Source of the DNA: a virus
Lineage: Duplodnaviria; Caudoviricetes
Strand: one strand, 5' to 3'
Length of the DNA stretch: 64,000 nucleotides
IMG/VR virus record: IMGVR_UViG_3300025543_000001
Location: 533-64,532 of that record
Positions 1 through 64,000 of this stretch are shown here, piece after piece. Under the pieces are notes generated by a model. The model had not been told where the DNA came from. It saw nothing but the letters and a program-made list of their open reading frames with translations, and searched no databases. Positions within the stretch are counted from its first letter, which is position 1, and each line of letters starts with the position of its first letter. The position numbers were made by a program, and so were the translations under genes.

Positions 1-72
1 ACCGTTAAAAAGACAAAAGGTCAAAAACGAAATGTTAGCGTCAGTGGTTTTAGCGGTCGTCGCCGCCGATAA
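1..72 (+). CDS. 3' end of a small K/R-rich protein (truncated by window edge)
   Basis: Frame 1 reads TVKKTKGQKRNVSVSGFSGRRRR then TAA at 70-72; similar in composition to the basic proteins at 63-64 kb. Confidence 0.5.
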   Translation, partial: TVKKTKGQKRNVSVSGFSGRRRR

Positions 73-91
73 CAAACACGCGAAAGATTAG

Positions 92-99
92 TACATTTG
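92..99 (+). promoter_or_regulatory. Bacteroidota-type -7 promoter element
   Basis: TACATTTG matches TAnnTTTG, 14 nt before ATG 114. Confidence 0.55.
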
Positions 100-113
100 T
101 AAAAACAGAATTA

Positions 114-284
114 ATGCCCTCACGTTCTCGTCCTTCAAAAGGTTTTGGCGATACAGTAGAGAAATTTACTAGAGCCACAGGTATTAAGCAGGTAGTGGAG
201 AAGGTCTCCGAGGCTACAGGCACCGATTGTGGCTGCGGCCAACGCCGTGACACGTTAAACAGAATTTTCCCATACGATAAATAA
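114..284 (+). CDS. Small phage protein with DCGC motif (56 aa, not in ORF track)
   Basis: Hand-translated MPSRSRPSKGFGDTVEKFTRATGIKQVVEKVSEATGTDCGCGQRRDTLNRIFPYDK; follows promoter box and abuts next gene. Confidence 0.8.
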   Translation: MPSRSRPSKGFGDTVEKFTRATGIKQVVEKVSEATGTDCGCGQRRDTLNRIFPYDK

Positions 285-286
285 TT

Positions 287-820
287 ATGGCATATCAAAA
301 ATTACAGGTAGGTTTAGGCTTAGAGGTCATCCCTACTGACGGCTCAGACATACCTAATCCCGCTGGACCTACTACTACAGGTATAGGGACGGTTGGCACT
401 GCTGTTTCTGGAACTACATTGACTTTAGTTGACTCTAGCGCCGACTTTATAGCTAATGGAATCAAGCAGGGGATGGTTATTTACAACACGGCAGATGTCT
501 TGGTAGGTGTAGTCGTGTCCATCACAAATGCAACTACTTTAACGGCGGCAGTAAATAATAACGCCTCCTGGACCGCAACAAGCGCTTACACCATATACCA
601 CGAGACAACTGACGGTTGTGTCCTTTATGTGGGCGGCCTTCAATCCACGACCGACCCCGAAGGAGTAGACTTAAGTATTGTTACCTCATCGGGTTCTGAA
701 GTTCTTATGGAAAACCTTTTACCTGGGTCTTTTCTTCCTATTCAAGTACGTAGGGTAAAAGAAACTGGCACGGATACAGGCAGCACCGCTCCATATGTAA
801 AAGTTGTAGCATTCTGGTGA
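287..820 (+). CDS. Putative virion structural protein (T/G/V-rich beta protein)
   Basis: 177 aa; LVDSSADFIANGIKQGMVIYN resembles repeats in 19466..20230; C-terminal GSFLPIQVRRV motif. Confidence 0.65.
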   Translation: MAYQKLQVGLGLEVIPTDGSDIPNPAGPTTTGIGTVGTAVSGTTLTLVDSSADFIANGIKQGMVIYNTADVLVGVVVSITNATTLTAAVNNNASWTATSAYTIYHETTDGCVLYVGGLQSTTDPEGVDLSIVTSSGSEVLMENLLPGSFLPIQVRRVKETGTDTGSTAPYVKVVAFW

Positions 821-821
821 T

Positions 822-3800
822 ATGAGCGGAACAATCATAGGTATAGCAAATGCGTTTGGGTCTTCTTTAACGCCAGGCACAGCAGGACAAGGTCAGGGCC
901 CCACACCGACTCCAGGCGCTGACCCTATGACTTTTTCCGTTACCCCGTATAACAGCGGTGGGACTTCAACACCGTCTGGTCAATACCAGTTGGGTCTTTA
1001 TTCTACGGGAACTTATAACTTTACTGTTAACTGGGGCGATGGAAGTTCAGATGATGTAATCACATCGTATAACCAACCAGAGGCGACGCACGATTACGGA
1101 ACGGTGACGCCTGCTGATAGGTTTTTAATTACGATAACCCCGAATACTGCATTTGCATCTTCTTCGTTTGACCACTGGTTTTTTGGAAACCGAACGCAGG
1201 GTGATGGCCTAAAAGTAACAGGCATTAATCTTTATGGGGGCGTACAGTTTTATGCTAATGAAGATATTTTCTATGGTTGCGAGGGTCTTACTACGGTAAA
1301 TACATCTATAAACAACATACCTACGTTTGTCAATAAAGATATTATTGATTCTTTTTTCTTTAAATGTACGAACCTGTCCGTTTCGTTTACACTATCTTAT
1401 TGGGTTGGGCCATTTACTGGAACTGCTATTGATTTTAACGGAGGCACCGAGGTGGGCCTTATTCCCTCAGGGTCATCAAACGGTTATTTTGATTTTGATT
1501 TTGCTCCTACCAGCTTACTTCGTGCATTTGAAAACCAAGCTAGCTTTAATAACCAGTCTTTAAATAATTGGGATGTAAGCGGGTCAAATGATTTCTCAAG
1601 CGCTTTTGAAAAGTGCCTTCGATTCAACCGACCGCTTCCTTGGACATTTCAAACGGGTAGCCCTATCCTGGCTACCAATATGTTTAAAAATGCAGTTGAC
1701 TTCAACCAAGATATTACCGCTTGGGATACATCTGCATTTACCCATATGGACGGTATGTTTGCGCGTACACTTTCTATTGGTGGACCTGTACTAGCCTCTA
1801 GCTTTAACCAGCCCATTGGGTCTTGGAATACAAATTCTGTACAGGACGCGTCGGCTATGTTTTTTAACGCTGAAGTGTTCAATCAGGATTTGACGAATTG
1901 GTTTAGTACGGGGGCTTTGGGGTCTTCAAGCGGTGGCATTGGAAGTATGTTCGCAGGGGCCTCTAACTTTAATGGGCAAGTTCTCAATTGGGACACAAGC
2001 AATATTACCTTGTTTAATTTTGTTTTCAATAGAGCCTCTGCATTTAACCAAGACTTAAGTAGTTGGGACACGTCATCAGGGGTAGCTTTTGTTAGCACTT
2101 TTAATGACGCAACTTCTTTTAATCAAGACCTTTCCAGTTGGGATGTTTCTATGGGATTGTTTTTTGATGAGATGTTTAAGGGTGCTACTTCGTTTTTAGG
2201 AACTGGAATTGACAGTTGGAATACCGCATCTGCTTCTTCTTTTTCGAGTATGTTTAATGGAGCTTCGGCTTTCAACCAAAACTTATATAGCTGGGATATA
2301 TCTAATCTATCGAACGCTTCCGATATGTTAACTGGAACGGCTATCAGTAATGATAACTGGGACAGTTTGTTGATTGGTTGGGGTTACGCACAACAAGCCA
2401 ACTTAAACAACAACGTAACCCTTAGCGATGTCCCTGCTCAACACGGCCCAGGATTTGTAAATGCGATTTTTGATAAGCTAACGGATAGTGTAGCAAATGG
2501 AGGTTATGGATGGACGATTCTTGACCAAGGGCAATCTGCCTTACCGCCACCGCCCCTTGAATTTACCATTGACACCACGGCTACAGAGGCGGGTAGTAGC
2601 GCTAATGACCAGTATCGCTTACCGTTGATGTCAACGGGTACATATAACTTTTATGTAGACTGGGGCGACGGAACTATAGGCGACCAAATTACTAGCTGGA
2701 ACCAAGCGGAAGCTACGCATACTTATGCAACGGCGGGGACATATATCGTTCAAATTCTAGCTACCGCTCGCGTGGGGCAAACTCCATCTGTAGACCATAT
2801 AAGCTGGGCCTCTCAGGACGGAACGACGTTAACTGCTGCTAATGATAGGCTTAAGGTACAGGGTATTGCGAAGTGGGGCAGCGCTCAGGTATACTTAAAT
2901 GAGTATGTATTTACTAGGTGCTCTAATTTAGACATCACCACTACCGCCCTTCCAAACTTTGGAAGTAAGGTCTTGAGGACTTCTGCTTTTGAAAACTGCG
3001 ATAGTTTAAGTGGTAACCTAAGCGGTTGGGGCACTGTGTTATCTCCGATAACGGGTTTTGGGGCGCTTTTTTATAAAGATGCTGCATCTTCTAATCCCAA
3101 CTTCAACTTTGTTTTTCAGGTGGGTGCTGGTGTCCTGACGCAAGCGTTTAATTATTCTACGGACTTCAATAATCCTTTAGACAACTGGGATGTTTCTAAT
3201 GCGAGGGGTTTTACGGGAATGTTTAGTTCTGCAACTTCTTTTAACCAAGATATTAGCGGTTGGGATACGGGCAATTCGGGTGCTTTCAACAGTATGTTTA
3301 ATGGAGCTTCGGCCTTCAACCAAAACATTAGCTCTTGGAATGTTGCTAACGTAACTACGTTTAGCCAAATGTTTCAAGGCGCCACTTTATTTAATCAACC
3401 TGTAGGGGCTTGGACGACTACGTCTTTAACGAATTTGTTTTCAACGTTTAAGAACGCTGCTGCGTTTGACCAAGATTTAGCGAACTGGGACGTAAGCGGG
3501 GTTACTACTGCTGTCGATATGCTTACTGGCAGCAACATAAGTGCTGCTAACTGGGACGCTTTGCTTATTGGCTGGGCGGCTCAAGGGACTGGCGCTGGCT
3601 CTTTACAGGCGAACGTAACGCTTTCGAATATCAACCAGCTCCACGGCTCGGTAGACTCGGCGGCTACTGCTGCTTATAATAAGTTGACGGCTTCTCCATA
3701 CAACTGGACTATTGTCGATTTGGGTGGCGCTCCTGTAGGGAACTTACTTTTGGACACTAGTTACGGTAGCGGAGCTGAGGCTGCATACTCGGTCCGTAAG

Positions 3801-6800
3801 CTGCGCACCGCGTATACGGGGCCTGCTATGAAGGTCCAGGACACCGTAGGAGGTGCTACGCAGGACATTTACTTCGATGCCAACAACAACCTTGACGAAG
3901 CTGCTATTATCTCTTATGGAGGCTCTAACGACGTTTTCGTAGAGACCTGGTACGACCAGTCAATCAACGGCAATGATGCTAGACAGGGTACGTCTGCACG
4001 TCGTCCTAAGATTTACGACGGTACAACTGGCGCGTTGGTGAAGCGAAAAGGGCGAATTGCTCTTGATTTTTTAGGCACTGCCGACATCCCTTTACCAACT
4101 AATAGTTTGCCTTCAAACATTAACAACGCGTCCTCTTTTTTAGTTTATGACTTTGACACAGCGGCTCCACTCAATGTTTCTTATCTCGCTTTAGCATTAG
4201 GAAGAAATAGCCCCAATCAAAGATGGTATACACCTTTCATTTATAATAGCACTGGTTTAGAATATTTTAGTTACGGTAATTCATTAAGTGGCAATGTCAT
4301 AAAAAAACCTGACGATTTTGTTCATTTGTTAACAGCAATTGCGGGAAGTACGCAAGGAAATGCCAGCGCTTTTGCTGATGGTACTATAACAACAACAACC
4401 AGCTTACAAAGTGCTGTTCCACCTGAAGGCGCTATTGGCGGGTTTGCTGATTCAAGCAACCATTACAAAGGAACAATGCAAGAGATTGTGATATATGACA
4501 GCGACAAATCCAGCTTTCGCACTGACATCGAAGAAAACATTGGCGACTACTTCACCCAAAACACGCCACTGCTCGACACGTACACGGGAGCCGCAGCCGC
4601 GTATTCACTGCGCCTTTTAGACTCGACGTATACAGGCTCAGCGGTACAGGTTCAGGATACGGTAGGTGGAGCAACTCAGGATATTGGGTTCAATGTATTC
4701 GGTGAGCTCGATACGGTAGCCTTGGCTGCTTACGGGGGTAGTAACGAGGTGAGGGTCGTTACTTGGTACGACCAGAGTGGTAACAGCAACGACGCGACGC
4801 AGGGCACCTCAACTTCTCGTTCTATCCTGTATCGAGACAGTTCAGCTACTGTTCCAGGTGTTGTGCTTAGTAACGGGAAGCCAGCGGTTGAAACGGTGAA
4901 CAGCTCAATAAATTACAGCTTGCCATCAGGCGCTTTACCTTCTAACATCAACAACGCTTCAAGCTTTATCACTTATGGCTTGACGAGCGCATCACAAGGT
5001 AGCACCAGAATAATGGCGGCATTGGGTTCACCGACTAACAACGCCCGATGGTATTCACCTGCTTTAAATTCATCGAACGAATATTTCTCCTATGGCTCAG
5101 ACTTCACTACCTCAAACGTTTTGATTGGGGCAGCGGATACAAACCAACATTTGCTGACGGGTATAGCAGGAAGCACGCAAGGGAATTTCAGCGCGTTTAA
5201 AGATGGTGCTTTAGAATTTACTGAAACGTTGTCGAGCGCAGTGCCAACCGCTGGTTATATCGGTGGCAATATATCCGCATATTTTCAAGAGTTCGTAGTG
5301 TATCACAGCGACGAATCAGGCAACCGAGCAGGCATCGAAACAAACATCAACACGTTCTACGACATCTATACTGAGCCTGTAGCGCCTTTGTTGTTGAATA
5401 ACTATCCTGGTGCTGCTGCGGCCTACTCATTGCGTAGGATTAACTCTAGCTATCAGGGTTCTGCTGTATTGGTTCAGACGACTAACAACACTAAGGAGCC
5501 AGTCTATATCGGCTTCGATTCCAATAACGACTTGGACACTGTCTCTTTAGCTGCCTATGGTGGAAGTGAAGAGGTGGTGGTAGCGGGATGGCTTGACCAG
5601 TCGGGCAACGGCAATGACGCTATCCAGAATAGTGCAGCTTCTCGCCCTGTCATCTATCGAGACAGCACGGCCACTACACCAGGCGTGGTGTTGGAGAACG
5701 GGAATCCTGCGGTTGAGTTTGATGGTAGTGATGACAACTTCACGAGCACAATTAGTAACATAACTCAAAGTTTCGACGTTTACACAGTCCACAACTTCAA
5801 CACTACACCAGCAGCAACTGAGAGGCTATACGACAGCGACAACGGAGGAAGAATAACCAGAGGCTCAAACGGTACTTCAGACAATTTCGCATTCGCGGGT
5901 ACAGTATTAAGTTGGTCACCACAGCAAACAGGACAAGTTCAAGAAACGACCGTATACAATGGAGTTGCTTCGCTTGTTAGAGTAAACGGAACACAAACCG
6001 CGAGCGGGGACGCGGGTACAAGCTCAACGGGTACGGATTTAGTTATTGGCGCAGATAGAACCGCAAGCACTCACTTCATAGACGGTCAGATTCAAGAATT
6101 AATTATTTTCGATAACAGCAAAAGCGCAACCGACCGCACCGACATCGAGGAGAATATCGGCGGGTACTATGACATCCCACTCCCAGGTCTCTTAGATGAA
6201 AACCCAGGTGCTGCGGCAGCTTACTCACTGCGTCGTTTACGTCAGGCGTACACTGGCAGTGCTATCCAAGTGCAACGCGCTGATAACATAGGAGGTACGA
6301 CAGACATCGGCTTCGATGGTTACGGCAATCTAGACACAGCTGCACTTACGACGGCAGCTGCTGGTAACGATATGGTGGTGGTTACGTGGTACGACCAGAG
6401 TGGCAACAGCAATGATGCTACACAGGGTACGTCTACTGCTCGTCCAAAGATTTACGACGGCACTACGGGTGTGGTGACTGAAGGAAGCGCAGGAAACGAG
6501 AAGCCTGCGGTTGAGTTTGACGGAGTTTCTAATGAATTACCAACGCCTACAATTTTCAGTGATTTAGGAGCAGGTAACGCAGTAAGCGTTTTTCATATTT
6601 CAAAATGCCCTGACACCACAGACGGAACGGTGTACAATTTTTCGGACTCCGCTTCAGCGAATTTCTTTAGTTTCGGATACAACTTTATATCGGGTAATTA
6701 TGGCAGTAGAAGGAGCATAGCGTCGGGGTCAAATACTTTTAGTGGGGATACATATAACAATGCCCAGTCTTTGTTTTCGCAGATTTCAACGACAACTACC

Positions 6801-7832
6801 AACAATCAAGTATATAAAGACGGAACTGCGGCAACTTTAACAACTACGGACGGAGCTTCACGAGGAAATCAATCGTCAAACTTTATTGGAAGCGTATCGA
6901 CCAGCCGATTTATGAAAGGGAACATTCAAGAGATTGTTTCCTATACCTCCGACCAATCCGACAACCGCCCTTCCATCGAGGATAACGTAGGTGACTACTA
7001 CGGCATTGAGATAGCGGGGCTATTGGACCAGTATAGTGGAGCGGCAGCGGGATACTCTTTGCGTAAGCTCAGCAAATCCTACACTGGCTTTGCCATCAAG
7101 GTGCAGGACAACGTGGGCGGAGCCACTCAGGATATCGGCTTCAACGCCGACGGAGAGCTGGACACTGTAGCTCTGCTTGCCTACGCAGGTAGCAATGACG
7201 TTTTTGTGGAGACGTGGTACGACCAATCTGGCTCAGGCAATAACGCTACACAGGGTAGCTCAGCGGCACGCCCTAAAATCGTTTCAAGCGGTGCGGTTGT
7301 AGTGGACAACAACGGGAAGCCCGCGGTTGAGTTTGATGGAAGCAACGACATCTTAAAACAAAGCGGAGGCCTTTTGAACGGTCTTTCTTCATACTCTTTA
7401 TTTTCAACCTTTAATCCATTAACGAGTGCGGGAGCTTACGAGGCTTATCTACACCAAGCCGTAGTTACCACGCCGTTTAATAATACCTTTCAATTGCGGA
7501 GAGATGACGCAAACGACCGCTTCAATCCAATTTCTGGTCAATCGTTACCGCTTCAAAATACTGTTTCATCTATCAATAATTTGCAGTTGCTTGTTTCAGT
7601 GTTGAGGAATGGAGCAACGACGAATAAAATTTATCAAAATGGAGCATTTGAATTAGATATTACCGCCAACAGCTACACAATAAACGCGGGAGATTTCGCA
7701 ATTGGTGGACGTTCAAATGATGTAAATTTTTCATCTATGAAGGCGCAAGAGTTTGTTATCTACGGCAACGACCAATCCGACAACCGCACAGGAATTGAAG
7801 CGAACATCAACTTCTTCTACGACATCTATTAA
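822..7832 (+). CDS. Large repeat adhesin/tail-fibre-like protein: 2x(PKD-like + DUF285/BspA-like repeats) + 5x ConA/arabinofuranosidase-B-like modules
   Basis: YNFxVxWGDG PKD-like motif twice; many FNQxLxxWDxS repeats; five AAYSLRxL...WYDQSGNxNDAxQ...QExVIY modules. Confidence 0.75.
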   Translation: MSGTIIGIANAFGSSLTPGTAGQGQGPTPTPGADPMTFSVTPYNSGGTSTPSGQYQLGLYSTGTYNFTVNWGDGSSDDVITSYNQPEATHDYGTVTPADRFLITITPNTAFASSSFDHWFFGNRTQGDGLKVTGINLYGGVQFYANEDIFYGCEGLTTVNTSINNIPTFVNKDIIDSFFFKCTNLSVSFTLSYWVGPFTGTAIDFNGGTEVGLIPSGSSNGYFDFDFAPTSLLRAFENQASFNNQSLNNWDVSGSNDFSSAFEKCLRFNRPLPWTFQTGSPILATNMFKNAVDFNQDITAWDTSAFTHMDGMFARTLSIGGPVLASSFNQPIGSWNTNSVQDASAMFFNAEVFNQDLTNWFSTGALGSSSGGIGSMFAGASNFNGQVLNWDTSNITLFNFVFNRASAFNQDLSSWDTSSGVAFVSTFNDATSFNQDLSSWDVSMGLFFDEMFKGATSFLGTGIDSWNTASASSFSSMFNGASAFNQNLYSWDISNLSNASDMLTGTAISNDNWDSLLIGWGYAQQANLNNNVTLSDVPAQHGPGFVNAIFDKLTDSVANGGYGWTILDQGQSALPPPPLEFTIDTTATEAGSSANDQYRLPLMSTGTYNFYVDWGDGTIGDQITSWNQAEATHTYATAGTYIVQILATARVGQTPSVDHISWASQDGTTLTAANDRLKVQGIAKWGSAQVYLNEYVFTRCSNLDITTTALPNFGSKVLRTSAFENCDSLSGNLSGWGTVLSPITGFGALFYKDAASSNPNFNFVFQVGAGVLTQAFNYSTDFNNPLDNWDVSNARGFTGMFSSATSFNQDISGWDTGNSGAFNSMFNGASAFNQNISSWNVANVTTFSQMFQGATLFNQPVGAWTTTSLTNLFSTFKNAAAFDQDLANWDVSGVTTAVDMLTGSNISAANWDALLIGWAAQGTGAGSLQANVTLSNINQLHGSVDSAATAAYNKLTASPYNWTIVDLGGAPVGNLLLDTSYGSGAEAAYSVRKLRTAYTGPAMKVQDTVGGATQDIYFDANNNLDEAAIISYGGSNDVFVETWYDQSINGNDARQGTSARRPKIYDGTTGALVKRKGRIALDFLGTADIPLPTNSLPSNINNASSFLVYDFDTAAPLNVSYLALALGRNSPNQRWYTPFIYNSTGLEYFSYGNSLSGNVIKKPDDFVHLLTAIAGSTQGNASAFADGTITTTTSLQSAVPPEGAIGGFADSSNHYKGTMQEIVIYDSDKSSFRTDIEENIGDYFTQNTPLLDTYTGAAAAYSLRLLDSTYTGSAVQVQDTVGGATQDIGFNVFGELDTVALAAYGGSNEVRVVTWYDQSGNSNDATQGTSTSRSILYRDSSATVPGVVLSNGKPAVETVNSSINYSLPSGALPSNINNASSFITYGLTSASQGSTRIMAALGSPTNNARWYSPALNSSNEYFSYGSDFTTSNVLIGAADTNQHLLTGIAGSTQGNFSAFKDGALEFTETLSSAVPTAGYIGGNISAYFQEFVVYHSDESGNRAGIETNINTFYDIYTEPVAPLLLNNYPGAAAAYSLRRINSSYQGSAVLVQTTNNTKEPVYIGFDSNNDLDTVSLAAYGGSEEVVVAGWLDQSGNGNDAIQNSAASRPVIYRDSTATTPGVVLENGNPAVEFDGSDDNFTSTISNITQSFDVYTVHNFNTTPAATERLYDSDNGGRITRGSNGTSDNFAFAGTVLSWSPQQTGQVQETTVYNGVASLVRVNGTQTASGDAGTSSTGTDLVIGADRTASTHFIDGQIQELIIFDNSKSATDRTDIEENIGGYYDIPLPGLLDENPGAAAAYSLRRLRQAYTGSAIQVQRADNIGGTTDIGFDGYGNLDTAALTTAAAGNDMVVVTWYDQSGNSNDATQGTSTARPKIYDGTTGVVTEGSAGNEKPAVEFDGVSNELPTPTIFSDLGAGNAVSVFHISKCPDTTDGTVYNFSDSASANFFSFGYNFISGNYGSRRSIASGSNTFSGDTYNNAQSLFSQISTTTTNNQVYKDGTAATLTTTDGASRGNQSSNFIGSVSTSRFMKGNIQEIVSYTSDQSDNRPSIEDNVGDYYGIEIAGLLDQYSGAAAGYSLRKLSKSYTGFAIKVQDNVGGATQDIGFNADGELDTVALLAYAGSNDVFVETWYDQSGSGNNATQGSSAARPKIVSSGAVVVDNNGKPAVEFDGSNDILKQSGGLLNGLSSYSLFSTFNPLTSAGAYEAYLHQAVVTTPFNNTFQLRRDDANDRFNPISGQSLPLQNTVSSINNLQLLVSVLRNGATTNKIYQNGAFELDITANSYTINAGDFAIGGRSNDVNFSSMKAQEFVIYGNDQSDNRTGIEANINFFYDIY

Positions 7833-7852
7833 TATGTTTATCTTTACACACT

Positions 7853-8287
7853 ATGAGTAACTATCTAATCGTACCTCCCGAAGGAGGGCTTACATCTGAG
7901 GAGCGAGCAGCAGCTATCTCACGTCAGTTGTACTGTATCACCCGTCCAGAATCTATCCAGAACCCTGACGAGGCAAACTTCAATCTATTCGGCTCTGTCA
8001 TCCATCCTACTACAGGGGAGGCGGCGCTATCTATTATTTTGGATTGGCTTATCTATGTCAACGCAGCGGTAGATTTGACTGAGCTACAGCTCTTGTTTCC
8101 CCTTATGCCAGAGGCGGAGAAAGACGCGCTCACCACAACCATCACGACATCTCCTACAGTGGTCTTCGATACCATCATTCCGACTGAGTGTACGGTGCGC
8201 GACCAAGCGTATATGGAAGCCAACGGATGGTTCCCACCAGAGCCAGAAGAAGTAACTGAGGACCAAATTGGAGAAATCGTTGAGTAA
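7853..8287 (+). CDS. Hypothetical protein (possible fibre-associated protein/chaperone)
   Basis: 144 aa ORF directly after the adhesin, TAATG-coupled to the next gene. Confidence 0.7.
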   Translation: MSNYLIVPPEGGLTSEERAAAISRQLYCITRPESIQNPDEANFNLFGSVIHPTTGEAALSIILDWLIYVNAAVDLTELQLLFPLMPEAEKDALTTTITTSPTVVFDTIIPTECTVRDQAYMEANGWFPPEPEEVTEDQIGEIVE

Positions 8288-8562
8288 TGGCTAGGCATAC
8301 ACACGTATTTAAGACGCCCGCCTTTTGGTTTGCCTTTAATAACGGCGAAGAGGTAAAAGGTAACCCGCGCAATAACTACGGGTATGCCTCTAAGGGCGAG
8401 CTCAGCACAGGGCAAGAGTACTTGGACGTCTTCGATACTGAAGAAGAAATGGCGGCTTATATAGACCTTCAGGTCGGGGAGCCTGGGTGGTATTATAAGT
8501 GCGAGAACCGCATTCCCTACCCGCCAAACCCCAACGAGTGGAAATGTCCTGAAGAAGAGTAA
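8287..8562 (+). CDS. Hypothetical protein
   Basis: 91 aa, coupled to upstream stop. Confidence 0.7.
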   Translation: MARHTHVFKTPAFWFAFNNGEEVKGNPRNNYGYASKGELSTGQEYLDVFDTEEEMAAYIDLQVGEPGWYYKCENRIPYPPNPNEWKCPEEE

Positions 8563-8653
8563 ACACCATCCAATGAAATTTAATTCTAATCCTACTGTCG
8601 ATACCAATGTTGAATACAAGCTGATTGAAAGCGGCGAAGAGAATGAAGAAAGT

Positions 8654-8860
8654 ATGAATTATGAATTGATTAGCGTAGCGGTGGGTGCGGTAAGCGGAAT
8701 AATCGGAACTTACGTAAAGATGGAGAACGAGCTCACCAAGATAAAAAGCCGTTTGATTAGCCTGGAGAAGCAAGAAACACGCGTGCAGCAAAGCCTAGAC
8801 GTTTTGCTTGATGGTGTAAATGAAATTAAAATTCTACTCGCTAAGAAGGGTATTGAATGA
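8654..8860 (+). CDS. Putative holin-like membrane protein (ORF could extend to 8573)
   Basis: MNYELISVAVGAVSGIIGTYV hydrophobic segment plus coiled coil, overlapping the endolysin start (ATGA). Confidence 0.55.
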   Translation: MNYELISVAVGAVSGIIGTYVKMENELTKIKSRLISLEKQETRVQQSLDVLLDGVNEIKILLAKKGIE

Positions 8861-9276
8861 GGGACATCAATCGAATTATCCTGCACTGCTCTGCCACACC
8901 AGAGGGCAGGGGGGTAACCGTTGACCAAATAAGGAGCTGGCATTTATCAAACGGGTGGGACGATATAGGCTACCATTTCTGTGTGTATGCAGACGGCTCT
9001 GTACATCGAGGGAGGGACCTTGATAAATCGGGAGCCCATACCTACGGACACAACAAAGACTCAATCGGAGTGTGCTATATTGGTGGTGTAGATAAGGATA
9101 TGAATCCCAAGGATACTATGACTGAAATGCAGGATATAGCAGTTCTTGAGCTTGTTAAAAGTTTACGCCTTATTTTTGGGGAGTTAAGTCTTCACGGACA
9201 TAATGAGTTTTCAAGTAAGTCCTGCCCTTCGTTTGATGTGCAGGAGAAGTACAAATTCTTAAACAAACAGATATGA
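8857..9276 (+). CDS. N-acetylmuramoyl-L-alanine amidase endolysin (Amidase_2, T7 lysozyme-like)
   Basis: IILHCSAT, WDDIGYHF, GAHT..N..SIGVC and GHNE..KSCPSF zinc amidase motifs. Confidence 0.92.
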   Translation: MRDINRIILHCSATPEGRGVTVDQIRSWHLSNGWDDIGYHFCVYADGSVHRGRDLDKSGAHTYGHNKDSIGVCYIGGVDKDMNPKDTMTEMQDIAVLELVKSLRLIFGELSLHGHNEFSSKSCPSFDVQEKYKFLNKQI

Positions 9277-9437
9277 ATTTTTTGACACAATTTTGGAGTG
9301 AGATTTTGCTCGCTGGTATTACAGCGGCTGGTACGATTACTGCTTTGACAGAGACCGAGAAGGACGATAAAATCGTCAATGTATTATCTCGTATCCTCAA
9401 CGCGGTAGTTATGGGCAAGAACCGCCGCAACAAGTAA
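9273..9437 (+). CDS. Small holin-like membrane protein (54 aa, not in ORF track)
   Basis: MNFLTQFWSEILLAGITAAGTITALTETEKDDKIVNVLSRILNAVVMGKNRRNK; ATGA overlap with amidase; hydrophobic helix and basic tail. Confidence 0.7.
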   Translation: MNFLTQFWSEILLAGITAAGTITALTETEKDDKIVNVLSRILNAVVMGKNRRNK

Positions 9438-9443
9438 GTACCT

Positions 9444-10004
9444 ATGCCTAAGATTAGCACATACGGAACCGTTACACCAGCGGCTTCCGACAGAATTGTC
9501 GTTAGCGATGCCAGTGATTCTAACGCCACAAAGAATATTACGGTGGGCTCGCTGTCTTCGGCTACTGCAATTTCTTACTATGTAGATGCTTACGATATTG
9601 GCTCTAGAACGGTTACTATATCTACAGCTGATGAGTGGGTTGATATGCCTACCATTGCTTTTACCGCTGATGTAAACGAAGGATTTGACTTGAGTGGGGG
9701 CAACGTAGTGAAAAATGCTTCAGGTGGAGGCTTGACCGCTTGTAAGATAATCGCGTTTTTAAACGTTAAGGCGGCAAGTGGAGGTGTCGACCAAGATATA
9801 GCTCTTCGTTTTATAAAGAACACTACTCCTATTTCTACGTCTGAAGGACACGCTACGGTAAATCAGAGTCACGCTGGCGAGATTACATTAGGCACCATTC
9901 AGTCGTTGGCTTTAAACGATACTATTGGGCTACAGATTAAAAATGTAGGCAGCACAACTGACTTGGTGATAGACCACGTTAATCTCATTATTACGTCTCT
10001 ATAG
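9444..10004 (+). CDS. Putative short fibre/structural protein
   Basis: MPKISTY...SDRIVVSD...TKNITVGSL fibre-like N-terminus; beta-rich C-terminal domain. Confidence 0.6.
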   Translation: MPKISTYGTVTPAASDRIVVSDASDSNATKNITVGSLSSATAISYYVDAYDIGSRTVTISTADEWVDMPTIAFTADVNEGFDLSGGNVVKNASGGGLTACKIIAFLNVKAASGGVDQDIALRFIKNTTPISTSEGHATVNQSHAGEITLGTIQSLALNDTIGLQIKNVGSTTDLVIDHVNLIITSL

Positions 10005-10007
10005 GCT

Positions 10008-10229
10008 ATGCTTATCCGTAAGATATCTGTAGGCCCTGACTATAAGTCAGCGATGCATTACTTGCTAGGCCAGGAGGTTCTCGGAGGCAACTATAAAATA
10101 CACCTCATTAAAGTAGAGGATAAATCAAATTCAATTCAAATATGGATAGAGCGCAATAATGAGATAATTCTTTGGAAGCATTTTTCTCATACGATGCCGC
10201 TATCTGTAGAGTACAACATTAATTTTTAA
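10008..10229 (+). CDS. Hypothetical phage protein
   Basis: 73 aa, IRKISVGPDYKSAMHY motif, TAATG coupling. Confidence 0.75.
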   Translation: MLIRKISVGPDYKSAMHYLLGQEVLGGNYKIHLIKVEDKSNSIQIWIERNNEIILWKHFSHTMPLSVEYNINF

Positions 10230-10792
10230 TGAGGTCACCAGACGCGTTTATAGTAAAACCAAAAGACAATACCAGATACGATAATAAACGCAAGGCAAAA
10301 GACCTTGAGTTTATTGTTAGCTCATCGCAAGAAGACCACAGGTTTTCTAATCGATACGGTATCGTTCAATCTACCCCACTTTCTTACTCAGGACCTATCG
10401 AGCCAGGGGATACCCTTCTAGTTCATCATAACGTATTTAAGTATTATTACGATATGTATGGGGTTCAAAAAAGCGGACGTAGCTACTTTCAAGACGACCT
10501 TTTCTTTGTAACCGACGACCAGTTTTTTTTGTACAAGAAAGACGACAGGTGGCAGGCTCACGGTAAGTATTGTTTTGTAGAGCCTGTAGAAGAAAAGGAG
10601 TCTTGGATAGGAAAGTTTTCTAAGGAAGAACCTCTTATCGGTCGCCTTAAATATGGCAACGAACAACTTCTTTCTCTTGGTGTAAATGAAGGCGACGAGG
10701 TGTCATTCCTTCCTGATAGCGAGTACGAGTTTACGGTGGACGGCGAAAAGCTATACCGTATGTTTACTGATAACATAACCCTAGTACTATGA
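10229..10792 (+). CDS. Divergent tandem GroES/Cpn10-like protein
   Basis: Two Cpn10-like halves: FIVKP...IEPGDTLLV and CFVEPV...GVNEGDEVSF...EFTVDGEKLYRM. Confidence 0.6.
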   Translation: MRSPDAFIVKPKDNTRYDNKRKAKDLEFIVSSSQEDHRFSNRYGIVQSTPLSYSGPIEPGDTLLVHHNVFKYYYDMYGVQKSGRSYFQDDLFFVTDDQFFLYKKDDRWQAHGKYCFVEPVEEKESWIGKFSKEEPLIGRLKYGNEQLLSLGVNEGDEVSFLPDSEYEFTVDGEKLYRMFTDNITLVL

Positions 10793-11073
10793 ACGCGAAA
10801 GAGCTAAAAGAAAAGATTATAGCTGCGGGCCATAGAGCGGTAGAACAGCTTATCAAGGTGGCTAAAGAAGACATCATCAAGCCAGACCTAGAAGATGAGC
10901 TGGCTGCCGACAGGCTAAAAAACGCGGCTGCCACTAAAAAACTTGCTATATTCGATGCGCTGGAAATACTTAACCGCATTGAACAGGAGCGAGAAAATTT
11001 AGAGGCAATGGCTAAGCGCGGCGACTCCTCTACGAATACAAAGCAAGGGTTTGCAGAACGAAGGTCAAAATAA
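10789..11073 (+). CDS. Helical protein upstream of TerL, possible terminase small subunit
   Basis: 94 aa, position directly before the large terminase. Confidence 0.5.
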   Translation: MNAKELKEKIIAAGHRAVEQLIKVAKEDIIKPDLEDELAADRLKNAAATKKLAIFDALEILNRIEQERENLEAMAKRGDSSTNTKQGFAERRSK

Positions 11074-13297
11074 ACTGCTTATTCAGCTCGAAGGTGTAGT
11101 GCCTAAAAATGTTCTTGCCAGAAAAAACCGCGCAAAAAACTGGGAGTACGGATATAACGAAGACTATGACTTTGTAGTCATTTCAAAAGACGGAACGGTA
11201 GGTGAAGTAGTCGAGATACAGGGTGTGCGCATCGCCCTGCCTATGGTGGTTTCAGACCCGATACAGCGCAGTAAATCTAAGAAAGAGCAGTACTGGCAAC
11301 CGCTAGAATACCCCAAGGAGCTTACACGTATCAAGACTATATTTCAGTGGAATGAGATGCCCGCTGATTTTAAAGATAGGTGGGTAGACTTTGTGGAGCG
11401 CGAGTTCGATAGGCGCGAAAATGGCGCGTGGTTTATGAATGACGGAGTGCCGACGTACATAACGGGCTCCCACTACACGTACCTCCAGTGGACCAAGATT
11501 GACGTGGGTCTTCCTGACTTCCGAGAAGCCAACCGTATATTCTATATTTTCTGGGAAGCGTGTAAAGCTGACGTGAGGTGTTTCGGTATGTGTTACTTGA
11601 AGATACGTCGTTCAGGGTTTTCGTTTATGGGGTCGTCAGAGTGTGTAAACATAGGTACGCTAGCTAAAGATGCTCGCGTGGGTATACTTTCTAAAACGGG
11701 TGCTGACGCTAAGAAGATGTTTACAGACAAGGTGGTTCCTATATCGGCTAACTACCCGTTCTTTTTTAAACCCATACAGGACGGTATGGACAAGCCGAAA
11801 ACAGAGCTTGCCTACCGAGTTCCCGCGTCTAAGATTACCAAGCGTAATATGTACCTCGATGAGGATAACGAGCTAGACGGCCTTGACACCACTATTGACT
11901 GGAAGAATACGGCTGACAACAGCTATGACGGAGAGAAGCTCTTGCTTTTAGTTCACGACGAGAGCGGTAAGTGGGAAAAGCCAGAGAATATCCTCAATAA
12001 CTGGCGCGTCACAAAAACTTGCCTACGTCTAGGTAGCCGAATTATAGGGAAGTGTATGATGGGCTCTACCTCCAACGCTTTAAGCAAGGGCGGTGGCAAC
12101 TACAAGACCCTATACACCCAATCTGATGTAAGCAACCGCAACGCTAACGGCCAGACGAAGAGCGGTATGTACAGCCTTTTTATTCCTATGGAATGGAATT
12201 TTGAAGGCTATATCGATAGGTATGGTATGCCTGTATTTAGGAAGCCGCTTCACGACGTCAAGGGTATTGATGGCAACCCTATTAAGATGGGTGCTATCGA
12301 GTACTGGGAGAACGAGGTGGCTTCACTCAAGAATGACCCCGACGCCCTCAATGAGTTCTATCGTCAGTTTCCGCGTACTGAGTCTCACGCTTTTCGTGAC
12401 GAGAGTAAGCAGTCTATATTCAATCTAACCAAGATATACCAGCAGATTGACTATAACGACGAGATGATAAAGGAGCACTATTTAACTCGAGGTTCTTTTC
12501 ACTGGAAAAACGGTGAGAAAGATAGCCAAGTTATATGGACGCCAGAGCGTAACGGTCGGTTTTTACTCGGGTGGACACCGCCATCACGTATGCAAAACCA
12601 CGTCGTTATTCGTAACGGGATGAAGTACCCTGGCAATGAGCATATCGGCTCGCTGGGGTGTGACCCGTACGATATCTCGGGTGTCGTAGGGGGGAGGGGC
12701 TCAAACGGCTCTTTGCACGGGATGACTAAGTTTAATATGGACGACGCTCCTAGTAACGAGTTTTTTTTAGAATATGTAGCTCGTCCGCAGACGGCTGAGA
12801 TATTTTTTGAAGAGGTGCTGATGGCTTGCGTTTTTTATGGTATGCCTATCCTTACGGAGAATAACAAACCAAGGTTACTTTACCATTTCAAGAACAGGGG
12901 ATACCGTAAGTTTTCAATGAATCGTCCCGACAAGAAGTTTAATAAACTATCGAAAACTGAGAAGGAGTTGGGTGGTATACCAAATACGTCGGAAGACGTT
13001 AAGCAATCTCACGCATCTGCTATCGAGACATATATCGAGAAACACGTCGGTATTGATATGGAAGGGACGTACCGAGAACAGGGCGATATAGGTACTATGC
13101 CATTTACTAGGACGCTCGAAGATTGGGCTAAGTTTGATATCAACAACAGGACTCGATTTGACGCCACGATAAGCTCGGGATTGGCTATTATGGCTAATCA
13201 AAAACACATCTATCAGCCTGTTGAAAAGCAATCGAAATTATCCGTTACCTTTGCTAGATACAACAATCGTGGAAATATAAGCGAACTAGTTAAATAA
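11051..13297 (+). CDS. terL: Terminase large subunit
   Basis: Walker A-like KIRRSGFS, Walker B LLVHDESGKW, GST coupling motif, nuclease GCDPYD; precedes portal. Confidence 0.88.
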   Translation: MQNEGQNKLLIQLEGVVPKNVLARKNRAKNWEYGYNEDYDFVVISKDGTVGEVVEIQGVRIALPMVVSDPIQRSKSKKEQYWQPLEYPKELTRIKTIFQWNEMPADFKDRWVDFVEREFDRRENGAWFMNDGVPTYITGSHYTYLQWTKIDVGLPDFREANRIFYIFWEACKADVRCFGMCYLKIRRSGFSFMGSSECVNIGTLAKDARVGILSKTGADAKKMFTDKVVPISANYPFFFKPIQDGMDKPKTELAYRVPASKITKRNMYLDEDNELDGLDTTIDWKNTADNSYDGEKLLLLVHDESGKWEKPENILNNWRVTKTCLRLGSRIIGKCMMGSTSNALSKGGGNYKTLYTQSDVSNRNANGQTKSGMYSLFIPMEWNFEGYIDRYGMPVFRKPLHDVKGIDGNPIKMGAIEYWENEVASLKNDPDALNEFYRQFPRTESHAFRDESKQSIFNLTKIYQQIDYNDEMIKEHYLTRGSFHWKNGEKDSQVIWTPERNGRFLLGWTPPSRMQNHVVIRNGMKYPGNEHIGSLGCDPYDISGVVGGRGSNGSLHGMTKFNMDDAPSNEFFLEYVARPQTAEIFFEEVLMACVFYGMPILTENNKPRLLYHFKNRGYRKFSMNRPDKKFNKLSKTEKELGGIPNTSEDVKQSHASAIETYIEKHVGIDMEGTYREQGDIGTMPFTRTLEDWAKFDINNRTRFDATISSGLAIMANQKHIYQPVEKQSKLSVTFARYNNRGNISELVK

Positions 13298-15732
13298 TGA
13301 GAGATGTTCAGGTTAACATAGCATCTGCCTCGTTCCCTACCCAATTTGTGTCTGACGCTGAAAAAGCGACTTATGAGTATGGATTGCAGATTGGACAAGC
13401 CATTCAATATGAGTGGTTTAAAAGGGATGGAAACGGTTGTCGTTTTTACAGTCAGTGGAGGGATTTTAATCGACTCCGACTGTATGCTCGCGGAGAGCAA
13501 TCTATTGCTAAATATAAAAGCGAACTCTCGGTCGATGGCGACCTTTCTTATTTAAACTTAGACTGGACTCCAATCCCCATCATTCCTAAGTTTGTAGATA
13601 TCGTAGTCAACGGTATGTCAGACCGCTTGTTTGATGTAAAAGCTTACGCTCAAGACGCTATGTCGTCGGCTAAACGCAGTAAGTATCAGGATATGATAGA
13701 GGCTCAGATGGTTTCTAAAGACCTTTTGATGCAGGTGCAAGAAGGGTTTGGGGTTGACCCATTTACCGTATCTCCTGACGAGCTCCCTAATAGCGATGAA
13801 GAGCTTTCGTTGTATATGCAACTTAACTACAAACCTGCTATCGAAATAGCAGAGGAAGAAGCTATTAACACACTTTTAGAGCAGAATAAGTATAACGATA
13901 CCCGCCAGCGCGTAGACTACGACCTTACGGTACTAGGTGTCGGTATGGTTAAGCACGAGTTCCTCAAGGGCGACGGAGTACAGGTAAAGTATGTAGACCC
14001 CGCAAACGTGGTATATAGTTATACTGAAGACCCGTTTTTTCAGGATAATTTTTACTGGGGAGAAATTAAGACAGTTCCTATCACTGAGCTTATCAAGATA
14101 GACCCTACGCTTACTACGGATGACCTCAAGGAAATTTCAAAGTATTCCCAGAGCTGGTACGATTATTATAACGTACAGCAATTCTACGATAACGATATCT
14201 TCTATCAAGATACCACTACCCTTATGTACTTCAACTACAAGACAACGCAGAAGTTTGTCTATAAGAAGAAGGTGATGGATGGCGGAGGAGCCAAGGTGGT
14301 TGAGAAAGACGATACCTTTAACCCGCCAGAAGAGATGATGCAGGAGGGTCGATTCGAAAAAATCGAAAAGACTATCGATGTATGGTATGAGGGTGTTATG
14401 GTAATGGGGACCAATATTATTCTTAAGTGGGAGATGGCGGAAAATATGGTCCGTCCTAAATCTGCATCTCAGTATGCCGTACCTAACTACTTGGCCTGTG
14501 CGCCACGTATGTACAAAGGCAATATCGAATCATTGGTTCGACGTATGATTCCTCTGGCTGACCAGATACAGATTACCCACCTCAAATTACAGCAGGTAAT
14601 GTCTCGCATCGTCCCTGACGGTGTGTTTATTGATGCTGACGGACTTAACGAAGTCGACCTAGGTACAGGCAACGCATACAATCCCGAGGACGCTTTACGG
14701 CTTTACTTCCAGACAGGTAGCGTAGTCGGGCGTAGCTATACACAGGATGGCGAGTTTAATAACGCACGAGTCCCTATCCAACAGCTCACCAGTAACTCAG
14801 GGCAGTCTAAAATTAGCGCTTTGATTGGGAACTACAATCACTATCTCAATATGATACGTGATATCACTGGTCTCAATGAAGCGCGTGACGGCTCTATGCC
14901 TGACCCTAATTCGCTCGTAGGGGTACAAAAGCTAGCGGCACTAAACTCTAACGTAGCTACTCGACATATCTTAGATGGTAGTTTATTTATCTTGAAGTCG
15001 TTGGCTGAAGCTTTGTCGTGCAGGGTAGCCGACATCCTGGAGTATGCGGATTTCAAGGAAGAGTTTGCTAATCAAATCGGCAAGTACAATATATCTATAC
15101 TTAACGATATCAAAGATTTGTATATCTACGATTTCGGTGTCTTTATTGAGATTGCCCCCGACGAAGAGCAGCGGGCTATGCTTGAGCAAAATATCCAAAT
15201 GGCTTTATCTAAGAACGACATCAACTTAGAGGACGCTATCGATATCAGAGAAATTAAAAACATTAAGTTGGCAAACCAACTCCTCAAGCTCAAGCGTAAG
15301 AAGAAGCAAGAGCGCGAGGAAGCTATGCAACTTCAACAGCAGCAGATGCAGGCTCAGCAGCAGTTCGAGTCGCAGAAGTTAGCTACGGAGGCTCAGATGA
15401 TGAAGATACAGGCTGAAGGTCAGCAGAAAGTGCAGATTAAGCAGGCCGAGGTGGCTTTTGATATTGAGCGTATGCAGATGGAAGCCCAGCTTAAAAACCA
15501 GTTGATGCAGCAGGAGTTTAATTACAATATGCAGCTCAAGGGTGTAACTGAGGAACTTATTGCTGGACGAGAGGATATGCGTGAAGACGCTAAAGCAAAG
15601 CGTATTAGCCAGCAGAATACAGAGCAGTCGAAACTAATTAATCAGCGTAAGAATAACTTACCGCCTATCAATTTTGAATCAAATGAGGATAGCCTTGATG
15701 GCTTTGACCTTGCTGAATTTGAGCCACGATGA
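13297..15732 (+). CDS. Portal protein
   Basis: 811 aa between TerL and scaffold; IIPKFVDIVVNG, ITGLNEARDG motifs; Q-rich coiled-coil C-terminus. Confidence 0.85.
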   Translation: MRDVQVNIASASFPTQFVSDAEKATYEYGLQIGQAIQYEWFKRDGNGCRFYSQWRDFNRLRLYARGEQSIAKYKSELSVDGDLSYLNLDWTPIPIIPKFVDIVVNGMSDRLFDVKAYAQDAMSSAKRSKYQDMIEAQMVSKDLLMQVQEGFGVDPFTVSPDELPNSDEELSLYMQLNYKPAIEIAEEEAINTLLEQNKYNDTRQRVDYDLTVLGVGMVKHEFLKGDGVQVKYVDPANVVYSYTEDPFFQDNFYWGEIKTVPITELIKIDPTLTTDDLKEISKYSQSWYDYYNVQQFYDNDIFYQDTTTLMYFNYKTTQKFVYKKKVMDGGGAKVVEKDDTFNPPEEMMQEGRFEKIEKTIDVWYEGVMVMGTNIILKWEMAENMVRPKSASQYAVPNYLACAPRMYKGNIESLVRRMIPLADQIQITHLKLQQVMSRIVPDGVFIDADGLNEVDLGTGNAYNPEDALRLYFQTGSVVGRSYTQDGEFNNARVPIQQLTSNSGQSKISALIGNYNHYLNMIRDITGLNEARDGSMPDPNSLVGVQKLAALNSNVATRHILDGSLFILKSLAEALSCRVADILEYADFKEEFANQIGKYNISILNDIKDLYIYDFGVFIEIAPDEEQRAMLEQNIQMALSKNDINLEDAIDIREIKNIKLANQLLKLKRKKKQEREEAMQLQQQQMQAQQQFESQKLATEAQMMKIQAEGQQKVQIKQAEVAFDIERMQMEAQLKNQLMQQEFNYNMQLKGVTEELIAGREDMREDAKAKRISQQNTEQSKLINQRKNNLPPINFESNEDSLDGFDLAEFEPR

Positions 15733-15772
15733 GGTCGGTAAAAAATAATTATCTTCGCACAAATTAAATACA

Positions 15773-16861
15773 ATGGAAATTAAAGTACGAGACCTAGGCG
15801 CGGTAGAAGAGAAGTCTGTTGCAGAAGTGGAGCAGGAGCTTCTTGAAAAACACGAGGCCGAAATAAATGGTGAAACACCTGAAGAGCCAGTAACTGAAAC
15901 TGTGTCGGAACCGACACAAGATGAGCCCACTGGTTTAGATGAGGAACAAGTTCTTTCATTTCTAAAGGAACGATACGGAAAAGAGATTAACACCGTAGGG
16001 GAATTGTTTGAAGAGCGCGAGTCCGCGCCCGAACTTCCTGAAGATGTAGACGCTTATTTCCGTTTCAAAAAAGAGACGGGTCGTGGACTCAAAGACTTTG
16101 TTGAACTCAACAAGGACTATGACGAAATGAATCCTGACGCACTCTTAGCGGACTACTATCTCGCTACAGAGGACGGCTTAGATGCCGACGATGTAAAGAG
16201 TATGGTAGATGATTTCAGTTACGATGAAGACCTCGATGAAGAGGCTGTCATCCGTAAGCGAAAAGTCGCTAAGAAGAAAGAGGTTAATAAGGCTAAGAAA
16301 TACTTCTCAGACCTTCAAGAGCAGTATAAGGTACCCCTTGAGTCAAGTGGGAATCCTTTGTCTGGAGAAGAAAAAGAAAATTTTGAAGCCTATCAACAAT
16401 ACGTGAAGGAGTCTAGTAGTGTCCAACAAGAGAACGCTCGTCGTAACGAGTGGTTTCGGGATAAGACTGACGAAGTTTTTTCTGATGGATTCAAAGGTTT
16501 TGAATTTAAAGTCGGAGATAAGGACGTCACTTTTAACCCAGGGAATGCTAGCGAGCTGAAAAAAAACCAGATTGACATTATGAACTTTATAAATAAGTTT
16601 ATGGGTGACGACGGTTTGATTCAGGACGCAGCAGGATACCATAAGGCTTTGAGCGTTGCAATGAATCCTTCTAAGTTCGCCCAGTTCTTTTATGAGCAGG
16701 GCAAAGCTGACGGAGTCGAAAACATCAGTCGTAAATCCAAGAATATAAATATGGATTCGCGAAAGGTGCCTGAGACATCGAGGAAGGACGGAATGCAAAT
16801 TCGGAGTGTAAATTCCGATTCGGGACGCGGACTAAAAATTAGGAGCGCCCGTAGAGTATAA
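15773..16861 (+). CDS. Putative capsid scaffolding protein
   Basis: Acidic helical 362 aa protein between portal and capsid. Confidence 0.65.
   Translation: MEIKVRDLGAVEEKSVAEVEQELLEKHEAEINGETPEEPVTETVSEPTQDEPTGLDEEQVLSFLKERYGKEINTVGELFEERESAPELPEDVDAYFRFKKETGRGLKDFVELNKDYDEMNPDALLADYYLATEDGLDADDVKSMVDDFSYDEDLDEEAVIRKRKVAKKKEVNKAKKYFSDLQEQYKVPLESSGNPLSGEEKENFEAYQQYVKESSSVQQENARRNEWFRDKTDEVFSDGFKGFEFKVGDKDVTFNPGNASELKKNQIDIMNFINKFMGDDGLIQDAAGYHKALSVAMNPSKFAQFFYEQGKADGVENISRKSKNINMDSRKVPETSRKDGMQIRSVNSDSGRGLKIRSARRV
15902..15917. repeat. GTGTCG-N4-CGACAC palindrome inside scaffold gene (codes within ETVSEPTQ)
   Basis: gtgtcggaaccgacac. Confidence 0.9.
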
Positions 16862-16879
16862 TTTTTAAAAACAAAAAAA

Positions 16880-18328
16880 ATGGCTGTACAAACAACCCCT
16901 GGGTTTGATTTAACCCCAGCTCCAGTAAAACAAGCTCTGGAGTCAAATTATATCACTAACTTTAATTTCTTGAACCAGTATCTTCCTGATACGTACGAGA
17001 AAGAATTCGAGCGTTATGGAAACCGTACTATCGCTGGTTTCTTGCGTATGGTAGGGGCGGAGATGCCTTCTAACTCTGACCTCATCAAGTGGGCTGAGCA
17101 AGGGCGTTTGCACATTAAGTATGACGCTTGTGTTACATCAACTGCTGACGCAGCAGATACGGCAACGTGGACTATTACTCTTCCTGCTACCGTTGCTAAT
17201 AGCGCTTTGCGCAAGGGTCAAACTATTATGATTTCTTCTGCAGCAGGAGCTGCTACGCTTAATAACAAAGCTGTTATTACTGACGTTAGCACCGTTTCTG
17301 GTGGGGCAGGTGGAACTTTTACTATTGACGTAGCTTACTATGAGGCTGGCGGTCAGGCTGCTGGTATGCAAGCGTCAACTGCTTGTAGCATCTTCGTTTA
17401 TGGTTCTGAGTTTGCCAAAGGCACAGCTGGTATGGAAGGTTCTTTGGAAGCGCAAGACAACTTCTTTGAGAATAAGCCAATTATCTTGAAGGATAAGTAC
17501 GCTGTCAACGGTTCTGATATGGCTCAAATCGGTTGGGTTGAAGTAACTTCTGAAAACGGAGCTACTGGCTACCTATGGTATTTGAAGTCTGAGCACGAGA
17601 CACGTCTTCGTTTCGACGATTACTTGGAGACTGCTATGATTGAAGCCGTTCCTGCTGAAGTAGGTTCAGGAGCTTTGGCTGCTTTGAGTAGTAACGCTGA
17701 TGCAGGTGTTGCAGGCAATACTGCTGCCGGTTCTGAAGGTGTATTCTATGTAGTGAACGCACGAGGAAATGTATTCCAAGGTATCCCAACTACATTGGCT
17801 GAGTTTGACACTATCATCCAGCGATTGGATAAGCAGGGTTCTATCGAAGAGAATGTAATCTTCGTTAACCGTGACTTCTCATTCGCTATCGACGATATGT
17901 TGGCTGCTCAGAACTCTTATGGAACTGGTGGTACTTCGTACGGCCTCTTCGACAATGACGAAGAGATGGCGTTGAACCTCGGTTTCCGTGGCTTCCGACG
18001 TGGTTATGACTTCTATAAGTCTGACTGGAAGTACTTGAACGACCCAACTATGCGCGGTGGTTTGAATGGCGGTAAGGTAGACGGATTGTTGGTGCCAGCT
18101 GGCTCAACAACTGTATACGACCAGATTATGGGTAAGAACGCTAAGCGACCTTTCCTCCACGTTCGGTACCGAGCTTCAGAAACTGAAGACCGTCGTTACA
18201 AGACTTGGATTACTGGTTCTGCTGGTGGAGCACGTACTAGCGACCTCGACGCTATGGAAGTCAACTTCCTGTCTGAGCGAGCTGTATGTACACTCGGCGC
18301 GAACAACTTCTTCTTGTTCCGTGACTAA
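16880..18328 (+). CDS. Major capsid protein
   Basis: 482 aa after scaffold, followed by a strong terminator; IKWAEQGRLH, YGSEFAKG, GYDFYKSDWKYLND motifs. Confidence 0.85.
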   Translation: MAVQTTPGFDLTPAPVKQALESNYITNFNFLNQYLPDTYEKEFERYGNRTIAGFLRMVGAEMPSNSDLIKWAEQGRLHIKYDACVTSTADAADTATWTITLPATVANSALRKGQTIMISSAAGAATLNNKAVITDVSTVSGGAGGTFTIDVAYYEAGGQAAGMQASTACSIFVYGSEFAKGTAGMEGSLEAQDNFFENKPIILKDKYAVNGSDMAQIGWVEVTSENGATGYLWYLKSEHETRLRFDDYLETAMIEAVPAEVGSGALAALSSNADAGVAGNTAAGSEGVFYVVNARGNVFQGIPTTLAEFDTIIQRLDKQGSIEENVIFVNRDFSFAIDDMLAAQNSYGTGGTSYGLFDNDEEMALNLGFRGFRRGYDFYKSDWKYLNDPTMRGGLNGGKVDGLLVPAGSTTVYDQIMGKNAKRPFLHVRYRASETEDRRYKTWITGSAGGARTSDLDAMEVNFLSERAVCTLGANNFFLFRD

Positions 18329-18334
18329 TCTCTG

Positions 18335-18370
18335 AAAGGGAGGGGGCAGCAAAACCCCCTCCCCTTTTTT
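18335..18370 (+). terminator. Rho-independent terminator after capsid gene
   Basis: GGGAGGGGG-cagcaaaa-CCCCCTCCC followed by a T run. Confidence 0.85.
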
Positions 18371-18394
18371 CTTATAAATTCTTAATTCAATAAA

Positions 18395-19135
18395 ATGAAA
18401 AAACAAGCTCAACTCGTAGACAAGGTCTACAAGCTTAACCGCGACGTGGCACCGTTAACTTTTGCGCTGTCTTCCCGCAACACCGCCCGTAAGCCTCTTA
18501 TGTATTTTGACGGACAAGTCAATCGCGCTTTACGGTATGCTCGCAATCAGAAAACTCCATTCGAGGACGAGCAAGACGGAAACTTTATTTTAGAACCAAT
18601 CGTCTTTGAAGACGGGTTCCTTTCGGTACCAAAAGAAAACCAGGTACTACAGCATTTTTTGAGTCTGCACCCTGACTCAGGCTCTACCTTTTCTGAAGTC
18701 AATAAAGAGAAGGACGCTCAGGAAGAGCTAGACCATATGGTTGTCGAGGCTGACGCCTTGGTAGCTGCGCGTAAGATGAGTGTGACGGAGATGGAGATGA
18801 TTGCTCGGGTTCTCCTAGAGATTGACCCTAGTAAACTCTCTTCTGCTGAGCTCAAGCGCGATATCTTAATCCTAGCTAAGCGATACCCTTCTGACTTCTT
18901 GGAAGCGCTAGAAGACCCCTCTTTGGACCTGTACGGAAAGGTGTCACTAATCCTTGAAAAAGGGCTTTTGGGTATGCGTAATAACGGACGCGATATCCAC
19001 TTCAACTTGAAGACCAATAAAAAGCGTATGATGACGGTTCCTTTTGGTGAAGACCCGAAGTCTGCTATCGCGGCTTACTTGCAGAGCGATGATGGTATCG
19101 AGGTCTTGAAGATGCTTGACAAGCAGCTAGAGTGA
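18395..19135 (+). CDS. Hypothetical protein of the head module
   Basis: 246 aa, A-rich leader, follows capsid gene. Confidence 0.75.
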   Translation: MKKQAQLVDKVYKLNRDVAPLTFALSSRNTARKPLMYFDGQVNRALRYARNQKTPFEDEQDGNFILEPIVFEDGFLSVPKENQVLQHFLSLHPDSGSTFSEVNKEKDAQEELDHMVVEADALVAARKMSVTEMEMIARVLLEIDPSKLSSAELKRDILILAKRYPSDFLEALEDPSLDLYGKVSLILEKGLLGMRNNGRDIHFNLKTNKKRMMTVPFGEDPKSAIAAYLQSDDGIEVLKMLDKQLE

Positions 19136-19149
19136 TTTTTTAAAAGACC

Positions 19150-19157
19150 TATCTTTG
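19150..19157 (+). promoter_or_regulatory. Bacteroidota-type -7 promoter element
   Basis: TATCTTTG in intergenic gap. Confidence 0.6.
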
Positions 19158-19187
19158 GTCTTTATTCATCCATAAACATTTTTTCAA

Positions 19188-19466
19188 ATGGAAAAGTATC
19201 TAAGTATCCCTGTAACAGATAAGGGAAATCAACTAGTCAGCTGTAATGGCATTTTGAGTATTTATAGCGGCGATGCAACAGCAGCTACTGTCGTTATTAC
19301 GTACAAATCAGGAACTACAGCAACTATCACGTCTGCGGACCAGGTTAATTATGATATGCGCAATCAGATTCAAAATGAAGTGGCCCTGGCTTTAGCCACT
19401 GGTTGGACCAACGTATCTCGTGAAGTATCTCCTGTTAAGGTGGTTTCTGGAATCGTAGTAGCTTAA
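19188..19466 (+). CDS. Putative small virion protein
   Basis: 92 aa; N- and C-termini resemble those of the next gene (MEKYL/MEKFL; GWTNVS/QWKDVS). Confidence 0.7.
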   Translation: MEKYLSIPVTDKGNQLVSCNGILSIYSGDATAATVVITYKSGTTATITSADQVNYDMRNQIQNEVALALATGWTNVSREVSPVKVVSGIVVA

Positions 19467-20230
19467 TGATTATGGAAAAGTTTTTAATCCTTCCAAATCT
19501 CCCCGTTGTTTCGGGGACAGCTAGCGGTCCAGTCCCGCTCTCGAACGGCACTGCAGATGGCACTGCAGATGGTTTTTTAGTTGATACAGCTGCAACATTT
19601 GTTACTGATGGAGTGGTTGCGGGCGATGTCGTCGTTAATATTACTTCAGGTGGTGTTACTACGGTTCTCACTACACCTACTGTGGATGGCGCTAATTTAG
19701 CTATTGCTAGTGCAGTTGTAGACTTCTTTGAGACAGGCGATAAGTATCGAATTATGCTTGCTGCTGACGCAAATAAACTTGTTGATACAGGAACTAGTTT
19801 TACAACTGATGTTTCGGTTGGCGATGTGGTGTTAAACGGAAATAAACAAGAGGCTACTGTAGTTACTGTTGACTCTGATACTCAGCTTACACTCAGCGCT
19901 CCTATTATTAGTACGGCTCCCGCAGTTCCTGATGCTGACGGCTACTATATTTATAGCGAAAGTGACAATGACGGAGATATTTTGTTGCCTATTACAGGTA
20001 TTGCAGATGTAGAGTACCTTGGCGTGGGGGCAGAAAGCATTACTTATATTGACCAGACTGGCGCTGGCGCTTTAAACTCTAAGACAATAGCCCATACAGA
20101 TGATGGTTCTCTTTATGATTTTCATAACGCTTTAACTAGCGCTATTGTAAACGCGTATGAGCGTCAATGGAAAGACGTATCTATCCCATTGGTTCTGCCT
20201 TCTGGAATGCGTATTTTAGCAGTTGTATAG
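19466..20230 (+). CDS. Putative virion decoration protein with two internal beta repeats
   Basis: LVDTAATFVTDGVVAGDVVVN and LVDTGTSFTTDVSVGDVVLN repeats. Confidence 0.7.
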   Translation: MIMEKFLILPNLPVVSGTASGPVPLSNGTADGTADGFLVDTAATFVTDGVVAGDVVVNITSGGVTTVLTTPTVDGANLAIASAVVDFFETGDKYRIMLAADANKLVDTGTSFTTDVSVGDVVLNGNKQEATVVTVDSDTQLTLSAPIISTAPAVPDADGYYIYSESDNDGDILLPITGIADVEYLGVGAESITYIDQTGAGALNSKTIAHTDDGSLYDFHNALTSAIVNAYERQWKDVSIPLVLPSGMRILAVV

Positions 20231-20258
20231 CGTAATTAAATTACGTTTGGTTTTTAGT

Positions 20259-20289
20259 AAAGGGGTCACAAATAGTGGCCCCTTTTTTT
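20259..20289 (+). terminator. Rho-independent terminator
   Basis: GGGGTCAC-aaata-GTGGCCCC followed by T7. Confidence 0.85.
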
Positions 20290-20293
20290 GATT

Positions 20294-20301
20294 TATCTTT
20301 G
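20294..20301 (+). promoter_or_regulatory. Bacteroidota-type -7 promoter element
   Basis: TATCTTTG right after the terminator, 14 nt before ATG 20316. Confidence 0.6.
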
Positions 20302-20315
20302 TCAAAAGCGTCCCT

Positions 20316-21002
20316 ATGATAAATTCGGTAAGGAATACAGTATTATCTATACTGAACAAGAATAATTTCGGGTATCTCTCTCCAGCAGATTTTAATCTAT
20401 ATGCCAAGCAGGCACAGCTCGAGATATTTGACCAGTACTTCTACGACTATAACTACCAGATTAACAAGGAGAATATCCGCCAGTCAGGAACGGGTTATGC
20501 CGATATAGCAAGAAGCCTGGAAGAGGTCATCGATACGTTCTCTACGGTAGCTAATTTTACTACCAATACGTTTGCTCTTCCAGCGGATTATTTTCTTCTC
20601 AATAAGCTACTCCCTACAGGAAGCAACTACGAGATGGAACAGGTGTCGAACTCAAAGATTAATCTTCTTCTTTCTTCATACCTTACCGCTCCTTCGCTAA
20701 GTTTTCCTGCATATGTGCAGAATGGAAATAACGCTACGGCATATCCTAATACTATCACCTCGGGAACGATTCAGTATATCCGTTACCCGCTAGAACCCAA
20801 CTGGACGTATTCAACCCTGACGGCAGGTGAGCCTGTATTTGACCAAGGTCAAGCTGACTACCAAGATTTTGAGTTGCCTGCTGATGACGAGCCTCGATTG
20901 GTCAATAAGATTTTACAGTACTCAGGGGTATCGATACGTGAGATGGATGTTGTGAATTATTCACTGGGACAAGAACAGCTAGACGACCAAGCAAGCAAGT
21001 AA
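20316..21002 (+). CDS. Tail tubular/ring (adaptor) protein
   Basis: MINSVRNTVLSILNK..GYLSP.DFNLYAKQAQ, LPADY, YIRYP..PNW motifs; position in tail module. Confidence 0.65.
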   Translation: MINSVRNTVLSILNKNNFGYLSPADFNLYAKQAQLEIFDQYFYDYNYQINKENIRQSGTGYADIARSLEEVIDTFSTVANFTTNTFALPADYFLLNKLLPTGSNYEMEQVSNSKINLLLSSYLTAPSLSFPAYVQNGNNATAYPNTITSGTIQYIRYPLEPNWTYSTLTAGEPVFDQGQADYQDFELPADDEPRLVNKILQYSGVSIREMDVVNYSLGQEQLDDQASK

Positions 21003-21003
21003 T

Positions 21004-21930
21004 ATGGCATACCTAACTCAATACCAATACTACGAGAACGCTGGAGCTTCGCCTGAAGACGCGAACTGGGGTTCATATCAATACGTGAGTTTGCGCGATA
21101 TCGTCAGCAACTACCAGCTTATGTACAGCGGTAATAACGAGCTGGTCAACGAGAAGTCTCGATATAAGATTCTGTTTCACGCTAAGCGGGCGATACAGGA
21201 GCTCAACTACGATGCGTTCAAAGAGATTAAGGTATTGCAGCTTAACGTATCGGACGACTTGCGGTTTATCCTTCCTAGTGACTATGTCAACTGGGTTCGG
21301 TTATCTATGTTTAAGAACGGAGTAGTATTCCCCTTGACTGAGAATATTCAAGTTACTAGCGCACAGGCTTACCTACAAGACTCCAACAACCGAATTTTAT
21401 TTGACGAGACAGGGGCTGCACTAAAGCCAGAGTTTTCGCCTATTGATGAGGCTAGGCTGAATAAGACTTTGAAGTCTATGTACCTCAACGAGAATAGTCC
21501 ATATAACGGCTACGAGGGGTGGTGTATCGATGGGATGTGGTATTTTGACTTCCCTGTTGGTGGCGCGGCATTTGGCCTCAATACAGAGACGGCTAACGCC
21601 AATCCTACGTTTCGTATTGACCCGAAGTCTGGAGTCATTAACTTTAGTTCGGTGATGTCGGGTGAGAGCTGCATATTGGAATATGTGAGCGATGGTATGG
21701 AGGGCGGTGATGACTCACTAATTACGGTAAACAAACTTTTCGAAGACTACGTTTATGCGTATATCTCCTACGCATTACTGAACTCACATATGGGTACACA
21801 GGAGTACGTAGTGAATCGCTCAAAGAAAAATAAATCTGCTTTACTTAGAAACGCAAAGATTCGTATTAGCAATATCCATCCTGGGCGCCTTTTGATGAAC
21901 TTGCGCGGACAAAATAAGTGGATTAAATAA
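21004..21930 (+). CDS. Tail ring/structural protein
   Basis: 308 aa; LPSDYVNWVR and ILEYVSDG motifs; tail module position. Confidence 0.65.
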   Translation: MAYLTQYQYYENAGASPEDANWGSYQYVSLRDIVSNYQLMYSGNNELVNEKSRYKILFHAKRAIQELNYDAFKEIKVLQLNVSDDLRFILPSDYVNWVRLSMFKNGVVFPLTENIQVTSAQAYLQDSNNRILFDETGAALKPEFSPIDEARLNKTLKSMYLNENSPYNGYEGWCIDGMWYFDFPVGGAAFGLNTETANANPTFRIDPKSGVINFSSVMSGESCILEYVSDGMEGGDDSLITVNKLFEDYVYAYISYALLNSHMGTQEYVVNRSKKNKSALLRNAKIRISNIHPGRLLMNLRGQNKWIK

Positions 21931-24900
21931 TGGGTAACGTAAAGAGACACTTTATCAAGGGGCGTATGAACAAGAGCGTCGACGAGCGTCTTGTTCCAAA
22001 CGGAGAGTATATCAACGCATTGAATGTGCGTCTCGGCTCTACAGAGGGGTCTGAAGTGGGTTCTGTAGAAAACTCCAAGGGCAATACTCAGCTCACTACC
22101 TTACAGTACAAAGGCGTTGATTTAAGCGACTCGGCTCAGTGCATCGGTTCATTTGAGGACGGTGTTAATGAGACCATTTACTGGTTTATCCACGACGGTG
22201 CTAACGCCACTTCTTCTACAGGGGTAGTAGATATGATTGTCTCGTACAACACCAATAGCGACCTTCTTGTATACCACGTAGTCAGCACCAGTATACTTAG
22301 CTTCAACCCTACGTTTCTCATTACTGGCGTTAACAAGGTTGAGGACCTATTGTTCTTTACGGACGACACCAACCCTCCACGTAAGATTAATGTCACGAGA
22401 AGCTATCTCGAGCCAACGGCAGGTCACGTCGACCAGATTACGGAGGACGATATTTCGGTCATTAAGAAGCCACCAAGAAAAGCTCCTACGCTTCAACTTA
22501 TAGATGTACCTGGTGAAGAGAATTATCTGGAAACTAATTTCATTTCGTTTTCGTACCGATACAAGTACATAGACAACGAGTATAGTGCGCTTTCGCAGTT
22601 TACCGATGTGGCCTTTGAGAGCAGTCCGTTTAGTTTAGACCCTGACACTAACTTTAACGACGGGATGCTTAACCGCTATAACACAGCGGTAGTGGGCGTT
22701 AATACTGGCGGGGCAGACGTAATTGGCATTGACATATGCTTTAAGCTGGGTAACGACTCCGACGTGCGGGTAATGCAGAAGTATATTAAGGAAGAGTCTG
22801 GATGGCCTGATGGTGTGGTGCAAACCGTCAACTTCACTAACCAGCAGATATATACGCTGCTGCCTTCATCCGAGATATTGCGACTATACGACAACGTACC
22901 TCTCGTTGCTCAGGCTCAGACCGTTATGGGGAACCGCTTGATGTATGGTAACTACGAGGATGGCTATGACTTGACTACCGCTACAGGGGGGCGTATTGAC
23001 ACCAACTATACGGTGGAGCGAATTTCTCAAAATCTTACTACAACTTTAAGTTTAGGTTCGCAAAACAACGGAGTTGATTACACGATAGATACAGCGTCTA
23101 CCGTTACAGTCACTAACTCAGATGCTTTTATAGATTTTTCTGATATTGGTCAAGAGCTAAAAGAAGGGGGTGTATTTGGATTTGGATTTACCGTTTCGCA
23201 TCAGGGTTTTTCTGGTTCAGGACAAGCTAGTACCCCTATAACGGTTAACCACCCTACATTTACGATATCGTTCGTTTTTAATCTACCTCAAGATTACAAT
23301 AGCATATATGAAATGGTTAATAGCCCCGAGTTTCAAGCTCAGTTGGGTTCTAATCTATCAGCTAGCTTTCAACCTGTAGCGAACTGTTCTAGCGGAAGCA
23401 CCTTTACCGATGTGTACAACTGCTCTATCACAGCCCCTTCAGGCTATACGTTAGTCACTACAGGTATTACAGACGGGTCTCAGGGGGTTTTCCTATCTAG
23501 CGAACAAGCTAATGTGGATGAGTTTTCTGTACAGATACTGGCTGCTCAGTACAACAATACCGCAACACCTAATAATCAGTACTTTGAGTATTTTTCTGTT
23601 AGTAACGTAACGTTCTCGTATCAGACCGAGCCCAGTAATAAAAGCCTTCATAGCAATCGAGACTATGAGGTTGGTATTGTCTATATGGACAAATATAAAA
23701 GGGCTACTACAACCCTTACCTCTTCTCAAAATACCGTTTTTGTTCCGCCTGTTAATAGCTCAACTATAAACAGGATTCGTACTACAATACCTATTAATAT
23801 GACAGCTCCTAGCTGGGCTGACACGTATAAATTTGTACTAAAACAATCTAGAGGAGCCTACGACACGATATACTCTACGACGTATTATTATGACCCGAGC
23901 ACCACGTCTTATTGGTTTCGACTGGTAGGACAAGACCAAGCGCTGGTAGAGTCGGGTACTGAGCTTATTGTAAAAACAGACGCTAATGGTACTGTGGCTG
24001 ACGAGGTTAAAGTAACCGTACTGGACAAGGTGTCTCAACCCACAAACTTTCTCCATCTACTTCAGGACTCCTCAGATATACTAGAGGTCCCTGGTTTGTA
24101 TATGCGTTTACGCGCTCAAGATTTTAGCATTGACACTAGCGTCAATAACTTATGTTACCCCACAGTAGTATCAAAAGCTCCACTTTCTTTTGCGGGAAGT
24201 GTAAACGTAAACTCCACAACAACAGAAAATTATATCTTTGGACAAGCGATAGTTAACTATCCTTGCTTTACTACGTCGGGGGGTGCTTATACTAGGATTC
24301 CTATAGCTCAGGGGTCTGTTGTAAGAATAAAAATAAAGTTTAGGAAAGATGACCTTGGTTTATGCGGCTTAAGCAACGGAGCTCAGTTTTGTAGGGTAAC
24401 AAAAACCTTTACTGCTAGCCAGACATATACTGATATTAAAGCTTTCTGGGATGGAGAGGGGCTAGGGGCTATTATTCCTAACTCTATGAATTGTGAGGTG
24501 GAGTGCCAGAGTAGTGATGGTCAAAACCAAAATAATTATCTATCTAATCTCTACTCTACTACTGCTGGGTCTGATTCCCTAATGGTGTCCACTGCCTTGG
24601 GTGTAAATCAAATGTTTTTTTATGAGATTTCTGATGACCCATCACCAGATGCTAATAAAAGACTTTACTTACGCTGCGTAAATGGAACTCGTACGGATGC
24701 TAATTCGTTCAATACAGCTAACTCCACTGTTAAAGTAGAGATATGCGTTCAAGAGCCAGGAAGTCTTGTGGTTTTTGAAACGGTACCTAATGAAATTGCT
24801 GACGGTGTCTTTTTTGAGGGGAGTGAGAACTATGATATCGTAAATGGATACCATCAAGGCAACATCGTAAATCAAGACGCCACGACGGAGGGTGTAGTAG

Positions 24901-27395
24901 AGCTTGACTTTTTCAATTGTTATGCTTTTGGAAATGGTGTTGAAAGCTATAAGATTGAGGACTCCTCTATCGGACAGTCATTTGCTTTAGGCGAGCGAAC
25001 CATACTGGTATCTGCTCAGGACTTCAAGCGGGCAGACCGCTTTGCCGACATCACGTACAGCGGCGTTTATAATGACGAGAGCAACGTAAATAAACTCAAC
25101 GAGTTCAACCTTGGCCTGCTTAACTTCAAGACTTTAGAAGATGTCTATGGCCCTGTTCAAAAGATGGTGGCTCGCGAGACGGACATACTGGTCTTGCAGG
25201 AAGACCGTATTTCTTACGTGCTCACCAATAAAGATGCAATTACAGATGCTGAGGGCGGCAATATCTTGACGGCAGCTCCTTTGATTTTAGGACAGCAGGT
25301 AGCTCGAGTAGAGGAGTATGGTATCTCAGCTAACCCTGAAAGCTACGCTGAGTTCGGTATGGATAAATACTTTACTGACGCTAAGCGAGGTTCTGTCATT
25401 CAGTTGCGCGGCTCTAGCTTCAGTAACGAGCAGCTCTCTGTGGTTTCTCAAGCGGGTATGCGCAGTTACTTCAGGGATTTATTCAACGCTAAGTTCAACA
25501 CCCAGAAGCTCGGTGGTTATGACCCATATATGGATGAGTATGTGGTATCATCAAATGAGAACAAGCTTCCCGTTGAAACGGCTTGTGTGAATTGCGATAT
25601 TAGCCAGACCATTAACTTGGCGGCGGCGGGAGACACCTCTGAGTTTTGCGTCAATTTGGGTGGGGTAGTGGGAGATGTAGTTATTGGATGGAACACACCA
25701 GCACTGGGGCCTGGGGCAGGAGCCACTACATTTAGTATAAACGCTAACTATAACGGAACCGATTACCCTAGTGGAAATATAACTACCGCAGGCACGTTAA
25801 CCATTTCCAAAGACTCTGTCAATCCTAACACAGTGGCTATTGTTGTGACGGCTAACGGTGGTTCGGTAAGCAACTTAAACTTCACTGTAAACTGCCCTGT
25901 AGGCAATGAACTTAAAATTATACAGGTAGCCCTGAATTTAAACTGGCAGCAAGCTAAGACCATACATAATGAGTTCCGATTTGTGGATGGCACAACTGAA
26001 AGCAATACCTATAACCAAGGCGTTATATTCGGAACGGGAACTGAGCCTGTAGTGTCTCAATACCAAGAGCTTACGGGGCTGCAAGGCACTACGGTATTCC
26101 CACCCAACGGGTCTACAGTATATGTTCAGGTAAGGAAGCAATCGGGCGATACGTTTAATTACGACCCAACCGCTTCTTCGTCTAATAAGTTGCAATACTT
26201 GCGTAGCAACACGCTCTATGAAAATAACCCTACTGACATAGCCGCCTTGCTGTCTGCTTCATCATCAAATGTATTGTCTGTAACTCCTAACACTTTAGGC
26301 TCACTCCTATACACAGGCGACTTTACGATGCCTAATAATTCCAATGATTACCTGTATCTTATTTATGACTACAGGTTAGCTCAATCCGCAGAGCTGTGCT
26401 CAGGGGCTACTAGCGCGGGAGCTTGTTGTAGCTGCGGTGCTTTGACCACCTTTTATTTAGACTCTAGTAACCTAAGTTCAGCAACATCGGTATATACTGA
26501 TGAAGGATTAACGACGCTTGCACCTAACCAGTTTTATTCTCAGCTAGTAAATGAAAATAATATAGTTCGTCAGCAGTCGGCAGGTGTCCTTTTACCAGCT
26601 ACATCGTGCGCTTCGTGCGACAGGAAATGTACTGACCCTGACCCTGTTCCTGCGCCTACTACTCCTGCTTTATCGCCGCGTCAGGTATATGATATCACAT
26701 ATGATTTGGCTTCGGGAGTTGGTGTAGTGCCTATTCGTTTTACGCCTGGGGGCGGTACGGGAATTTTTGCTACTTATAACAATGCAGTTACGAGTGATTC
26801 TAGCGCTACTAATCTCCTCAACACTCAAAACCCTGCTCACTCTTATTTTGAGGGGCCTTATTACGGTGATGACTCGGTATGTAATCCTCCTACAGGCATT
26901 AATATACTCCCTCTATACAACTGGGATGAAATAAACGAGGACTTTGATAATAGCAGCAGCACGGTGCCTATTAACATACAAGCCAGTGCCCTTACGAGCT
27001 TGACTACAGGGGCTGCTGGCAGCTATGTGCTTTATGTGTCTAAGACGAGCGCTACACCTTCAACTATGGACTTGAGGATTGTAAGCGCTTGTTCAACGGG
27101 CGTTCCTAACTGGTCGGTAGATGTGGATTGCCCTCGTATATTGACTGGTTTTGCTTCAAGCGCTAAAGCTAGTACTGAGGTAGACATATGCAATTCTATT
27201 ATTAACTCTACGCTTTATAACTTACCCGTGACAAACCCTAATGCATTTGGTATTCCTGCCGTTCGCGACTGGGTGTTTAAAGACAACCTCGGTGAGGATG
27301 TAGCTGACGACGGTTATTATAAGTTAAGTGGTGGCTCAATAGGATGTACCTATATCAGAGTTGTAAATGGGGTTATCGCATCAAAAACAAACTAA
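21930..27395 (+). CDS. Tail stabilisation/nozzle-like protein with C-terminal Cys-containing extension
   Basis: GRMNKSVDERLVPNGEY..ALN, LFFTDD.NPPRKIN, GNRLMYGNY, YGIS.NPES, GGYDPY motifs. Confidence 0.7.
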   Translation: MGNVKRHFIKGRMNKSVDERLVPNGEYINALNVRLGSTEGSEVGSVENSKGNTQLTTLQYKGVDLSDSAQCIGSFEDGVNETIYWFIHDGANATSSTGVVDMIVSYNTNSDLLVYHVVSTSILSFNPTFLITGVNKVEDLLFFTDDTNPPRKINVTRSYLEPTAGHVDQITEDDISVIKKPPRKAPTLQLIDVPGEENYLETNFISFSYRYKYIDNEYSALSQFTDVAFESSPFSLDPDTNFNDGMLNRYNTAVVGVNTGGADVIGIDICFKLGNDSDVRVMQKYIKEESGWPDGVVQTVNFTNQQIYTLLPSSEILRLYDNVPLVAQAQTVMGNRLMYGNYEDGYDLTTATGGRIDTNYTVERISQNLTTTLSLGSQNNGVDYTIDTASTVTVTNSDAFIDFSDIGQELKEGGVFGFGFTVSHQGFSGSGQASTPITVNHPTFTISFVFNLPQDYNSIYEMVNSPEFQAQLGSNLSASFQPVANCSSGSTFTDVYNCSITAPSGYTLVTTGITDGSQGVFLSSEQANVDEFSVQILAAQYNNTATPNNQYFEYFSVSNVTFSYQTEPSNKSLHSNRDYEVGIVYMDKYKRATTTLTSSQNTVFVPPVNSSTINRIRTTIPINMTAPSWADTYKFVLKQSRGAYDTIYSTTYYYDPSTTSYWFRLVGQDQALVESGTELIVKTDANGTVADEVKVTVLDKVSQPTNFLHLLQDSSDILEVPGLYMRLRAQDFSIDTSVNNLCYPTVVSKAPLSFAGSVNVNSTTTENYIFGQAIVNYPCFTTSGGAYTRIPIAQGSVVRIKIKFRKDDLGLCGLSNGAQFCRVTKTFTASQTYTDIKAFWDGEGLGAIIPNSMNCEVECQSSDGQNQNNYLSNLYSTTAGSDSLMVSTALGVNQMFFYEISDDPSPDANKRLYLRCVNGTRTDANSFNTANSTVKVEICVQEPGSLVVFETVPNEIADGVFFEGSENYDIVNGYHQGNIVNQDATTEGVVELDFFNCYAFGNGVESYKIEDSSIGQSFALGERTILVSAQDFKRADRFADITYSGVYNDESNVNKLNEFNLGLLNFKTLEDVYGPVQKMVARETDILVLQEDRISYVLTNKDAITDAEGGNILTAAPLILGQQVARVEEYGISANPESYAEFGMDKYFTDAKRGSVIQLRGSSFSNEQLSVVSQAGMRSYFRDLFNAKFNTQKLGGYDPYMDEYVVSSNENKLPVETACVNCDISQTINLAAAGDTSEFCVNLGGVVGDVVIGWNTPALGPGAGATTFSINANYNGTDYPSGNITTAGTLTISKDSVNPNTVAIVVTANGGSVSNLNFTVNCPVGNELKIIQVALNLNWQQAKTIHNEFRFVDGTTESNTYNQGVIFGTGTEPVVSQYQELTGLQGTTVFPPNGSTVYVQVRKQSGDTFNYDPTASSSNKLQYLRSNTLYENNPTDIAALLSASSSNVLSVTPNTLGSLLYTGDFTMPNNSNDYLYLIYDYRLAQSAELCSGATSAGACCSCGALTTFYLDSSNLSSATSVYTDEGLTTLAPNQFYSQLVNENNIVRQQSAGVLLPATSCASCDRKCTDPDPVPAPTTPALSPRQVYDITYDLASGVGVVPIRFTPGGGTGIFATYNNAVTSDSSATNLLNTQNPAHSYFEGPYYGDDSVCNPPTGINILPLYNWDEINEDFDNSSSTVPINIQASALTSLTTGAAGSYVLYVSKTSATPSTMDLRIVSACSTGVPNWSVDVDCPRILTGFASSAKASTEVDICNSIINSTLYNLPVTNPNAFGIPAVRDWVFKDNLGEDVADDGYYKLSGGSIGCTYIRVVNGVIASKTN

Positions 27396-28168
27396 TGGCT
27401 GAGACGTTAACATATTCACAGGACGTAAAGGGATGGCCTTCGTTCTACTCATATATACCTGAGTGGATGGCTGGTATGAACAACTACTTCTACTCTTTCA
27501 AGGGAGGTAATCTGTACAGGCATAACACCAATGAGGTGCGCAACCAGTACTACGGGGTAAATTACTCATCGCAGATGACCAGTATCTTCAATGACAACCC
27601 GACGGACAACAGCCTTTGGAAGACGATGGAGCTGGAGTCGGACCAGGCTTGGGAGATAGAGCTGGAGACAGACATCCAAAACGGGTATATTGATGAGGCG
27701 TGGTTTGAAAAGAAGGAGGCTGTGTTTTTTGCGTTTGTCCGAAACCCTGATGGTGAGAACGGCGAGCCCGCCTTGACGATTGACCCTTCGCAGTATGTCC
27801 TACGCTCGGTTAACGGCATTGGCTCTAATACCACTGTAGCGGCTGGAGTCATCACCTTTGGTTTCCCTATAAGCAGCATCTTATCTATTGGAGATATCCT
27901 GTACACTATAAACCCCACTACCCCAGGCGTCCCTTTGTTAGTTGGTCCTGTCACTGCTTTCTCAGCGGATAGAACCGAGGTCAGCTTTACGTTGTCGGCA
28001 AGTGGAATAAACCCGCAGGACACGTGGTATATGATGGGCGTAAAGAACGCACAGGCAGAATCCCACGGGGTACTCGGACACTACTGCAAGTTTATCGCGA
28101 CCAACTCATCGACTACTGCTACGGAACTTTTCGTAGTAGAAAGCCAGATGATGAAATCGTATCCTTGA
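27395..28168 (+). CDS. Tail protein, likely the separated C-terminal part of the stabilisation protein
   Basis: TAATG-coupled start MAETLTYSQDVKGWPSFYSY (ORF track start 27344 is probably too early). Confidence 0.7.
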   Translation: MAETLTYSQDVKGWPSFYSYIPEWMAGMNNYFYSFKGGNLYRHNTNEVRNQYYGVNYSSQMTSIFNDNPTDNSLWKTMELESDQAWEIELETDIQNGYIDEAWFEKKEAVFFAFVRNPDGENGEPALTIDPSQYVLRSVNGIGSNTTVAAGVITFGFPISSILSIGDILYTINPTTPGVPLLVGPVTAFSADRTEVSFTLSASGINPQDTWYMMGVKNAQAESHGVLGHYCKFIATNSSTTATELFVVESQMMKSYP

Positions 28169-28175
28169 TTCTAAT

Positions 28176-28183
28176 TATCTTTG
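28176..28183 (+). promoter_or_regulatory. Bacteroidota-type -7 promoter element
   Basis: TATCTTTG 16 nt before ATG 28200. Confidence 0.6.
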
Positions 28184-28199
28184 ACTAAACATAAATCTT

Positions 28200-29018
28200 A
28201 TGGCATTTGTAACAGCAGCACTACAGTTAGCTTCGGCGGGCGTAAGTACGTACCAAGCCATTGAGGCTAACCGTCGCATTAAAGACGCTCAGAAAGCCGC
28301 TCAGAGAGCGACGCGCGAGGCAAAACGCCTCACTGAGATTAACCCTATGCAGGAGCTTTCTGTCCCTACAGAAGCCTATATGCAGGCACGAGAGAGCCAG
28401 CAGCGATTGATGGCTCAGCAAGTACAGGCAGCACAGGAGGCTGACCCGAGGGGTGCGGCACGTAGCGCGGGACTCGCTGTCGGTGGTAGCCTCGCTTTAG
28501 AAGACGAGTTGCGGTCGGCTCAGGAAATGATGCAATACAGAAGGGATATAGCTGTAAAAGGTCAGGACGTAGCTAATATAGCCGCTCGACGAGGTATCGC
28601 GGAGGCGGAGGCTGCTGGAGCTCAGCAAGCTGCTGCTGACTCACAGGCGGCTCGAGCTGCCGCTATCACCTCGGGAGCTGAGATGCTAGCTGGTGTAGGA
28701 GCTACGATTGACGCTGGTCAGGCGTTGTATAAGCAAGGGCGTGGCTCTAAGATGATTGGTAAAGAATTACAGGGAGATATGCGAAATGAGTTCCTAGCAC
28801 AAGCCACTCCTGTATTACAGCAACAGATGCTTGGTATGTCAGCTGGTCAACGTGAACAGTTCGCTCGACAATATGGCCTTGACCTAGATACTATGCAGTC
28901 AGCTTTAGGAGAAGATGGTAACTTCGGTGATTTCTTAGGCTCACTCGGTGGTCTAACACAGCAAGAGCTTTTGAGTCAGGGGTTAACGATAGACCAGATA
29001 AAAGCCGCTAGGAAATGA
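28200..29018 (+). CDS. Putative internal virion/ejection protein
   Basis: A/Q/G-rich helical protein with hydrophobic N-terminus, after tail genes. Confidence 0.6.
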   Translation: MAFVTAALQLASAGVSTYQAIEANRRIKDAQKAAQRATREAKRLTEINPMQELSVPTEAYMQARESQQRLMAQQVQAAQEADPRGAARSAGLAVGGSLALEDELRSAQEMMQYRRDIAVKGQDVANIAARRGIAEAEAAGAQQAAADSQAARAAAITSGAEMLAGVGATIDAGQALYKQGRGSKMIGKELQGDMRNEFLAQATPVLQQQMLGMSAGQREQFARQYGLDLDTMQSALGEDGNFGDFLGSLGGLTQQELLSQGLTIDQIKAARK

Positions 29019-30787
29019 GCTACTATAAGTACGTAAAGAGAGACGAGAAGAGCAGGGTAGACTGGGGTGCTATTACTAGCAACCTTGTTGATACGCTAAA
29101 AGAGCAGGAGGCGGACCGCGAGAAACAACGTGAGGCCATTGACGCTTCGTCTCGGGCTACAGGAGATATCTTGTCCGATGCTCCGCAGGGGGAAAATAAA
29201 GCTGCCAACGAGTGGATTCTAAACGCTTCGTCTGACGCCTCTCAGTACTTAATGTCTCAGAACCGACTGCTAAAGTCTGGTCTCCTTGACCCTCGTGAGT
29301 TTACTGTCAACCGACAAAACGTAGAGGATAGCTTCAAGGCTTTGCAGGATGTATCTAAAAATGCTCAACAGTATTACAAGGAGACAATGGACCGCATTGA
29401 GAACAATGAGTCTATCGTCGGTATGGAGGGGGCAATACAGGAGCAGCTCAATAAGTTTCAGAACTGGTCTAAGACACAGGCGTTTGTGAATCCTACCAAC
29501 GGAAAGATTAGCATAGGTATGCTTGATAAAGATGGTGGTCTCTCTAAAAACGCTTCCGAGTTTAGCAGCATTGAAGGCATTACCAATCGTATGCGCTCTC
29601 GTTATGACAGGTATGATTACTCACCAGACCTACAAAGCTGGATAGACGGAGTCGGTAAAGACGTAAGGGTAGTTCGTAAAAAAGGTGTACTAACCCTTTC
29701 TGACGCTAGTCAAGACGCTGGATTCCAAACAGCGCTTGATGAGCAAGTGGGAGCTCTTGTTGATAGCAATCCCATTCGCGTTGTAAGTATACTAGAGGAG
29801 CTTGGACTTATCGATGGCTATGACATTGACGGGGAAAATACCACGCAGAAAGGCGATAAGTTCAATGTAGCTATGAAGAATGAGAACGACGGCATTGTTA
29901 TGCCAGAGGTTACTGATGATATGAAAGCCAAGGCTCGTGAGTTCTTAAGTGGGCAGATGCTTAATATGCTTGACAAGGAGCAGACGGCTATGCCAGAGGA
30001 CAGGGCTGCACAAGCCTTTAACAGGGTGCGAAATGCGGGCGCTAAAGATGACGCTGCTGTATTGGATGCGGTAGGGCTTTTGTACTCGGGTAGTAAAAAT
30101 GATATTGACTCTGCCGTTAAGTCACTTGCTGGTTTGAACCCTAATATTCAAAGTATACAGCGAACTAATAGAGGAGTTACGGTTATTTACAAAAATGGCG
30201 ACGCGTCAGACCTGCCGTTCTATAAAACAGATGGCGACGGAAACGTTATAGCAGGTCCTGAGTTTTTGATAGACGGTAGAAACTGGACTACTGGCGCCGC
30301 TGGTTTGATTACTGGGATTACAGAGAAGAATTACAATAAGATAGCTGAGGAATCTAGCTGGAATCCTATGTACGATGAATTTACCGTAGCTAAAGTTTTC
30401 GAGCCTTATGATGAATCGGAAGCAACGTTTGGGTTCTCCTATGGAACTACTGCTAAGGACCCGCTGAAAGCTGTTCAAGATATAAAGGCTGGCGTTACTG
30501 CTGAGCTCTTTGCGTCTGATGACGAAGATACCGTAGCCAACAGTGTCAGTGAAGTGGTCAGCAAGTTAGGGTTTAATGTAGAGGGTGTTGGTCTTATTCG
30601 GGATGTGATAAAGGTTACAAACCCCGTTACAGGGGAATCGGTAGAGATTAAAACTTCGGATAGCGAAGCCGCTAAAAACAACTTATTGTCATTCATAAAT
30701 AGCCAGGTAGCGACAGCAGAGGATATAATGAGAGTAAATTTGCAGTCAGGAGGAACGGGGACTATAGACTACAGCACTTTTAATTAA
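29015..30787 (+). CDS. Putative internal virion/ejection protein
   Basis: 590 aa between small and giant ejection-type genes. Confidence 0.6.
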   Translation: MSYYKYVKRDEKSRVDWGAITSNLVDTLKEQEADREKQREAIDASSRATGDILSDAPQGENKAANEWILNASSDASQYLMSQNRLLKSGLLDPREFTVNRQNVEDSFKALQDVSKNAQQYYKETMDRIENNESIVGMEGAIQEQLNKFQNWSKTQAFVNPTNGKISIGMLDKDGGLSKNASEFSSIEGITNRMRSRYDRYDYSPDLQSWIDGVGKDVRVVRKKGVLTLSDASQDAGFQTALDEQVGALVDSNPIRVVSILEELGLIDGYDIDGENTTQKGDKFNVAMKNENDGIVMPEVTDDMKAKAREFLSGQMLNMLDKEQTAMPEDRAAQAFNRVRNAGAKDDAAVLDAVGLLYSGSKNDIDSAVKSLAGLNPNIQSIQRTNRGVTVIYKNGDASDLPFYKTDGDGNVIAGPEFLIDGRNWTTGAAGLITGITEKNYNKIAEESSWNPMYDEFTVAKVFEPYDESEATFGFSYGTTAKDPLKAVQDIKAGVTAELFASDDEDTVANSVSEVVSKLGFNVEGVGLIRDVIKVTNPVTGESVEIKTSDSEAAKNNLLSFINSQVATAEDIMRVNLQSGGTGTIDYSTFN

Positions 30788-30794
30788 CTAAGAG

Positions 30795-33700
30795 ATGAAC
30801 GAACAGGTAATTGACGACTTATATGCGCGAGCCTTACAGAGTGGTTACAAGAAAGGACGTGCTGATTTCGTTCAATTGATACAATCAAATGATGATGTAT
30901 TCAATGATATGTATCAGTATGTTCAGTCTAAGGGATATGCTAAAGACGCTCAAAGTTTCTCCTCCCTTGTAGGAAAGCGAACCGCCCCCACTGTAAAAAA
31001 AAAAGTTACGGCATCCGTATCGGAGCCTGGTTCTTTGGTCTCACCAGAGCCTCAAGTACCTGTTGCAGAGGCTGTCGTTGAGGAAGAGGTTCAGGACTTA
31101 ACGGTTGCTGAGCCTGACTTCTTTGAGGAGCGTATGGCTATGGTATCTCCTCAACTTATTGACCGAGGTGATGAGGACCAGGTGGCTCAAGAACTTACCG
31201 ATGTATTTAAGCCATACGGATTTGAGGTAGAGCCTACAAGCATAGGCGATGCGCTAAAGGTAACCGCAGCTAACGGACAGACTATTGAGGTTGACCTTGA
31301 CCCTATGGAGCTTCCGTCTTTCCTAAGCGTAGGGCGCTTTGGTTTTACTGGCGATATGGACACTGAAACGGAGAAGTCAGAAGCGAAAAAGCTACAAAAC
31401 TTTTTGAGAAAAAATCGACAGGAAGGGTTGGATGCTCCTCGTAGGCTTGTAACCCAAGAGCAAATCGACAATAACGTAAAGAAAATTAATGACGCCGAAG
31501 AGGTAATCAATAAACAGTTCTTGTCTTACGTAGAGCGAAAAAGTATTTTTGACGCCGAGTTTGCTGAAGCTTTCCCTGTGAATGACGTGCAGGCAGTAGC
31601 AGCTGACCCAGAGGGGTACAATGATTTTGTACAAAGAGGCAGGGACTTAGATATTGAAGCTCAGGGATTACGTCAGAACGATGAGCTTCTTAAGGAACAA
31701 GGTAGGGAGCTTGATAAGGCGGCTGGAGAGTACACGTCTATGCTTGCCAATAGAGGTGATTGGGGTGGAGGCTTGTGGAACAAAATGCTAACGGGTATCG
31801 GAAGGATTTCTGAAGAGGCGTACAACGTAGCAATGGATAAGGTTACGGGGGCAATCCCTTTGATGACCACCGACCCTGCTTACTACCAGTCTCGTTTTAC
31901 CGAGGAGGCTGAACGAAGAGGTATAACCCCTCCTTACGGGACAGATGGAGCTAAAGCCACCAGAGCTGAGTTCCTGAGTTTTATGACCAGTATAGACTCC
32001 GATGTTCGCAATGAAATTGGAGACAAAGTTGTTGATGACTATAAAAAAGAACGGAAGTTTGGGGAGCCAGTCGATGTAGAAAAGGCTGTGAACCGATACT
32101 CTCAATACGCTGCTTCTGAAAATATGAAGCTGAAGGGTGGTGAACTTGAGGCCGTTCGTAATGGGCTCTTGAATGTACTAGGCGATTCAGAAACCACGCC
32201 TGAGTGGACTCAGCTAAAAGAGCAGGGTTTTTGGGGAGGTGCCTTTTTAGGTTTGGCGGAGTCCATACCAGCTATGGTTATTCCAGGGGGATGGGCGGCT
32301 CGTACGGCGGCTATGTATGGTCAGGTTGCGAGCCATCTAGGGCAGGAGATGGCTAGCATCCCTGAGTTTCAGGATGTGTCTGAGAAAGAAAAAGCTATGT
32401 TCAAGCTACCGCTTGGAATTGTAGTGGGTGCATTAGAAAGTATTGGTTTTAGAAACGTAGTTAATCAAAAGGGATTGCTTAATAGCATACTTATGCAGGC
32501 TCTTAAGAAATCCCCTAAGAATGTAACGGGTAAAGCTTTTAATGATATTGTAGACCGAGAGGTAAACAGTATGATAAGTAGGGGGCTGCTAAAAGTGGGA
32601 GCTGGTGGTCTTGCTGAGTTTGAGACTGGTCTCGCTCAAGAGATTGCCGATATAACAGGTAAAGAAATTTACAATGCTCTAAAAGAAAAGGAGATGTTTG
32701 ATACTCCTGAGTCTTTTGGTGAAGGATTAGAGCAGGTTGTGATTGGCGGACTTCAGGAGGCGGTGGGCGGTTTAGTGTTAGGCGTTCCAAATGCAGTAGC
32801 CACTTCTTCCGTTAAGAAGGATTTTACTGATATGGACGACGCTACGTTTGAGCTTTTTCAAAACGTAAGCAAACAAACGGATAGCGGTCAGTTGAGCTAT
32901 CGCCATATGTTTTATACGAACCTTAAGTCTAAAATTAACCAAGGTAAAATAAGTAAAAAGGAGGCTCAGCAACAAATGGATAACCTCGACGAGGTAATTG
33001 CCGTTAACCGAGATATCCCGTCCGACTTAACGATAGACCAGCAGAAGCGTTCTCTTGGTATCTTACTTAGGAAGAAAGACTTACAGGAACAAATTGAAGG
33101 GAAAGACCCTATCCTTGTGAAGCGTCAGCAAGAAGAACTGAACGGACTTAACAGGGAACTAGACCAGATACTATACGGAACACCAGAAACAGATGCCATT
33201 CAAGAGCCAAGCCCAGAGACGGTGGATGCACCAGAACCTACCCGAGGTAGCGAAGCGGTGGGAGAAGGAGTACCCGACATCGGAGAACCTACCGCAGAGG
33301 TTGAAGCCGAAGACCAAGTTGCAGAAGCGGCGCCGACAGCGGAGGTCGCGGTAGAAGATGACGAGTCTGGAGGCAGTGCTGAATTTAGGGAGTTTAACAA
33401 AGGTCGTCGTAACCTAGAGGAGAAAGGTTATACGCAGCAAGCTGTACGGGACATTATTAGCCAAGCAATATCCTCACTGGATATGGGTAGGGCAGGCGAC
33501 GTAAGGAAATTAGTTAACTCATTTAAAAAACTAAAAGCCGAGTCCATCATACCAAAAGCTGCGGATTTGTCATCGGGAGATACTGTTGGTATGGCGATAA
33601 TGGATTCGTCAGAGAATCTGTCTAATGATATTTACCGTTCACTGGCTAGAGGGGAAGTTTCGTTAGAAGAGTTTCAGGCTTTCGCAAAGAAATTTAATCA

Positions 33701-36700
33701 ACCACTACCTGAAGCTGCGCCTGTGGTAGAAGAAACTGTGTCGGAGCCGACACAAGAGGTGACGGAGGAAGAGCAGGTTGACATCGACGATTTCTTCAGT
33801 GATAAAGAGATAGACGGCGTAGACAAGGTAGATGACAACTTAGTGGTGAACCGCAAGCAGCTCAGCGAAGACAAAGCGGAGACAGCTCAGGACGAGAGAA
33901 AGATAAGCCGCATCAAGCAGATAGCTAAGAAGGCGGCGGTATCGCTGAAGAAGCAGTTCCCTGATGTAAGGATTGTACTTCACGAAACAGAAGGGCAGTA
34001 TAAGCGCTTTGCTGGCAAGCGAGCTCGAGGGGCTTACGTAAAGGACGACAAGACTAAGACTATTCATATCAACCTCAGCATAGCGGACCTCTCAACTGTC
34101 CCTCACGAGGTGTTCCACGCATTGCTTTTGGAGGCTGCTGCAACCGACCCGCAGGCGTTGGTGATAGCGCGTAATATGCTGGAGTCGGTTCGGAAAGTTG
34201 TCGACCCTAAATCCGATATGTCTAAGGCTATCGAGAAGTTCGTCGCTAAGTATGAGGACGTACCTGTCATCCAAGACGAAGAGTACCTCGCCGAGCTGAT
34301 GGGTATCCTTTCGTCGCAGTACCGTACGCTGGACAAGCCAAGTAAAAATACAATCAAGGAGTTCTTGCGTAAGCTAGCCAAGCTAGTGGGTATCGACACC
34401 AAGTTTGGTTTAGATGAGTTCTTCGGTCCTGAGTTCTTGGAGAGAGACGAGCAGGTCATCGACTTACTCAATACCATATCAGGCAAGGTATCCAAGGGGC
34501 AGTTTATTGAGGCGGCTGACGTGAAGACTATGGGTGATATCCTTGCTGAAGCCACTCCAGCTGAGCAAGCACAAGCACAGCGTGAAGTTAGAGACTTCAA
34601 ACGTAAGGAGAGGGAGAGGAAAGCTGCTGAAGACAATCTCATTAACAGGAGTCAGGCTGCTTCTAATTTTACTGACGAACAATTAACCGCATTTGCCAAG
34701 GAAGGTATTCTATTTCACGGCTCTGATATGCAGAAAGAGTTTTTCGATAGCCGTTTTATAAAAGAGTTTAATTACGGATATGGATTTTATTTCACTGGAG
34801 TGCCAGCGCTAGCTCGTAAGTACGGAGATAAACTTTCCTTTGTTGACACCAAGCAGTTTAATTTACTAGACGGCGATGAGGATATAACTCAGGAGGACGC
34901 TCAAGATATGCTTGATAACCTTCCTGGATATGGGCTAGACAATGAGTTTGTAGAGGAATTTCTTCAGGATTATATCGATGATGAGGGTTTTGAAAACGAC
35001 CCACAGTCTTGGTCTATGTTTATCACTGAGTACATATCAGATTATGAATCCAAAGCTGAGATATTTTCTGAATACTTAGAGTCTGAGTTGGGATTCGATG
35101 GTATGACTACTGTTGAGAACGCTGGAAAGGGGGCTGTTCCTACAGTAGCTGTTGTATGGAACTTCGATTTACTCAATGACAACGTCTTACAAGACCCTAC
35201 TAAGGAAAAAGTCATTGAAGAGGAAGCTCCCAAAGAGGTAACTCGAAAAGAAGAGGCTACTAAAGATGTTCTAGACTTTGTATCTCTCGTCAGCAAGGGA
35301 ACGAGTGAGGATGTAATATATCTAAACAATAGGAAGGCTACACCGCGTATGCAGGTGGTTACCGAGGAAGACGGTAAGCCTGTGACGTTCTATCACGGAA
35401 CGGATAAGAAGTTTGACAAGTTCGAACCACAGAAGTCAACGCGTACGATTCTGATGTCTCAGTACGAAGTGAAGACGCCTGCTATATTCTTCACCCCTGA
35501 CGAGGCGGAAGCTCGGGAGTATGGAGATAATATCATCCCCGTAAACCTACAGTTTGAAAAGCTAGTCGAGGACAATATCGACGAGGCGGCTCAAATCATA
35601 ACCGACTACTACGTAAAAGAGAAGGACGGTGTTATCGAAGTGCAGGATGGTGTCGTTGACCTTTCCGATTACTATGACGAAGCTACCGATTCTTACAATA
35701 ACAACTGGGTCAAAGACGTACTTGACGAAGCAGAAGGTATCGACTGGATGCTCCTCGATGAAGAGGCTTTGGTAGAAAAGTTCAAGGAAGCTGGCTTCGA
35801 TGGAACTAAGGTGTACGAAGGAGATAAAGCTTTCTCTGTAGCCACATTCTATCCTGAGAATATCGTAAGGCTAGACCAAGGTGTGGCTCCACGCCAGCAG
35901 GTTTCAATAACAGATACCGATAGTACCAACCCGTCTTTCGAGAAGGGCAGTATGAAAGACTTTAGTGTTGAGGGCGGTATCCTTGAAATAGGTAAAGTTA
36001 AAGGCGCTAAACAATCTAGCGTCCTTCGTCTAAGTGTCGACGAAGATAACCGTAGGCAAGGCAAGGCCACTGAGCTTTTAAAAAGCGCTCTAAATTATAC
36101 TAACGGTATGCTTTCGGCTATGGCGTCTAAGGATGCGGCTGTAGGTTTAAACTATAAGTTGGGTATGCGAGCGTTTTCTCCTGATGGTAATGAATTATCT
36201 CTTGAGGAAACCAAAAATCAACGAGCCGAGAACGCAGGGGAGTCTATCCGTATGGAGCTACCCGATTCTAAAAAGGGCAACAACTACAAAGCCTTTGACG
36301 AAGGGATGGCTCCTCGCCAGCAGGTAGCTGACATACCTCAGTCTGCTAAAAATGTCCTTTACGGAGACAGCGATGTTCTACCAAAACCGTCTAAGAAAAA
36401 GTCAAATTCACAGGTAGCGCAGGACCTAGCTGAGGTAGCGGCTGAGTATTATGGCGGTGAGATAATTACAAGTAAAACGATTACTCCAGAGCAAGAAGAA
36501 ACCATTACTGAGGTAGGTACAGAGGAGGCTATAGCTGCTTTTGAGGATAGTGGAAAGAGCGCAGCCGACTGGTACTCTACAGCGATTGAAAAGGCTATGG
36601 CTGTGGCGGCAGTTATTCACCCATCTCTAAGTTCGAAAGAAGAAGCAAGTAAGTATGAGGCTTTTGCCAAAGAAAAAGACCCTGTAGCGGCAGCGAACTT

Positions 36701-39700
36701 TGTTATGCGCGTCGCCTTGGCTATTACCTCGCAGAACTTAAACGTAGAGGCCAACGCGAAATATGCAAACGAGCAGTTTGATATATTTAAAAAGACAGGT
36801 CGATTTGATGCATCTAGAGAATACGGAACCAAAGCAAAGTCGATATCATCTAACTTAAGACTGGCTAACGTTCTCGTCGAAAAGATTGGCCTGAACGCAA
36901 CAGAGGATTTTGTCCTTCAAGAGTTCAATGTGTCTGAGCTAGAGGTGGCGGCGTCAAAGGCTTTAGGCAAAAACATAAAAGTATCTGGCCTCCGTAACGA
37001 TAGCGTAAACGGAGCGGCTTTATTCGGTCCTAAGATTGGTCAAGGCTTCCTACAGAATCTGATGGGTAAGTTTGACCCCGTAACGATAGACCTGTGGTTG
37101 CGGCGCACTTGGGGGCGATGGACAGGAGATGTAGTGGGAGTGGGAGTAAAGGAAGAACGTATGGCTCGCTTGTTAAATGGATTAAAAGAAGCCAAGAAAG
37201 ACACGGGAGTAGAGGTGCCTGACGTTATGAAAAAACATCGAGTCGTAAGAAAGGTGCGGCCCTCAACGGGCGCCTCTTACGATACGATGTCTGATAAGTT
37301 TATTTCTGAGCTCGAGGAGGATGCAGACTTCAGAGATAAGATAGCTGCTTTTGCTAAAACGCTATCAACTAAAGGAGACCTTATGTACAAGCTCATCAAG
37401 AACGAGCCTATGTCGGACGGTCTTTACAAAGCCTTTATATCTGGTGAGAAGACGTATGGTCAAACAGCGAATCAGTTACAGCGTATTAAGGATAAGCTTT
37501 CGGCTAAGTACAAGGACTATGTCTCTAAAGAAAAAGCTAAAGGAAGAACTCCTCTTAAAAAATCAGAGTGGGTAAAAGGTCAGAACCAAAAAGACGGTCG
37601 TGTAAACTCTCCCAATAACGAAGCTATATCAGCTCGTAAACCAGAGTGGGTTAAAGCGGCGACTTCCATAACGAATGACCTCAAGCCAATTGACATACCT
37701 ACCAATCAAGACAGGAAGGTAATTACTCGTATTGTAAACGATATAAAAAAGCGTATGACCGAGCAAGGGTACCCCGTTACCAACGCTGACGTTCAGGCTT
37801 TGCTCTGGTATCCCGAGAAGGATATCTGGGCTAAACTAAGGGGAGAAAAAGAGTCTAACTTAAAACAATCTTATGATGACCAATTCATTAAAATCGCAGA
37901 GCAAAAAGGGCTCGGAAAAGAAGCCAAGTCAGCCGCAGAAAATGTTGAGCGTAAACGAGCCGCACAACCTAGCGGAGTTGATGAGCGAAAAACAGATGTC
38001 GGAGTTTCTCGACTTACTGATAAAGAAGGCGTAGCCCCTCGCCAGCAGGTTATCGAGGACGTGACGGCAAAAGAGCTTGACACTCCGTTAGACAGGCAGC
38101 AAAGGGTGTTTAGGTCTGGAGACTTAGAAAATAAAGCTGAGCCTCGGTGGAAGTTTAGGTCTAGTCGAGAGACTGGTCATTTTGGAACAGGGTTTTACTT
38201 TTTTGGAACTAAAGAGCAAGCAGACAAGTACGACGCTAGGGATGTATCTGAGCTTGATATCGATAAATACAACTTAGCAAAGGCGACTAAAGAACTTCAC
38301 CAAGCACTAAGAGTAATCAACGACCGTTACAATGAGTATTATACAGCTGAAGCTGTTGATGAACTAAAAAAGGAACCTTTAAGGCAAGCGGTGCCTACTT
38401 TTTTTATTGAAGAGGTAGCTGAAGCAGCGGGGATGGATGTCATCAGTGAAGCTGAGGCAGAGGCCGCAGCAACAGAGGTGACAAAGGCTTTGACGAAGGA
38501 TGGCAACCCTGCGTTCGGGGACTCTGTTTCTACTCTAGTGATGAAGGCCCTGGGATTTGACGGTGTAAATGCTGTAGGGACTAGTTTGGACAACTCAAAA
38601 TACGGCACAGTAATCTATGACCTTAAAGAAGACGTAGCCCCTCGCCAGCAGAAGCCTTATCCATCAGGCCCCGAAGAGGCTGCAAAGATGGGCTACCTCG
38701 TTCACGCTTCAGATAAGTCTCGCGACTCATTTGACAAGAAGTTCATCAAGGGCAGAAACAGAACAGAACTGGGCGCGTTAGGTTTTTACTTTACAGCTAA
38801 CGCTCAGAAGGCAAAGGACTACGGAGGTGAATACACCTACATAGACCCCGCGGATATGAACCTGTTAAACCTCGACGAGGTAAAGGGAAATAAACTACAA
38901 GGCTTCCTGTCTGACTTAGAAAGAAATCTAGGTAAATTGTCATCCTACAGAATGCGGCTTATAGCGGCTCAAGACAAAACTAGAAGCATTTCAGAATTCA
39001 ACGAGCTTGATGCCGAACTAAAAAAGGTTGACGCTCAAATAAAAGCCCAGTCTCCTTTTGGCACATCGGCTAGTTCTCAGGATAGAGTGCTTAAGGCGTT
39101 AAAGAAGGCGAAGGCTAAAAATCTTATGGAAGCCTATAGGGTGTCTGAATACGCAATAGAGAGTAGACTCGGCAGAAAAAGCGATACTGACGCAGCGTTT
39201 AGCGATTTGCTTTTTAACGCTGGATACGACGGGATTTACGAAGGACCTGGCTTATACAAGGTAGCAATTTTCGATATAGACGGCCTAAATGATGCTATCG
39301 TAAGGGATGACGTAGCCCCTCGCCAGCAGTTGAGTGATATCGCTACTCCGCTTCCGCGTCAGCAGAAGTCGGTACGTGAGGTGGTGCAGCAGGCGCGAGA
39401 CAATAACTTCAAGGACGCAGCAACCAAAGACTTCCTCCAGCGTAAGGGTGTACCAACAGCAGATATCGACAAGGCCATCAAGACCTTGGACGATGTGTAT
39501 GCCCGAGTGATGAAGGAGATTGACGGCGTCATCACTAAGTCTCAGAAACGTGGTGTCGACTTCGACACACAATTGAAGAACGCGCTGGCTTACCTACAAG
39601 GCACTAAGCTCTACGAGGATACCACTGATATCCACAGGGAGAAGTTGATGCGTGAGGTACGCGCTAAATTCGATAAGAAAGAGAAGCGAGCACCGTCAGC

Positions 39701-42700
39701 GAAGCGTATCCTTGGAAACATCAAGGACGTCAAGAAGGTGACGCTATCCGAGAAGGAGGCGCTCAAGATGCAGCTGAGGCTTGTCGCTAAGACCGCTAAG
39801 ACCACAGCTAGAGCTTTGGTGGTGGCGGGCAATGAACTGACTAAGTCACTGAAGGAGATGGTCAAGGGTGGTGTCATCACTGCCAATCAGATGAGCTCTG
39901 TCCTGCGTCGGTTCAGCCGAGTGGACTTGTTCAACCCTGCCAGCATCGATAGCTTCTTGGACTATATGGCTAAGATATTCGCCGATGCGGAGTACGGAGC
40001 GAAGATTGCTAGAATCAAGAAGCTACTTCCCCGAGCCAAGAAGAATATAAAGTCTAAGATTGGCGTTGCCGACGTGCTCGGAGATACCCTCACTAAGCTG
40101 TTCAATGTCAACCCTACGTTGATACCGATGGAGATGCTTGAGGACTATCAAAATCTCCTTGAGATGATGGGTGCTGCAAAGAAGGTGCTCCCACTTGCAG
40201 ACATCAACGACGTAACGGAGATGGCTAATAAGCTCCTGAACGCGGTGTACGAAGAGGTATCTATGGCTGAGGACTTGGCCGAGGTATTTGCGAACTACGA
40301 GAATAAAGTCATCAAGGACGGTAAGCTCGACTACGCAGCTACCGTTCGCGCTATGATAGCTGACCAGACCATATCAGAGGCGGAAGCCACTGTAATGATT
40401 AAGTATAAGTCTCGTATCGTAGAGCCTACAAAGAAAGAACCTAAGACCGAGGCAGAGCTAGCCGAGGAAAGGGCGGCACTTATGTCGGCGGTTGAGGCTG
40501 CCAAGGTCAACGTCTCGCGTCTGGTTATGGAAGAGGAACGAACCCTAGCTCGTCAGCTCTCCAAGCTGATGCGTACCGAGGCTATCGAGAGGCTCAGCAA
40601 CCAGCAACTAGAGACGCTGCTAGCTGTCATCGACAACATCAACAACGGCTTCGTGACCCACGCGGCTAATAGGTTGTATGTAAATATGAACGCTTTAAAC
40701 AATGATAATCAATTGGCAGACTCTTTACAGGAAGCTGACCCGTTATCCATATCAAAGTTTGTAGCCAAGGTAAAAGGTGGTATTACTCAGAATAATAAAT
40801 TCTTTGAAGCTATCAAGAGACGACCATTGGCATATATAGATTCATTGTTCGGAGACTTCAAAACTAACCGTATATACAACTCTGTATTTAGACCATTGGC
40901 AAAAGCTTTTGATTCTATGAATGTAGAGATTCAAAGAATCGAGGAGCGGTTAGATAATGCAGAAAATGTAGTAAGAAAGTCTTTTAAACGCAATCCAAAT
41001 AAAGTTCGCTTGTCATCGTACAAGAGGATGACATATATGTTACAGCGTGAGTTTGAAGCTAATCCTGATAACGGACAGGTAAACCCTGCTGCTGACTTCA
41101 TACGGGCCACCATTGACCACATCAATGAAGGCAAGTCTTTCTTCAAGGGCAGAGACGCAGAGATGCTTCAGCAAATACTTGACGACTTCGGTGTAAGCAT
41201 TAAGGACGCGGACGGAAATGAAGTTATACAGATTGACTCTCAGAAGCTGTACGACTCATTCAATAAAGCAGAGCGAAATGCACTTGCCGTAGCTGAAGAC
41301 ATAAACAAGTCTCTTGCAAGCAAAGCTTCATTTACAGCAGCAGTAATTCAAGGTAGAAGAGCCGATATATTAAACCAGTACGCACACCATAACGTACTGA
41401 GTAGTAGCGAGCAGGCTGACAAGTCAACAAGTATATCAGAAATTCAGAAATACAACCAGTCACTTCGGGCCTCTACCAAAGCTAAGAATTCAATTGAGCG
41501 TACGGGAGCCGTAACTCCATTGAACTTTGATGTGTTAACGTCGGTGTCGCGAGGCGCTAAAATGATGCTAACAGACTTCTACCTTACAGACCCTGTACGC
41601 ACATCACGAAAGACCATATCGAATACGCGTAAAGTTTTAGAGGAAAGGGGCAACGCAACAAAGCAGGACAAAGAAATATTAAACGCAATTGACCAAGCCC
41701 TTGAACTTGCCCTTGACGACGTCTTAACCAAGACTTTTACGCAGGGAACTATGGTAGACAACATCATTCAGTACATATCGAAGACGGGCTACCGAGTAGT
41801 TTTGGCTTCAGTGAGTCGTTTTGGAGCGGAAGGGTTGAGTAATAGTGGATTTGTATCCTTGTTTGCTCCGAAACAAATGGCGTTGGGTTTGTCGAAAGAG
41901 AATATGAAACTGTCCATTGGTAGTGAGGGAACCGCAGTAGATATTCTGTCTGCTCTAGGTAGCACACAAATTTCTAGGTTATTTCCTGACCAGATGCTGT
42001 CTGGACGTATGATTGACACTTCAGTTCTTGGGGAAAAGTCTGGAGATAAAGGGGGTAGAGCTTATGGCGAGGTAGCCAACAAGATGTTGCAGATATATAA
42101 TGGAGTAGTAAAACCTGGGAAAGAGGGTGTCGAGAGGGTGGCTGATGGATTAATATCTACCCCAGATAAAGCCGTTATCCGACCGCTATGGTTTGGGTCT
42201 TTTGAATATAAGTTCGAGGAACTTACAAAGAAGAAACCAGATATGGACAAGATAGCCGCAAACGATGAGGCTTATATGGATGCTAATCAAAAAGCCCTAG
42301 ACGAAGCTACTGACTATGCGGACCAGATGACGACATTTGCTGGAGCCGCCGACAATCCATTCAAAGGTCTTCTTAAAGGCAAGTACCCGTCAAGCGTGAA
42401 GCAGTCGGCTATGCTTCAGGCGTTTAACATATCTAACAGCTTTATGACCCGCTTCTTGATATATGAATTTATATCAGCTCAAATAGGAACGTACGCTATG
42501 ATGGGTAGGGGTATGATTTCTAAACGTCAAGGTGCGGCACTCCTCGGGGCTGTTGCCACCCGTATGGTAGTGTATACTTTGTTAACCACTGTATTTGCTC
42601 AGATATTTAAGCAAGCGTTTGGATTGGGTGATGAGGAAGAAGAGAAAGATATAGAGAAGCAGTTCGGTCAGGCACTGGCCTCTACTGCCGTCAGCCTTAT

Positions 42701-43283
42701 AGTAGGCCGAGACTTCGGTAACGTAGTGAAGGGGCTCCTTAACTACGGAGTGGAGAACCTCAACGAAGAGTTCCTAGACGAGCTACGTGACGGAGACTAC
42801 GACCCGTACCGCGACGCTATCGCGTACACCTTTGTTCCGCCAGACAGGGAGTACAAGTCCAACACGCTAGCCGATTACATCCGTAACCTGATGGGTCCGT
42901 TCGGACCCTTCTATAAGATGGCGGAGTTCGGAGTGAAGACGCTTAGCGCCGACGAGAAGAAAGACCCAGCGGCACGTATACGTCAGCAGCGAGAGCTCAA
43001 CGAACGACTCCCGCTCGAGTTACTTGGAAACTTAGGATTGATTCCTCTGTACCGTGATATAAGGGCGCTCTTACTAGCCGATATCTACAAGGGTATGGGC
43101 AAGGAGAAGAAAGGAAGTAGTACGGGTATGACTAAGGCTGAAAAGGCTCAGATGAAGGAATACTTCCCAGAAATGTATGAGATGCAGATGCAGCTAGAAG
43201 AAGATATGAAGAACCCTGAGCTCGAACGTATGATGAAAGAGCAGGAGAAGGCTATCGAAGAAATGATGAAGAGTTTAAAATAA
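30795..43283 (+). CDS. Giant (4162 aa) polyvalent virion/ejection protein: HExxH metallopeptidase-like, four ADP-ribosyltransferase-like, GNAT-like and HhH-like modules
   Basis: HEVFH at 34104-34118; FHGS/YHGT/FRSG/VHAS plus (G)F(Y/F)FT and G(F/Y)DG motifs; VDEDNRRQGKA; VTIDLW..QALLW. Confidence 0.7.
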   Translation: MNEQVIDDLYARALQSGYKKGRADFVQLIQSNDDVFNDMYQYVQSKGYAKDAQSFSSLVGKRTAPTVKKKVTASVSEPGSLVSPEPQVPVAEAVVEEEVQDLTVAEPDFFEERMAMVSPQLIDRGDEDQVAQELTDVFKPYGFEVEPTSIGDALKVTAANGQTIEVDLDPMELPSFLSVGRFGFTGDMDTETEKSEAKKLQNFLRKNRQEGLDAPRRLVTQEQIDNNVKKINDAEEVINKQFLSYVERKSIFDAEFAEAFPVNDVQAVAADPEGYNDFVQRGRDLDIEAQGLRQNDELLKEQGRELDKAAGEYTSMLANRGDWGGGLWNKMLTGIGRISEEAYNVAMDKVTGAIPLMTTDPAYYQSRFTEEAERRGITPPYGTDGAKATRAEFLSFMTSIDSDVRNEIGDKVVDDYKKERKFGEPVDVEKAVNRYSQYAASENMKLKGGELEAVRNGLLNVLGDSETTPEWTQLKEQGFWGGAFLGLAESIPAMVIPGGWAARTAAMYGQVASHLGQEMASIPEFQDVSEKEKAMFKLPLGIVVGALESIGFRNVVNQKGLLNSILMQALKKSPKNVTGKAFNDIVDREVNSMISRGLLKVGAGGLAEFETGLAQEIADITGKEIYNALKEKEMFDTPESFGEGLEQVVIGGLQEAVGGLVLGVPNAVATSSVKKDFTDMDDATFELFQNVSKQTDSGQLSYRHMFYTNLKSKINQGKISKKEAQQQMDNLDEVIAVNRDIPSDLTIDQQKRSLGILLRKKDLQEQIEGKDPILVKRQQEELNGLNRELDQILYGTPETDAIQEPSPETVDAPEPTRGSEAVGEGVPDIGEPTAEVEAEDQVAEAAPTAEVAVEDDESGGSAEFREFNKGRRNLEEKGYTQQAVRDIISQAISSLDMGRAGDVRKLVNSFKKLKAESIIPKAADLSSGDTVGMAIMDSSENLSNDIYRSLARGEVSLEEFQAFAKKFNQPLPEAAPVVEETVSEPTQEVTEEEQVDIDDFFSDKEIDGVDKVDDNLVVNRKQLSEDKAETAQDERKISRIKQIAKKAAVSLKKQFPDVRIVLHETEGQYKRFAGKRARGAYVKDDKTKTIHINLSIADLSTVPHEVFHALLLEAAATDPQALVIARNMLESVRKVVDPKSDMSKAIEKFVAKYEDVPVIQDEEYLAELMGILSSQYRTLDKPSKNTIKEFLRKLAKLVGIDTKFGLDEFFGPEFLERDEQVIDLLNTISGKVSKGQFIEAADVKTMGDILAEATPAEQAQAQREVRDFKRKERERKAAEDNLINRSQAASNFTDEQLTAFAKEGILFHGSDMQKEFFDSRFIKEFNYGYGFYFTGVPALARKYGDKLSFVDTKQFNLLDGDEDITQEDAQDMLDNLPGYGLDNEFVEEFLQDYIDDEGFENDPQSWSMFITEYISDYESKAEIFSEYLESELGFDGMTTVENAGKGAVPTVAVVWNFDLLNDNVLQDPTKEKVIEEEAPKEVTRKEEATKDVLDFVSLVSKGTSEDVIYLNNRKATPRMQVVTEEDGKPVTFYHGTDKKFDKFEPQKSTRTILMSQYEVKTPAIFFTPDEAEAREYGDNIIPVNLQFEKLVEDNIDEAAQIITDYYVKEKDGVIEVQDGVVDLSDYYDEATDSYNNNWVKDVLDEAEGIDWMLLDEEALVEKFKEAGFDGTKVYEGDKAFSVATFYPENIVRLDQGVAPRQQVSITDTDSTNPSFEKGSMKDFSVEGGILEIGKVKGAKQSSVLRLSVDEDNRRQGKATELLKSALNYTNGMLSAMASKDAAVGLNYKLGMRAFSPDGNELSLEETKNQRAENAGESIRMELPDSKKGNNYKAFDEGMAPRQQVADIPQSAKNVLYGDSDVLPKPSKKKSNSQVAQDLAEVAAEYYGGEIITSKTITPEQEETITEVGTEEAIAAFEDSGKSAADWYSTAIEKAMAVAAVIHPSLSSKEEASKYEAFAKEKDPVAAANFVMRVALAITSQNLNVEANAKYANEQFDIFKKTGRFDASREYGTKAKSISSNLRLANVLVEKIGLNATEDFVLQEFNVSELEVAASKALGKNIKVSGLRNDSVNGAALFGPKIGQGFLQNLMGKFDPVTIDLWLRRTWGRWTGDVVGVGVKEERMARLLNGLKEAKKDTGVEVPDVMKKHRVVRKVRPSTGASYDTMSDKFISELEEDADFRDKIAAFAKTLSTKGDLMYKLIKNEPMSDGLYKAFISGEKTYGQTANQLQRIKDKLSAKYKDYVSKEKAKGRTPLKKSEWVKGQNQKDGRVNSPNNEAISARKPEWVKAATSITNDLKPIDIPTNQDRKVITRIVNDIKKRMTEQGYPVTNADVQALLWYPEKDIWAKLRGEKESNLKQSYDDQFIKIAEQKGLGKEAKSAAENVERKRAAQPSGVDERKTDVGVSRLTDKEGVAPRQQVIEDVTAKELDTPLDRQQRVFRSGDLENKAEPRWKFRSSRETGHFGTGFYFFGTKEQADKYDARDVSELDIDKYNLAKATKELHQALRVINDRYNEYYTAEAVDELKKEPLRQAVPTFFIEEVAEAAGMDVISEAEAEAAATEVTKALTKDGNPAFGDSVSTLVMKALGFDGVNAVGTSLDNSKYGTVIYDLKEDVAPRQQKPYPSGPEEAAKMGYLVHASDKSRDSFDKKFIKGRNRTELGALGFYFTANAQKAKDYGGEYTYIDPADMNLLNLDEVKGNKLQGFLSDLERNLGKLSSYRMRLIAAQDKTRSISEFNELDAELKKVDAQIKAQSPFGTSASSQDRVLKALKKAKAKNLMEAYRVSEYAIESRLGRKSDTDAAFSDLLFNAGYDGIYEGPGLYKVAIFDIDGLNDAIVRDDVAPRQQLSDIATPLPRQQKSVREVVQQARDNNFKDAATKDFLQRKGVPTADIDKAIKTLDDVYARVMKEIDGVITKSQKRGVDFDTQLKNALAYLQGTKLYEDTTDIHREKLMREVRAKFDKKEKRAPSAKRILGNIKDVKKVTLSEKEALKMQLRLVAKTAKTTARALVVAGNELTKSLKEMVKGGVITANQMSSVLRRFSRVDLFNPASIDSFLDYMAKIFADAEYGAKIARIKKLLPRAKKNIKSKIGVADVLGDTLTKLFNVNPTLIPMEMLEDYQNLLEMMGAAKKVLPLADINDVTEMANKLLNAVYEEVSMAEDLAEVFANYENKVIKDGKLDYAATVRAMIADQTISEAEATVMIKYKSRIVEPTKKEPKTEAELAEERAALMSAVEAAKVNVSRLVMEEERTLARQLSKLMRTEAIERLSNQQLETLLAVIDNINNGFVTHAANRLYVNMNALNNDNQLADSLQEADPLSISKFVAKVKGGITQNNKFFEAIKRRPLAYIDSLFGDFKTNRIYNSVFRPLAKAFDSMNVEIQRIEERLDNAENVVRKSFKRNPNKVRLSSYKRMTYMLQREFEANPDNGQVNPAADFIRATIDHINEGKSFFKGRDAEMLQQILDDFGVSIKDADGNEVIQIDSQKLYDSFNKAERNALAVAEDINKSLASKASFTAAVIQGRRADILNQYAHHNVLSSSEQADKSTSISEIQKYNQSLRASTKAKNSIERTGAVTPLNFDVLTSVSRGAKMMLTDFYLTDPVRTSRKTISNTRKVLEERGNATKQDKEILNAIDQALELALDDVLTKTFTQGTMVDNIIQYISKTGYRVVLASVSRFGAEGLSNSGFVSLFAPKQMALGLSKENMKLSIGSEGTAVDILSALGSTQISRLFPDQMLSGRMIDTSVLGEKSGDKGGRAYGEVANKMLQIYNGVVKPGKEGVERVADGLISTPDKAVIRPLWFGSFEYKFEELTKKKPDMDKIAANDEAYMDANQKALDEATDYADQMTTFAGAADNPFKGLLKGKYPSSVKQSAMLQAFNISNSFMTRFLIYEFISAQIGTYAMMGRGMISKRQGAALLGAVATRMVVYTLLTTVFAQIFKQAFGLGDEEEEKDIEKQFGQALASTAVSLIVGRDFGNVVKGLLNYGVENLNEEFLDELRDGDYDPYRDAIAYTFVPPDREYKSNTLADYIRNLMGPFGPFYKMAEFGVKTLSADEKKDPAARIRQQRELNERLPLELLGNLGLIPLYRDIRALLLADIYKGMGKEKKGSSTGMTKAEKAQMKEYFPEMYEMQMQLEEDMKNPELERMMKEQEKAIEEMMKSLK
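33193..33354 (+). CDS. Overprinted small basic protein (53 aa) in the +1 frame of the giant gene
   Basis: MPFKSQAQRRWMHQNLPEVAKRWEKEYPTSENLPQRLKPKTKLQKRRRQRRSR; ATG 33193, TAG 33352-33354. Confidence 0.65.
   Translation: MPFKSQAQRRWMHQNLPEVAKRWEKEYPTSENLPQRLKPKTKLQKRRRQRRSR
33738..33753. repeat. GTGTCG-N4-CGACAC palindrome inside giant gene (codes within ETVSEPTQ)
   Basis: gtgtcggagccgacac. Confidence 0.9.
35883..39365 (+). repeat. Dispersed (V/M)APRQQ-coding 18-bp repeats between domains of the giant protein
   Basis: Copies at 35883, 36306, 38031, 38634, 39312 (last three identical GTAGCCCCTCGCCAGCAG), plus PRQQ at 39354. Confidence 0.9.
39553..39568. repeat. GTGTCG-N4-CGACAC palindrome
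   Basis: gtgtcgacttcgacac. Confidence 0.75.
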
Positions 43284-43363
43284 AGATGAAACCAGGGCGA
43301 AGAGGGAATACAAGATGGCTACATTAAGTATGCAGACAACGATTACGTTGATGACTTCTTTTT

Positions 43364-43780
43364 TCATAGCAGCATATCTGTAATGTTCTTGCCCATAGAT
43401 ATATGGATATAGGACACCTCTTTTCTCTTGGTTTGACCCTTGTCCCACTGCGTTTTAACTGGAAGTGTCTTGAACGACCACACCAAGCTGTTGGTCTTCT
43501 CAAGGTGATTTAAATCGAAAGCCCACACTCCTTCAGGTGTTGAGTTTAAATATATAGAGCGGGTGCCATTGGAGTTGGATTCCTTTAAAAGCCTGTCCCA
43601 TTTACCTCGCTCTATCATAAGGTCGTCATAGTGTCGGCGTCGACACTTTAACTCTATCTGCATATTGAGGTCCTCGCTAAAGCAATCGTATGTGCTGTTG
43701 CTTTTTTTGTATGAGAGGAGGTCTGGTATAAGGTGCTTTTGAAGTGCATTGTAAAGGTCTTTTTCATTTTTGTATCTCAT
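43364..43780 (-). CDS. PD-(D/E)XK-like nuclease
   Basis: YDC...QIELKCR catalytic-like motif. Confidence 0.65.
   Translation of the reverse strand: MRYKNEKDLYNALQKHLIPDLLSYKKSNSTYDCFSEDLNMQIELKCRRRHYDDLMIERGKWDRLLKESNSNGTRSIYLNSTPEGVWAFDLNHLEKTNSLVWSFKTLPVKTQWDKGQTKRKEVSYIHISMGKNITDMLL
43631..43646. repeat. GTGTCG-N4-CGACAC palindrome
   Basis: gtgtcggcgtcgacac. Confidence 0.75.
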
Positions 43781-43961
43781 CCTCTGCTGAATCTGCTAAA
43801 TCACTTAGACGTTGATTTAGTTTCATCACGCTGGCCCTTAACCCTTGATAGTCCTCATCTACAAAGCTCTCATATATTTCGTTAACTAGGTCGTGGAGGT
43901 CCCCTACCACATAATTTATATGGTTGATTCTCTTAATCGTTTCCACGTCCCACTTGCTCAT
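43764..43961 (-). CDS. Hypothetical protein
   Basis: 65 aa in tightly packed minus-strand operon. Confidence 0.7.
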   Translation of the reverse strand: MSKWDVETIKRINHINYVVGDLHDLVNEIYESFVDEDYQGLRASVMKLNQRLSDLADSAEDEIQK

Positions 43962-44183
43962 CTATCTCAGTAGTATTTTGGCCTCTTCGGGGTTGATGGT
44001 TTTAATCGCTTGATAAATCTTACGTGAACTTTTATGAACCTCATCTAGTTCTTTCTTCAAAGAATCAGAGCCTAGTCTGGTGTACATAAAGCAGTCCATT
44101 TTCAAAAGCGCATCAATCTTTTGTTTGTCGGTCCAGGTTTTGAATCCTAAAATCTTGTCAATGTCGTTTACGTTATAAGCCAT
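43962..44183 (-). CDS. Hypothetical protein
   Basis: 73 aa in tightly packed operon. Confidence 0.7.
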   Translation of the reverse strand: MAYNVNDIDKILGFKTWTDKQKIDALLKMDCFMYTRLGSDSLKKELDEVHKSSRKIYQAIKTINPEEAKILLR

Positions 44184-44697
44184 TGATTAGTGTGATTAAT
44201 TTAGATTGTAATTTTTCTTCCTTACCCTTGGGGAGTCTAGTCTTGAGGGTATGAAAGATTTTTGAAAGGCGACCTTCGTTGTTCTCACATACATCGAGGT
44301 TGCTTTTTACTTCTTTCAATTGTAAAGATAGTGCATCAATAGAATCTCTCAATTCGTATATATAGCTCCTCAACTCCACTGAGTCCATATCGTAGACGGG
44401 GTCGTAATTTACATTGTGGGATACACTCACTCTATTGTACACTTTATTTAGCTCAGGGCATTGCTTAAAAACAATGCTTATGTCACGTAAATAATACAGT
44501 ATGGTAGAGTGGGTTTTATTGATTGACTTCCCGATTTCAGTATAACTATATCCTCGATTCTTTAGCACTAGCGAGTATACCATTCGGGAATCTACATACC
44601 TTCTCTCCCGCGATGGCTCCATTATATCTAAATCGAACTCTAGGTTTATAATTTCTTTAAGCTTTGCTGATTCTTCTTTAAAGAGGGATGTGTTCAT
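44173..44697 (-). CDS. DnaA domain IV-like HTH protein with coiled coil
   Basis: SRERRYVDSRMVY...SYTEIGKSINKTHSTILY resembles the DnaA C-terminal signature (R..S...IG..F..DHxTV). Confidence 0.65.
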   Translation of the reverse strand: MNTSLFKEESAKLKEIINLEFDLDIMEPSRERRYVDSRMVYSLVLKNRGYSYTEIGKSINKTHSTILYYLRDISIVFKQCPELNKVYNRVSVSHNVNYDPVYDMDSVELRSYIYELRDSIDALSLQLKEVKSNLDVCENNEGRLSKIFHTLKTRLPKGKEEKLQSKLITLINGL

Positions 44698-45007
44698 TGG
44701 ATAGGATTTTATCTAAATAATTATCTGAATCGACTTCTCTAATATCAATCATCACCACCCACTCGGGCTCTTCCTTTATGTACTCTATTTCTAAAAAGAT
44801 TGGTTCGCCCTCTGCATTGTGAATGACGAGCCCTGCTGTTTGAGGGAACAGGTCTCTAATTGGCAAGAATACAACGGAGTCTTCGAGTTTTACCCATATC
44901 CTCATTGCCTCTGAGATAGTAAACAACCCTTTTATACTTTCCATAAAGCTGTCCTCCGCTACAAATACTGCGTTGCTATCCTCTGTGTACTTCTGTTTTA
45001 AATCCAT
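44678..45007 (-). CDS. Hypothetical protein
   Basis: 109 aa in operon. Confidence 0.7.
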   Translation of the reverse strand: MDLKQKYTEDSNAVFVAEDSFMESIKGLFTISEAMRIWVKLEDSVVFLPIRDLFPQTAGLVIHNAEGEPIFLEIEYIKEEPEWVVMIDIREVDSDNYLDKILSNEHIPL

Positions 45008-45215
45008 ATCCTTCTAGCTCTTTTAATCGGTACTCCTGCAAGCGAGAGACCTTCCCTTTCGGGCGTTTAACTTCCGAGAATAAAACGTCAGCCCCTGGCT
45101 TCAAAGCCAGTATATCGGGGATGCCGTTCTTGTTGGTCTTCATAAGCTTCAGGACGTAGTACCCCTCAGCCTCCAGCTCCTTGATTCGATTGGATTGTAT
45201 CTGTTGTTCGGTCAT
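44976..45215 (-). CDS. VRR-NUC family nuclease
   Basis: MTEQQIQ...GIPDIL...FSEVKRPKGKVSRLQ. Confidence 0.85.
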   Translation of the reverse strand: MTEQQIQSNRIKELEAEGYYVLKLMKTNKNGIPDILALKPGADVLFSEVKRPKGKVSRLQEYRLKELEGYGFKTEVHRG

Positions 45216-45337
45216 TTATGACTTTCTTCAGGTTGACCACAGTTTATACACCACCTTGATTCACCTACGTGATTGTCATAGGTGTAAAACCATCCGCAAA
45301 CCTCTTTTCCTTTCTCTGTTTCTTTTTCTTTCTTCAT
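45212..45337 (-). CDS. Small Cys/His protein (41 aa, not in ORF track)
   Basis: MKKEKETEKGKEVCGWFYTYDNHVGESRWCINCGQPEESHK fills the gap exactly, with ATGA overlap. Confidence 0.6.
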   Translation of the reverse strand: MKKEKETEKGKEVCGWFYTYDNHVGESRWCINCGQPEESHK

Positions 45338-45339
45338 CT

Positions 45340-46572
45340 TTACAAACTTAATAAATCCCTTTTGAAGTGCTTGAGCGTATAGTCTTTCTTACGCGCCACA
45401 GCTTTATATATATCCTTCTCGATGCCGCCCTCAGAGAACACCCAGTAGACATCGTTCTTGAGCCTGTCCTTAGTGGTCATCCTATCCCTTGACTGCCAAT
45501 AACTTGTAGCACTGAAGTCGATGTTGTAGTAGACCAAGGCGTCAGCCTTCCTTAGCGATATCCCCTCGCGACCGCTCACTATCTGAAGGGCTATGTTCTT
45601 GCCCGTCTCGTTGAACTCGTCGAGCTCCGTAGTCAGCGCATCACCGAACACCTTCTTCAAGGCGTTGAGCTCCTCCTTGAACTTATAGAAGATACCGACC
45701 TTCTGATTCTTGAACCGCTCTCGTATGAACTCCGCCTTGCTGTAGTCCAATACCATTGACGCTCCGCTCTCAAACTTGACCGTACCCGAACACATCTGGT
45801 GTACCTTCTGCATCAGTTTGACCGCTGTGTCAGCCAGTATCACCTCCTCCTTGCCTTCGACCACCTTGTCGCGCTTGAGCTTGGCTATCATTTTTTGTGT
45901 CGAGTCCGACATTTTTACGTGCATCACGTGCTCCTTGGTGTCCACCACGAACCCAGCCTCCTTCTGAGTATACATCAACGTGTACGGCTTGACCGCATCT
46001 ATGATGGTCTCCTTGCCTCCCGTATAGTCGTTGACCATATGTAGTCCGCGCCTCTGCTGCCGTACGTTTACGAACTCATTAGCGAACCTATAGAAGTTGG
46101 GGTAGTGAGAGAACGGATTCCCTGGTATCCCATACACCTGATGGTACATAGCTGAGTATGACTCAGGCGTTGGTGTGCCTGACATAAGTATGACATACGG
46201 CCTGTGCTTCGCTAGCAATGCTCGCACCTGCTTCGAGCGTTTACTAGGCTTCGGGAACGCTCCCATCGTATGCGCTTCATCACACACCACTACGTCCCAA
46301 TGAGCCTCTGGTATCTTGTGGATACTCTCGTAGTTGATGACGTGTAAGTTGTAGTCAGCACCGAGCATCTCGTTGTCAGCTTCGATACTCGATATGGCTT
46401 TCTTCTTGGTAAGAAACAAGACGTTCTGTGCACCTAGCTTATCAGCAATAGACAAGCTCGTAAGCGTCTTTCCTGTGCGTACCTCCATCGCTAGGTAACA
46501 CCACCCCGAGTCACGCATCTTAGCAACCGCTTTGTCGCGTATCTCTATTTGGTAGTCGCGTAGCTGTATCAT
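45340..46572 (-). CDS. SF2 (SNF2-like) helicase
   Basis: LRDYQ, MEVRTGKT, DEAH, SGTP, GREGISL motifs; likely start MIQLRDYQ at 46572. Confidence 0.88.
   Translation of the reverse strand: MIQLRDYQIEIRDKAVAKMRDSGWCYLAMEVRTGKTLTSLSIADKLGAQNVLFLTKKKAISSIEADNEMLGADYNLHVINYESIHKIPEAHWDVVVCDEAHTMGAFPKPSKRSKQVRALLAKHRPYVILMSGTPTPESYSAMYHQVYGIPGNPFSHYPNFYRFANEFVNVRQQRRGLHMVNDYTGGKETIIDAVKPYTLMYTQKEAGFVVDTKEHVMHVKMSDSTQKMIAKLKRDKVVEGKEEVILADTAVKLMQKVHQMCSGTVKFESGASMVLDYSKAEFIRERFKNQKVGIFYKFKEELNALKKVFGDALTTELDEFNETGKNIALQIVSGREGISLRKADALVYYNIDFSATSYWQSRDRMTTKDRLKNDVYWVFSEGGIEKDIYKAVARKKDYTLKHFKRDLLSL
45897..45912. repeat. GTGTCG-N4-CGACAC palindrome (one mismatch)
   Basis: gtgtcgagtccgacat. Confidence 0.75.
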
Positions 46573-49013
46573 AGGTTCAGCTTGGTATTGACCTCTAACT
46601 CGTGCGAGAAGCGCATACGCATCCAATTGCCCTTGGCGTCCCTGCCCTGCTCTGGCTTTACACCAGTTTTGTACTCGCTATAGAAATTAAGCCACCTGTA
46701 GAACTCTATTCTAGAAAGAGTTTTTGTAGTCCCATTTCCTCGAGCGTAGTCAGGGTAGTCCCTTATAAACTCCTCGTACAAGAAGTTCTTGTACACCTTG
46801 ACCCCTACCTCCAAGTGTTGATTGCGTTCGCTATTCTCTACGAGACCGCACCACTCAAGGAACTGATGAGATGTGTCAGCGCCTAGTGTATTCTTCTTTT
46901 TATTGACCATAGGCCCTACTACCAACCCTTTGTTGATATACATCTGTAAGCACGAGACCATATAGTTGTCGAACTGGCACCACTCGTCGTCGTCCCAATC
47001 GCTGAACATAAGCTTCTTAAACTCGTCCTGTGGCGTGAATGTCTTCGTATAAAACTGATGTAGCTCGAGCTCCCACTTCCTGCGCTCGAAGCTATTGCCC
47101 CTGCCCCTGATGGTGTAGTTGGTTGTGATAGCAACCTTGGGGCTTTTCTCGAACGGGATTTTAATGGCGTCCTTGTTCTTCTTCTCAAGGGTCAAACCCT
47201 CGGTCACCACGGAGAACAAACGCTCGAACTCGAAGTTTTTCTTCACGTCATCGAAACAAAGTATCTGCGTGTCTGCCGATACCAATTGGTAAGCGAAGGA
47301 GCGTTCGAAGGCAAAGCTCTTTCCGTCAATTACTACCATCTTCTTCATCTGGGAAAGGGCGTTCATAAAGATACCCTTGCCAGTGCCTCCCTCTGGGTTA
47401 TCGCTTATAACCTCGTCATTGAGTATTACAGCGGGGCAGTAGCTGAGGTTCTTGTAGCCGTGCATCATATAACCTATCGTGCTCTCCATTGAGGTGATTC
47501 GAGCCTGATTTCCGTTGCATATGTTGGATATAAATACAGTGTAATCGCATCCTTTTATCTCGCATACTAAGAAGTTTCTGTCTATGACGTGGTCTTTCCA
47601 AACGTAACCACCTAGGTCAAGATAGTCAATTGGTTTGACATCTTTTCCTGAGATACGTACCGCGCAGTTACGATAATACAGATAAGCTTTATCCTTGGTG
47701 TCAGCTATAAACAACACATCTATAGAGCTCAAAAGAGTGAGGAACTCTTCTCTAAAGTACTTTGTGTTCTCCGCAAAGTAGTTGTATACCGCTACGTCAT
47801 CGAGCTCAAGGAGGTACTCAAGAATAAAATCCTTTATCTCTTTCTCTGAAGTATGGTCGATGAGGTTGTTGGTTACACGAACGAACACATAGTTCTTACT
47901 GCCCTCGGGGCAGTACTTAAAGAATCCGTTCTCCTCAAGGAAATCCTTGAAGAGTATGTGAACTATCTTGATTTGACCTTTCTCTGATTTATCCCAAAAG
48001 GTCTGGCTTGCCTGTTCTTCTTCTAAAGAATTTATGACTGAGTCAATTACTCCGCCCTCAATCGGCAAGTCTTCTAGTTGAGAGCGGATTTCTTTTTTTG
48101 ATACACCACGCCGTAGTTTGTTCTTGACTTGGTTTAGCTTGTCCTCATCCTCGTAGCACTTCGTATTGAAGTTCGCTGTCTGATTGTAAGCCGAAGCCAC
48201 CGTAGATTTTATCTCGTCTTCCTTGAACCCTTCGCCTTGATATCTAGCCAATACATACTCAGCGAGCGAGCGGTTGATTCCGAAGTCGTTGAACGCTGCC
48301 GCCAGTACATATGTGTTATGATTTCTCTGACCCTCGACCATAGGGTACTTCTTCTCCCACCACTTGACCAGACGCTCTACCACCTTGTTCTCATCGGTGA
48401 TAGGTATGGTGGGCGCGTCCAGATGCTTATGGATAGGTGTGTATTCTATCTCATCAATCCTATCCCAGAGGCTTGAGTTGTCGTTGATATGGATTAGCGG
48501 GTCGTGAGACTCGTAGCATACCCTGCTTATATTTTTCGATGTCTTATCGAAGTGCGGGTTCTGATAGTAGTTCTCAAGTGAGTTAAAGAAGTTCTTGTGG
48601 TTGTCTATGTCGGCAGGTACTTTGACCAATACCTTGAGTCCATTTCCACTGGGAGAGATAAATACCGCGTAGCTGTACTTGCTGTCGCTGAGCTTCTTTT
48701 TGTCCGAGAGGAGGTCTTTCTTTTTCTCGTAGCCATCGAAGTCAAGGCATATGATACCACTGTGCTCCTGTATGGCTGAGTCCAACCGCTTGGTGAAGGT
48801 GCCGCTAAAACAAATGGCGGGAAGCTGTTTCTTGAGCTCATTGCGCTCGGCCTTGCGCTTCTCTGAGCGCACCTTCTTGACGATATCTTTGGTGGGTATG
48901 GCTACACCGTTGGGGTTCGCTCCATCTCTAATCCTGTCCAATACCACGCGTACATCCCTGTGGAAAGGGGTTGATGTATCTTGGATATTGCGAAATATGG
49001 TGATTTGATGCAT
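46569..49013 (-). CDS. Primase-helicase (VirE-N/BT4734-like primase, PriCT-like, SF3-type ATPase)
   Basis: KKQLPAICFSG, CLDFD, ISPSGNGLK, GQRN, GGTGKG Walker A, CFDD, ITTNY, SFERR. Confidence 0.85.
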   Translation of the reverse strand: MHQITIFRNIQDTSTPFHRDVRVVLDRIRDGANPNGVAIPTKDIVKKVRSEKRKAERNELKKQLPAICFSGTFTKRLDSAIQEHSGIICLDFDGYEKKKDLLSDKKKLSDSKYSYAVFISPSGNGLKVLVKVPADIDNHKNFFNSLENYYQNPHFDKTSKNISRVCYESHDPLIHINDNSSLWDRIDEIEYTPIHKHLDAPTIPITDENKVVERLVKWWEKKYPMVEGQRNHNTYVLAAAFNDFGINRSLAEYVLARYQGEGFKEDEIKSTVASAYNQTANFNTKCYEDEDKLNQVKNKLRRGVSKKEIRSQLEDLPIEGGVIDSVINSLEEEQASQTFWDKSEKGQIKIVHILFKDFLEENGFFKYCPEGSKNYVFVRVTNNLIDHTSEKEIKDFILEYLLELDDVAVYNYFAENTKYFREEFLTLLSSIDVLFIADTKDKAYLYYRNCAVRISGKDVKPIDYLDLGGYVWKDHVIDRNFLVCEIKGCDYTVFISNICNGNQARITSMESTIGYMMHGYKNLSYCPAVILNDEVISDNPEGGTGKGIFMNALSQMKKMVVIDGKSFAFERSFAYQLVSADTQILCFDDVKKNFEFERLFSVVTEGLTLEKKNKDAIKIPFEKSPKVAITTNYTIRGRGNSFERRKWELELHQFYTKTFTPQDEFKKLMFSDWDDDEWCQFDNYMVSCLQMYINKGLVVGPMVNKKKNTLGADTSHQFLEWCGLVENSERNQHLEVGVKVYKNFLYEEFIRDYPDYARGNGTTKTLSRIEFYRWLNFYSEYKTGVKPEQGRDAKGNWMRMRFSHELEVNTKLNL

Positions 49014-49018
49014 AAAAG

Positions 49019-49186
49019 TGTTGAGTTATGTAGTGAAATGTTGAGTTTGTGTCGCCAATTGAAGGCTAACTCTCTGATAACCAATGGTAGTGTTAAGAAT
49101 GTTAACTTTTACCCTATGAAAATGAGAAAAAAAATATATATAGAGTAGTATATATATATATATATATAGGGGAAAAAAGTCAACAC
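49019..49186. other. Putative replication origin, copy 1
   Basis: TGTTRA repeats, (TA)10 tract, inverted TCAACAC; lies upstream of primase-helicase. Confidence 0.5.
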
Positions 49187-49251
49187 ACGTAAGTCGATAG
49201 AAAAGGGGTTGAGGAACAGACACCCCAACCCCCTATCGTTATGGTGTCAAT

Positions 49252-49530
49252 CTAGAACGGAGAATCCTCCACCTCTTCTTTCTTCTTTCCCTTGCTTGGG
49301 TCAGGAACAAAGGTGTCAAGCAAGAGGTTGTAGCCGCCTGCTTTTCGAGGGGCTAGGGTAAAGCGCACCTCACCCTTCTCATTCTTATGTTCTTCCAAGA
49401 ATTTAACAAACTCTTCGACACGTACTACTACGTTCCCTGTGACCCAGTCGGGCGCTTCTTTACGTGGTTCATATACATTGAACCCTTCAGCATAAATTGT
49501 ATCTGACATAGATATGGTTTTATTCCCCAA
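49252..49530 (-). CDS. Putative ssDNA-binding-like protein
   Basis: 92 aa with acidic C-terminal EDSPF tail typical of SSBs; adjacent to exonuclease and annealing genes. Confidence 0.5.
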   Translation of the reverse strand: MGNKTISMSDTIYAEGFNVYEPRKEAPDWVTGNVVVRVEEFVKFLEEHKNEKGEVRFTLAPRKAGGYNLLLDTFVPDPSKGKKKEEVEDSPF

Positions 49531-49573
49531 AAAATTAACCTCACCCCATCGGGGACATAGAGCTCGGCTTTGT

Positions 49574-50332
49574 TTATAATGTCTCTCTAATGATATACGA
49601 ACTCAAGTCATCGGTAGCGTTATCACCGAAGAATTGCTCGTATACCTCTAACGCCCTCTCTACCTTTTCCTCTCCGCCACGTACGAAGGCTTCGCTAGGC
49701 TCGTAGATACCCACCTGTGCGCTCTTCTTGTCGATGGCGTAGAACACCAATGGCTTACCGAATATATTCTGGTATATGTAACACTGGCTGTCGTAGTTGT
49801 ACTTCTTGGCTGAGAAGCGGAACTCCTTGATGTTACTCGTGGTCTTCAAGTCGATGATGCAGTCCTTGGATATGATATCGGCTTTACCCTTCCACCACAC
49901 ACCGTTAAACTGCTGAACGCCTGGCACCTCAAACACGTTATCGTTCAAGTATATCTGCTCATACAACTCGAAGTTGGTCATCATAACATTCACCAAGTAG
50001 TCCATCTCTTTCTTCTCTTTCTCGAGAAGCAAGACTTCCTTGCCGCTGTCTTCCACCGCACGCTTGTATACGTTTGTGTTGCGAGAGTAGCTATCGACGA
50101 ACTCCCAATCCCTTACCTTCTCAGGCTCTAGTATCGATTGGTGGAAGTACCTGCCCTTTGCGAACGCTTGGTTATCGGGTCGGCTGATGCGGAACTCACG
50201 AGGGTTGCTTAGCAGCGCACCTACATCGGAGTTGGAGATGAACTGCTTACCGAAGTCGCCATAGTAGTCACCGTCGTCACGCAAACGCTCGATAGCGTCA
50301 GCTATCTGTGCCTTGGTGAGTTTATTTAGCAT
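49574..50332 (-). CDS. PD-(D/E)XK exonuclease (RecE/DUF3799-like)
   Basis: ISNSD, GRYFH..ILEP, KGKADI...IIDLKTT, YDSQCYIY. Confidence 0.85.
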   Translation of the reverse strand: MLNKLTKAQIADAIERLRDDGDYYGDFGKQFISNSDVGALLSNPREFRISRPDNQAFAKGRYFHQSILEPEKVRDWEFVDSYSRNTNVYKRAVEDSGKEVLLLEKEKKEMDYLVNVMMTNFELYEQIYLNDNVFEVPGVQQFNGVWWKGKADIISKDCIIDLKTTSNIKEFRFSAKKYNYDSQCYIYQNIFGKPLVFYAIDKKSAQVGIYEPSEAFVRGGEEKVERALEVYEQFFGDNATDDLSSYIIRETL

Positions 50333-50915
50333 CTGCTATGGCCTTCTTAAAAGCCTTCTTCACAGAAGCTGTTACCTTATACTTCGAACCAATCTCCTCT
50401 ACGAGGGCATCTAATCCTTTGGCTTTATTAGCTACGATATACTTGAGTACCTTATCCCAGTTCTCATCATCTACGTCAAGCTTAAAAAGCTTCTTCTCCT
50501 TCGGCTCTTCATCTTGTGTCGGCTCCGACACAGTTTCCTCACCTGTCCATAAGCTCAACCCCAACCCGTGAAGCGCAATGGCCTTGACCGTAGAACGCAT
50601 AATGGTATCGTTGATATCGCGTGATGTAACCTTCTCGATGTTGATAGAGTTGTTGCGGTTATCCATCACAGGTAGGTAGTCGATATGCTCTAAGTCATTG
50701 ACCGTTACACCAACCTTTACGTAAGCAGTGCTTCCATCGGTGAAGTAGTTCATCCCTGTATGTTCGTGCTCATAGACCGTACGCTGTGCGTTGGGGTAGT
50801 GTGCTTTAAGGATGTTCCACGCGTGTGACCAAGGCAGGTAGTTGAGGTGACCTTTTTTCTTCACCTTATCTTTTACGCTTACTGCGCTGAGGGTTTTGTA
50901 TGAATTGTTTTCCAT
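50322..50915 (-). CDS. Single-strand annealing protein (Sak3/DUF1071-like)
   Basis: LNYLPWSHAW, YLPVMDNRN, INDTIMRSTVKAIALHGLGLSLWTGE. Confidence 0.85.
   Translation of the reverse strand: MENNSYKTLSAVSVKDKVKKKGHLNYLPWSHAWNILKAHYPNAQRTVYEHEHTGMNYFTDGSTAYVKVGVTVNDLEHIDYLPVMDNRNNSINIEKVTSRDINDTIMRSTVKAIALHGLGLSLWTGEETVSEPTQDEEPKEKKLFKLDVDDENWDKVLKYIVANKAKGLDALVEEIGSKYKVTASVKKAFKKAIADAK
50516..50531. repeat. GTGTCG-N4-CGACAC palindrome inside SSAP gene (codes within ETVSEPTQ)
   Basis: gtgtcggctccgacac. Confidence 0.9.
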
Positions 50916-51325
50916 AATTTTTGCTCTATTTTTTTGAGTTTAGTTTCAGTTAGTTTTAGTTGCGACTGCAAGGATGCAGTGTAACTCGGGCGGTCTTGAA
51001 AGTCGCAGTCTATCTTTTGTAACAAGACTTCTATTTTGTCTTTGTAGTTATCGATAGCGACTCTATACACACCGACGCGCCATCCATCCAGAGTAAACCT
51101 GTCGTACTGCGAGTCTGATATCTCATCGTAGTACTCTCCGTGACGCATCGTATTGTATATGGTGATAGTCCTACCCCTGTTGGAACGAACTATCTTCACT
51201 CCGTACAGAAGAAAACCTTCTGTATCATATCCATCTAGCCTGACCGAGTATTTATCACTCTCGGCAGAGCTGTATATATCATTAAGGTTATATGTTTTCA
51301 ACAAAACCTTTAATGAAGGGGTCAA
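50879..51325 (-). CDS. Hypothetical protein (start uncertain)
   Basis: Fills gap in minus-strand operon. Confidence 0.6.
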   Translation of the reverse strand: MTPSLKVLLKTYNLNDIYSSAESDKYSVRLDGYDTEGFLLYGVKIVRSNRGRTITIYNTMRHGEYYDEISDSQYDRFTLDGWRVGVYRVAIDNYKDKIEVLLQKIDCDFQDRPSYTASLQSQLKLTETKLKKIEQKLWKTIHTKPSAQ

Positions 51326-51578
51326 GCTCGCATAAGACCTTGGCTTTGGTTCTGCCGTATATAATGGTGGAATGGAGGGGCGATGAGCCTGTCCGCTCTT
51401 CTAAGAACCTCTGTATGTAAGAGATGGGAATGTCCTTCTTATCACATACCAAGTAGAATATTTGCCGAGGCTCACTACTCACGCGCTTCTTACTCATACT
51501 TAAAGGCACGTCTTCTTCTACACCGAATTGCTTACATACCTCTTCAAGGTACTCAGGCATCTTACTATGATTTAACAT
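51288..51578 (-). CDS. Second DnaA domain IV-like HTH protein
   Basis: EEVCKQFGV...SKKR..SEPRQIFYLVC...HSTIIYG. Confidence 0.65.
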   Translation of the reverse strand: MLNHSKMPEYLEEVCKQFGVEEDVPLSMSKKRVSSEPRQIFYLVCDKKDIPISYIQRFLEERTGSSPLHSTIIYGRTKAKVLCELDPFIKGFVENI

Positions 51579-51642
51579 CAGATTTATTGGATTTTATTAT
51601 TGATTAAAGATAAGGAATGAACGCGTATTAAACAAGTATTAG

Positions 51643-51777
51643 CTACTTTTTCTTTGGCTCATATCCTCTCTTATCGTTGCCCCATTCGTATATATAACGC
51701 GCCCATTCATTGAGGTCTTTGGTGGGGCTTACGTGTACGGTGGATTTAACTCTTGGTTTAGGCTTTGACAAATTCAT
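51643..51777 (-). CDS. Small hypothetical protein (44 aa, not in ORF track)
   Basis: MNLSKPKPRVKSTVHVSPTKDLNEWARYIYEWGNDKRGYEPKKK, hand-translated. Confidence 0.45.
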   Translation of the reverse strand: MNLSKPKPRVKSTVHVSPTKDLNEWARYIYEWGNDKRGYEPKKK

Positions 51778-52825
51778 TGATGAGCTTTACGTTATACATA
51801 TCGCTTATCTCTTGAGCCGCAGTCAGATAGCGGGTTGCCGCTTCATCCAACTTGCCCTGCTCTTCTTCTAAGCGTACAGCCAAGTTAGCAACAGATGAAG
51901 TAAGCCTTATTGTGGCATTATAAAAGTTGGCAGAATCCTCTAGTTTATCAAGAAGCCCCTCAGCCTCTTTGTACGGTATGTTGTTTACCACCACGTCAGC
52001 ATCACCCCTGTTGGGAGACAGCTTCAATCTCTCTTCCTCATTGATGTCTACAAAGAATCTGCGGTATCGCTTTCCTTTGTACTTATACACACCATACTTG
52101 CGCGGGGCGGGGCGTTCATATGAATCTATGAAATCATTGAGAACTTTGTCGCTCAGACGTCTCATCAAGTAGTCCCTTTGGCATAGAGACAACAGGTCAT
52201 CGATGCCTCGGTGACAAGCAGTCTCCAAGAACTTCTCTAGATTAGAGTAAGCCTTCTCTAGTTCTTCAGGCAAACTGTGAGCCGCCTCTATCAATGATGA
52301 GAAGCAGGTCGTGTACCTGTCCTCGCCATCACACACAATAAAGCATTCGTATGAGCCGTACCTATCCTTCTTCAGGTAGTAAGTATCTGCCTGAATAAAA
52401 TTATAACCCAAGAGAGGTGAGTCATCACCTATGGTGTAGTGCTTGGTCTCCTTGTCATAACTGAAGTAATCGCCACGCTTGAACCCCTTGCGTTCCTTTC
52501 GTATGGTATCTGCTATTCGGTAAAGTTCATTGCGGAAAGCAACACGTATGTCAGCCTTGTACTTGTACTCTATTTCAAAGTTGAACTCGTGCTTTTCCTG
52601 CGAGGTGAAGTCCATCAAGAAGGGAGGGTTGTCGCTAAATAAATCATATGACGCACTGCGGGCGCGGGAGTCAACATCATTATCCGACATCACCTCGTAC
52701 TGCGTATACGGAGCAGGGTAGTGGTCTTCTATGTAGTTCTTCACGTATGTCTGAAGTCCGACCAAGTTCTTGTTGGTCTTTTCACCACCTCTGAAGTGGT
52801 TTTCTATCTGTTCTTGTCTAGTCAT
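51758..52825 (-). CDS. Hypothetical early protein
   Basis: Long ORF; likely start MTRQ at 52825 (track start 52855 is a GTG inside the palindrome). Confidence 0.7.
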   Translation of the reverse strand: MTRQEQIENHFRGGEKTNKNLVGLQTYVKNYIEDHYPAPYTQYEVMSDNDVDSRARSASYDLFSDNPPFLMDFTSQEKHEFNFEIEYKYKADIRVAFRNELYRIADTIRKERKGFKRGDYFSYDKETKHYTIGDDSPLLGYNFIQADTYYLKKDRYGSYECFIVCDGEDRYTTCFSSLIEAAHSLPEELEKAYSNLEKFLETACHRGIDDLLSLCQRDYLMRRLSDKVLNDFIDSYERPAPRKYGVYKYKGKRYRRFFVDINEEERLKLSPNRGDADVVVNNIPYKEAEGLLDKLEDSANFYNATIRLTSSVANLAVRLEEEQGKLDEAATRYLTAAQEISDMYNVKLINEFVKA

Positions 52826-52854
52826 TTGATTAGATTTTTGTGTCGAGTCCGACA

Positions 52855-53289
52855 CTATTTATTAAATACCGAATCTATGGGGTCTACGTCGATAGCGTAG
52901 ACAGAACGCCCTTTCGTAATGATTAGGTCGTGCATCGTGTTGTCCATATCACTGCCGTTCTCGTCTGTCCAATAAGGCTCTACCCTTGGGTTGTAGTGTA
53001 ATCTCCTGTCCATAAAGGTGAGCTGCACTATGGCGGGGGAGAACTCCAAACGCTCGCACTCTATCCAAGCGCAGACTGATTTGTTTGCACCTCCATTTAT
53101 CTTGGTGGCTGTGCCTTTCTGATTGCGTAACCGACAACCGAACATAGCGAGCGTACCTTCGTCAGGGTCTAAGTAATCGACTTTGTTTTCTACTTTGTCT
53201 CCGCCATAGGCTGGAGTGCTCATCACCTGAGTGACCTGCCACTTCATAAAGTTCTGCCCAGGAGCTAGATGGAATCGTATCTTATACAT
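52855..53289 (-). CDS. Hypothetical early protein
   Basis: 144 aa; YKIRFHL..G..FMKWQ and KSVCAWIECE motifs. Confidence 0.75.
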   Translation of the reverse strand: MYKIRFHLAPGQNFMKWQVTQVMSTPAYGGDKVENKVDYLDPDEGTLAMFGCRLRNQKGTATKINGGANKSVCAWIECERLEFSPAIVQLTFMDRRLHYNPRVEPYWTDENGSDMDNTMHDLIITKGRSVYAIDVDPIDSVFNK

Positions 53290-53851
53290 TGACTTCTTCT
53301 TTTGATTTACGAATTTCTCTCGCTTTCTTAGTTAACCTCCTAGTCATAGACTGAGGGGCGTATACACTATACATATCAGAGTTCATTACCTCAAGTGCTT
53401 TTTCGTGCGCTGACCTATGCCACAACCAAACGGCTGTATTGCTTACCAAAAGGCACACAGCACCCACGTCTTTGATGACCTCAACGTTGTTGTCCACAAA
53501 GCTGTAACCCATTTTGTGCAGAGCAAATGCCCAGTGGATATTTTGTTTTTTACATCGCTCAAGGAACTCAAGCCTATGATTCCATATCGTATCATTCCTA
53601 TCAGAAGGATGCTCGTCCTTCATATGAGCGTATGTCTTTTGGTAGAAGTTCAATACGTTTTTGTACTCTTCATCGGGTATGTGTGAGGCAAGCATAAATG
53701 ACTCAAGGCTATCCCTTAGTTCTTCTCTTTTCAATTCATCGAACTCTTGTTGAGATACTCCCATTGATATCATCTTACCCTCTAAGTTGGATGCAAGAAT
53801 CATATCCTTGGAATCTATCAGCGTTTGGGTTGTAGGAATCCACTCCATCAC
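53282..53851 (-). CDS. Hypothetical early protein
   Basis: 189 aa, overlapping neighbours. Confidence 0.7.
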   Translation of the reverse strand: MMEWIPTTQTLIDSKDMILASNLEGKMISMGVSQQEFDELKREELRDSLESFMLASHIPDEEYKNVLNFYQKTYAHMKDEHPSDRNDTIWNHRLEFLERCKKQNIHWAFALHKMGYSFVDNNVEVIKDVGAVCLLVSNTAVWLWHRSAHEKALEVMNSDMYSVYAPQSMTRRLTKKAREIRKSKEEVNV

Positions 53852-54078
53852 TCAGGGAGGTTATCGAAGTTTTTCTCCTCTAAGTTGCGATGCTCCAAGC
53901 GGAAGTCCTTGTTCATCATACAAGCCGCCCTCTTGAGTTCGTAGTTGAGCATCCTACCCGCTGAATCCATAAGCTTGGCTTGTGCCGAAGCCTTGAATAC
54001 ATCAATCTCGTCTTTGTCTAGTTGCTCCATCGTCTTGGTGAGCAGAGCGAACATACTCTTCGTGTTTACTGGTTTCAT
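53848..54078 (-). CDS. Hypothetical early protein
   Basis: 76 aa, coupled. Confidence 0.7.
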   Translation of the reverse strand: MKPVNTKSMFALLTKTMEQLDKDEIDVFKASAQAKLMDSAGRMLNYELKRAACMMNKDFRLEHRNLEEKNFDNLPE

Positions 54079-54305
54079 TATTTTATGTTTAAGAATTTTA
54101 TCATATCCTGTTCCGTCTTGATTGTAGACTTATCCCATCTAGATGTGTCTCCATCAAGCCATTCACTATACATCTCATCTACCTCGTACCCATCGCTGTC
54201 CATAAGTATGGGCGCGAACATACCGCGCGTGTACCACTCGTTCACTATCGCCCATACCTGAGTCTCGGATAGGTTCATATCCTTGATGATGCTTTCATTA
54301 TCCAT
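54078..54305 (-). CDS. Hypothetical early protein
   Basis: Likely start MDNESII at 54305. Confidence 0.65.
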   Translation of the reverse strand: MDNESIIKDMNLSETQVWAIVNEWYTRGMFAPILMDSDGYEVDEMYSEWLDGDTSRWDKSTIKTEQDMIKFLNIK

Positions 54306-54846
54306 TTCTTCCGTCTTTAGGGGTGTCACGCTCATACTTTCGCATCACCTCATCTACCAACGCATCCGCGTCTAGGTATTGGTCGAGTTGGATGGTAATC
54401 GTACCGCTCAAGCATAGGTCACCGACTGACTCGTCTACCTCGTGCTCGATATCATCCGTGTTCAGCATCTCTGTCTTGACATACTCCAACGCGTGACAGA
54501 ACCCCGCGAAGAACGCTTCGTCTATGGCTTTTGTGTCGGGCTCGACACTCTCTACGCTCAAGCCCTCGATATACGCTACGACTGCCCTATACGTACCTTC
54601 GATATTGCCATCGGTTAGGTGCATAGTTATGTCTCCAATGTGCTCACCTTCCGCGCCTGAGTCGTAGCACCTCTGCACCACAGGCATCAGCCAATCCCAC
54701 GAGGTGTGGTACTTGAACTCTTCAGCGTGTATCATACCTACAGAGCCGTCCTCGTTTTCTACCCTGAAGTCGGTGTTGTACACTTGGTGTCGGGACTTGC
54801 CCATAAAGTCTGCAATCAGCCCGTTGTTGTCGAATGTGTGGTTCAT
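54298..54846 (-). CDS. Hypothetical early protein
   Basis: KYHTSWDWLMPVV motif; likely start MNHTF at 54846. Confidence 0.7.
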   Translation of the reverse strand: MNHTFDNNGLIADFMGKSRHQVYNTDFRVENEDGSVGMIHAEEFKYHTSWDWLMPVVQRCYDSGAEGEHIGDITMHLTDGNIEGTYRAVVAYIEGLSVESVEPDTKAIDEAFFAGFCHALEYVKTEMLNTDDIEHEVDESVGDLCLSGTITIQLDQYLDADALVDEVMRKYERDTPKDGRNG

Positions 54847-55064
54847 AATAGTCCTGCGTTTATTGTTATCGTACAAGGTCTCGTGCGCACTATCTCAAGT
54901 GCGCTGTGTAAATTATAATACAAGGTGCGTGGGTCATTGTCGTGCTCTTCTTCGCTGACGTCATCCCATATAGACCACACCAAGTCTGCGCGTCCGTCCT
55001 TGCGCCTCTTCACAGCGTAGTACTCATCACCACGCTCAAATGGATATACTTTCTTTGGTCTCAT
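54843..55064 (-). CDS. Hypothetical early protein
   Basis: 73 aa, ATGA overlaps at both ends. Confidence 0.7.
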   Translation of the reverse strand: MRPKKVYPFERGDEYYAVKRRKDGRADLVWSIWDDVSEEEHDNDPRTLYYNLHSALEIVRTRPCTITINAGLL

Positions 55065-55282
55065 TGCTCTACTGATTTAAATGACCCTGATTCAATCATA
55101 TGGGTTATGGTGTCCTGAATCTGCTCATTAATGAGTTGCATTAAGTACTCGTTATCCTCGAACGTAGCGTTAAGAACACGCTTCATATCTTCATCCGATA
55201 ATTTGTACCCCATCTCAGACGCAATCTGAGAAACGTCATCCGTAGACCAAATCAATTCAGACCCTCTATATTCCTTGCTCAT
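55061..55282 (-). CDS. Hypothetical early protein flanked by 19-bp direct repeats
   Basis: 73 aa; CTCATTGCTCTACTGATTT at 55060 and 55278. Confidence 0.7.
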   Translation of the reverse strand: MSKEYRGSELIWSTDDVSQIASEMGYKLSDEDMKRVLNATFEDNEYLMQLINEQIQDTITHMIESGSFKSVEQ

Positions 55283-55620
55283 TGCTCTACTGATTTTTGT
55301 GTCGGAGCCGACACGATTCTGTTCTTTGCCACTCGCTTCTTTTCTTGCTTGATGCGCGTACTGAAGTCAGTGGTCAGTAATACGTGGTCATCTGTGTTCG
55401 CCATACCTAACGACTCTATCTGTATCGGGTCAGGCAAGTTCAAGAGGTGAGCCACAGCTATCTCCCAAGGGGAGCTGTACTCGTGGTCGTAAGGGATGTA
55501 CACTTTCTCTTCGAATCGTAGGTCTATGATTCGGACGCGTGAACCTTTGAAGTTCGTCGCTGGCATATACTTCACGCTGAACGCGCGGTATCGCTTGATG
55601 TTGTCGAAGTAGTTCTTCAT
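55279..55620 (-). CDS. Hypothetical early protein
   Basis: 113 aa; VKYMPATNFKGSRVRI motif. Confidence 0.75.
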   Translation of the reverse strand: MKNYFDNIKRYRAFSVKYMPATNFKGSRVRIIDLRFEEKVYIPYDHEYSSPWEIAVAHLLNLPDPIQIESLGMANTDDHVLLTTDFSTRIKQEKKRVAKNRIVSAPTQKSVEQ

Positions 55621-55772
55621 AATCGTGGCAAAAAATGTTCGTCATCTCGTAGCATACCGAACACATCGTGTACGATATCCTGTGCATTGATAGGATTGTT
55701 TTCTCGCGACATCATTTGGACGCGCTCTGCCCAGTCCATTACGGCAGTGAAGGTTTGCTCGGTCATTTTCAT
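55617..55772 (-). CDS. Small hypothetical early protein
   Basis: Likely start MKMTEQ at 55772; ends DEHFLPRL. Confidence 0.6.
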   Translation of the reverse strand: MKMTEQTFTAVMDWAERVQMMSRENNPINAQDIVHDVFGMLRDDEHFLPRL

Positions 55773-55780
55773 TTGGTGGG

Positions 55781-55909
55781 CTATTGGTACGCAGGGCACG
55801 TTGGATAGGTGCGCTGTGCGTGGTGAGGGGTTGAACAAGAACAGCAGTGGATGCTGATGGCAATCAAAGCCAAGATGGCGATTGCTTCTAAGAATGATTT
55901 TTTTGTCAT
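55781..55909 (-). CDS. Small putative lipoprotein (42 aa, not in ORF track)
   Basis: MTKKSFLEAIAILALIAISIHCCSCSTPHHAQRTYPTCPAYQ: basic N-terminus, hydrophobic stretch, Cys. Confidence 0.55.
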   Translation of the reverse strand: MTKKSFLEAIAILALIAISIHCCSCSTPHHAQRTYPTCPAYQ

Positions 55910-55969
55910 ATCATTTGATTTTTGTGTCGGCTCCGACACGATTAAGTGCCGAAGCCACACTGATTTAAT

Positions 55970-56299
55970 TCACAGATTGTCTTTCACTCCATTCTCAACC
56001 AACTTAGCCACGATGTAGTCAGGCAACTCAAAGCACCCATCGTACCCGTTCAGCCAAGGCTGACCCGTCTCAGCATCCCACGTTATCTCAAGCACTCCGC
56101 CCGCGTAGAAGTCACCTCCCCCCGTCTCCTCGTCATACGTCTCGTACCACCCACCATACGTATGGTCAGGGTCGATGCCTATCTGTACGCTCATCACCAC
56201 GTCGGTGCTCTCTCTCAACACAGAGTCGTATGCTGTCTGCATACTGACATACGGAAGTGTCTCCTTCCAATCGATTATTAGTTTTTCTTCTTTCATCAT
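55970..56299 (-). CDS. Hypothetical early protein
   Basis: 109 aa acidic; GYDGCFELP motif. Confidence 0.75.
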   Translation of the reverse strand: MMKEEKLIIDWKETLPYVSMQTAYDSVLRESTDVVMSVQIGIDPDHTYGGWYETYDEETGGGDFYAGGVLEITWDAETGQPWLNGYDGCFELPDYIVAKLVENGVKDNL

Positions 56300-56476
56300 A
56301 ATAGCTGTATTTAATTCCCTTTCGATTTATATGTAAATATAGTTCAATTAATCCTTAATTCCTAATTATTTCTGTCTTTTCTTTTGTGTCGAATCCGACA
56401 CTTTGCACATCTTGGGCACAATTCCGCCATTTTGGCGGATTGCCCATAATGGGCATTTTTCGCCCCAAATGGGCAG

Positions 56477-56782
56477 TCAGAACCACCCACCATCATCGCG
56501 CCTGTCGTAGTCATCATCACCATACTCCGACTCCGACTGCTTTCTCTCGAACCAACGCAACACCAAATCCTCCGCCACGCCCACATCCTGCGCTATCTCA
56601 AGCGCGGTATCTTCCTCCTCGTCCGCGTCCATCCACAGCACCTCGCGCTCGTCATAAGCCAAGCAAGGCACAACACCCTGACCCTTCGCCCATCGCTCTA
56701 TCTCAGACACAGGCAACGGCAACTCCCTCTGCTCAGTCTGCCAACCCTCGCCCCTATATAGCTTCGCATATACTATCCACAT
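56477..56782 (-). CDS. Acidic hypothetical early protein
   Basis: Likely start MWIVY at 56782. Confidence 0.65.
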   Translation of the reverse strand: MWIVYAKLYRGEGWQTEQRELPLPVSEIERWAKGQGVVPCLAYDEREVLWMDADEEEDTALEIAQDVGVAEDLVLRWFERKQSESEYGDDDYDRRDDGGWF

Positions 56783-56827
56783 CGTCAATTGGTTTTTTGT
56801 GTCGACCCCGACACAGGTTTAAATTAG

Positions 56828-56875
56828 AAGGGTGCAAGACCTCGCGACCTTGTGACGCTCACTTGAGCCACCCTT
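56828..56875 (-). ncRNA. Structured intergenic RNA element (tRNA-top-half-like), copy 2
   Basis: AAGGGTG/CACCCTT stem enclosing GCTCA/TGAGC hairpin and CAAGG/TCTTG arm. Confidence 0.4.
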
Positions 56876-56881
56876 GGGGAA

Positions 56882-57217
56882 TCAGTCTGCCAAGAACACG
56901 TCCAACAGCGCGTCCTTGTTGACCTCGTCCTGTCTGTAGCTCAGATTGCTCGCTTTGTTGTACTTATCCCAATACCACCGAGTGAATGGCTCCAACTCCT
57001 CCACGCCCCAAACCCTGATGGTGTGCCGCGACCCGTCCTCAGCAATGCCAACCAGATACAACACGCAATCGATGCGAGTGAGTGAGTGCCTCGACAACTG
57101 CAACCGATGCTCCAAGCGGAACGAGTTGCCATCACGCTCCAACAGCAAGTCCTTGTGGTCTAACCCCACCACAGCCATCTTGTCCAAACGCCCTAAGAAA
57201 TCATTGATAGTCTCCAT
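56882..57217 (-). CDS. Hypothetical early protein
   Basis: 111 aa between two repeated intergenic modules. Confidence 0.7.
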   Translation of the reverse strand: METINDFLGRLDKMAVVGLDHKDLLLERDGNSFRLEHRLQLSRHSLTRIDCVLYLVGIAEDGSRHTIRVWGVEELEPFTRWYWDKYNKASNLSYRQDEVNKDALLDVFLAD

Positions 57218-57262
57218 AACTCAAATAGATTTTGTGTCGACTCCGACACTGATTAAAATTAG

Positions 57263-57308
57263 AAGGGGAGGAGGGGGTCGAACCCTCCGAAGCACCAAGC
57301 CTCCCCTT
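57263..57308 (-). ncRNA. Structured intergenic RNA element (acceptor-like stem plus T-arm), copy 1
   Basis: AAGGGGAG...GAGGG-TTCGACC-CCCTC-CTCCCCTT on minus strand. Confidence 0.5.
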
Positions 57309-57314
57309 GAAGGC

Positions 57315-58151
57315 TTACGCCTCGACAGCGGGTGCCAACACCGCCTCAAACTCATCGGGGGTCAGACAGATAAAGCCTAAGCCCGTCGCTACCTTCGCAA
57401 ACATCGCCTTTAGCAACTGCTCATTGCCGTTGAATCTGATGGTCTTGCCGTCATCATCGCTATGGATGGAGCCGCCATCGGTGACGATGAATTGAGCAGC
57501 TACCTTGTTAAGTTCCTCATCGGTAAACTCCAAAGCCTCGTCACCCTCAGCCTCGCCCTCAGACTCAGCAACTGCCGCCTCCTTCACCGGGACAGCCGCC
57601 TCGGGCTTCTCCGCATTCATCCAAGCGTTGTACGCGTCAACGTCCAAAGCGCACTTCTCATCCAAGGCAAGCATCGCCTCACGATACACAATGAACTGCT
57701 CACCCGAGTCAGCGTCCCCAATCAGGAACTTGCCCGCCTTGGCGTGGCGGTAGAAGTAAGAGCGACCCATACCGACCGCCTCCCACAGACGTTTCTTCTC
57801 GTCCTCCATCTTGCTTCCGTTAGCCTTGATGAATGCCTTAAACTCAGGAGCACTGAACGCCTCCAAGCGAGCCGAGAGCAACGTGCCAAGCTTCAGCGAC
57901 TTGGTGAACACGTCTACCGAGCCTTTGTCGATGCTCTGCTTCAACTTGACAATCGGAGCAGTTGCCCTCAACGCCTTCAACGTAGCCTTGACCTCAGCAG
58001 ATTGTGTCGGAGCCGACACAGACTGAGCGTTTGACTTGACCTCCTTTGCAACCTTTGCGGTGGTTGCGACCTTGTTGTTTTGCTTTTTCACGGCAGTATT
58101 AGATTTGTGGGGTTTCCCCTTGGTTTGAATTCTTGTGCAATATACTATCAA
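57315..58151 (-). CDS. First gene of the early arm, hypothetical (start uncertain)
   Basis: 278 aa; basic N-terminus, acidic C-terminus; GMGRSYFYR segment may be an HTH recognition helix. Confidence 0.7.
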   Translation of the reverse strand: MIVYCTRIQTKGKPHKSNTAVKKQNNKVATTAKVAKEVKSNAQSVSAPTQSAEVKATLKALRATAPIVKLKQSIDKGSVDVFTKSLKLGTLLSARLEAFSAPEFKAFIKANGSKMEDEKKRLWEAVGMGRSYFYRHAKAGKFLIGDADSGEQFIVYREAMLALDEKCALDVDAYNAWMNAEKPEAAVPVKEAAVAESEGEAEGDEALEFTDEELNKVAAQFIVTDGGSIHSDDDGKTIRFNGNEQLLKAMFAKVATGLGFICLTPDEFEAVLAPAVEA

Positions 58152-58583
58152 TATCCGTTTAATCCTAATTATTAGGCAGAAACTTTCAATATTTCTGCAT
58201 CGACGCCAACAGCAGGACGGCAGGATTCAGGCACAGCACACAGAGCGCACAACAGCCGTTGCCCCCAATTCATTTGAGCGTGGAAGGGGAAGGGCAGGTT
58301 TTAAGGGAAGCCTCCCCCTCTCTCTCTTTCGTGGAGAGTGCAAGCTTGCGCCCTTGCATCCCTGCCATTTCGTGTCGGACTCGACACTGCACCGGGGCGT
58401 GTACCCTGCCATCAATCGGTACAGGGCAGGCGGTTCGAACCGCTGAGGTAAAACGCCAAAAAATCGGGACAACGCTCGGCAATCCCGACCCCCACCCCTC
58501 GAAAAAAAATCGGTTTCCATATCGAGGCGCGTCGCGTAATGTGTATATATAGCCCCCTTGCTTTCTGTATCTAGAAAAAGAAT

Positions 58584-58591
58584 TACCTTTG
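58584..58591 (+). promoter_or_regulatory. Bacteroidota-type -7 promoter element
   Basis: TACCTTTG only 3 nt before ATG 58595 (leaderless or near-leaderless if real). Confidence 0.45.
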
Positions 58592-58594
58592 GCT

Positions 58595-58738
58595 ATGGGC
58601 TGGGAACTTTCTATTCATAACCGAGTTAACATTGGGTTTTGTCTTGGTTGGGCTTGGTATCCTATCGACTCTGACTTTGACCATTCGGAGTTTATTTTAT
58701 TCTTGGGCTTGGTCAGCTTGAATTTAAAGATGTACTGA
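58595..58738 (+). CDS. Small hydrophobic protein (47 aa, not in ORF track)
   Basis: MGWELSIHNRVNIGFCLGWAWYPIDSDFDHSEFILFLGLVSLNLKMY; TGATG-coupled to next ORF. Confidence 0.6.
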   Translation: MGWELSIHNRVNIGFCLGWAWYPIDSDFDHSEFILFLGLVSLNLKMY

Positions 58739-58905
58739 TGGACGGATTAAATATTAAAGATGGTCGTTTGGTTAACGACCGTTTACCAGGAGAGACTGGG
58801 ATTGCTCAGGCTGCTCGTTATCGTCAAATGAAGAAGCGTTCTGAAAAAATTAGTATGATTGCCGATGCTATTAATTTAGCAGATATGCGTGAGGGCGATA
58901 TGTAA
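58738..58905 (+). CDS. Small hypothetical protein (55 aa, not in ORF track)
   Basis: MDGLNIKDGRLVNDRLPGETGIAQAARYRQMKKRSEKISMIADAINLADMREGDM; followed by terminator. Confidence 0.7.
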   Translation: MDGLNIKDGRLVNDRLPGETGIAQAARYRQMKKRSEKISMIADAINLADMREGDM

Positions 58906-58927
58906 TTTTGCGTTTGGTTTTTTGGTT

Positions 58928-58955
58928 AAAGGGAGGTCGGGGGCCTCCTTTTTTT
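58928..58955 (+). terminator. Rho-independent terminator
   Basis: GGAGGTC-ggg-GGCCTCC followed by T7. Confidence 0.7.
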
Positions 58956-59134
58956 GTGTAGACTTTTTTGATTTTAGGGTAATTTTTTTCCCTTGATTTT
59001 TTCAGGCAAAAATTTGGAGGGTAAAAAAAACTGTTAAAATGGGCAAATAGTGTCGACTCTCGACACAAAAATGTTGACTTTAAAAATCGGCAACACAGAA
59101 AAAAATCAGTCTTTACTGGTCTTACAGAAGGAAA

Positions 59135-59233
59135 TGTTAAGAATGTTAACTTTACCCCCTACTATAGAGATTCAAGAAATATAAAAAGAGTAACTGTTAT
59201 ATATATATATATAGGGAGACATAAACTCAACAC
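59135..59233. other. Putative replication origin, copy 2
   Basis: TGTTAAGAATGTTAACTTT identical to 49091-49109, (TA)8GGG, TCAACAC with similar spacing. Confidence 0.5.
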
Positions 59234-59274
59234 TCGTCACTTTGTCAATGTGTTGTAATTTGGCAAAAAAAACA

Positions 59275-60321
59275 ATGCGCTTCCTTTTGGTTTTTTGCTT
59301 TCTTCCTGTTTTTTTATTTGGTCAGGATATGTGTGCTACGGAGTATGATTCTATAGTGTATGATTTCCCTTCTTTATTTACTGAGCCTGAGTGGAAAAAT
59401 ATACCTGTTGTGGTACACATCTGTTATTCGGACAGTTTGGGTGGATGGTTTAGTGAGGAGTATGTAGAGGAGGCAATTGCTGACTTAAACGATGATATGG
59501 CTGAGGCTATGATATCGGTCACGTTAGAGCACGTGGGCTATCAAGATTTAGAGCATTATGGTTGGTATGATTCATATGCTGCTGGCGGCAGTTGGTGTTT
59601 TCCTACGTATGGAACGCAGAACAGCATTTTAGCTATTGACCAGTATCTACCTGACTGGGACCCTGACCACTATTGCAACATCTATGTGATACCAAAGATG
59701 TGCAGCAGCACTTTGGGTTGGTCTTATGTAACCGTCTCGACTAGCAATGCTAGGGACGGCATATGGTTGCGGTCTGACATATTTGGTTTGGGGAGTACTC
59801 ACCCAAGGAATAATCAGAATAAGGTGTTAACTCACGAGATGGGTCACTACTGCGGGTTGCATCACGTCTTCCAATCGGTTGGTTACTGCGGGAACGACTT
59901 TGGGATTCCTTGTGATGTTTACGGCGATTTTGTTTGCGACACACCACCGACAAAGGTTCAGTGGACGTGCGACCCACCTGTATGTCCAGAGGAGCTGTAC
60001 GACTATACTGCGGACAATCATATGGACTACTATCCAGACTCGTGCCGCCATCATTTCACACCAGGTCAAGTTGAGCGTATGCATAGTATGTTGTCGTACA
60101 ACAGGGGAGGTTTATTTGGGGGTCTACCAGTGTGTTTGGGTGATGTCAACGGTGACTATATCATTGGTTCAGCGGACTTAATGTTGTTACTAAGCTGCTG
60201 GGGTTTGTATGGTTGTTCGTCGGGAGACTTTAATTATAGCGGTGTAGTGAACGTGTACGACCTAAATATATTTTTAAGTCTTTACGGAACTATATGCGAG
60301 GGGCATCCGTTGTGGGATTAA
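59275..60321 (+). CDS. Secreted M43 (ulilysin/pappalysin-like) zinc metalloprotease with C-terminal dockerin-like repeats
   Basis: Signal peptide MRFLLVFCFLPVFLFG; IPVVVH; HEMGHYCGLHH; NHMDY Met-turn; GDVNGD and GDFNYSG Ca-binding repeats. Confidence 0.85.
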   Translation: MRFLLVFCFLPVFLFGQDMCATEYDSIVYDFPSLFTEPEWKNIPVVVHICYSDSLGGWFSEEYVEEAIADLNDDMAEAMISVTLEHVGYQDLEHYGWYDSYAAGGSWCFPTYGTQNSILAIDQYLPDWDPDHYCNIYVIPKMCSSTLGWSYVTVSTSNARDGIWLRSDIFGLGSTHPRNNQNKVLTHEMGHYCGLHHVFQSVGYCGNDFGIPCDVYGDFVCDTPPTKVQWTCDPPVCPEELYDYTADNHMDYYPDSCRHHFTPGQVERMHSMLSYNRGGLFGGLPVCLGDVNGDYIIGSADLMLLLSCWGLYGCSSGDFNYSGVVNVYDLNIFLSLYGTICEGHPLWD

Positions 60322-60325
60322 TTTG

Positions 60326-60333
60326 TAGATTTG
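60326..60333 (+). promoter_or_regulatory. Bacteroidota-type -7 promoter element before groEL
   Basis: TAGATTTG in the intergenic gap. Confidence 0.55.
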
Positions 60334-60353
60334 CGTTATTAAAATCCAATTAA

Positions 60354-61979
60354 ATGTTTACACCTAAGAATATCATCTTTGATGATGAGGGTCGTTCTAA
60401 ATTACGCGATGGCATTACTAAGATGTCGAACGCTGTCAAGAGCACCCTTGGCCCTAGCGGGCAAACTGTCATTATAGAATCGGAGCAACACACCCACGGA
60501 ATTACGGTTACGAAGGATGGGGTGACGGTTGCTAAGTCTATCCATCTGATGGATGCTGTTGAGAACTTAGCGGTACGTATTATGCGTGAGGCATCGGAGC
60601 GTACGAGTACGCAGGCGGGCGATGGTACGACTACGGCTATCGTCTTGACGGAGGCTTTGATAAAGGTGACGGAGAGTTTTGTGAGCGACTATAGCGACAT
60701 CAATAAAACGGACTTCTTGCGGTTTTTATCTATCTTAAGTGAGGATACCATTAAACGATTGGGTGCTTCGGCGACTAAGCTGACGAGCAAGAAGATGCTG
60801 GACGTGGCGACTATCTCGGCGAATAACGACAGGGGGCTGGGTAAGATAATCTCTGACGTCTATAAAGAGGTTGGCGGCGACGGTGTGGTGACGGTTGAGA
60901 ACGGTCAGCTTCCGAGCACGTATTATGAGGTAACGAAGGGTATGCGATTTGAGCGCGGGTACACCTCGTCGCTTTTTGTGAATAACCACGAGACGGACGA
61001 GTGTGTGCTGGAGGACTGCTACGTGATGGTATGCGGGAACGAGATAAACAGTCCGCTACAGATAGAGAATGTATTAAAAGAAATTATAGGTGACAGGCAT
61101 AAACTGTTGTTGGTGGCTCCTTGTTCAGTAAATTTCATCAATACGATGGGTGCCAACGTAATGCAGAACGGCATTAAGTTCTGTAATGTCAACCCGCCTC
61201 AGTTTGGCTGGAAGCAGGAGGAGGTGATGAGCGACTTAGCGTTATCGTTGGGCGCTAAGTATTTCTCAGAGAAGACGGGCGACGACTTGTCCTTGATGAC
61301 TATGGCGGATTTAGGGTTCGCGAAAAAGGTGGTGGTGAAGCGCGACCACACCATCGTGATGCGTGACGAAACGAAGGTGGCCCAGGTGGATATAGACCAG
61401 CGGGTATCGGAGTTACGTGCGGCATTTGAGAATACGAACAAAAAAGAGGAGAAGGATTTTTTCTTGGAGCGAATTGCCAGCTTAGCGGGCGGCGTTGGCG
61501 TCATCTATGTAGGTGGCAACACAGACTTAGAGCAGAAGGAGCGTTATGACAGGGTTGACGACGCGGTCTGCGCGGTGCGCTCAGCCTTGATGGAGGGTAT
61601 CGTCCCTGGCGGCGGCATTGCTTTGCTTGAGCAGTCGGAGAGGCTCAGTGTGCTAAGCTTAAAGGATGGTGTGTCAAAGGAAGAGACCTTGGCCGCTAAG
61701 GTGCTTGCTGTTGCTCTGGAGGCTCCATTTCATCAGATAATCATCAACGCTGGCATCAAAGTCGATGACGTCCTAAACAAAATTATCGGACACAAAGAAC
61801 GAGGCTACGGTTTTAACGTCAAAACACGCACGTACGGCAATATGATGCGCCAAGGGGTAGTTGACCCTGCCAAAGTCACTAAAAGTGCCTTACGTAACGC
61901 TATTAGCGTCGCTACAACAATTTTAAGTACTAATGCTATCATCACATCAGCCCGCACCTATGAGGAAGCTAGTAAGTGA
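60354..61979 (+). CDS. groL: Chaperonin GroEL (Cpn60)
   Basis: STLGPSG, TKDGVTVAK, AGDGTTTA, ATISAN, GMRFERGY, EGIVPGGG, GVVDPAKVT; no GGM tail. Confidence 0.95.
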   Translation: MFTPKNIIFDDEGRSKLRDGITKMSNAVKSTLGPSGQTVIIESEQHTHGITVTKDGVTVAKSIHLMDAVENLAVRIMREASERTSTQAGDGTTTAIVLTEALIKVTESFVSDYSDINKTDFLRFLSILSEDTIKRLGASATKLTSKKMLDVATISANNDRGLGKIISDVYKEVGGDGVVTVENGQLPSTYYEVTKGMRFERGYTSSLFVNNHETDECVLEDCYVMVCGNEINSPLQIENVLKEIIGDRHKLLLVAPCSVNFINTMGANVMQNGIKFCNVNPPQFGWKQEEVMSDLALSLGAKYFSEKTGDDLSLMTMADLGFAKKVVVKRDHTIVMRDETKVAQVDIDQRVSELRAAFENTNKKEEKDFFLERIASLAGGVGVIYVGGNTDLEQKERYDRVDDAVCAVRSALMEGIVPGGGIALLEQSERLSVLSLKDGVSKEETLAAKVLAVALEAPFHQIIINAGIKVDDVLNKIIGHKERGYGFNVKTRTYGNMMRQGVVDPAKVTKSALRNAISVATTILSTNAIITSARTYEEASK

Positions 61980-62214
61980 TTGGTTAGCGGACATTGGGGA
62001 GACATCTCTCTTTGCCGACGGCTTTGACGATGCGATTATCGGTTTATCGTATGACCCGCTTGCGGGTGCTTACCGTGTATGCTACAGTATAGAGAAGTGT
62101 CACGAGTGTTTGGTTGGCGACGGTGATATGTCTCTTGACGACGCCATCGAGTATTTTGAGTATAACGTCATTGGTTCTTATATGGGGCCTGAGACACCAA
62201 TCTTTGTGATATGA
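61960..62214 (+). CDS. Hypothetical phage protein
   Basis: ADGFDDAIIG...AIEYFEYNVIGSYMGPETPIF; likely start at 61960. Confidence 0.75.
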   Translation: MRKLVSDWLADIGETSLFADGFDDAIIGLSYDPLAGAYRVCYSIEKCHECLVGDGDMSLDDAIEYFEYNVIGSYMGPETPIFVI

Positions 62215-62468
62215 AGCCAATTAATAAATACATTGTCATAGACCCTATCGATGAGCAGTTGGTCTCTTCGTCGGGTTTGATTCTATCTACGGAAGACGCC
62301 AAGGCATTCCGCTATAAGAAAGCTAAAGTGGTAGAGCCTGGCACTCAGGTAGACACGATTAATAAGGGCGATGTTATCTACTACGATAAGAACGCTGGTC
62401 ACTCTATGATGATAGGCGATGCTACGTACACCATTATTCTTGAGAGGGACGTTGTTGTTGTCTTATAG
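62211..62468 (+). CDS. groS: Co-chaperonin GroES (Cpn10)
   Basis: MKPINKYIVI...SGLIL...KVVEPG...GDVIYY...ILERDVV. Confidence 0.85.
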   Translation: MKPINKYIVIDPIDEQLVSSSGLILSTEDAKAFRYKKAKVVEPGTQVDTINKGDVIYYDKNAGHSMMIGDATYTIILERDVVVVL

Positions 62469-62913
62469 ACTGGTTGATTTTCTTTATGTAGTTACGGTAT
62501 ACTACATCGGTATATGGTGCGCTCTTTTTGAACATAGGGTTTGCTGATTGCGTTTCTGCAAATTCTTGCCCGTTAAGTTTATTGTATACGGCATTGAGCA
62601 TTGCTCTTCCTTTGTATGACAGTTCGTACAGGGCTTTCTGGTTGCCTTTACGCTTTCTAAATACGTGTATCCATCCGTCACGCAAGAGGTCGGAGAACCG
62701 TTTTTTGTTCCAGCTCATCAGCTGGTTATATTCATCGAATGTGTCTTTAGTAAAGTACGATTCTGAGTATAGGAAGAGAAGCATTTCTAGCTCTACGGTT
62801 CCGAGTCCGTAGTTTGATTTCACCCACCTACGTATTACGCGCCAGTACTTTAGGTAGTCGTTGGGTGGTTCTGTGCGGCTGTAACGCTTGCGAATATTCT
62901 TGTGAATCTTCAT
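62434..62913 (-). CDS. Winged-helix-like DNA-binding protein, antisense to the surrounding block
   Basis: LGTVELEMLLFL...FSDLLRDGWI...LYELSYKGR resembles a MarR-type wing; likely start MKIHK at 62913. Confidence 0.6.
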   Translation of the reverse strand: MKIHKNIRKRYSRTEPPNDYLKYWRVIRRWVKSNYGLGTVELEMLLFLYSESYFTKDTFDEYNQLMSWNKKRFSDLLRDGWIHVFRKRKGNQKALYELSYKGRAMLNAVYNKLNGQEFAETQSANPMFKKSAPYTDVVYRNYIKKINQSIRQQQRPSQE

Positions 62914-62926
62914 TAAATTTAATTTG

Positions 62927-62934
62927 TAACTTTG
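62927..62934 (+). promoter_or_regulatory. Bacteroidota-type -7 promoter element
   Basis: TAACTTTG 16 nt before ATG 62951. Confidence 0.55.
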
Positions 62935-62950
62935 GTCAAAGTTATAAGTT

Positions 62951-63106
62951 ATGGCTGGACGCACTAAAAAAACTGGCAATAAGATTTGCCCTGCTGGAAT
63001 TGCTTGGGCTAAACGCACCTTTGACCGCTACCCATCGGCTTACGCTAATATGGCTGCAAGCAAATATTGCAAAGACCCTAACTACGCAAAAAAATCAAAG
63101 AAATAA
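62951..63106 (+). CDS. Small basic protein (51 aa, not in ORF track)
   Basis: MAGRTKKTGNKICPAGIAWAKRTFDRYPSAYANMAASKYCKDPNYAKKSKK. Confidence 0.75.
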   Translation: MAGRTKKTGNKICPAGIAWAKRTFDRYPSAYANMAASKYCKDPNYAKKSKK

Positions 63107-63183
63107 TGGCATCATACGGAAAGCCCTGCACTCAGAAGGTTAAGTCTGCTTCAAAGAAAAAAACTAAGAAATCCAAGAAATAA
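63106..63183 (+). CDS. Tiny basic peptide (25 aa)
   Basis: MASYGKPCTQKVKSASKKKTKKSKK, TAATG-coupled on both sides. Confidence 0.6.
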   Translation: MASYGKPCTQKVKSASKKKTKKSKK

Positions 63184-63701
63184 TGGCTAAGAAAGAATAC
63201 ACCAAGACCAAGTCAACGGGTCGCCGAACGGTCACTAAGACTAAAGCTGCTGACGGCAGCAAGAGTAAAACCGTTACAAAAAAAGAACGCAAAGGCACAA
63301 CAGTCACTAAGAACAAGACTAAACAAAATTTTGGTAGCATTACCAAAAAATCCAAGTCGAAAACTAAATCGATGTTGGGCGGCAAAAAGGTAATCAGCAC
63401 ATCAAAGTCAGTCGAGCGAAGAAAAAACCCAGGGCAAGAGGCAAAAAAAACTGTAACTAGAACAGGAAGCCGAGACCTTAAAAAGATGGGAATGGGTTCG
63501 GAGAAAGCTTTGAAGCAAACTCAAAAGTATGCTAAAGGTCAATATCTCAAGAAAAGAGTTACTCGGTCGGGAAGCGCTGAGACTTATACAGGTAGGCCAA
63601 ATGATGATATGGGGGGTGGCCTCAGATATAATCGTCAAGGAGCCGCTAAGAAAAGCATCCAAGGTAGAAGCGTTACCGAAAAAATGAGTAAGAGAAGATA
63701 A
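63183..63701 (+). CDS. K/T-rich highly basic protein (possible DNA-condensing)
   Basis: 172 aa low-complexity basic. Confidence 0.7.
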   Translation: MAKKEYTKTKSTGRRTVTKTKAADGSKSKTVTKKERKGTTVTKNKTKQNFGSITKKSKSKTKSMLGGKKVISTSKSVERRKNPGQEAKKTVTRTGSRDLKKMGMGSEKALKQTQKYAKGQYLKKRVTRSGSAETYTGRPNDDMGGGLRYNRQGAAKKSIQGRSVTEKMSKRR

Positions 63702-63943
63702 TGGGAGAGCTAAAGAAATGGCGGGACCAGAAATGGGTTCGTATTGGTACTGACGGTTCTATCCTTGGTGCTTGTGGCACGAGCAAGGACACAAAGAACC
63801 CTGACCGCTGCCTGCCATTATCTAAGGCTAATTCTATGAGTAAATCTGAGCGAGCTGCTACAGCCCGTAGGAAGAAACGACGAGGAGGGAGCAAGCGTCA
63901 GTTTGTTTCTAATACGGCGGCAGGTCGTGTAACGAATAGTTGA
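63701..63943 (+). CDS. Small basic phage protein
   Basis: LKKWRDQKWVRIG..G..CG...PDRCLP. Confidence 0.75.
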   Translation: MGELKKWRDQKWVRIGTDGSILGACGTSKDTKNPDRCLPLSKANSMSKSERAATARRKKRRGGSKRQFVSNTAAGRVTNS

Positions 63944-63944
63944 T

Positions 63945-64000
63945 ATGGCGAATAAGAGCAAGATGAAATGTAACAGCCCTACTCGGTCGGACCGAGCGGG
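63945..64000 (+). CDS. 5' end of small basic protein (truncated)
   Basis: MANKSKMKCNSPTRSDRA... Confidence 0.55.
   Translation, partial: MANKSKMKCNSPTRSDRA

Follow-up and report, generated by a model that had tools for sequence, protein, structure and literature searches.

A conserved small basic gene, very probably expressed in its own right, in the +1 frame of a giant polyvalent-type phage gene

Fully nested genes are textbook rarities among tailed phages, the familiar case being Rz/Rz1 of lambda, and gene callers suppress them. Among the relatives of lambda, embedded, overlapped and separated arrangements of Rz and Rz1 are all found. Where classical overprinting has occurred, it is the nested frame that is young and confined to a lineage. 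A hidden gene of another kind has been reported (PMC11855218): an HNH gene, concealed in the ShiLan insertion, which sits in a phage methylase and is open in the frame of its host. In the literature on phage overlapping and embedded genes, polyvalent proteins and phage elemo, we found no description of the nested MPFKS gene presented here or of its arrangement; one phage paper that contains the string “MPFKS” (PMC12919940) has it, in the passage concerned, as an unrelated C-terminal string.

In the window (the whole stretch of 64,000 nucleotides analyzed here, from a complete phage genome of 64.5 kb), an ATG-to-TAG open reading frame at 33193..33354 on the + strand encodes a peptide of 53 aa, MPFKSQAQRRWMHQNLPEVAKRWEKEYPTSENLPQRLKPKTKLQKRRRQRRSR, which ends in KRRRQRRSR (Table 1). 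It is enclosed entirely, on the same strand and with both frames open, by a giant ORF (30795..43283, 4162 aa), and since the two starts lie 2398 nucleotides apart (33193-30795; 2398 mod 3 = 1) it occupies the +1 frame of the giant gene. Across it the host frame reads ...DAIQEPSPETVDAPEPTRGSEAVGEGVPDIGEPTAEVEAEDQVAEAAPTAEVAVEDDE, an acidic, low-complexity stretch. An earlier note on this DNA had proposed a gene overprinted in the +1 frame with an acidic linker in the main frame; ORF, frame and linker were all confirmed exactly. The length of the ORF is in itself no proof, as eight other alternative-frame ORFs of 33-50 aa lie on the + strand within 31-36 kb; it is placed beyond chance by homology together with frame-specific conservation. 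On sequence grounds, we consider it very likely that 33193-33354 is a real, selected and separately expressed nested gene. The phage that carries it probably infects Flavobacteriia.

Table 1. Features of the nested gene and of its surroundings in the host gene (positions in the window)
Feature	Positions	Strand	Details and basis
Nested small gene	33193..33354	+	53 codons plus TAG, +1 frame of giant gene; profile match E 1.2e-26
N-terminal “MPFKS” module, codons 1-37: helical hairpin (modeled) and LP motif	33193..33303	+	A2 alignment, AF2 model
Variable polybasic tail, codons 38-53, with predicted helix 42-52	33304..33351	+	Sequence, AF2 model
A-rich, weakly structured leader; putative translation initiation region	33173..33192	+	Composition, folding energy
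Small-frame TAG stop, 10 codons 5' of the ATG; limits upstream read-in	33160..33162	+	
Host gene: giant polyvalent-type virion protein, 4162 aa, end of structural module	30795..43283	+	ART-PolyVal, context
Host-frame acidic linker, about aa 800-854; same nucleotides as nested ORF	33192..33356	+	
Hypervariable rest of host linker, directly 3' of nested ORF stop	33355..33680	+	Identity comparisons

The host protein carries an ART-PolyVal domain (aa 1525-1690; 54.6 bits against a cutoff of 31.2) and has a domain in common with the “structural protein” of elemo, and its gene comes last in the structural module. Giant, multi-domain and set in a virion-gene context, it belongs with the polyvalent-type proteins.

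Homologues of the nested peptide are abundant. It matches 9 small proteins among 13 candidates (E 3.3e-19 to 8.7e-6), and tblastn matches start exactly at the initiator Met of annotated stand-alone genes of 72 aa and 39 aa. The profile that we built for the MPFKS family in this analysis (A2, which overlaps phrog_1375) finds 4314 representative protein clusters at E<=1e-3 and 964 at <=1e-10; its matches nearly always begin at residue 1, MPF are the first residues in 133 of the 150 best, and the module is N-terminal in 72 of the 150 best profile matches longer than 100 aa. Family members are mostly 39-62 aa long, a range that the nested peptide fits with its 53 aa and K/R-rich tail. The MPFKS family is very large and normally stand-alone, which bears out the earlier note: it had likened the peptide to a widespread stand-alone small phage protein, and had named a homologue search as a way to check.

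The module consensus, MPFKSxAQRRWM...PExAKRWEKE.P...LP, covers the first ~37 residues, with a K/R-rich tail after it, and the module also heads diverse effector-like enzymes, being fused elsewhere to a SAM lyase, an InPase, a cupin and a P-loop domain. In the A2 alignment, M1, P2, F3, S5, Q8, P17 and A20 are invariant and K4, A7, R9, M12, W23, L33 and P34 are conserved in at least 90%; the nested peptide has all of them. Its AF2 model, a confident one (mean pLDDT 84.5), predicts helices at 6-15 and 17-26. The net charge of nested family members averages +13.5, and that of the host frame over the overlap -10.0 across nested loci. The peptide has no Cys, no hydrophobic N-terminus and no signal sequence, and we rejected an Rz1-like spanin outer-membrane subunit because the lipobox Cys and signal peptide are absent.

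Library searches for a named family yielded no function. With the nested peptide, Pfam and NCBIfam gave no significant match. The HMM of phrog_1375 (PHROGs), a family that carries neither a function nor any mention of nested copies, matches the nested peptide weakly (E 0.13), whereas 6 of the 13 family members scanned, the nested copy of another locus (L020) among them, match it across the N-terminal module with E values of 1.5e-5 to 4.6e-3; the nested peptide would thus belong to it transitively only. DUF3008 (PF11450), a lead from the atlas, was dropped: HMMER gave no match with the nested peptide at E<=10, its HMM found none at E<=1 in 69 family members nor in 10 further ones, and the sole link is an atlas feature score of 0.84, under the atlas's own lead threshold. 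Oxygenase-NA (PF09859) matched 5 of the 69 members weakly, short of the cutoff even at its best (E 0.0031), and we treated this as noise. The best hit of a PDB sequence search (E 0.1) is a 13-residue coincidence; Foldseek gave no PDB match at E<=0.001 and, in BFVD, matched only uncharacterised small phage proteins.

The pattern of substitution is that of the small frame. Entropy at its codon positions 1, 2 and 3 is 0.58, 0.41 and 0.90 (Wilcoxon, position 3 above position 2, p = 7e-4; the loci being phylogenetically related, this value and the Fisher value below are descriptive only), so that the wobble position of the host frame is the least variable, and amino-acid identity is 0.715 in the small frame vs. 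0.510 in the host frame. Where the host residue is conserved, codons are identical in 886 of 967 cases (92%) inside the overlap and in 5782 of 11587 (50%) outside it, an excess that has the same direction in all 44 pairs. Phe3 is encoded by TTC in all 46 unique nested sequences, against 14 TTC and 13 TTT in free copies (Fisher p = 2e-7), and in a replicate set by TTC in 10 of 10 nested copies, against 5 TTC and 11 TTT in the others; nested copies keep TTC because TTT-AAG would make a stop in the host frame.

The conservation is also sharply bounded. The first 27 codons stand at or near the highest nucleotide identity over about 850 host codons in nine comparisons; directly past the small stop, identity to two orthologues (L005 and L007) drops to 0.27-0.49, and more distant orthologues are unalignable. 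Contigs of other genotypes from two DNA metagenomes match the window over no more than about 33184-33358; their ends are loose at the borders of the ORF, and they diverge at 33358. RNA-library contigs of X15 and X16 cover 33109-33391 and 33176-33334, although contigs are no evidence of transcription, let alone translation, nor of start sites or expression level, and nothing follows from the missing RNA-library cover at 32400-33100; a joint in X12 that skips 375 nt (33349 to 33725) was set aside, its shorter side having only 24 letters. Taken together, the comparisons of the two frames show purifying selection on the small frame, with the host frame only held open. The small frame is the better conserved by entropy, identity and codon identity alike, and the claim that the linker is a by-product of a conserved nested basic gene gains from the suppressed host-synonymous changes and from the loss of alignment past the small stop.

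We examined the best 80 of the 346 IMG/VR loci that were confirmed. In 42 of the 80, the ORF is enclosed by an open frame on the same strand that is 500 aa or longer (40 of these hosts measure 1116-3576 aa), and in 7 by shorter hosts of 165-410 aa, mostly the scaffold-position gene; in the other 31 the small gene is free. An independent MAG set yielded 10 nested among 27 window-type copies. At every nested locus the small ORF is in the +1 frame of its host (host frame = small+2). Three “nested” cases, L024 and L025 (terminase host, GC 0.63) and L057 (GC 0.64), are possibly chance open frames, with their own frame open 208 and 77 codons upstream, and we do not count terminase as a confirmed host because chance alone opens long frames when GC is so high. 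The gene need not be nested: there are orthologous giant genes with no internal copy but one downstream, and at four loci (L034, L031, L064, and L008) the small gene follows the orthologous giant gene without overlap, its start lying 1-10 nt past the stop of the latter.

In the lineage of the window phage, the gene is nonetheless kept nested in the +1 frame of its host. Nested copies occur in giant proteins that share 25-48% amino-acid identity in conserved domains and on deep branches of a quick tree, and the orthologues that hold them keep both the ATG and the open frame, where the earlier note had allowed for stops or a missing ATG. The window genome has a single A2 profile match (E 1.2e-26), and the nested copy is likewise the only one in all 10 other nested genomes checked, nine of which have a completeness of 92% or more (11 of 11 overall); in the window's own scaffold-position gene, neither six-frame reading nor the profile at E<=10 revealed a decayed remnant. 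Flavobacterium phage elemoE, which is in culture, carries a nested copy of 42 aa (NC_055854, 52512-52640); it occupies the +1 frame of a 3694-aa structural gene and is absent from the annotation, just as had been predicted of gene callers. Among the loci examined, the small gene is nearly always in the head/virion module, whether it follows the portal or terminase, lies in the scaffold-position gene, or lies within or directly behind the giant virion gene. The carriers have differing portal types, which argues against one specific structural partner.

As for initiation, the 20 nt 5' of the ATG in the window are indeed A-rich, as had been noticed from the letters (50% A vs. 31% in the host-gene background, 93rd percentile), and have no SD-like motif. 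Over 46 unique nested loci the leader A fraction is 0.57, the host background being 0.35, and 34 of the 46 leaders reach the 90th percentile of their own host or more; the MFE of -30..+30 is -3.67 vs. -9.09 kcal/mol, with a median percentile of 0.98 and with 39 of 45 reaching the 80th or more, although an A-rich stretch can scarcely avoid being unstructured. Among loci with GC>=0.44, 7 of 14 have SD-like motifs vs. 3.07 expected. We infer, in the window from composition and folding, that the nested gene is translated by independent internal initiation at the conserved ATG: on late mRNA of the giant gene, an internal start there would yield the 53-aa polycationic protein. The A-rich, unstructured leader would be of a type that serves starts with weak Shine-Dalgarno pairing, and GC-richer relatives would use SD-like motifs in its place. 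Dual coding would be cheap in this arrangement, because the K/R codons (AAG, AGA) read GAA/GAG in the host frame and give a harmless acidic linker.

Programmed frameshifts occur in phage structural genes, and ribosomes on the giant gene might shift +1 just before the ATG, fusing an N-terminal part of ~800 aa to the basic peptide. The constant +1 frame of the ORF at every nested locus and the absence of an SD in the window would suit such a shift. We nevertheless judge it very improbable: none of the 45 unique nested leaders listed has lost the ATG and Met1-Pro2-Phe3 is invariant, free genes have the same sequence as their annotated N-terminus (with the MPF start of 133 of the 150 best matches), the leader is unstructured, as at start sites, and at most nested loci a closure of the small frame lies 0-12 codons upstream, with a stop directly before the ATG in L040 and L049 and the TAG 10 codons upstream in the window. 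A little less probable again is a relic, that is, a free small gene swallowed by the giant gene whose frame has not yet decayed, or simply a chance ORF. The persistence of nested copies on deep branches, in giant proteins with only 25-48% identity, speaks against this, as do substitutions that track the codon periodicity of the small frame, host-synonymous sites frozen only inside the overlap, and the status of the nested copy as sole copy in 11 of 11 genomes; in its favour are the frequency of alternative-frame ORFs of 33-50 aa within the giant gene and the presence of free copies elsewhere.

The least probable of these explanations is a signal in the nucleic acid itself (an RNA structure, regulatory site or packaging signal), the open +1 frame being incidental. 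The conservation island is sharp at the nucleotide level, and suppressed synonymous variation alone cannot tell RNA elements from overlapping genes; but variation is concentrated at small-frame third positions, with amino acids kept through synonymous changes, and the region is unusually unstructured. Moreover, the free homologues are ordinary genes, 21 of 27 of which have stops in the “host” frame, and the module is fused in frame to enzymes.

The product of the nested gene is possibly a virion-associated polycationic partner made together with head-module proteins, an assignment that we put forward tentatively. The N-terminal module would dock the peptide to a head component or to nucleic acid, as it would dock the fused enzymes in other phages, and the K/R-rich tail would neutralise or bind DNA. 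The partner or DNA-condensing role suggested in the earlier note fits the mean charge of nested members and the conserved linkage to head-module genes. Alternatively, the product may be neither a virion component nor a partner of the giant protein but a factor that is expressed late and either binds nucleic acid or is directed at the host (for instance, as a regulator, as an anti-defence protein or as a binder of ribosomes or RNA), with a module that recognises a ligand common to all hosts; this, too, is no better than a tentative possibility. A universal ligand would suit the carriers, which have different portal types and come from many host phyla, better than one structural partner would, and the fusion of the module to enzymes, the FlowerPower gene (which adjoins a holin, not head genes) and a second MPFKS subfamily located on Mb-scale MAG contigs point the same way. 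Weighing against it are the near-constant position of the gene in the head/virion module and the fused domains, which are of kinds reported, in the text of PMC5512222, in phage polyvalent proteins “likely to be packaged in the capsid.”

It is conceivable, if rather unlikely, that the small gene is the older partner, that head-module genes have repeatedly grown over it, and that the MPFKS module is a cross-phylum N-terminal loading or docking tag of tailed phages. One ancient module with its basic tail would then be found free, nested in the giant gene, nested in a scaffold-position gene (in phages whose portal and capsid families are the same) or 1-10 nt downstream, and nesting would always be in the +1 frame because K/R codons read there as an innocuous E-rich linker. 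By way of the tag, either the polycationic tail or an entire enzyme (InPase, SAM lyase, nuclease-like and kinase-like domains) would enter the capsid and be delivered together with the DNA. If this were true, annotation would have overlooked a general capsid-targeting signal; in any case, a portable N-terminal MPFKS module may explain cargo addressing in phage heads.

Whatever its role, the nested MPFKS gene is deeply conserved and lies concealed in the largest gene of an aquatic phage lineage that is widespread, and it suggests that genes can hide in the “linkers” of giant polyvalent proteins. It offers a concrete, statistically clean test case for detecting genes that overlap, and the cultured Flavobacterium phage elemo, grown on Flavobacterium sp. 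BAL314, makes host-silent knock-outs and virion proteomics feasible.

T4 internal proteins carry an N-terminal capsid-targeting sequence on varied cargo, and adenovirus core peptides are small, basic and DNA-associated. Both are analogous to the MPFKS module with its basic tail solely in the way they work, as PDB, Foldseek PDB and BFVD searches gave no sequence or fold relation to packaged internal or core proteins. The host gene resembles the phage polyvalent proteins (Iyer et al., 2017; PMC5512222) in its ART-PolyVal domain and giant multi-module build, and the polyvalent repertoire, as described there, includes domains that are fused to the MPFKS module elsewhere, e.g., InPase and DUF3293/SAM lyase. 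In the main text of that paper the words “overlapping,” “frameshift” and “linker” each occur 0 times, and the main-text passages covered here hold no description of a nested gene or the MPFKS module. Like the ShiLan insertion, as it is presented in PMC11855218, the MPFKS element keeps the frame of its host open around a hidden gene; unlike the homing endonuclease in that mobile insertion, it has no nuclease domain, and there is no sign of mobility beyond its different positions in different lineages.

The closest parallel is lambda Rz/Rz1, where a small gene is likewise embedded in the +1 frame of a larger one, on the same strand and with its own start, and the MPFKS gene shows the same range of arrangements, nested and just downstream. 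Unlike Rz1, a secreted lipoprotein of the lysis cassette, the MPFKS peptide is polycationic, lacks Cys and is encoded among head/virion genes, and unlike Rz its host is a giant multi-domain protein in which the overlap falls in a disposable linker. Genes B, K, and E of phiX174 also draw two frames from one DNA stretch by internal initiation, as the nested MPFKS gene putatively does. At 64.5 kb, however, genome compression is no obvious driver, and a de novo overprinted gene was rejected, since the nested family is far wider than the host lineage and mostly free-standing, and the host-frame stretch is the less conserved of the two frames. The polarity is thus unusual: in contrast to phiX174, the gene inside is old and widespread (4314 clusters), and the linker of its host appears to be the by-product.

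The small ORF nested in the giant polyvalent-type virion protein gene is well supported as a real gene. The earlier note had placed a 53-aa peptide in the +1 frame over a low-complexity acidic linker, and both points proved exact: an offset of 2398 nt from the host start puts the ORF in the host's +1 frame, and the host-frame reading of the bases under it is an acidic low-complexity stretch. Because the 31-36 kb region holds eight further plus-strand ORFs of 33-50 aa in alternative frames, the length of this ORF is no proof of a gene. The virus record is complete (64,532 bp, direct terminal repeats) and almost wholly covered by the window; searched with the A2 profile, made from a 69-sequence alignment of the small-protein family, this genome gave one match only, the nested copy, as did each of 10 other genomes (9 of the 10 at least 92% complete).

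Coordinates of features in the window
Feature	Position	Strand	Remarks
Small ORF	33193..33354	+	ATG to TAG, 53 aa
Giant host gene	30795..43283	+	single ORF, 4162 codons
Small-frame stop 5' of the ATG	33160-33162		TAG
(G/D)(V/M)APRQQ motif, six copies between modules of the giant protein	35880-39370		aa 1699, 1840, 2415, 2616, 2842, 2854
Scaffold-position gene	15773-16861
Very large virion gene	822-7832	+	2336 aa; phrog_10356/17273
Very large virion gene	21930-27395	+	1821 aa; phrog_14478, 'virion structural protein'
GroEL-type chaperonin, phage-encoded	60354-61979	+	phrog_5725, E 2e-131

The phage has three giant structural genes. The repeated motif in the nested ORF's host looks like a candidate processing site, for example for maturation-protease cleavage that would cut the polyvalent protein into pieces.

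That the linker is a by-product of a conserved nested basic gene, as the earlier note proposed, is borne out by the substitution pattern. In the first 27 codons, which align without gaps across 39 unique nested sequences, the entropy at positions 1, 2 and 3 of the small-frame codons is 0.58, 0.41 and 0.90; position 2, the host wobble, is the least variable (Wilcoxon p = 7e-4 and 0.016, all p-values here being descriptive because the sequence sets share descent), the reverse of a region coding for the host alone, and the small frame has an amino-acid identity of 0.715, versus 0.510 for the host frame. Across 10 orthologous hosts, at sites with a conserved host amino acid and with the near-identical pair L005-L006 dropped, codons are identical in 886/967 cases (92%) within the overlap versus 5782/11587 (50%) outside it, with the same direction in all 44 pairs. 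The overlap stands out as an island of conservation: in 9/9 comparisons, nucleotide identity over the first 27 codons is at or near the maximum along ~850 host codons, and the host linker directly past the small stop is divergent or unalignable. Two DNA metagenomes of separate studies contain contigs from other genotypes that match the window over ~33184-33358 and nowhere else, with loose contig ends at 33184, 33187 and 33358 and higher depth over those bins. In one metagenome, X12, contigs join 33349 to 33725 and thereby leave out, in frame, 375 nt of the hypervariable linker past the small ORF; at this joint the shorter side has 24 letters only.

The host frame is held open at a visible cost, since Phe3 before Lys4 must be TTC (TTT-AAG creates TAA in the host frame). 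Among unique IMG/VR sequences Phe3 is TTC in 46/46 nested copies versus 14 TTC and 13 TTT in free, stand-alone copies (Fisher p = 2e-7); at IMG/VR loci with GC<0.42 and AAR as codon 4 the counts are 31/31 versus 4 TTC and 9 TTT, and in the MAG set 10/10 versus 5 TTC and 11 TTT. The would-be host frame has stops in 21 of 27 free copies. Mean net charge is +13.5 for nested members and -10.0 for the host frame over the same bases, opposite because moving the reading back by one base turns AAG and AGA into GAA and GAG; Lys and Arg codons thus yield acidic host residues, which explains the tolerance of this frame pairing as a linker.

Orthologous giant genes retain both the ATG and the open small frame, an ATG standing at the end of each of the 45 unique leaders listed for nested copies. 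A stop closes the small frame a few codons 5' of this ATG, and at the related loci L040 and L049 immediately before it, so that there is almost no room for a frameshift to feed in. In the 20 nt ahead of the ATG, A makes up 57% versus 35% in the same host genes (34/46 at or above the 90th percentile), and the -30..+30 segment folds at -3.67 kcal/mol versus a background of -9.09 (median percentile 0.98; 39/45 at or above 0.8, p = 4e-12). SD-like 4-mers occur at 0 of 32 AT-rich loci (5.85 expected) and at 7 of 14 loci with GC>=0.44 (3.07 expected). In Bacteroidota, SD-independent initiation takes place on A-rich leaders; the host gene's only cultured relatives come from phages of Flavobacterium and the best MAG match is a Flavobacteriaceae bin, which would fit such initiation here. 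RNA-library contigs lie over the ORF in 2/2 RNA runs, a cover that does not show transcription.

An IMG/VR scan gave at least 599 pattern matches, with at least 346 confirmed. Among the best 80 of 346, the small ORF is nested at 42 loci in an open frame of 500 aa or more on its own strand, at 7 in a 165-410-aa host (mostly the scaffold-position gene), and is free at 31; 40 of the 42 larger hosts measure 1116-3576 aa, several being clipped by the locus end, and the other 2, GC-rich, are doubtful. The host frame equals the small frame +2 in every nested case, placing the ORF in the host's +1 frame throughout. Searches by tblastn with segments of the giant protein from the window identify these hosts as orthologues of the giant gene (25-48% identical where conserved), and in a subset the ORF occupies the same place, where the homologue of aa 401-800 meets the next domain. 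At L034, L031, L064 and L008 the small gene lies fully downstream of the orthologous giant gene, beginning 1-10 nt past the giant gene's stop, so the pairing is kept though the position differs. In a quick midpoint-rooted tree of the giant C-terminal domain (13 rows; loci with a best HSP of <400 residues and exact duplicates excluded), the three loci of this arrangement in the tree form one clade (SH-aLRT 98) within a clade holding the nested window copy and L026 (support 100), and one state change therefore suffices. Six AT-rich loci (L044, L061, L069, L071, L077, L083) have the order portal (phrog_6547), 280-400-aa host, phrog_13704, and both this portal and this capsid-like family also occur in the window; the L069 host and the scaffold-position gene in the window are orthologues (33% identity over 364 aa, E 3e-55), so that at those loci the small ORF has a different, second kind of gene as its host. 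At L024/L025 (3472-3603 / 4828-4959; contig GC 0.63) it lies in an open frame upstream of a large-terminase ATPase domain (phrog_2), with a strong AGGAGG ahead of the small ATG and an uncertain terminase start upstream.

An independent genome-contig set (127 confirmed matches, 80 kept, all from MAGs) contains 27 window-type copies. Ten of these are nested: in 8 cases the host measures 1071-2460 aa and in 2 it is scaffold-sized. A second subfamily (MPFKSxAQRRKFAELLVxGxIS...EEWNRETG...LPERVKPK) is frequent in MAGs of Acidobacteriota and Gemmatimonadota (L105-L168); its copies, some of them on contigs of 0.4-4.6 Mb, may be prophage or cellular genes, and only 1 of these 51 weaker-scoring copies sits within a host of 500 aa or more. 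The cultured Flavobacterium phage vB_FspP_elemoE_6-9C (NC_055854) carries a 42-aa member (E 2.1e-10) at 52512, in the +1 frame of the 3694-aa 'structural protein' gp18, with TTC as Phe3; it is absent from the annotation, just as the earlier note expected of gene callers.

The resemblance to a widespread stand-alone small phage protein, suggested in the earlier note, was also confirmed. The peptide had no significant match in Pfam, PHROGs or NCBIfam (phrog_1375 at E 0.13, a family with no assigned function that 6/13 relatives match at E 1.5e-5 to 4.6e-3), and homologues emerged elsewhere: 11 GenBank phage records by tblastn, and 9 matches (E 3.3e-19 to 8.7e-6) among 13 candidates from a 5.8-billion-protein collection. 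At E<=1e-3 the A2 profile matched 4314 representative clusters, of which 964 reach E<=1e-10; of the 150 best matches, 133 start with MPF and 72 exceed 100 aa with the conserved MPFKS module at the N-terminus. In Streptomyces phage FlowerPower and phage 023Pt_psg01 the first matched residue is the initiator Met of an annotated stand-alone gene (72 and 39 aa respectively), and both proteins show the same layout, with a conserved N-terminal part and then a K-rich tail; 023Pt_psg01 encodes a GroES-like protein two genes downstream. Weak module matches starting in unannotated intergenic gaps of Phage C75C1 (L003, OQ984151 34579-34647, E 0.3) and Synechococcus phage S-CBS2 (L004, NC_015463 34225-34293, E 9), not significant by E-value alone, may be missed free copies.

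A confident AF2 model built with the 69-sequence alignment (mean pLDDT 84.5) predicts helices 6-15 and 17-26 as a hairpin, an extended segment carrying the conserved LP, and a basic helix at 42-52; PDB sequences and Foldseek against PDB and BFVD gave no match to a solved or named structure. Longer relatives carry the module, in most cases with a short basic run behind it, ahead of varied domains: InPase (153.5 bits), Cupin_2, DUF5661, S-AdoMet lyase / DUF3293 and DUF87, with ParB-like, DnaJ, AAA and Gly-zipper below curated cutoffs (a Pfam match of any kind in 9/42 long members scanned). Two module-headed viral proteins lack Pfam or PHROG matches, one of 248 aa (L045, 10001-10747) and one of at least 440 aa directly after an 848-aa ORF (L076, 3422-4741).

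Several of the fused domains are of types found in phage polyvalent proteins, which, according to Iyer et al. (PMC5512222), are likely packaged and injected. Free copies lie 3' of varied portal genes (lambda-type, SU10-type, phrog_156) or of a T7-type terminase, and in FlowerPower the small gene adjoins a holin. Our best guess, a tentative one, is a virion-associated polycationic partner with the N-terminal module as docking tag; a late factor directed at the host or at nucleic acid is an about equally likely role for the small protein.

The literature searched, including the main text of PMC5512222, contains no description of the small gene, the MPFKS module or the nested arrangement. Among known systems, Rz/Rz1 shares full embedding in the +1 frame; a spanin is ruled out, because the small peptide, unlike Rz1, has no Cys and no signal sequence. 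De novo overprinting is likewise ruled out: here the nested gene is the older, widespread partner, and it is the host linker that is the by-product.

Follow-up and report, generated by a model that had tools for sequence, protein, structure and literature searches.

Organization of the giant ORF

The virion module of a Flavobacteriia-type podophage (genome 64,532 bp, of which the window, i.e., the whole stretch analyzed, covers 64,000 nt) ends in a giant ORF within which one short peptide recurs. This raises the question of whether the peptide marks sites at which the protein is cut, joints at which its cassettes are exchanged between phages, or both. Genes for TerL, the portal, an MCP-like protein, a structural protein of 1821 aa and a crassvirus muzzle C domain lie 5' of the ORF. 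Given its place as the module's final gene, its product is probably packaged into the capsid and ejected along with the DNA. The best explanation of its anatomy (Table 1) is a phage 'polyvalent' protein, comprised of a chassis at both ends, a peptidase domain and then a series of enzyme cassettes. A Pfam scan returned no match for the N-terminal chassis (aa 1-855) or for the variable insert (aa 856-976). The C-terminal chassis is 80-97% identical in nucleotides to the lineage-A loci; its residues 3334-4128 are matched by phrog_32588, and hydropathy points to a single TM-like segment at aa 3916-3934 (nt 42540-42596).

Table 1. Features of the giant ORF, in window coordinates.
Feature	Position	Strand	Residues and remarks
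Giant ORF (P0001)	30795..43283	+	4162 aa; closes the virion module
N-terminal chassis, conserved	30795..33359	+	aa 1-855; lineage-A homology blocks stop at aa 855
Variable insert	33360..33722	+	aa 856-976; flanked by acidic linkers; missing in L001
HExxH zincin-like peptidase domain (putative)	33900..34679	+	aa 1036-1295; HEVFH at nt 34104-34118, aa 1104
M0, weakly ART-like	34629..35330	+	aa 1279-1512; Pfam ART-PolyVal E 0.003, DUF3990 E 0.0046
J1, A-T-P-R-M-Q	35337..35354	+	P-R-M-Q from aa 1517; homology block ends at aa 1512-1517
M1, ART-PolyVal ADP-ribosyltransferase	35355..35879	+	PF18760 E 4.8e-13, 50.5 bits (cut-off 31.2)
J2, V-A-P-R-Q-Q	35883..35900	+	APRQQ from aa 1699; repeat family
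M2, GNAT-like	35901..36302	+	Acetyltransf_10 E 3.1e-4, 21.1 bits (under Pfam cut-off of 23.6)
J3, M-A-P-R-Q-Q	36306..36323	+	APRQQ from aa 1840; repeat family
M3 core, HhH-GPD DNA-glycosylase-like fold	36324..38027	+	568 aa; AF2 pLDDT 85.4
J4, V-A-P-R-Q-Q	38031..38048	+	APRQQ from aa 2415; repeat family
M4, ART-like	38049..38630	+	DUF3990 E 0.026; nearest Atlas clusters ART-PolyVal, 0.94
J5, V-A-P-R-Q-Q	38634..38651	+	APRQQ from aa 2616; repeat family
M5, ART-like	38652..39308	+	ART-PolyVal E 0.0042; nearest Atlas clusters ART-PolyVal, 0.93
J6-J7 tandem	39312..39365	+	V-A-P-R-Q-Q, spacer L-S-D-I-A-T-P, L-P-R-Q-Q; J6 aa 2842, J7 aa 2854 (nt 39351)
C-terminal chassis, conserved	39366..43280	+	aa 2858-4162; RQQ at aa 4063

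The junction motif

The initial annotation listed five copies of (V/M)APRQQ, one of LPRQQ and one of TPRMQ, and all of these were recovered at their positions inside the giant ORF. As it had also claimed, three copies are identical in DNA: those at 38031, 38634 and 39312 agree over 18 nt (GTAGCCCCTCGCCAGCAG), and the remaining two APRQQ copies deviate solely at third codon positions or by the V/M difference. A repeat search returned a single family, with five copies of 28 nt that are 71-100% identical. When the giant protein was shuffled 2000 times at constant composition, at least one PRQQ arose in only 24 cases; the window contains six PRQQ over its six frames, all inside the giant ORF. The looser R[QM]Q occurs 10 times in the giant protein, with 0.61 expected (sd 0.77), the extra copies being at aa 777, aa 2434 (TPLDRQQ, 14 residues past J4) and aa 4063, and there is a mild excess in the window's other ORFs (6 vs 1.7 expected).

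Among 80 motif instances from the window and 16 loci, the IATPLPRQQKSV context was seen in 16. Variants without Pro (SIRMQ and NKRQQ) still retain R-[QM]-Q. In the favored explanation, there is a junction consensus, [VIM]-[ATS]-P-R-[QM]-Q, at every cassette boundary, with a core, R-(Q/E)-Q-(K/V), that is common to the peptidase-bearing giant family. Some sites stand in tandem with spacers of 6 to 14 residues, which by analogy resemble the spacer peptides of polyproteins.

The motif separates modules

The motifs had been placed at domain boundaries, and the sites do separate modules, all of them 3' of the HExxH domain. The Pfam envelope of the M1 ART domain (aa 1525-1690) fits between the sites at 1517 and 1699, and the final 18 residues of M3 ahead of J4 have a pLDDT below 50 in the AF2 model. 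In three relatives (L007, L016 and L017) the ORF terminates at the position of the window's J4. Where distant representatives have an ART-PolyVal match, R-Q-Q sites flank the whole domain on both sides in 3/3, the downstream site lying 8 residues past the domain, and none of the five Pfam envelopes in the 10 representatives scanned has a site inside it. The motif lies in polar, probably disordered linkers.

The earlier assignment of four modules as ART-like is solid for M1, and the matches of M0, M4 and M5 to ART-PolyVal or DUF3990 are weak. The first 18 residues of M4 form a leader with T-P-L-D-R-Q-Q (nt 38082-38102) at its end. The GNAT assignment of M2 is likewise weak in the window, where the match is under the Pfam cut-off; a homologous cassette in P0044 clears that of PF00583 (22.2 vs 20.7 bits). 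The HhH-like assignment of M3 was supported by its fold, with HhH-GPD glycosylases making up 20 of the 23 best rows in a VIA comparison (Z 5.2-8.4).

Cassette exchange at the motif

The annotation had proposed the repeat as a recombination joint, and comparison of related phages upholds this part of the proposal. PR[QM]Q was found in 21 of 64 relatives, and their architectures vary. Cassette content differs even in L001, which is ~99% identical in shared blocks: M0 and M2 are missing, each by an indel, and a 139-aa cassette takes the place of M5. Homology breakpoints in the array (HSP ends) fall within 10 residues of the motif in 48 of 52 cases, where 9.9% of the region lies that close. The context 5' of the motif stays with the upstream cassette and the context 3' of it with the downstream cassette, and crossover therefore occurs inside the motif. 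Cassette indels also occur away from it, at M0, whose edges are an R-K-A microhomology rather than the motif, and at aa 856-976. Cassettes are exchanged at the motif, and its role as an in-frame exchange joint between phages is well supported.

The motif might be an exchange joint and nothing more: an arbitrary, lineage-specific in-frame linker, with enough DNA in common for cassettes to recombine, in a protein that works uncut as a single chain of several enzymes, with the HExxH domain having another task, e.g., on a host target or in ejection. This reading is considered rather unlikely overall, although the breakpoints and the free recombination of flanking contexts suit it, and a Sak annealing protein and an exonuclease are among the phage's gene products. 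The junction peptides also vary between lineages (ETVTRKQK, PTTRARR and RAAEQRV in others). However, lineage-A members without cassettes retain four copies of the motif as tandem pairs, which speaks against this reading.

Selection on the peptide

The silent positions bear on both readings. In lineage A the R and the final Q are invariant, and silent variation is seen in the codons for Pro, Arg, Ala and Val; the 55 contexts were gathered by a regex fixing P-R-[QM]-Q, so that the residue invariance is partly built in. The Arg codon is CGY in 55/55 contexts (40% background) and the Gln codon CAG in 97/101 (62% background). This uniformity exceeds the needs of a peptide signal and points to homogenization at the DNA level, for which a pure recombination joint would suffice as an explanation.

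Lineage C (L004) differs. Its five T-R-A-R copies vary at 4/4 third codon positions and at 0/8 first or second positions, and have no more than about 12 nt in common. Because these copies differ only silently, the junction peptide itself is under selection, which argues against an arbitrary linker. Two further observations do so. The M3 core is the best-conserved part between lineages, with 54-76% identity across lineages whose other parts are ≤30% identical or unalignable; it has crossed between lineages, yet in each it is flanked by the junction peptide of that lineage. In addition, an R-(Q/E)-Q-K core recurs among representatives so diverged (<50% identity) that DNA homology has been lost, and its occurrence follows the peptidase family.

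The peptidase domain and its association with the motif

HEVFH was found upstream of the array, as annotated (aa 1104, nt 34104). In 15 sequences the domain has the invariant residues H28, H56, H69, E70, H73, E127 and E128, and its AF2 model (pLDDT 65.6) has a helix, three strands and the HExxH helix. No Pfam peptidase family matches it, the best Foldseek E-value is 0.056, and VIA gave Z ≤6.7, with zincins at Z 5.0-5.4 amid unrelated rows; a zincin fold is thus only weakly supported.

A profile search with this domain recovered 913 representatives, and 124 peptidase-bearing representatives, mutually ≤50% identical, were surveyed for the core. R[QE]Q is threefold enriched (233 observed vs 77.2 expected) and RQQ more so (132 vs 25.1), whereas the same words read backwards show no enrichment (87 vs 75.2 and 37 vs 25.9). 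Sites are denser past the first HExxH (0.89 per 1000 aa) than ahead of it (0.31). Two control sets, small and internally close kin, showed no enrichment (4 vs 5.8, n=10; 24 vs 17.1, n=16), and 27 sites in total were counted in 28 viral loci that have a core-bearing ORF of ≥1500 aa and lack this peptidase. In the relative set examined, every lineage with repeated junctions carries this peptidase domain except P0042, which has HEIGH of another type; the 10 proteins of a cassette-free lineage have no such peptidase domain, no HExxH and no motif. The motif is therefore associated with the peptidase family. The reverse does not hold: only 39 of the 124 have at least three R[QE]Q, and seven pass a strict test for at least three repeats, three of them LRR-like. 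Since most peptidase-bearing relatives have no obvious array, the peptidase does not need one, a point also in keeping with a pure joint.

The motif could instead be a cleavage signal read by another protease, either a host enzyme after ejection or one of the phage's own, e.g., an M43-like metallopeptidase whose gene (59242-60321; Peptidase_M43, E 1.4e-14) neighbors a GroEL-like gene. The weak zincin assignment leaves room for this, but it is improbable: the motif is enriched along with the built-in peptidase family, for the most part 3' of that domain, and the window's other ORFs contain no PRQQ and have only a mild excess of R[QM]Q. A non-proteolytic signal, e.g., a docking or unfolding tag for capsid packing or tail threading, is equally hard to favor; the junction is conserved as a peptide in probably disordered linkers, and crassvirus cargo proteins bind the portal and tail barrel via short segments, but no partner is identified, the peptidase association is left unexplained and tandem copies 6-14 residues apart are no obvious feature of a docking tag.

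Comparison with known systems

The polyprotein idea as such has been published before; the literature searched contained no explicit junction code. The accessible part of Iyer et al. 2017 (PMC5512222), on polyvalent proteins of phages and conjugative elements with zincin-like MPTase domains, proposes that the MPTase autoprocesses these proteins, and describes P1 DdrB as processed; N4 vRNAP also has an MPTase, yet is packaged unprocessed, which is compatible with a motif that is not cut. The protein here resembles these in being a giant multi-domain product of a phage late operon and in an HExxH domain with a conserved His in a preceding strand, as the same text describes for one MPTase type; the window also shares ART-PolyVal, and its relatives LPD23, LPD37 and LPD38, with these proteins. 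No motif for cleavage or for junctions is named in that text, where 'cleavage site' appears only in a reference title, whereas the peptide here is defined, stands at every joint, is lineage-specific, goes with one peptidase family and falls at the recombination breakpoints; the HExxH domain here, moreover, is matched by no Pfam peptidase model.

The gp65, gp66 and gp67 proteins of phi14:2 and the fused 'huge polyprotein' of other crAss-like phages (bioRxiv 10.1101/2020.03.07.982082) are similar in their virion-module place near cargo-like genes (here with muzzle C upstream) and in a zincin-like domain, and the fused forms are supposed to be 'likely cleaved'. Unlike that system, no frame of the window has a DFDxD-type RNA-polymerase motif, and the genome comprises just 64,532 bp. 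The sole vRNAP_dom match of the window is sub-threshold (E 0.014), and its capsid protein is nearest those of Elemovirus (46%) and Callevirus (41%) phages, not crassviruses. Cultured Flavobacteriia podophages with related major capsid proteins encode giant 'structural proteins' at the same end-of-virion-module position: gp21 of Flavobacterium phage elemoA (3694 aa, NC_055852.1) and gp101 of Cellulophaga phage phi38:1. The former has the same peptidase family (34% identity, E 2e-27) but lacks a PRQQ array; the sole candidate repeat seen there is QEDAVQKQ, in two copies separated by 132 residues.

If cleavage is real, the protein would be one chain with a built-in protease, conserved boundary sites of 4-7 residues and short spacers. 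Viral polyproteins, such as those cut by picornavirus 3C, likewise pair a cognate protease with a short repeated cleavage consensus; here, in contrast, the putative enzyme is a metallopeptidase and the products are accessory, swappable enzymes rather than a replication core. Polymorphic toxins and integron cassettes are systems that swap effector ends, and share with the giant protein a fixed frame in which effector cassettes vary, their exchange taking place at conserved joints that are short. Unlike in those systems, exchange occurs inside a single reading frame, at several joints within it and probably through general recombination, and a Pfam scan of 37 ORFs showed no site-specific recombinase.

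Implications for infection

The reading that each junction is both a cut site of the built-in peptidase and an in-frame crossover point between cassettes stands at about an even chance. We infer cleavage, and with it the cutting enzyme and the bond cut, from circumstantial support: the conservation of the peptide in another lineage, the tracking of the peptidase by R(Q/E)Q and the bracketing of ART domains. Cleavage by the built-in zincin is plausible but unproven, and the junction motif is the best current candidate for cut sites that release separate injected enzymes. The peptidase would recognize the junction peptide and cut the chain, and the freed enzymes would act as separate proteins early in infection, their release after injection serving a presumed anti-defense role. 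The phage has Sak and exonuclease recombination genes of its own, and the joints, with 18-28 nt of common DNA, would double as in-frame crossover points at which cassettes may be deleted, duplicated or exchanged between co-infecting relatives.

Genomic setting and modules of the giant ORF

The window covers nearly the entire phage genome (64,000 of 64,532 bp, single contig). The giant ORF closes the virion module, after which the coding strand flips to genes for an SNF2-type helicase, a primase, a Sak annealing protein and a PD-(D/E)XK exonuclease. It occupies the genomic place of the crAss-type vRNAP polyprotein. That identity was considered and rejected: no stop-free D[FYVIL]DxD, the form sought for a DFDxD-type RNA-polymerase motif, was found in any frame of the window, and the giant ORF is therefore not a polyprotein of that type; its match to vRNAP_dom reached an E-value of 0.014 only. 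The capsid protein was closest to Elemovirus phages of Flavobacterium (46%), followed by Cellulophaga phage phi38:1 (41%, Callevirus), and a crassvirus muzzle C-terminal domain is encoded with this Elemovirus/Callevirus-like capsid in a 64.5-kb genome without a DFDxD RNA polymerase. tRNA and Rfam family searches of the window returned none, and neither megablast of the giant gene nor tblastn of the C-terminal 1305 aa of its product found a match in the phage collection.

Features of the window, with nucleotide positions and, where reported, strand
Feature	Position	Strand	Description
DUF285 protein	822-7832		2336 aa; six DUF285 stretches and an arabinofuranosidase-B-like segment; probably a receptor-binding fibre
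Virion module	11051-30787	+	large terminase, portal, MCP-like protein, 1821-aa structural protein, crassvirus muzzle C-terminal domain protein, two others
Structural protein	21930-27395		1821 aa
In-frame R-Q-Q of structural protein	26568-26576		NIVRQQSAG, aa 1547
Crassvirus muzzle C-terminal domain	27344-28168		E 5.7e-12
Giant ORF	30795-43283		4162 aa
HEVFH	34104		HExxH of the peptidase domain (aa 1036-1295)
M1	35355-35879		ART-PolyVal ADP-ribosyltransferase; PF18760, 50.5 bits (Pfam cut-off 31.2)
M3	36324-38027		core module, 568 aa
J4	38031-38048		junction following M3
CGYCAGCAG outside the giant gene	17142, 19761, 59579, 63247	-
CGYCAGCAG outside the giant gene	26568	+
GC peak	56000-58000		GC 0.528 vs ~0.45; strong negative GC skew; short ORFs inside without any Pfam match
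M43-like zinc metallopeptidase and GroEL-like chaperonin	59242-61979	+	Peptidase_M43, E 1.4e-14, directly upstream of Cpn60_TCP1, E 3.3e-57 (phrog_5725)

Polyvalent proteins carry many (2-15) unrelated domains on one polypeptide, and at least eight modules were found in the giant ORF. Among the signature domains of such proteins (ART-PolyVal, LPDs, MPTase), ART-PolyVal was above cut-off in the window (module M1), and LPD23, LPD37 and LPD38 were found in relatives only. ART-PolyVal matches of modules M0 and M5 were sub-threshold (18.8 and 18.3 bits; cut-off 31.2). M4 had no ART-PolyVal match in Pfam, and its other sub-threshold Pfam match was weakly ART-like. The closest Atlas clusters of M4 and M5 were ART-PolyVal; hhalign of both against M1 gave probabilities of 0.5-6.6%, i.e., no support, from shallow alignments of 4 near-identical rows. 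M0, M4 and M5 are described as weakly ART-like. The GNAT-like module M2 scored below the Pfam cut-off (21.1 vs 23.6 bits), and its homologous cassette in a relative protein, P0044, passed PF00583 (22.2 vs 20.7 bits).

The fold of the core module M3 was predicted confidently (pLDDT 85.4). In a VIA scan of 48,161 PDB representatives, 20 of its 23 top matches were HhH-GPD DNA glycosylases (NTHL1: Z 8.4, rmsd 3.6, 187 aligned residues) and the remaining three were HhH-GPD-like enzymes (PaMx11 gp46, Z 8.6; DUF2419). As a Z of about 8 is middling for a helical protein, this result is a fold assignment rather than one of function: M3 is HhH-GPD DNA-glycosylase-like in its predicted fold, and any glycosylase activity is putative. 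An invariant GPKIGQGF...PVTIDLW is present, which resembles the hairpin and catalytic Asp of the HhH-GPD superfamily, D256 presumably corresponding to the latter. Foldseek of the M3 model against the PDB returned nothing at E <=0.001, a Pfam search gave no match, and an M3 profile matched albumin-binding modules alone among PDB sequences (E 0.17 or worse); the whole giant protein had 0 matches to PDB sequences at E up to 1. M3 is the best-conserved part of these giant proteins and is also found, often as the C-terminal domain, in giant ORFs of 31-47-kb viral contigs (L003-L040).

The HExxH peptidase domain

Within the peptidase domain, H69, E70, H73, E127 and E128 were invariant across 15 sequences with 26-94% identity to the window. 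The downstream EE is predicted to sit in a helix, and E127/E128 may act as a metal ligand. In a model of middling confidence (pLDDT 65.6), the structural elements follow one another as in a minimal zincin core (N-terminal helix, three-stranded sheet, two helices). Foldseek of this model against the PDB found nothing at E <=0.001; the best E-value was 0.056, and the weak rows included MATCAP, lethal factor, collagenase, aureolysin, PPEP-3 and SPRTN. In the VIA comparison SPRTN (Z 5.4) and 3e11 (Z 5.0) were interspersed with unrelated rows. No Pfam peptidase family matched aa 1040-1290 at E up to 1, and a profile of the domain found nothing below E 0.03 among PDB sequences (IrrE at E 0.46).

A member of the same peptidase family occurs in a cultured phage, Flavobacterium phage elemoA, whose 'structural protein' gp21 (L058, 4537-15621; 3694 aa) has its HEIFH at aa 1543. 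This protein contains one two-copy candidate joint, QEDAVQKQ, the copies being 132 residues apart, and offers a laboratory system for testing processing.

A repeated junction peptide lies between the modules

The seven copies of the junction motif ([VIM]-[ATS]-P-R-[QM]-Q type) and the HEVFH were all recovered where the initial annotation had placed them, as was the 18-nt DNA identity that it had reported for three copies; the five APRQQ copies belong to one 28-nt repeat family. Across all six reading frames of the window, PRQQ was confined to the giant ORF, and just 24 of 2000 shuffles of the giant protein contained even one. R[QM]Q occurred 10 times in the giant protein (0.61 expected), the additional copies being TPLDRQQ, 14 residues past J4, and two more in the terminal regions. 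The motif array is real and strongly non-random.

Related words occur elsewhere in the window. The 9-mer CGYCAGCAG was found 12 times (0.63 expected), seven times in the giant gene and five times outside it, four of these five being antisense to the local gene. The R-Q-Q of the 1821-aa structural protein lies just past the phrog_14478 match (aa 4-1485) and could be a further junction site or a chance occurrence.

The motifs had been said to fall at domain boundaries, and wherever a test was possible they did: the ART envelope spans aa 1525-1690, and the sites on either side of it are at 1517 and 1699. The final 18 residues of M3, ahead of J4, are predicted to be disordered. The gene end coincides with the position of J4 in three viral loci (L007, L016, L017) and in three proteins; recoding at these loci was rejected, as the in-frame stops are plain ORF ends. 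Among distant representatives of the peptidase family, a complete ART-PolyVal domain was bracketed by R-Q-Q sites in all three that had such a match, with the downstream site 8 residues past the domain, and none of the five Pfam envelopes contained a site. Two marks of a self-processing viral polyprotein are present in the giant ORF: a conserved site that recurs where domains meet, and a putative protease on the same chain.

Cassettes are exchanged at the junctions

A search with aa 1040-2900 yielded 64 giant relatives. PR[QM]Q was present in 1-6 copies in 21 of them and in none of the other 43. When relatives were cut at the motif and the pieces clustered, few cassette families resulted, varying in number and order. 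The expectation that cassette content would vary between related phages was borne out at the DNA level by 16 mosaic loci of lineage A, the PRQQ-type lineage of the window itself. Blocks that L001, one of these loci, has in common with the window are 97-99.5% identical, yet L001 has neither aa 856-976 nor M0 nor the GNAT-like module M2, carries an additional 240-aa cassette, and replaces M5 by one of 139 aa.

The ends of blastn blocks inside aa 1290-2870 were compared over 22 loci, and 48 of 52 lay within 10 residues of R[QM]Q, vs 9.9% of the region that is this close; these ends are non-independent, since the loci are related. Residues ahead of the motif travel with the upstream cassette, those behind it accompany the downstream one, and many combinations occur. 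As the flanks follow their own cassettes, the crossover lies inside the motif itself. Not every indel uses the motif: M0 is bounded by R-K-A microhomology. Site-specific shuffling of an integron- or Xer-like kind was rejected, as no recombinase was found among the 37 ORFs scanned, which include only the Sak annealing protein and the PD-(D/E)XK exonuclease.

Both peptide and DNA bear traces of constraint

Traces of both peptide-level and DNA-level constraint were found at the motif. In lineage A, 55 distinct contexts (80 instances) were collected with P-R-[QM]-Q as a fixed element of the search pattern, and among them Val, Ala, Pro and Arg are each written with more than one synonymous codon. 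The Arg codon was always CGY (background 40%) and Gln was CAG in 97 of 101 cases (background 62%), a uniformity exceeding the need of a peptide signal. Three boundaries identified by homology instead (SIRMQ, NKRQQ and LDRQQ) indicate that R-[QM]-Q is the constant part. In lineage C (L004), which has a TRAR-type junction, all four third positions of the five T-R-A-R copies vary and none of the eight other positions does; the peptide is therefore what is kept there. These observations bear on the possibility that the junction is a pure joint or linker at which no cleavage occurs. The codon uniformity of lineage A is consistent with such a joint, the purely silent variation of lineage C points to a retained peptide, and we regard this explanation as possible, if somewhat unlikely.

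Other relatives have joints of their own: ETVTRKQK (3-4 copies; P0008, P0010), PTTRARR (5-8 copies; P0032-34), RAAEQRV (7 copies; P0044), LRQQK (2 copies; P0029), PKSKQSL (3 copies; P0042) and PETPEQK (3 copies; P0020). Across lineages the core cassette M3 is 54-76% identical and the peptidase 24-30%, and the remainder is unalignable. It follows that the core cassette has moved between frames; in each lineage it is bordered by the local joint peptide.

Association of the motif with the peptidase family

The peptidase domain was found in 39 of 65 proteins, among them all 21 PR[QM]Q-bearing relatives. In ten proteins of a cassette-free lineage the domain, any HExxH and the motif were all absent. 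A peptidase profile search (1.84 billion) gave 913 representatives at E <=0.001, most of them giant and with the domain at around residue 1000. From the best 149 of these, the 124 of at least 1500 aa contained 233 R[QE]Q (77.2 expected) and 132 RQQ (25.1 expected); the reversed words occurred 87 times (75.2 expected) and 37 times (25.9 expected), respectively. In the same 124 from the best 149, at least three R[QE]Q sites were present in 39 representatives, site density was threefold higher downstream than upstream of the first HExxH, and K came next after 96 of the 233 sites. PSIRQQK and L[ST]PRQQK recurred in many unrelated representatives.

The controls, small sets that are each closely related internally, were flat: 4 vs 5.8 expected in a peptidase-less lineage (n=10) and 24 vs 17.1 expected in core-bearing proteins without this peptidase (n=16). 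At 28 viral loci with a core-bearing ORF of at least 1500 aa without this peptidase, 27 sites were found in total, and there was no separate gene for the peptidase within 10 kb. A strict test (a 7-mer repeated at least three times) was passed by only 7 of the 124 representatives from the best 149, three of them LRR-like, and L066-L073 have the peptidase and no array; both results speak against a simple link between motif and peptidase. An exact 4-mer repeat test on the same 124 was not discriminating (102 positives vs 80 in shuffles).

Were cleavage due to another protease, the M43-like metallopeptidase of the window would be a possible trans-acting candidate; the enrichment of sites in proteins that carry the built-in domain points the other way, and we consider this explanation improbable. 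A non-proteolytic signal, which a conserved peptide could be, is improbable to the same degree.

Interpretation

The best account of these observations is that the giant ORF would be a packaged and ejected polyvalent protein in which a functional peptide delimits cassettes. Its position at the end of the virion module is what suggests packaging and delivery into the host with the DNA. The junction peptide would most likely be a cleavage signal of the built-in zincin, a reading that we give an even chance, and the shared DNA of the junctions would double as an in-frame crossover point. That the modules are exchangeable cassettes and the junctions their joints is held with high confidence.

The giant ORF is a sharply defined form of a known kind of protein, and the idea of polyvalent autoprocessing dates from 2017. 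In its accessible text, Iyer et al. 2017 (PMC5512222) propose autoprocessing by the MPTase (the zincin-like metallopeptidase of polyvalent proteins), cite processing of P1 DdrB and give N4 vRNAP as packaged uncut; no named cleavage site for polyvalent proteins was found in that text or in literature searches. Fused crAss-like polyproteins are 'likely cleaved' according to the accessible part of Drobysheva et al. (bioRxiv 10.1101/2020.03.07.982082), and the available text of the crassvirus atlas (PMC10172136) has no mention of 'cleav' or 'proteas'. 'APRQQ' was not found in the literature searched, and, judged by title and abstract, none of the publications listed for polyvalent-protein cleavage sites in phages concerned junction motifs. 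The candidate sites can be given to the residue; a single protein has six to eight of them, and their core form is common to a peptidase family whose representative clusters number in the hundreds. Cleavage at them would be a readily testable step, and the joints provide natural split points for expressing and testing single modules.

A broader reading is offered tentatively: the R-Q-Q junction may be a dual-use code. The peptide would tell a large and hitherto unnamed family of built-in zincins (913 representative clusters) where to cut, freeing early effectors from ejected giants; silent positions in its DNA would be kept alike to let co-infecting phages swap cassettes in frame; and junction peptide and protease specificity would co-evolve by lineage (PRQQ, TRKQK, TRARR, AEQRV). 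If true, this code would be a protein-level analogue of the integron.

Cassette content varies even among relatives whose shared blocks are about 99% identical, and the time scales of exchange are therefore very short. As the joints show, these phages refit what is probably an injected protein this quickly, giving it new ADP-ribosyltransferases and further enzymes, which bears on the evolution of counter-defence repertoires.
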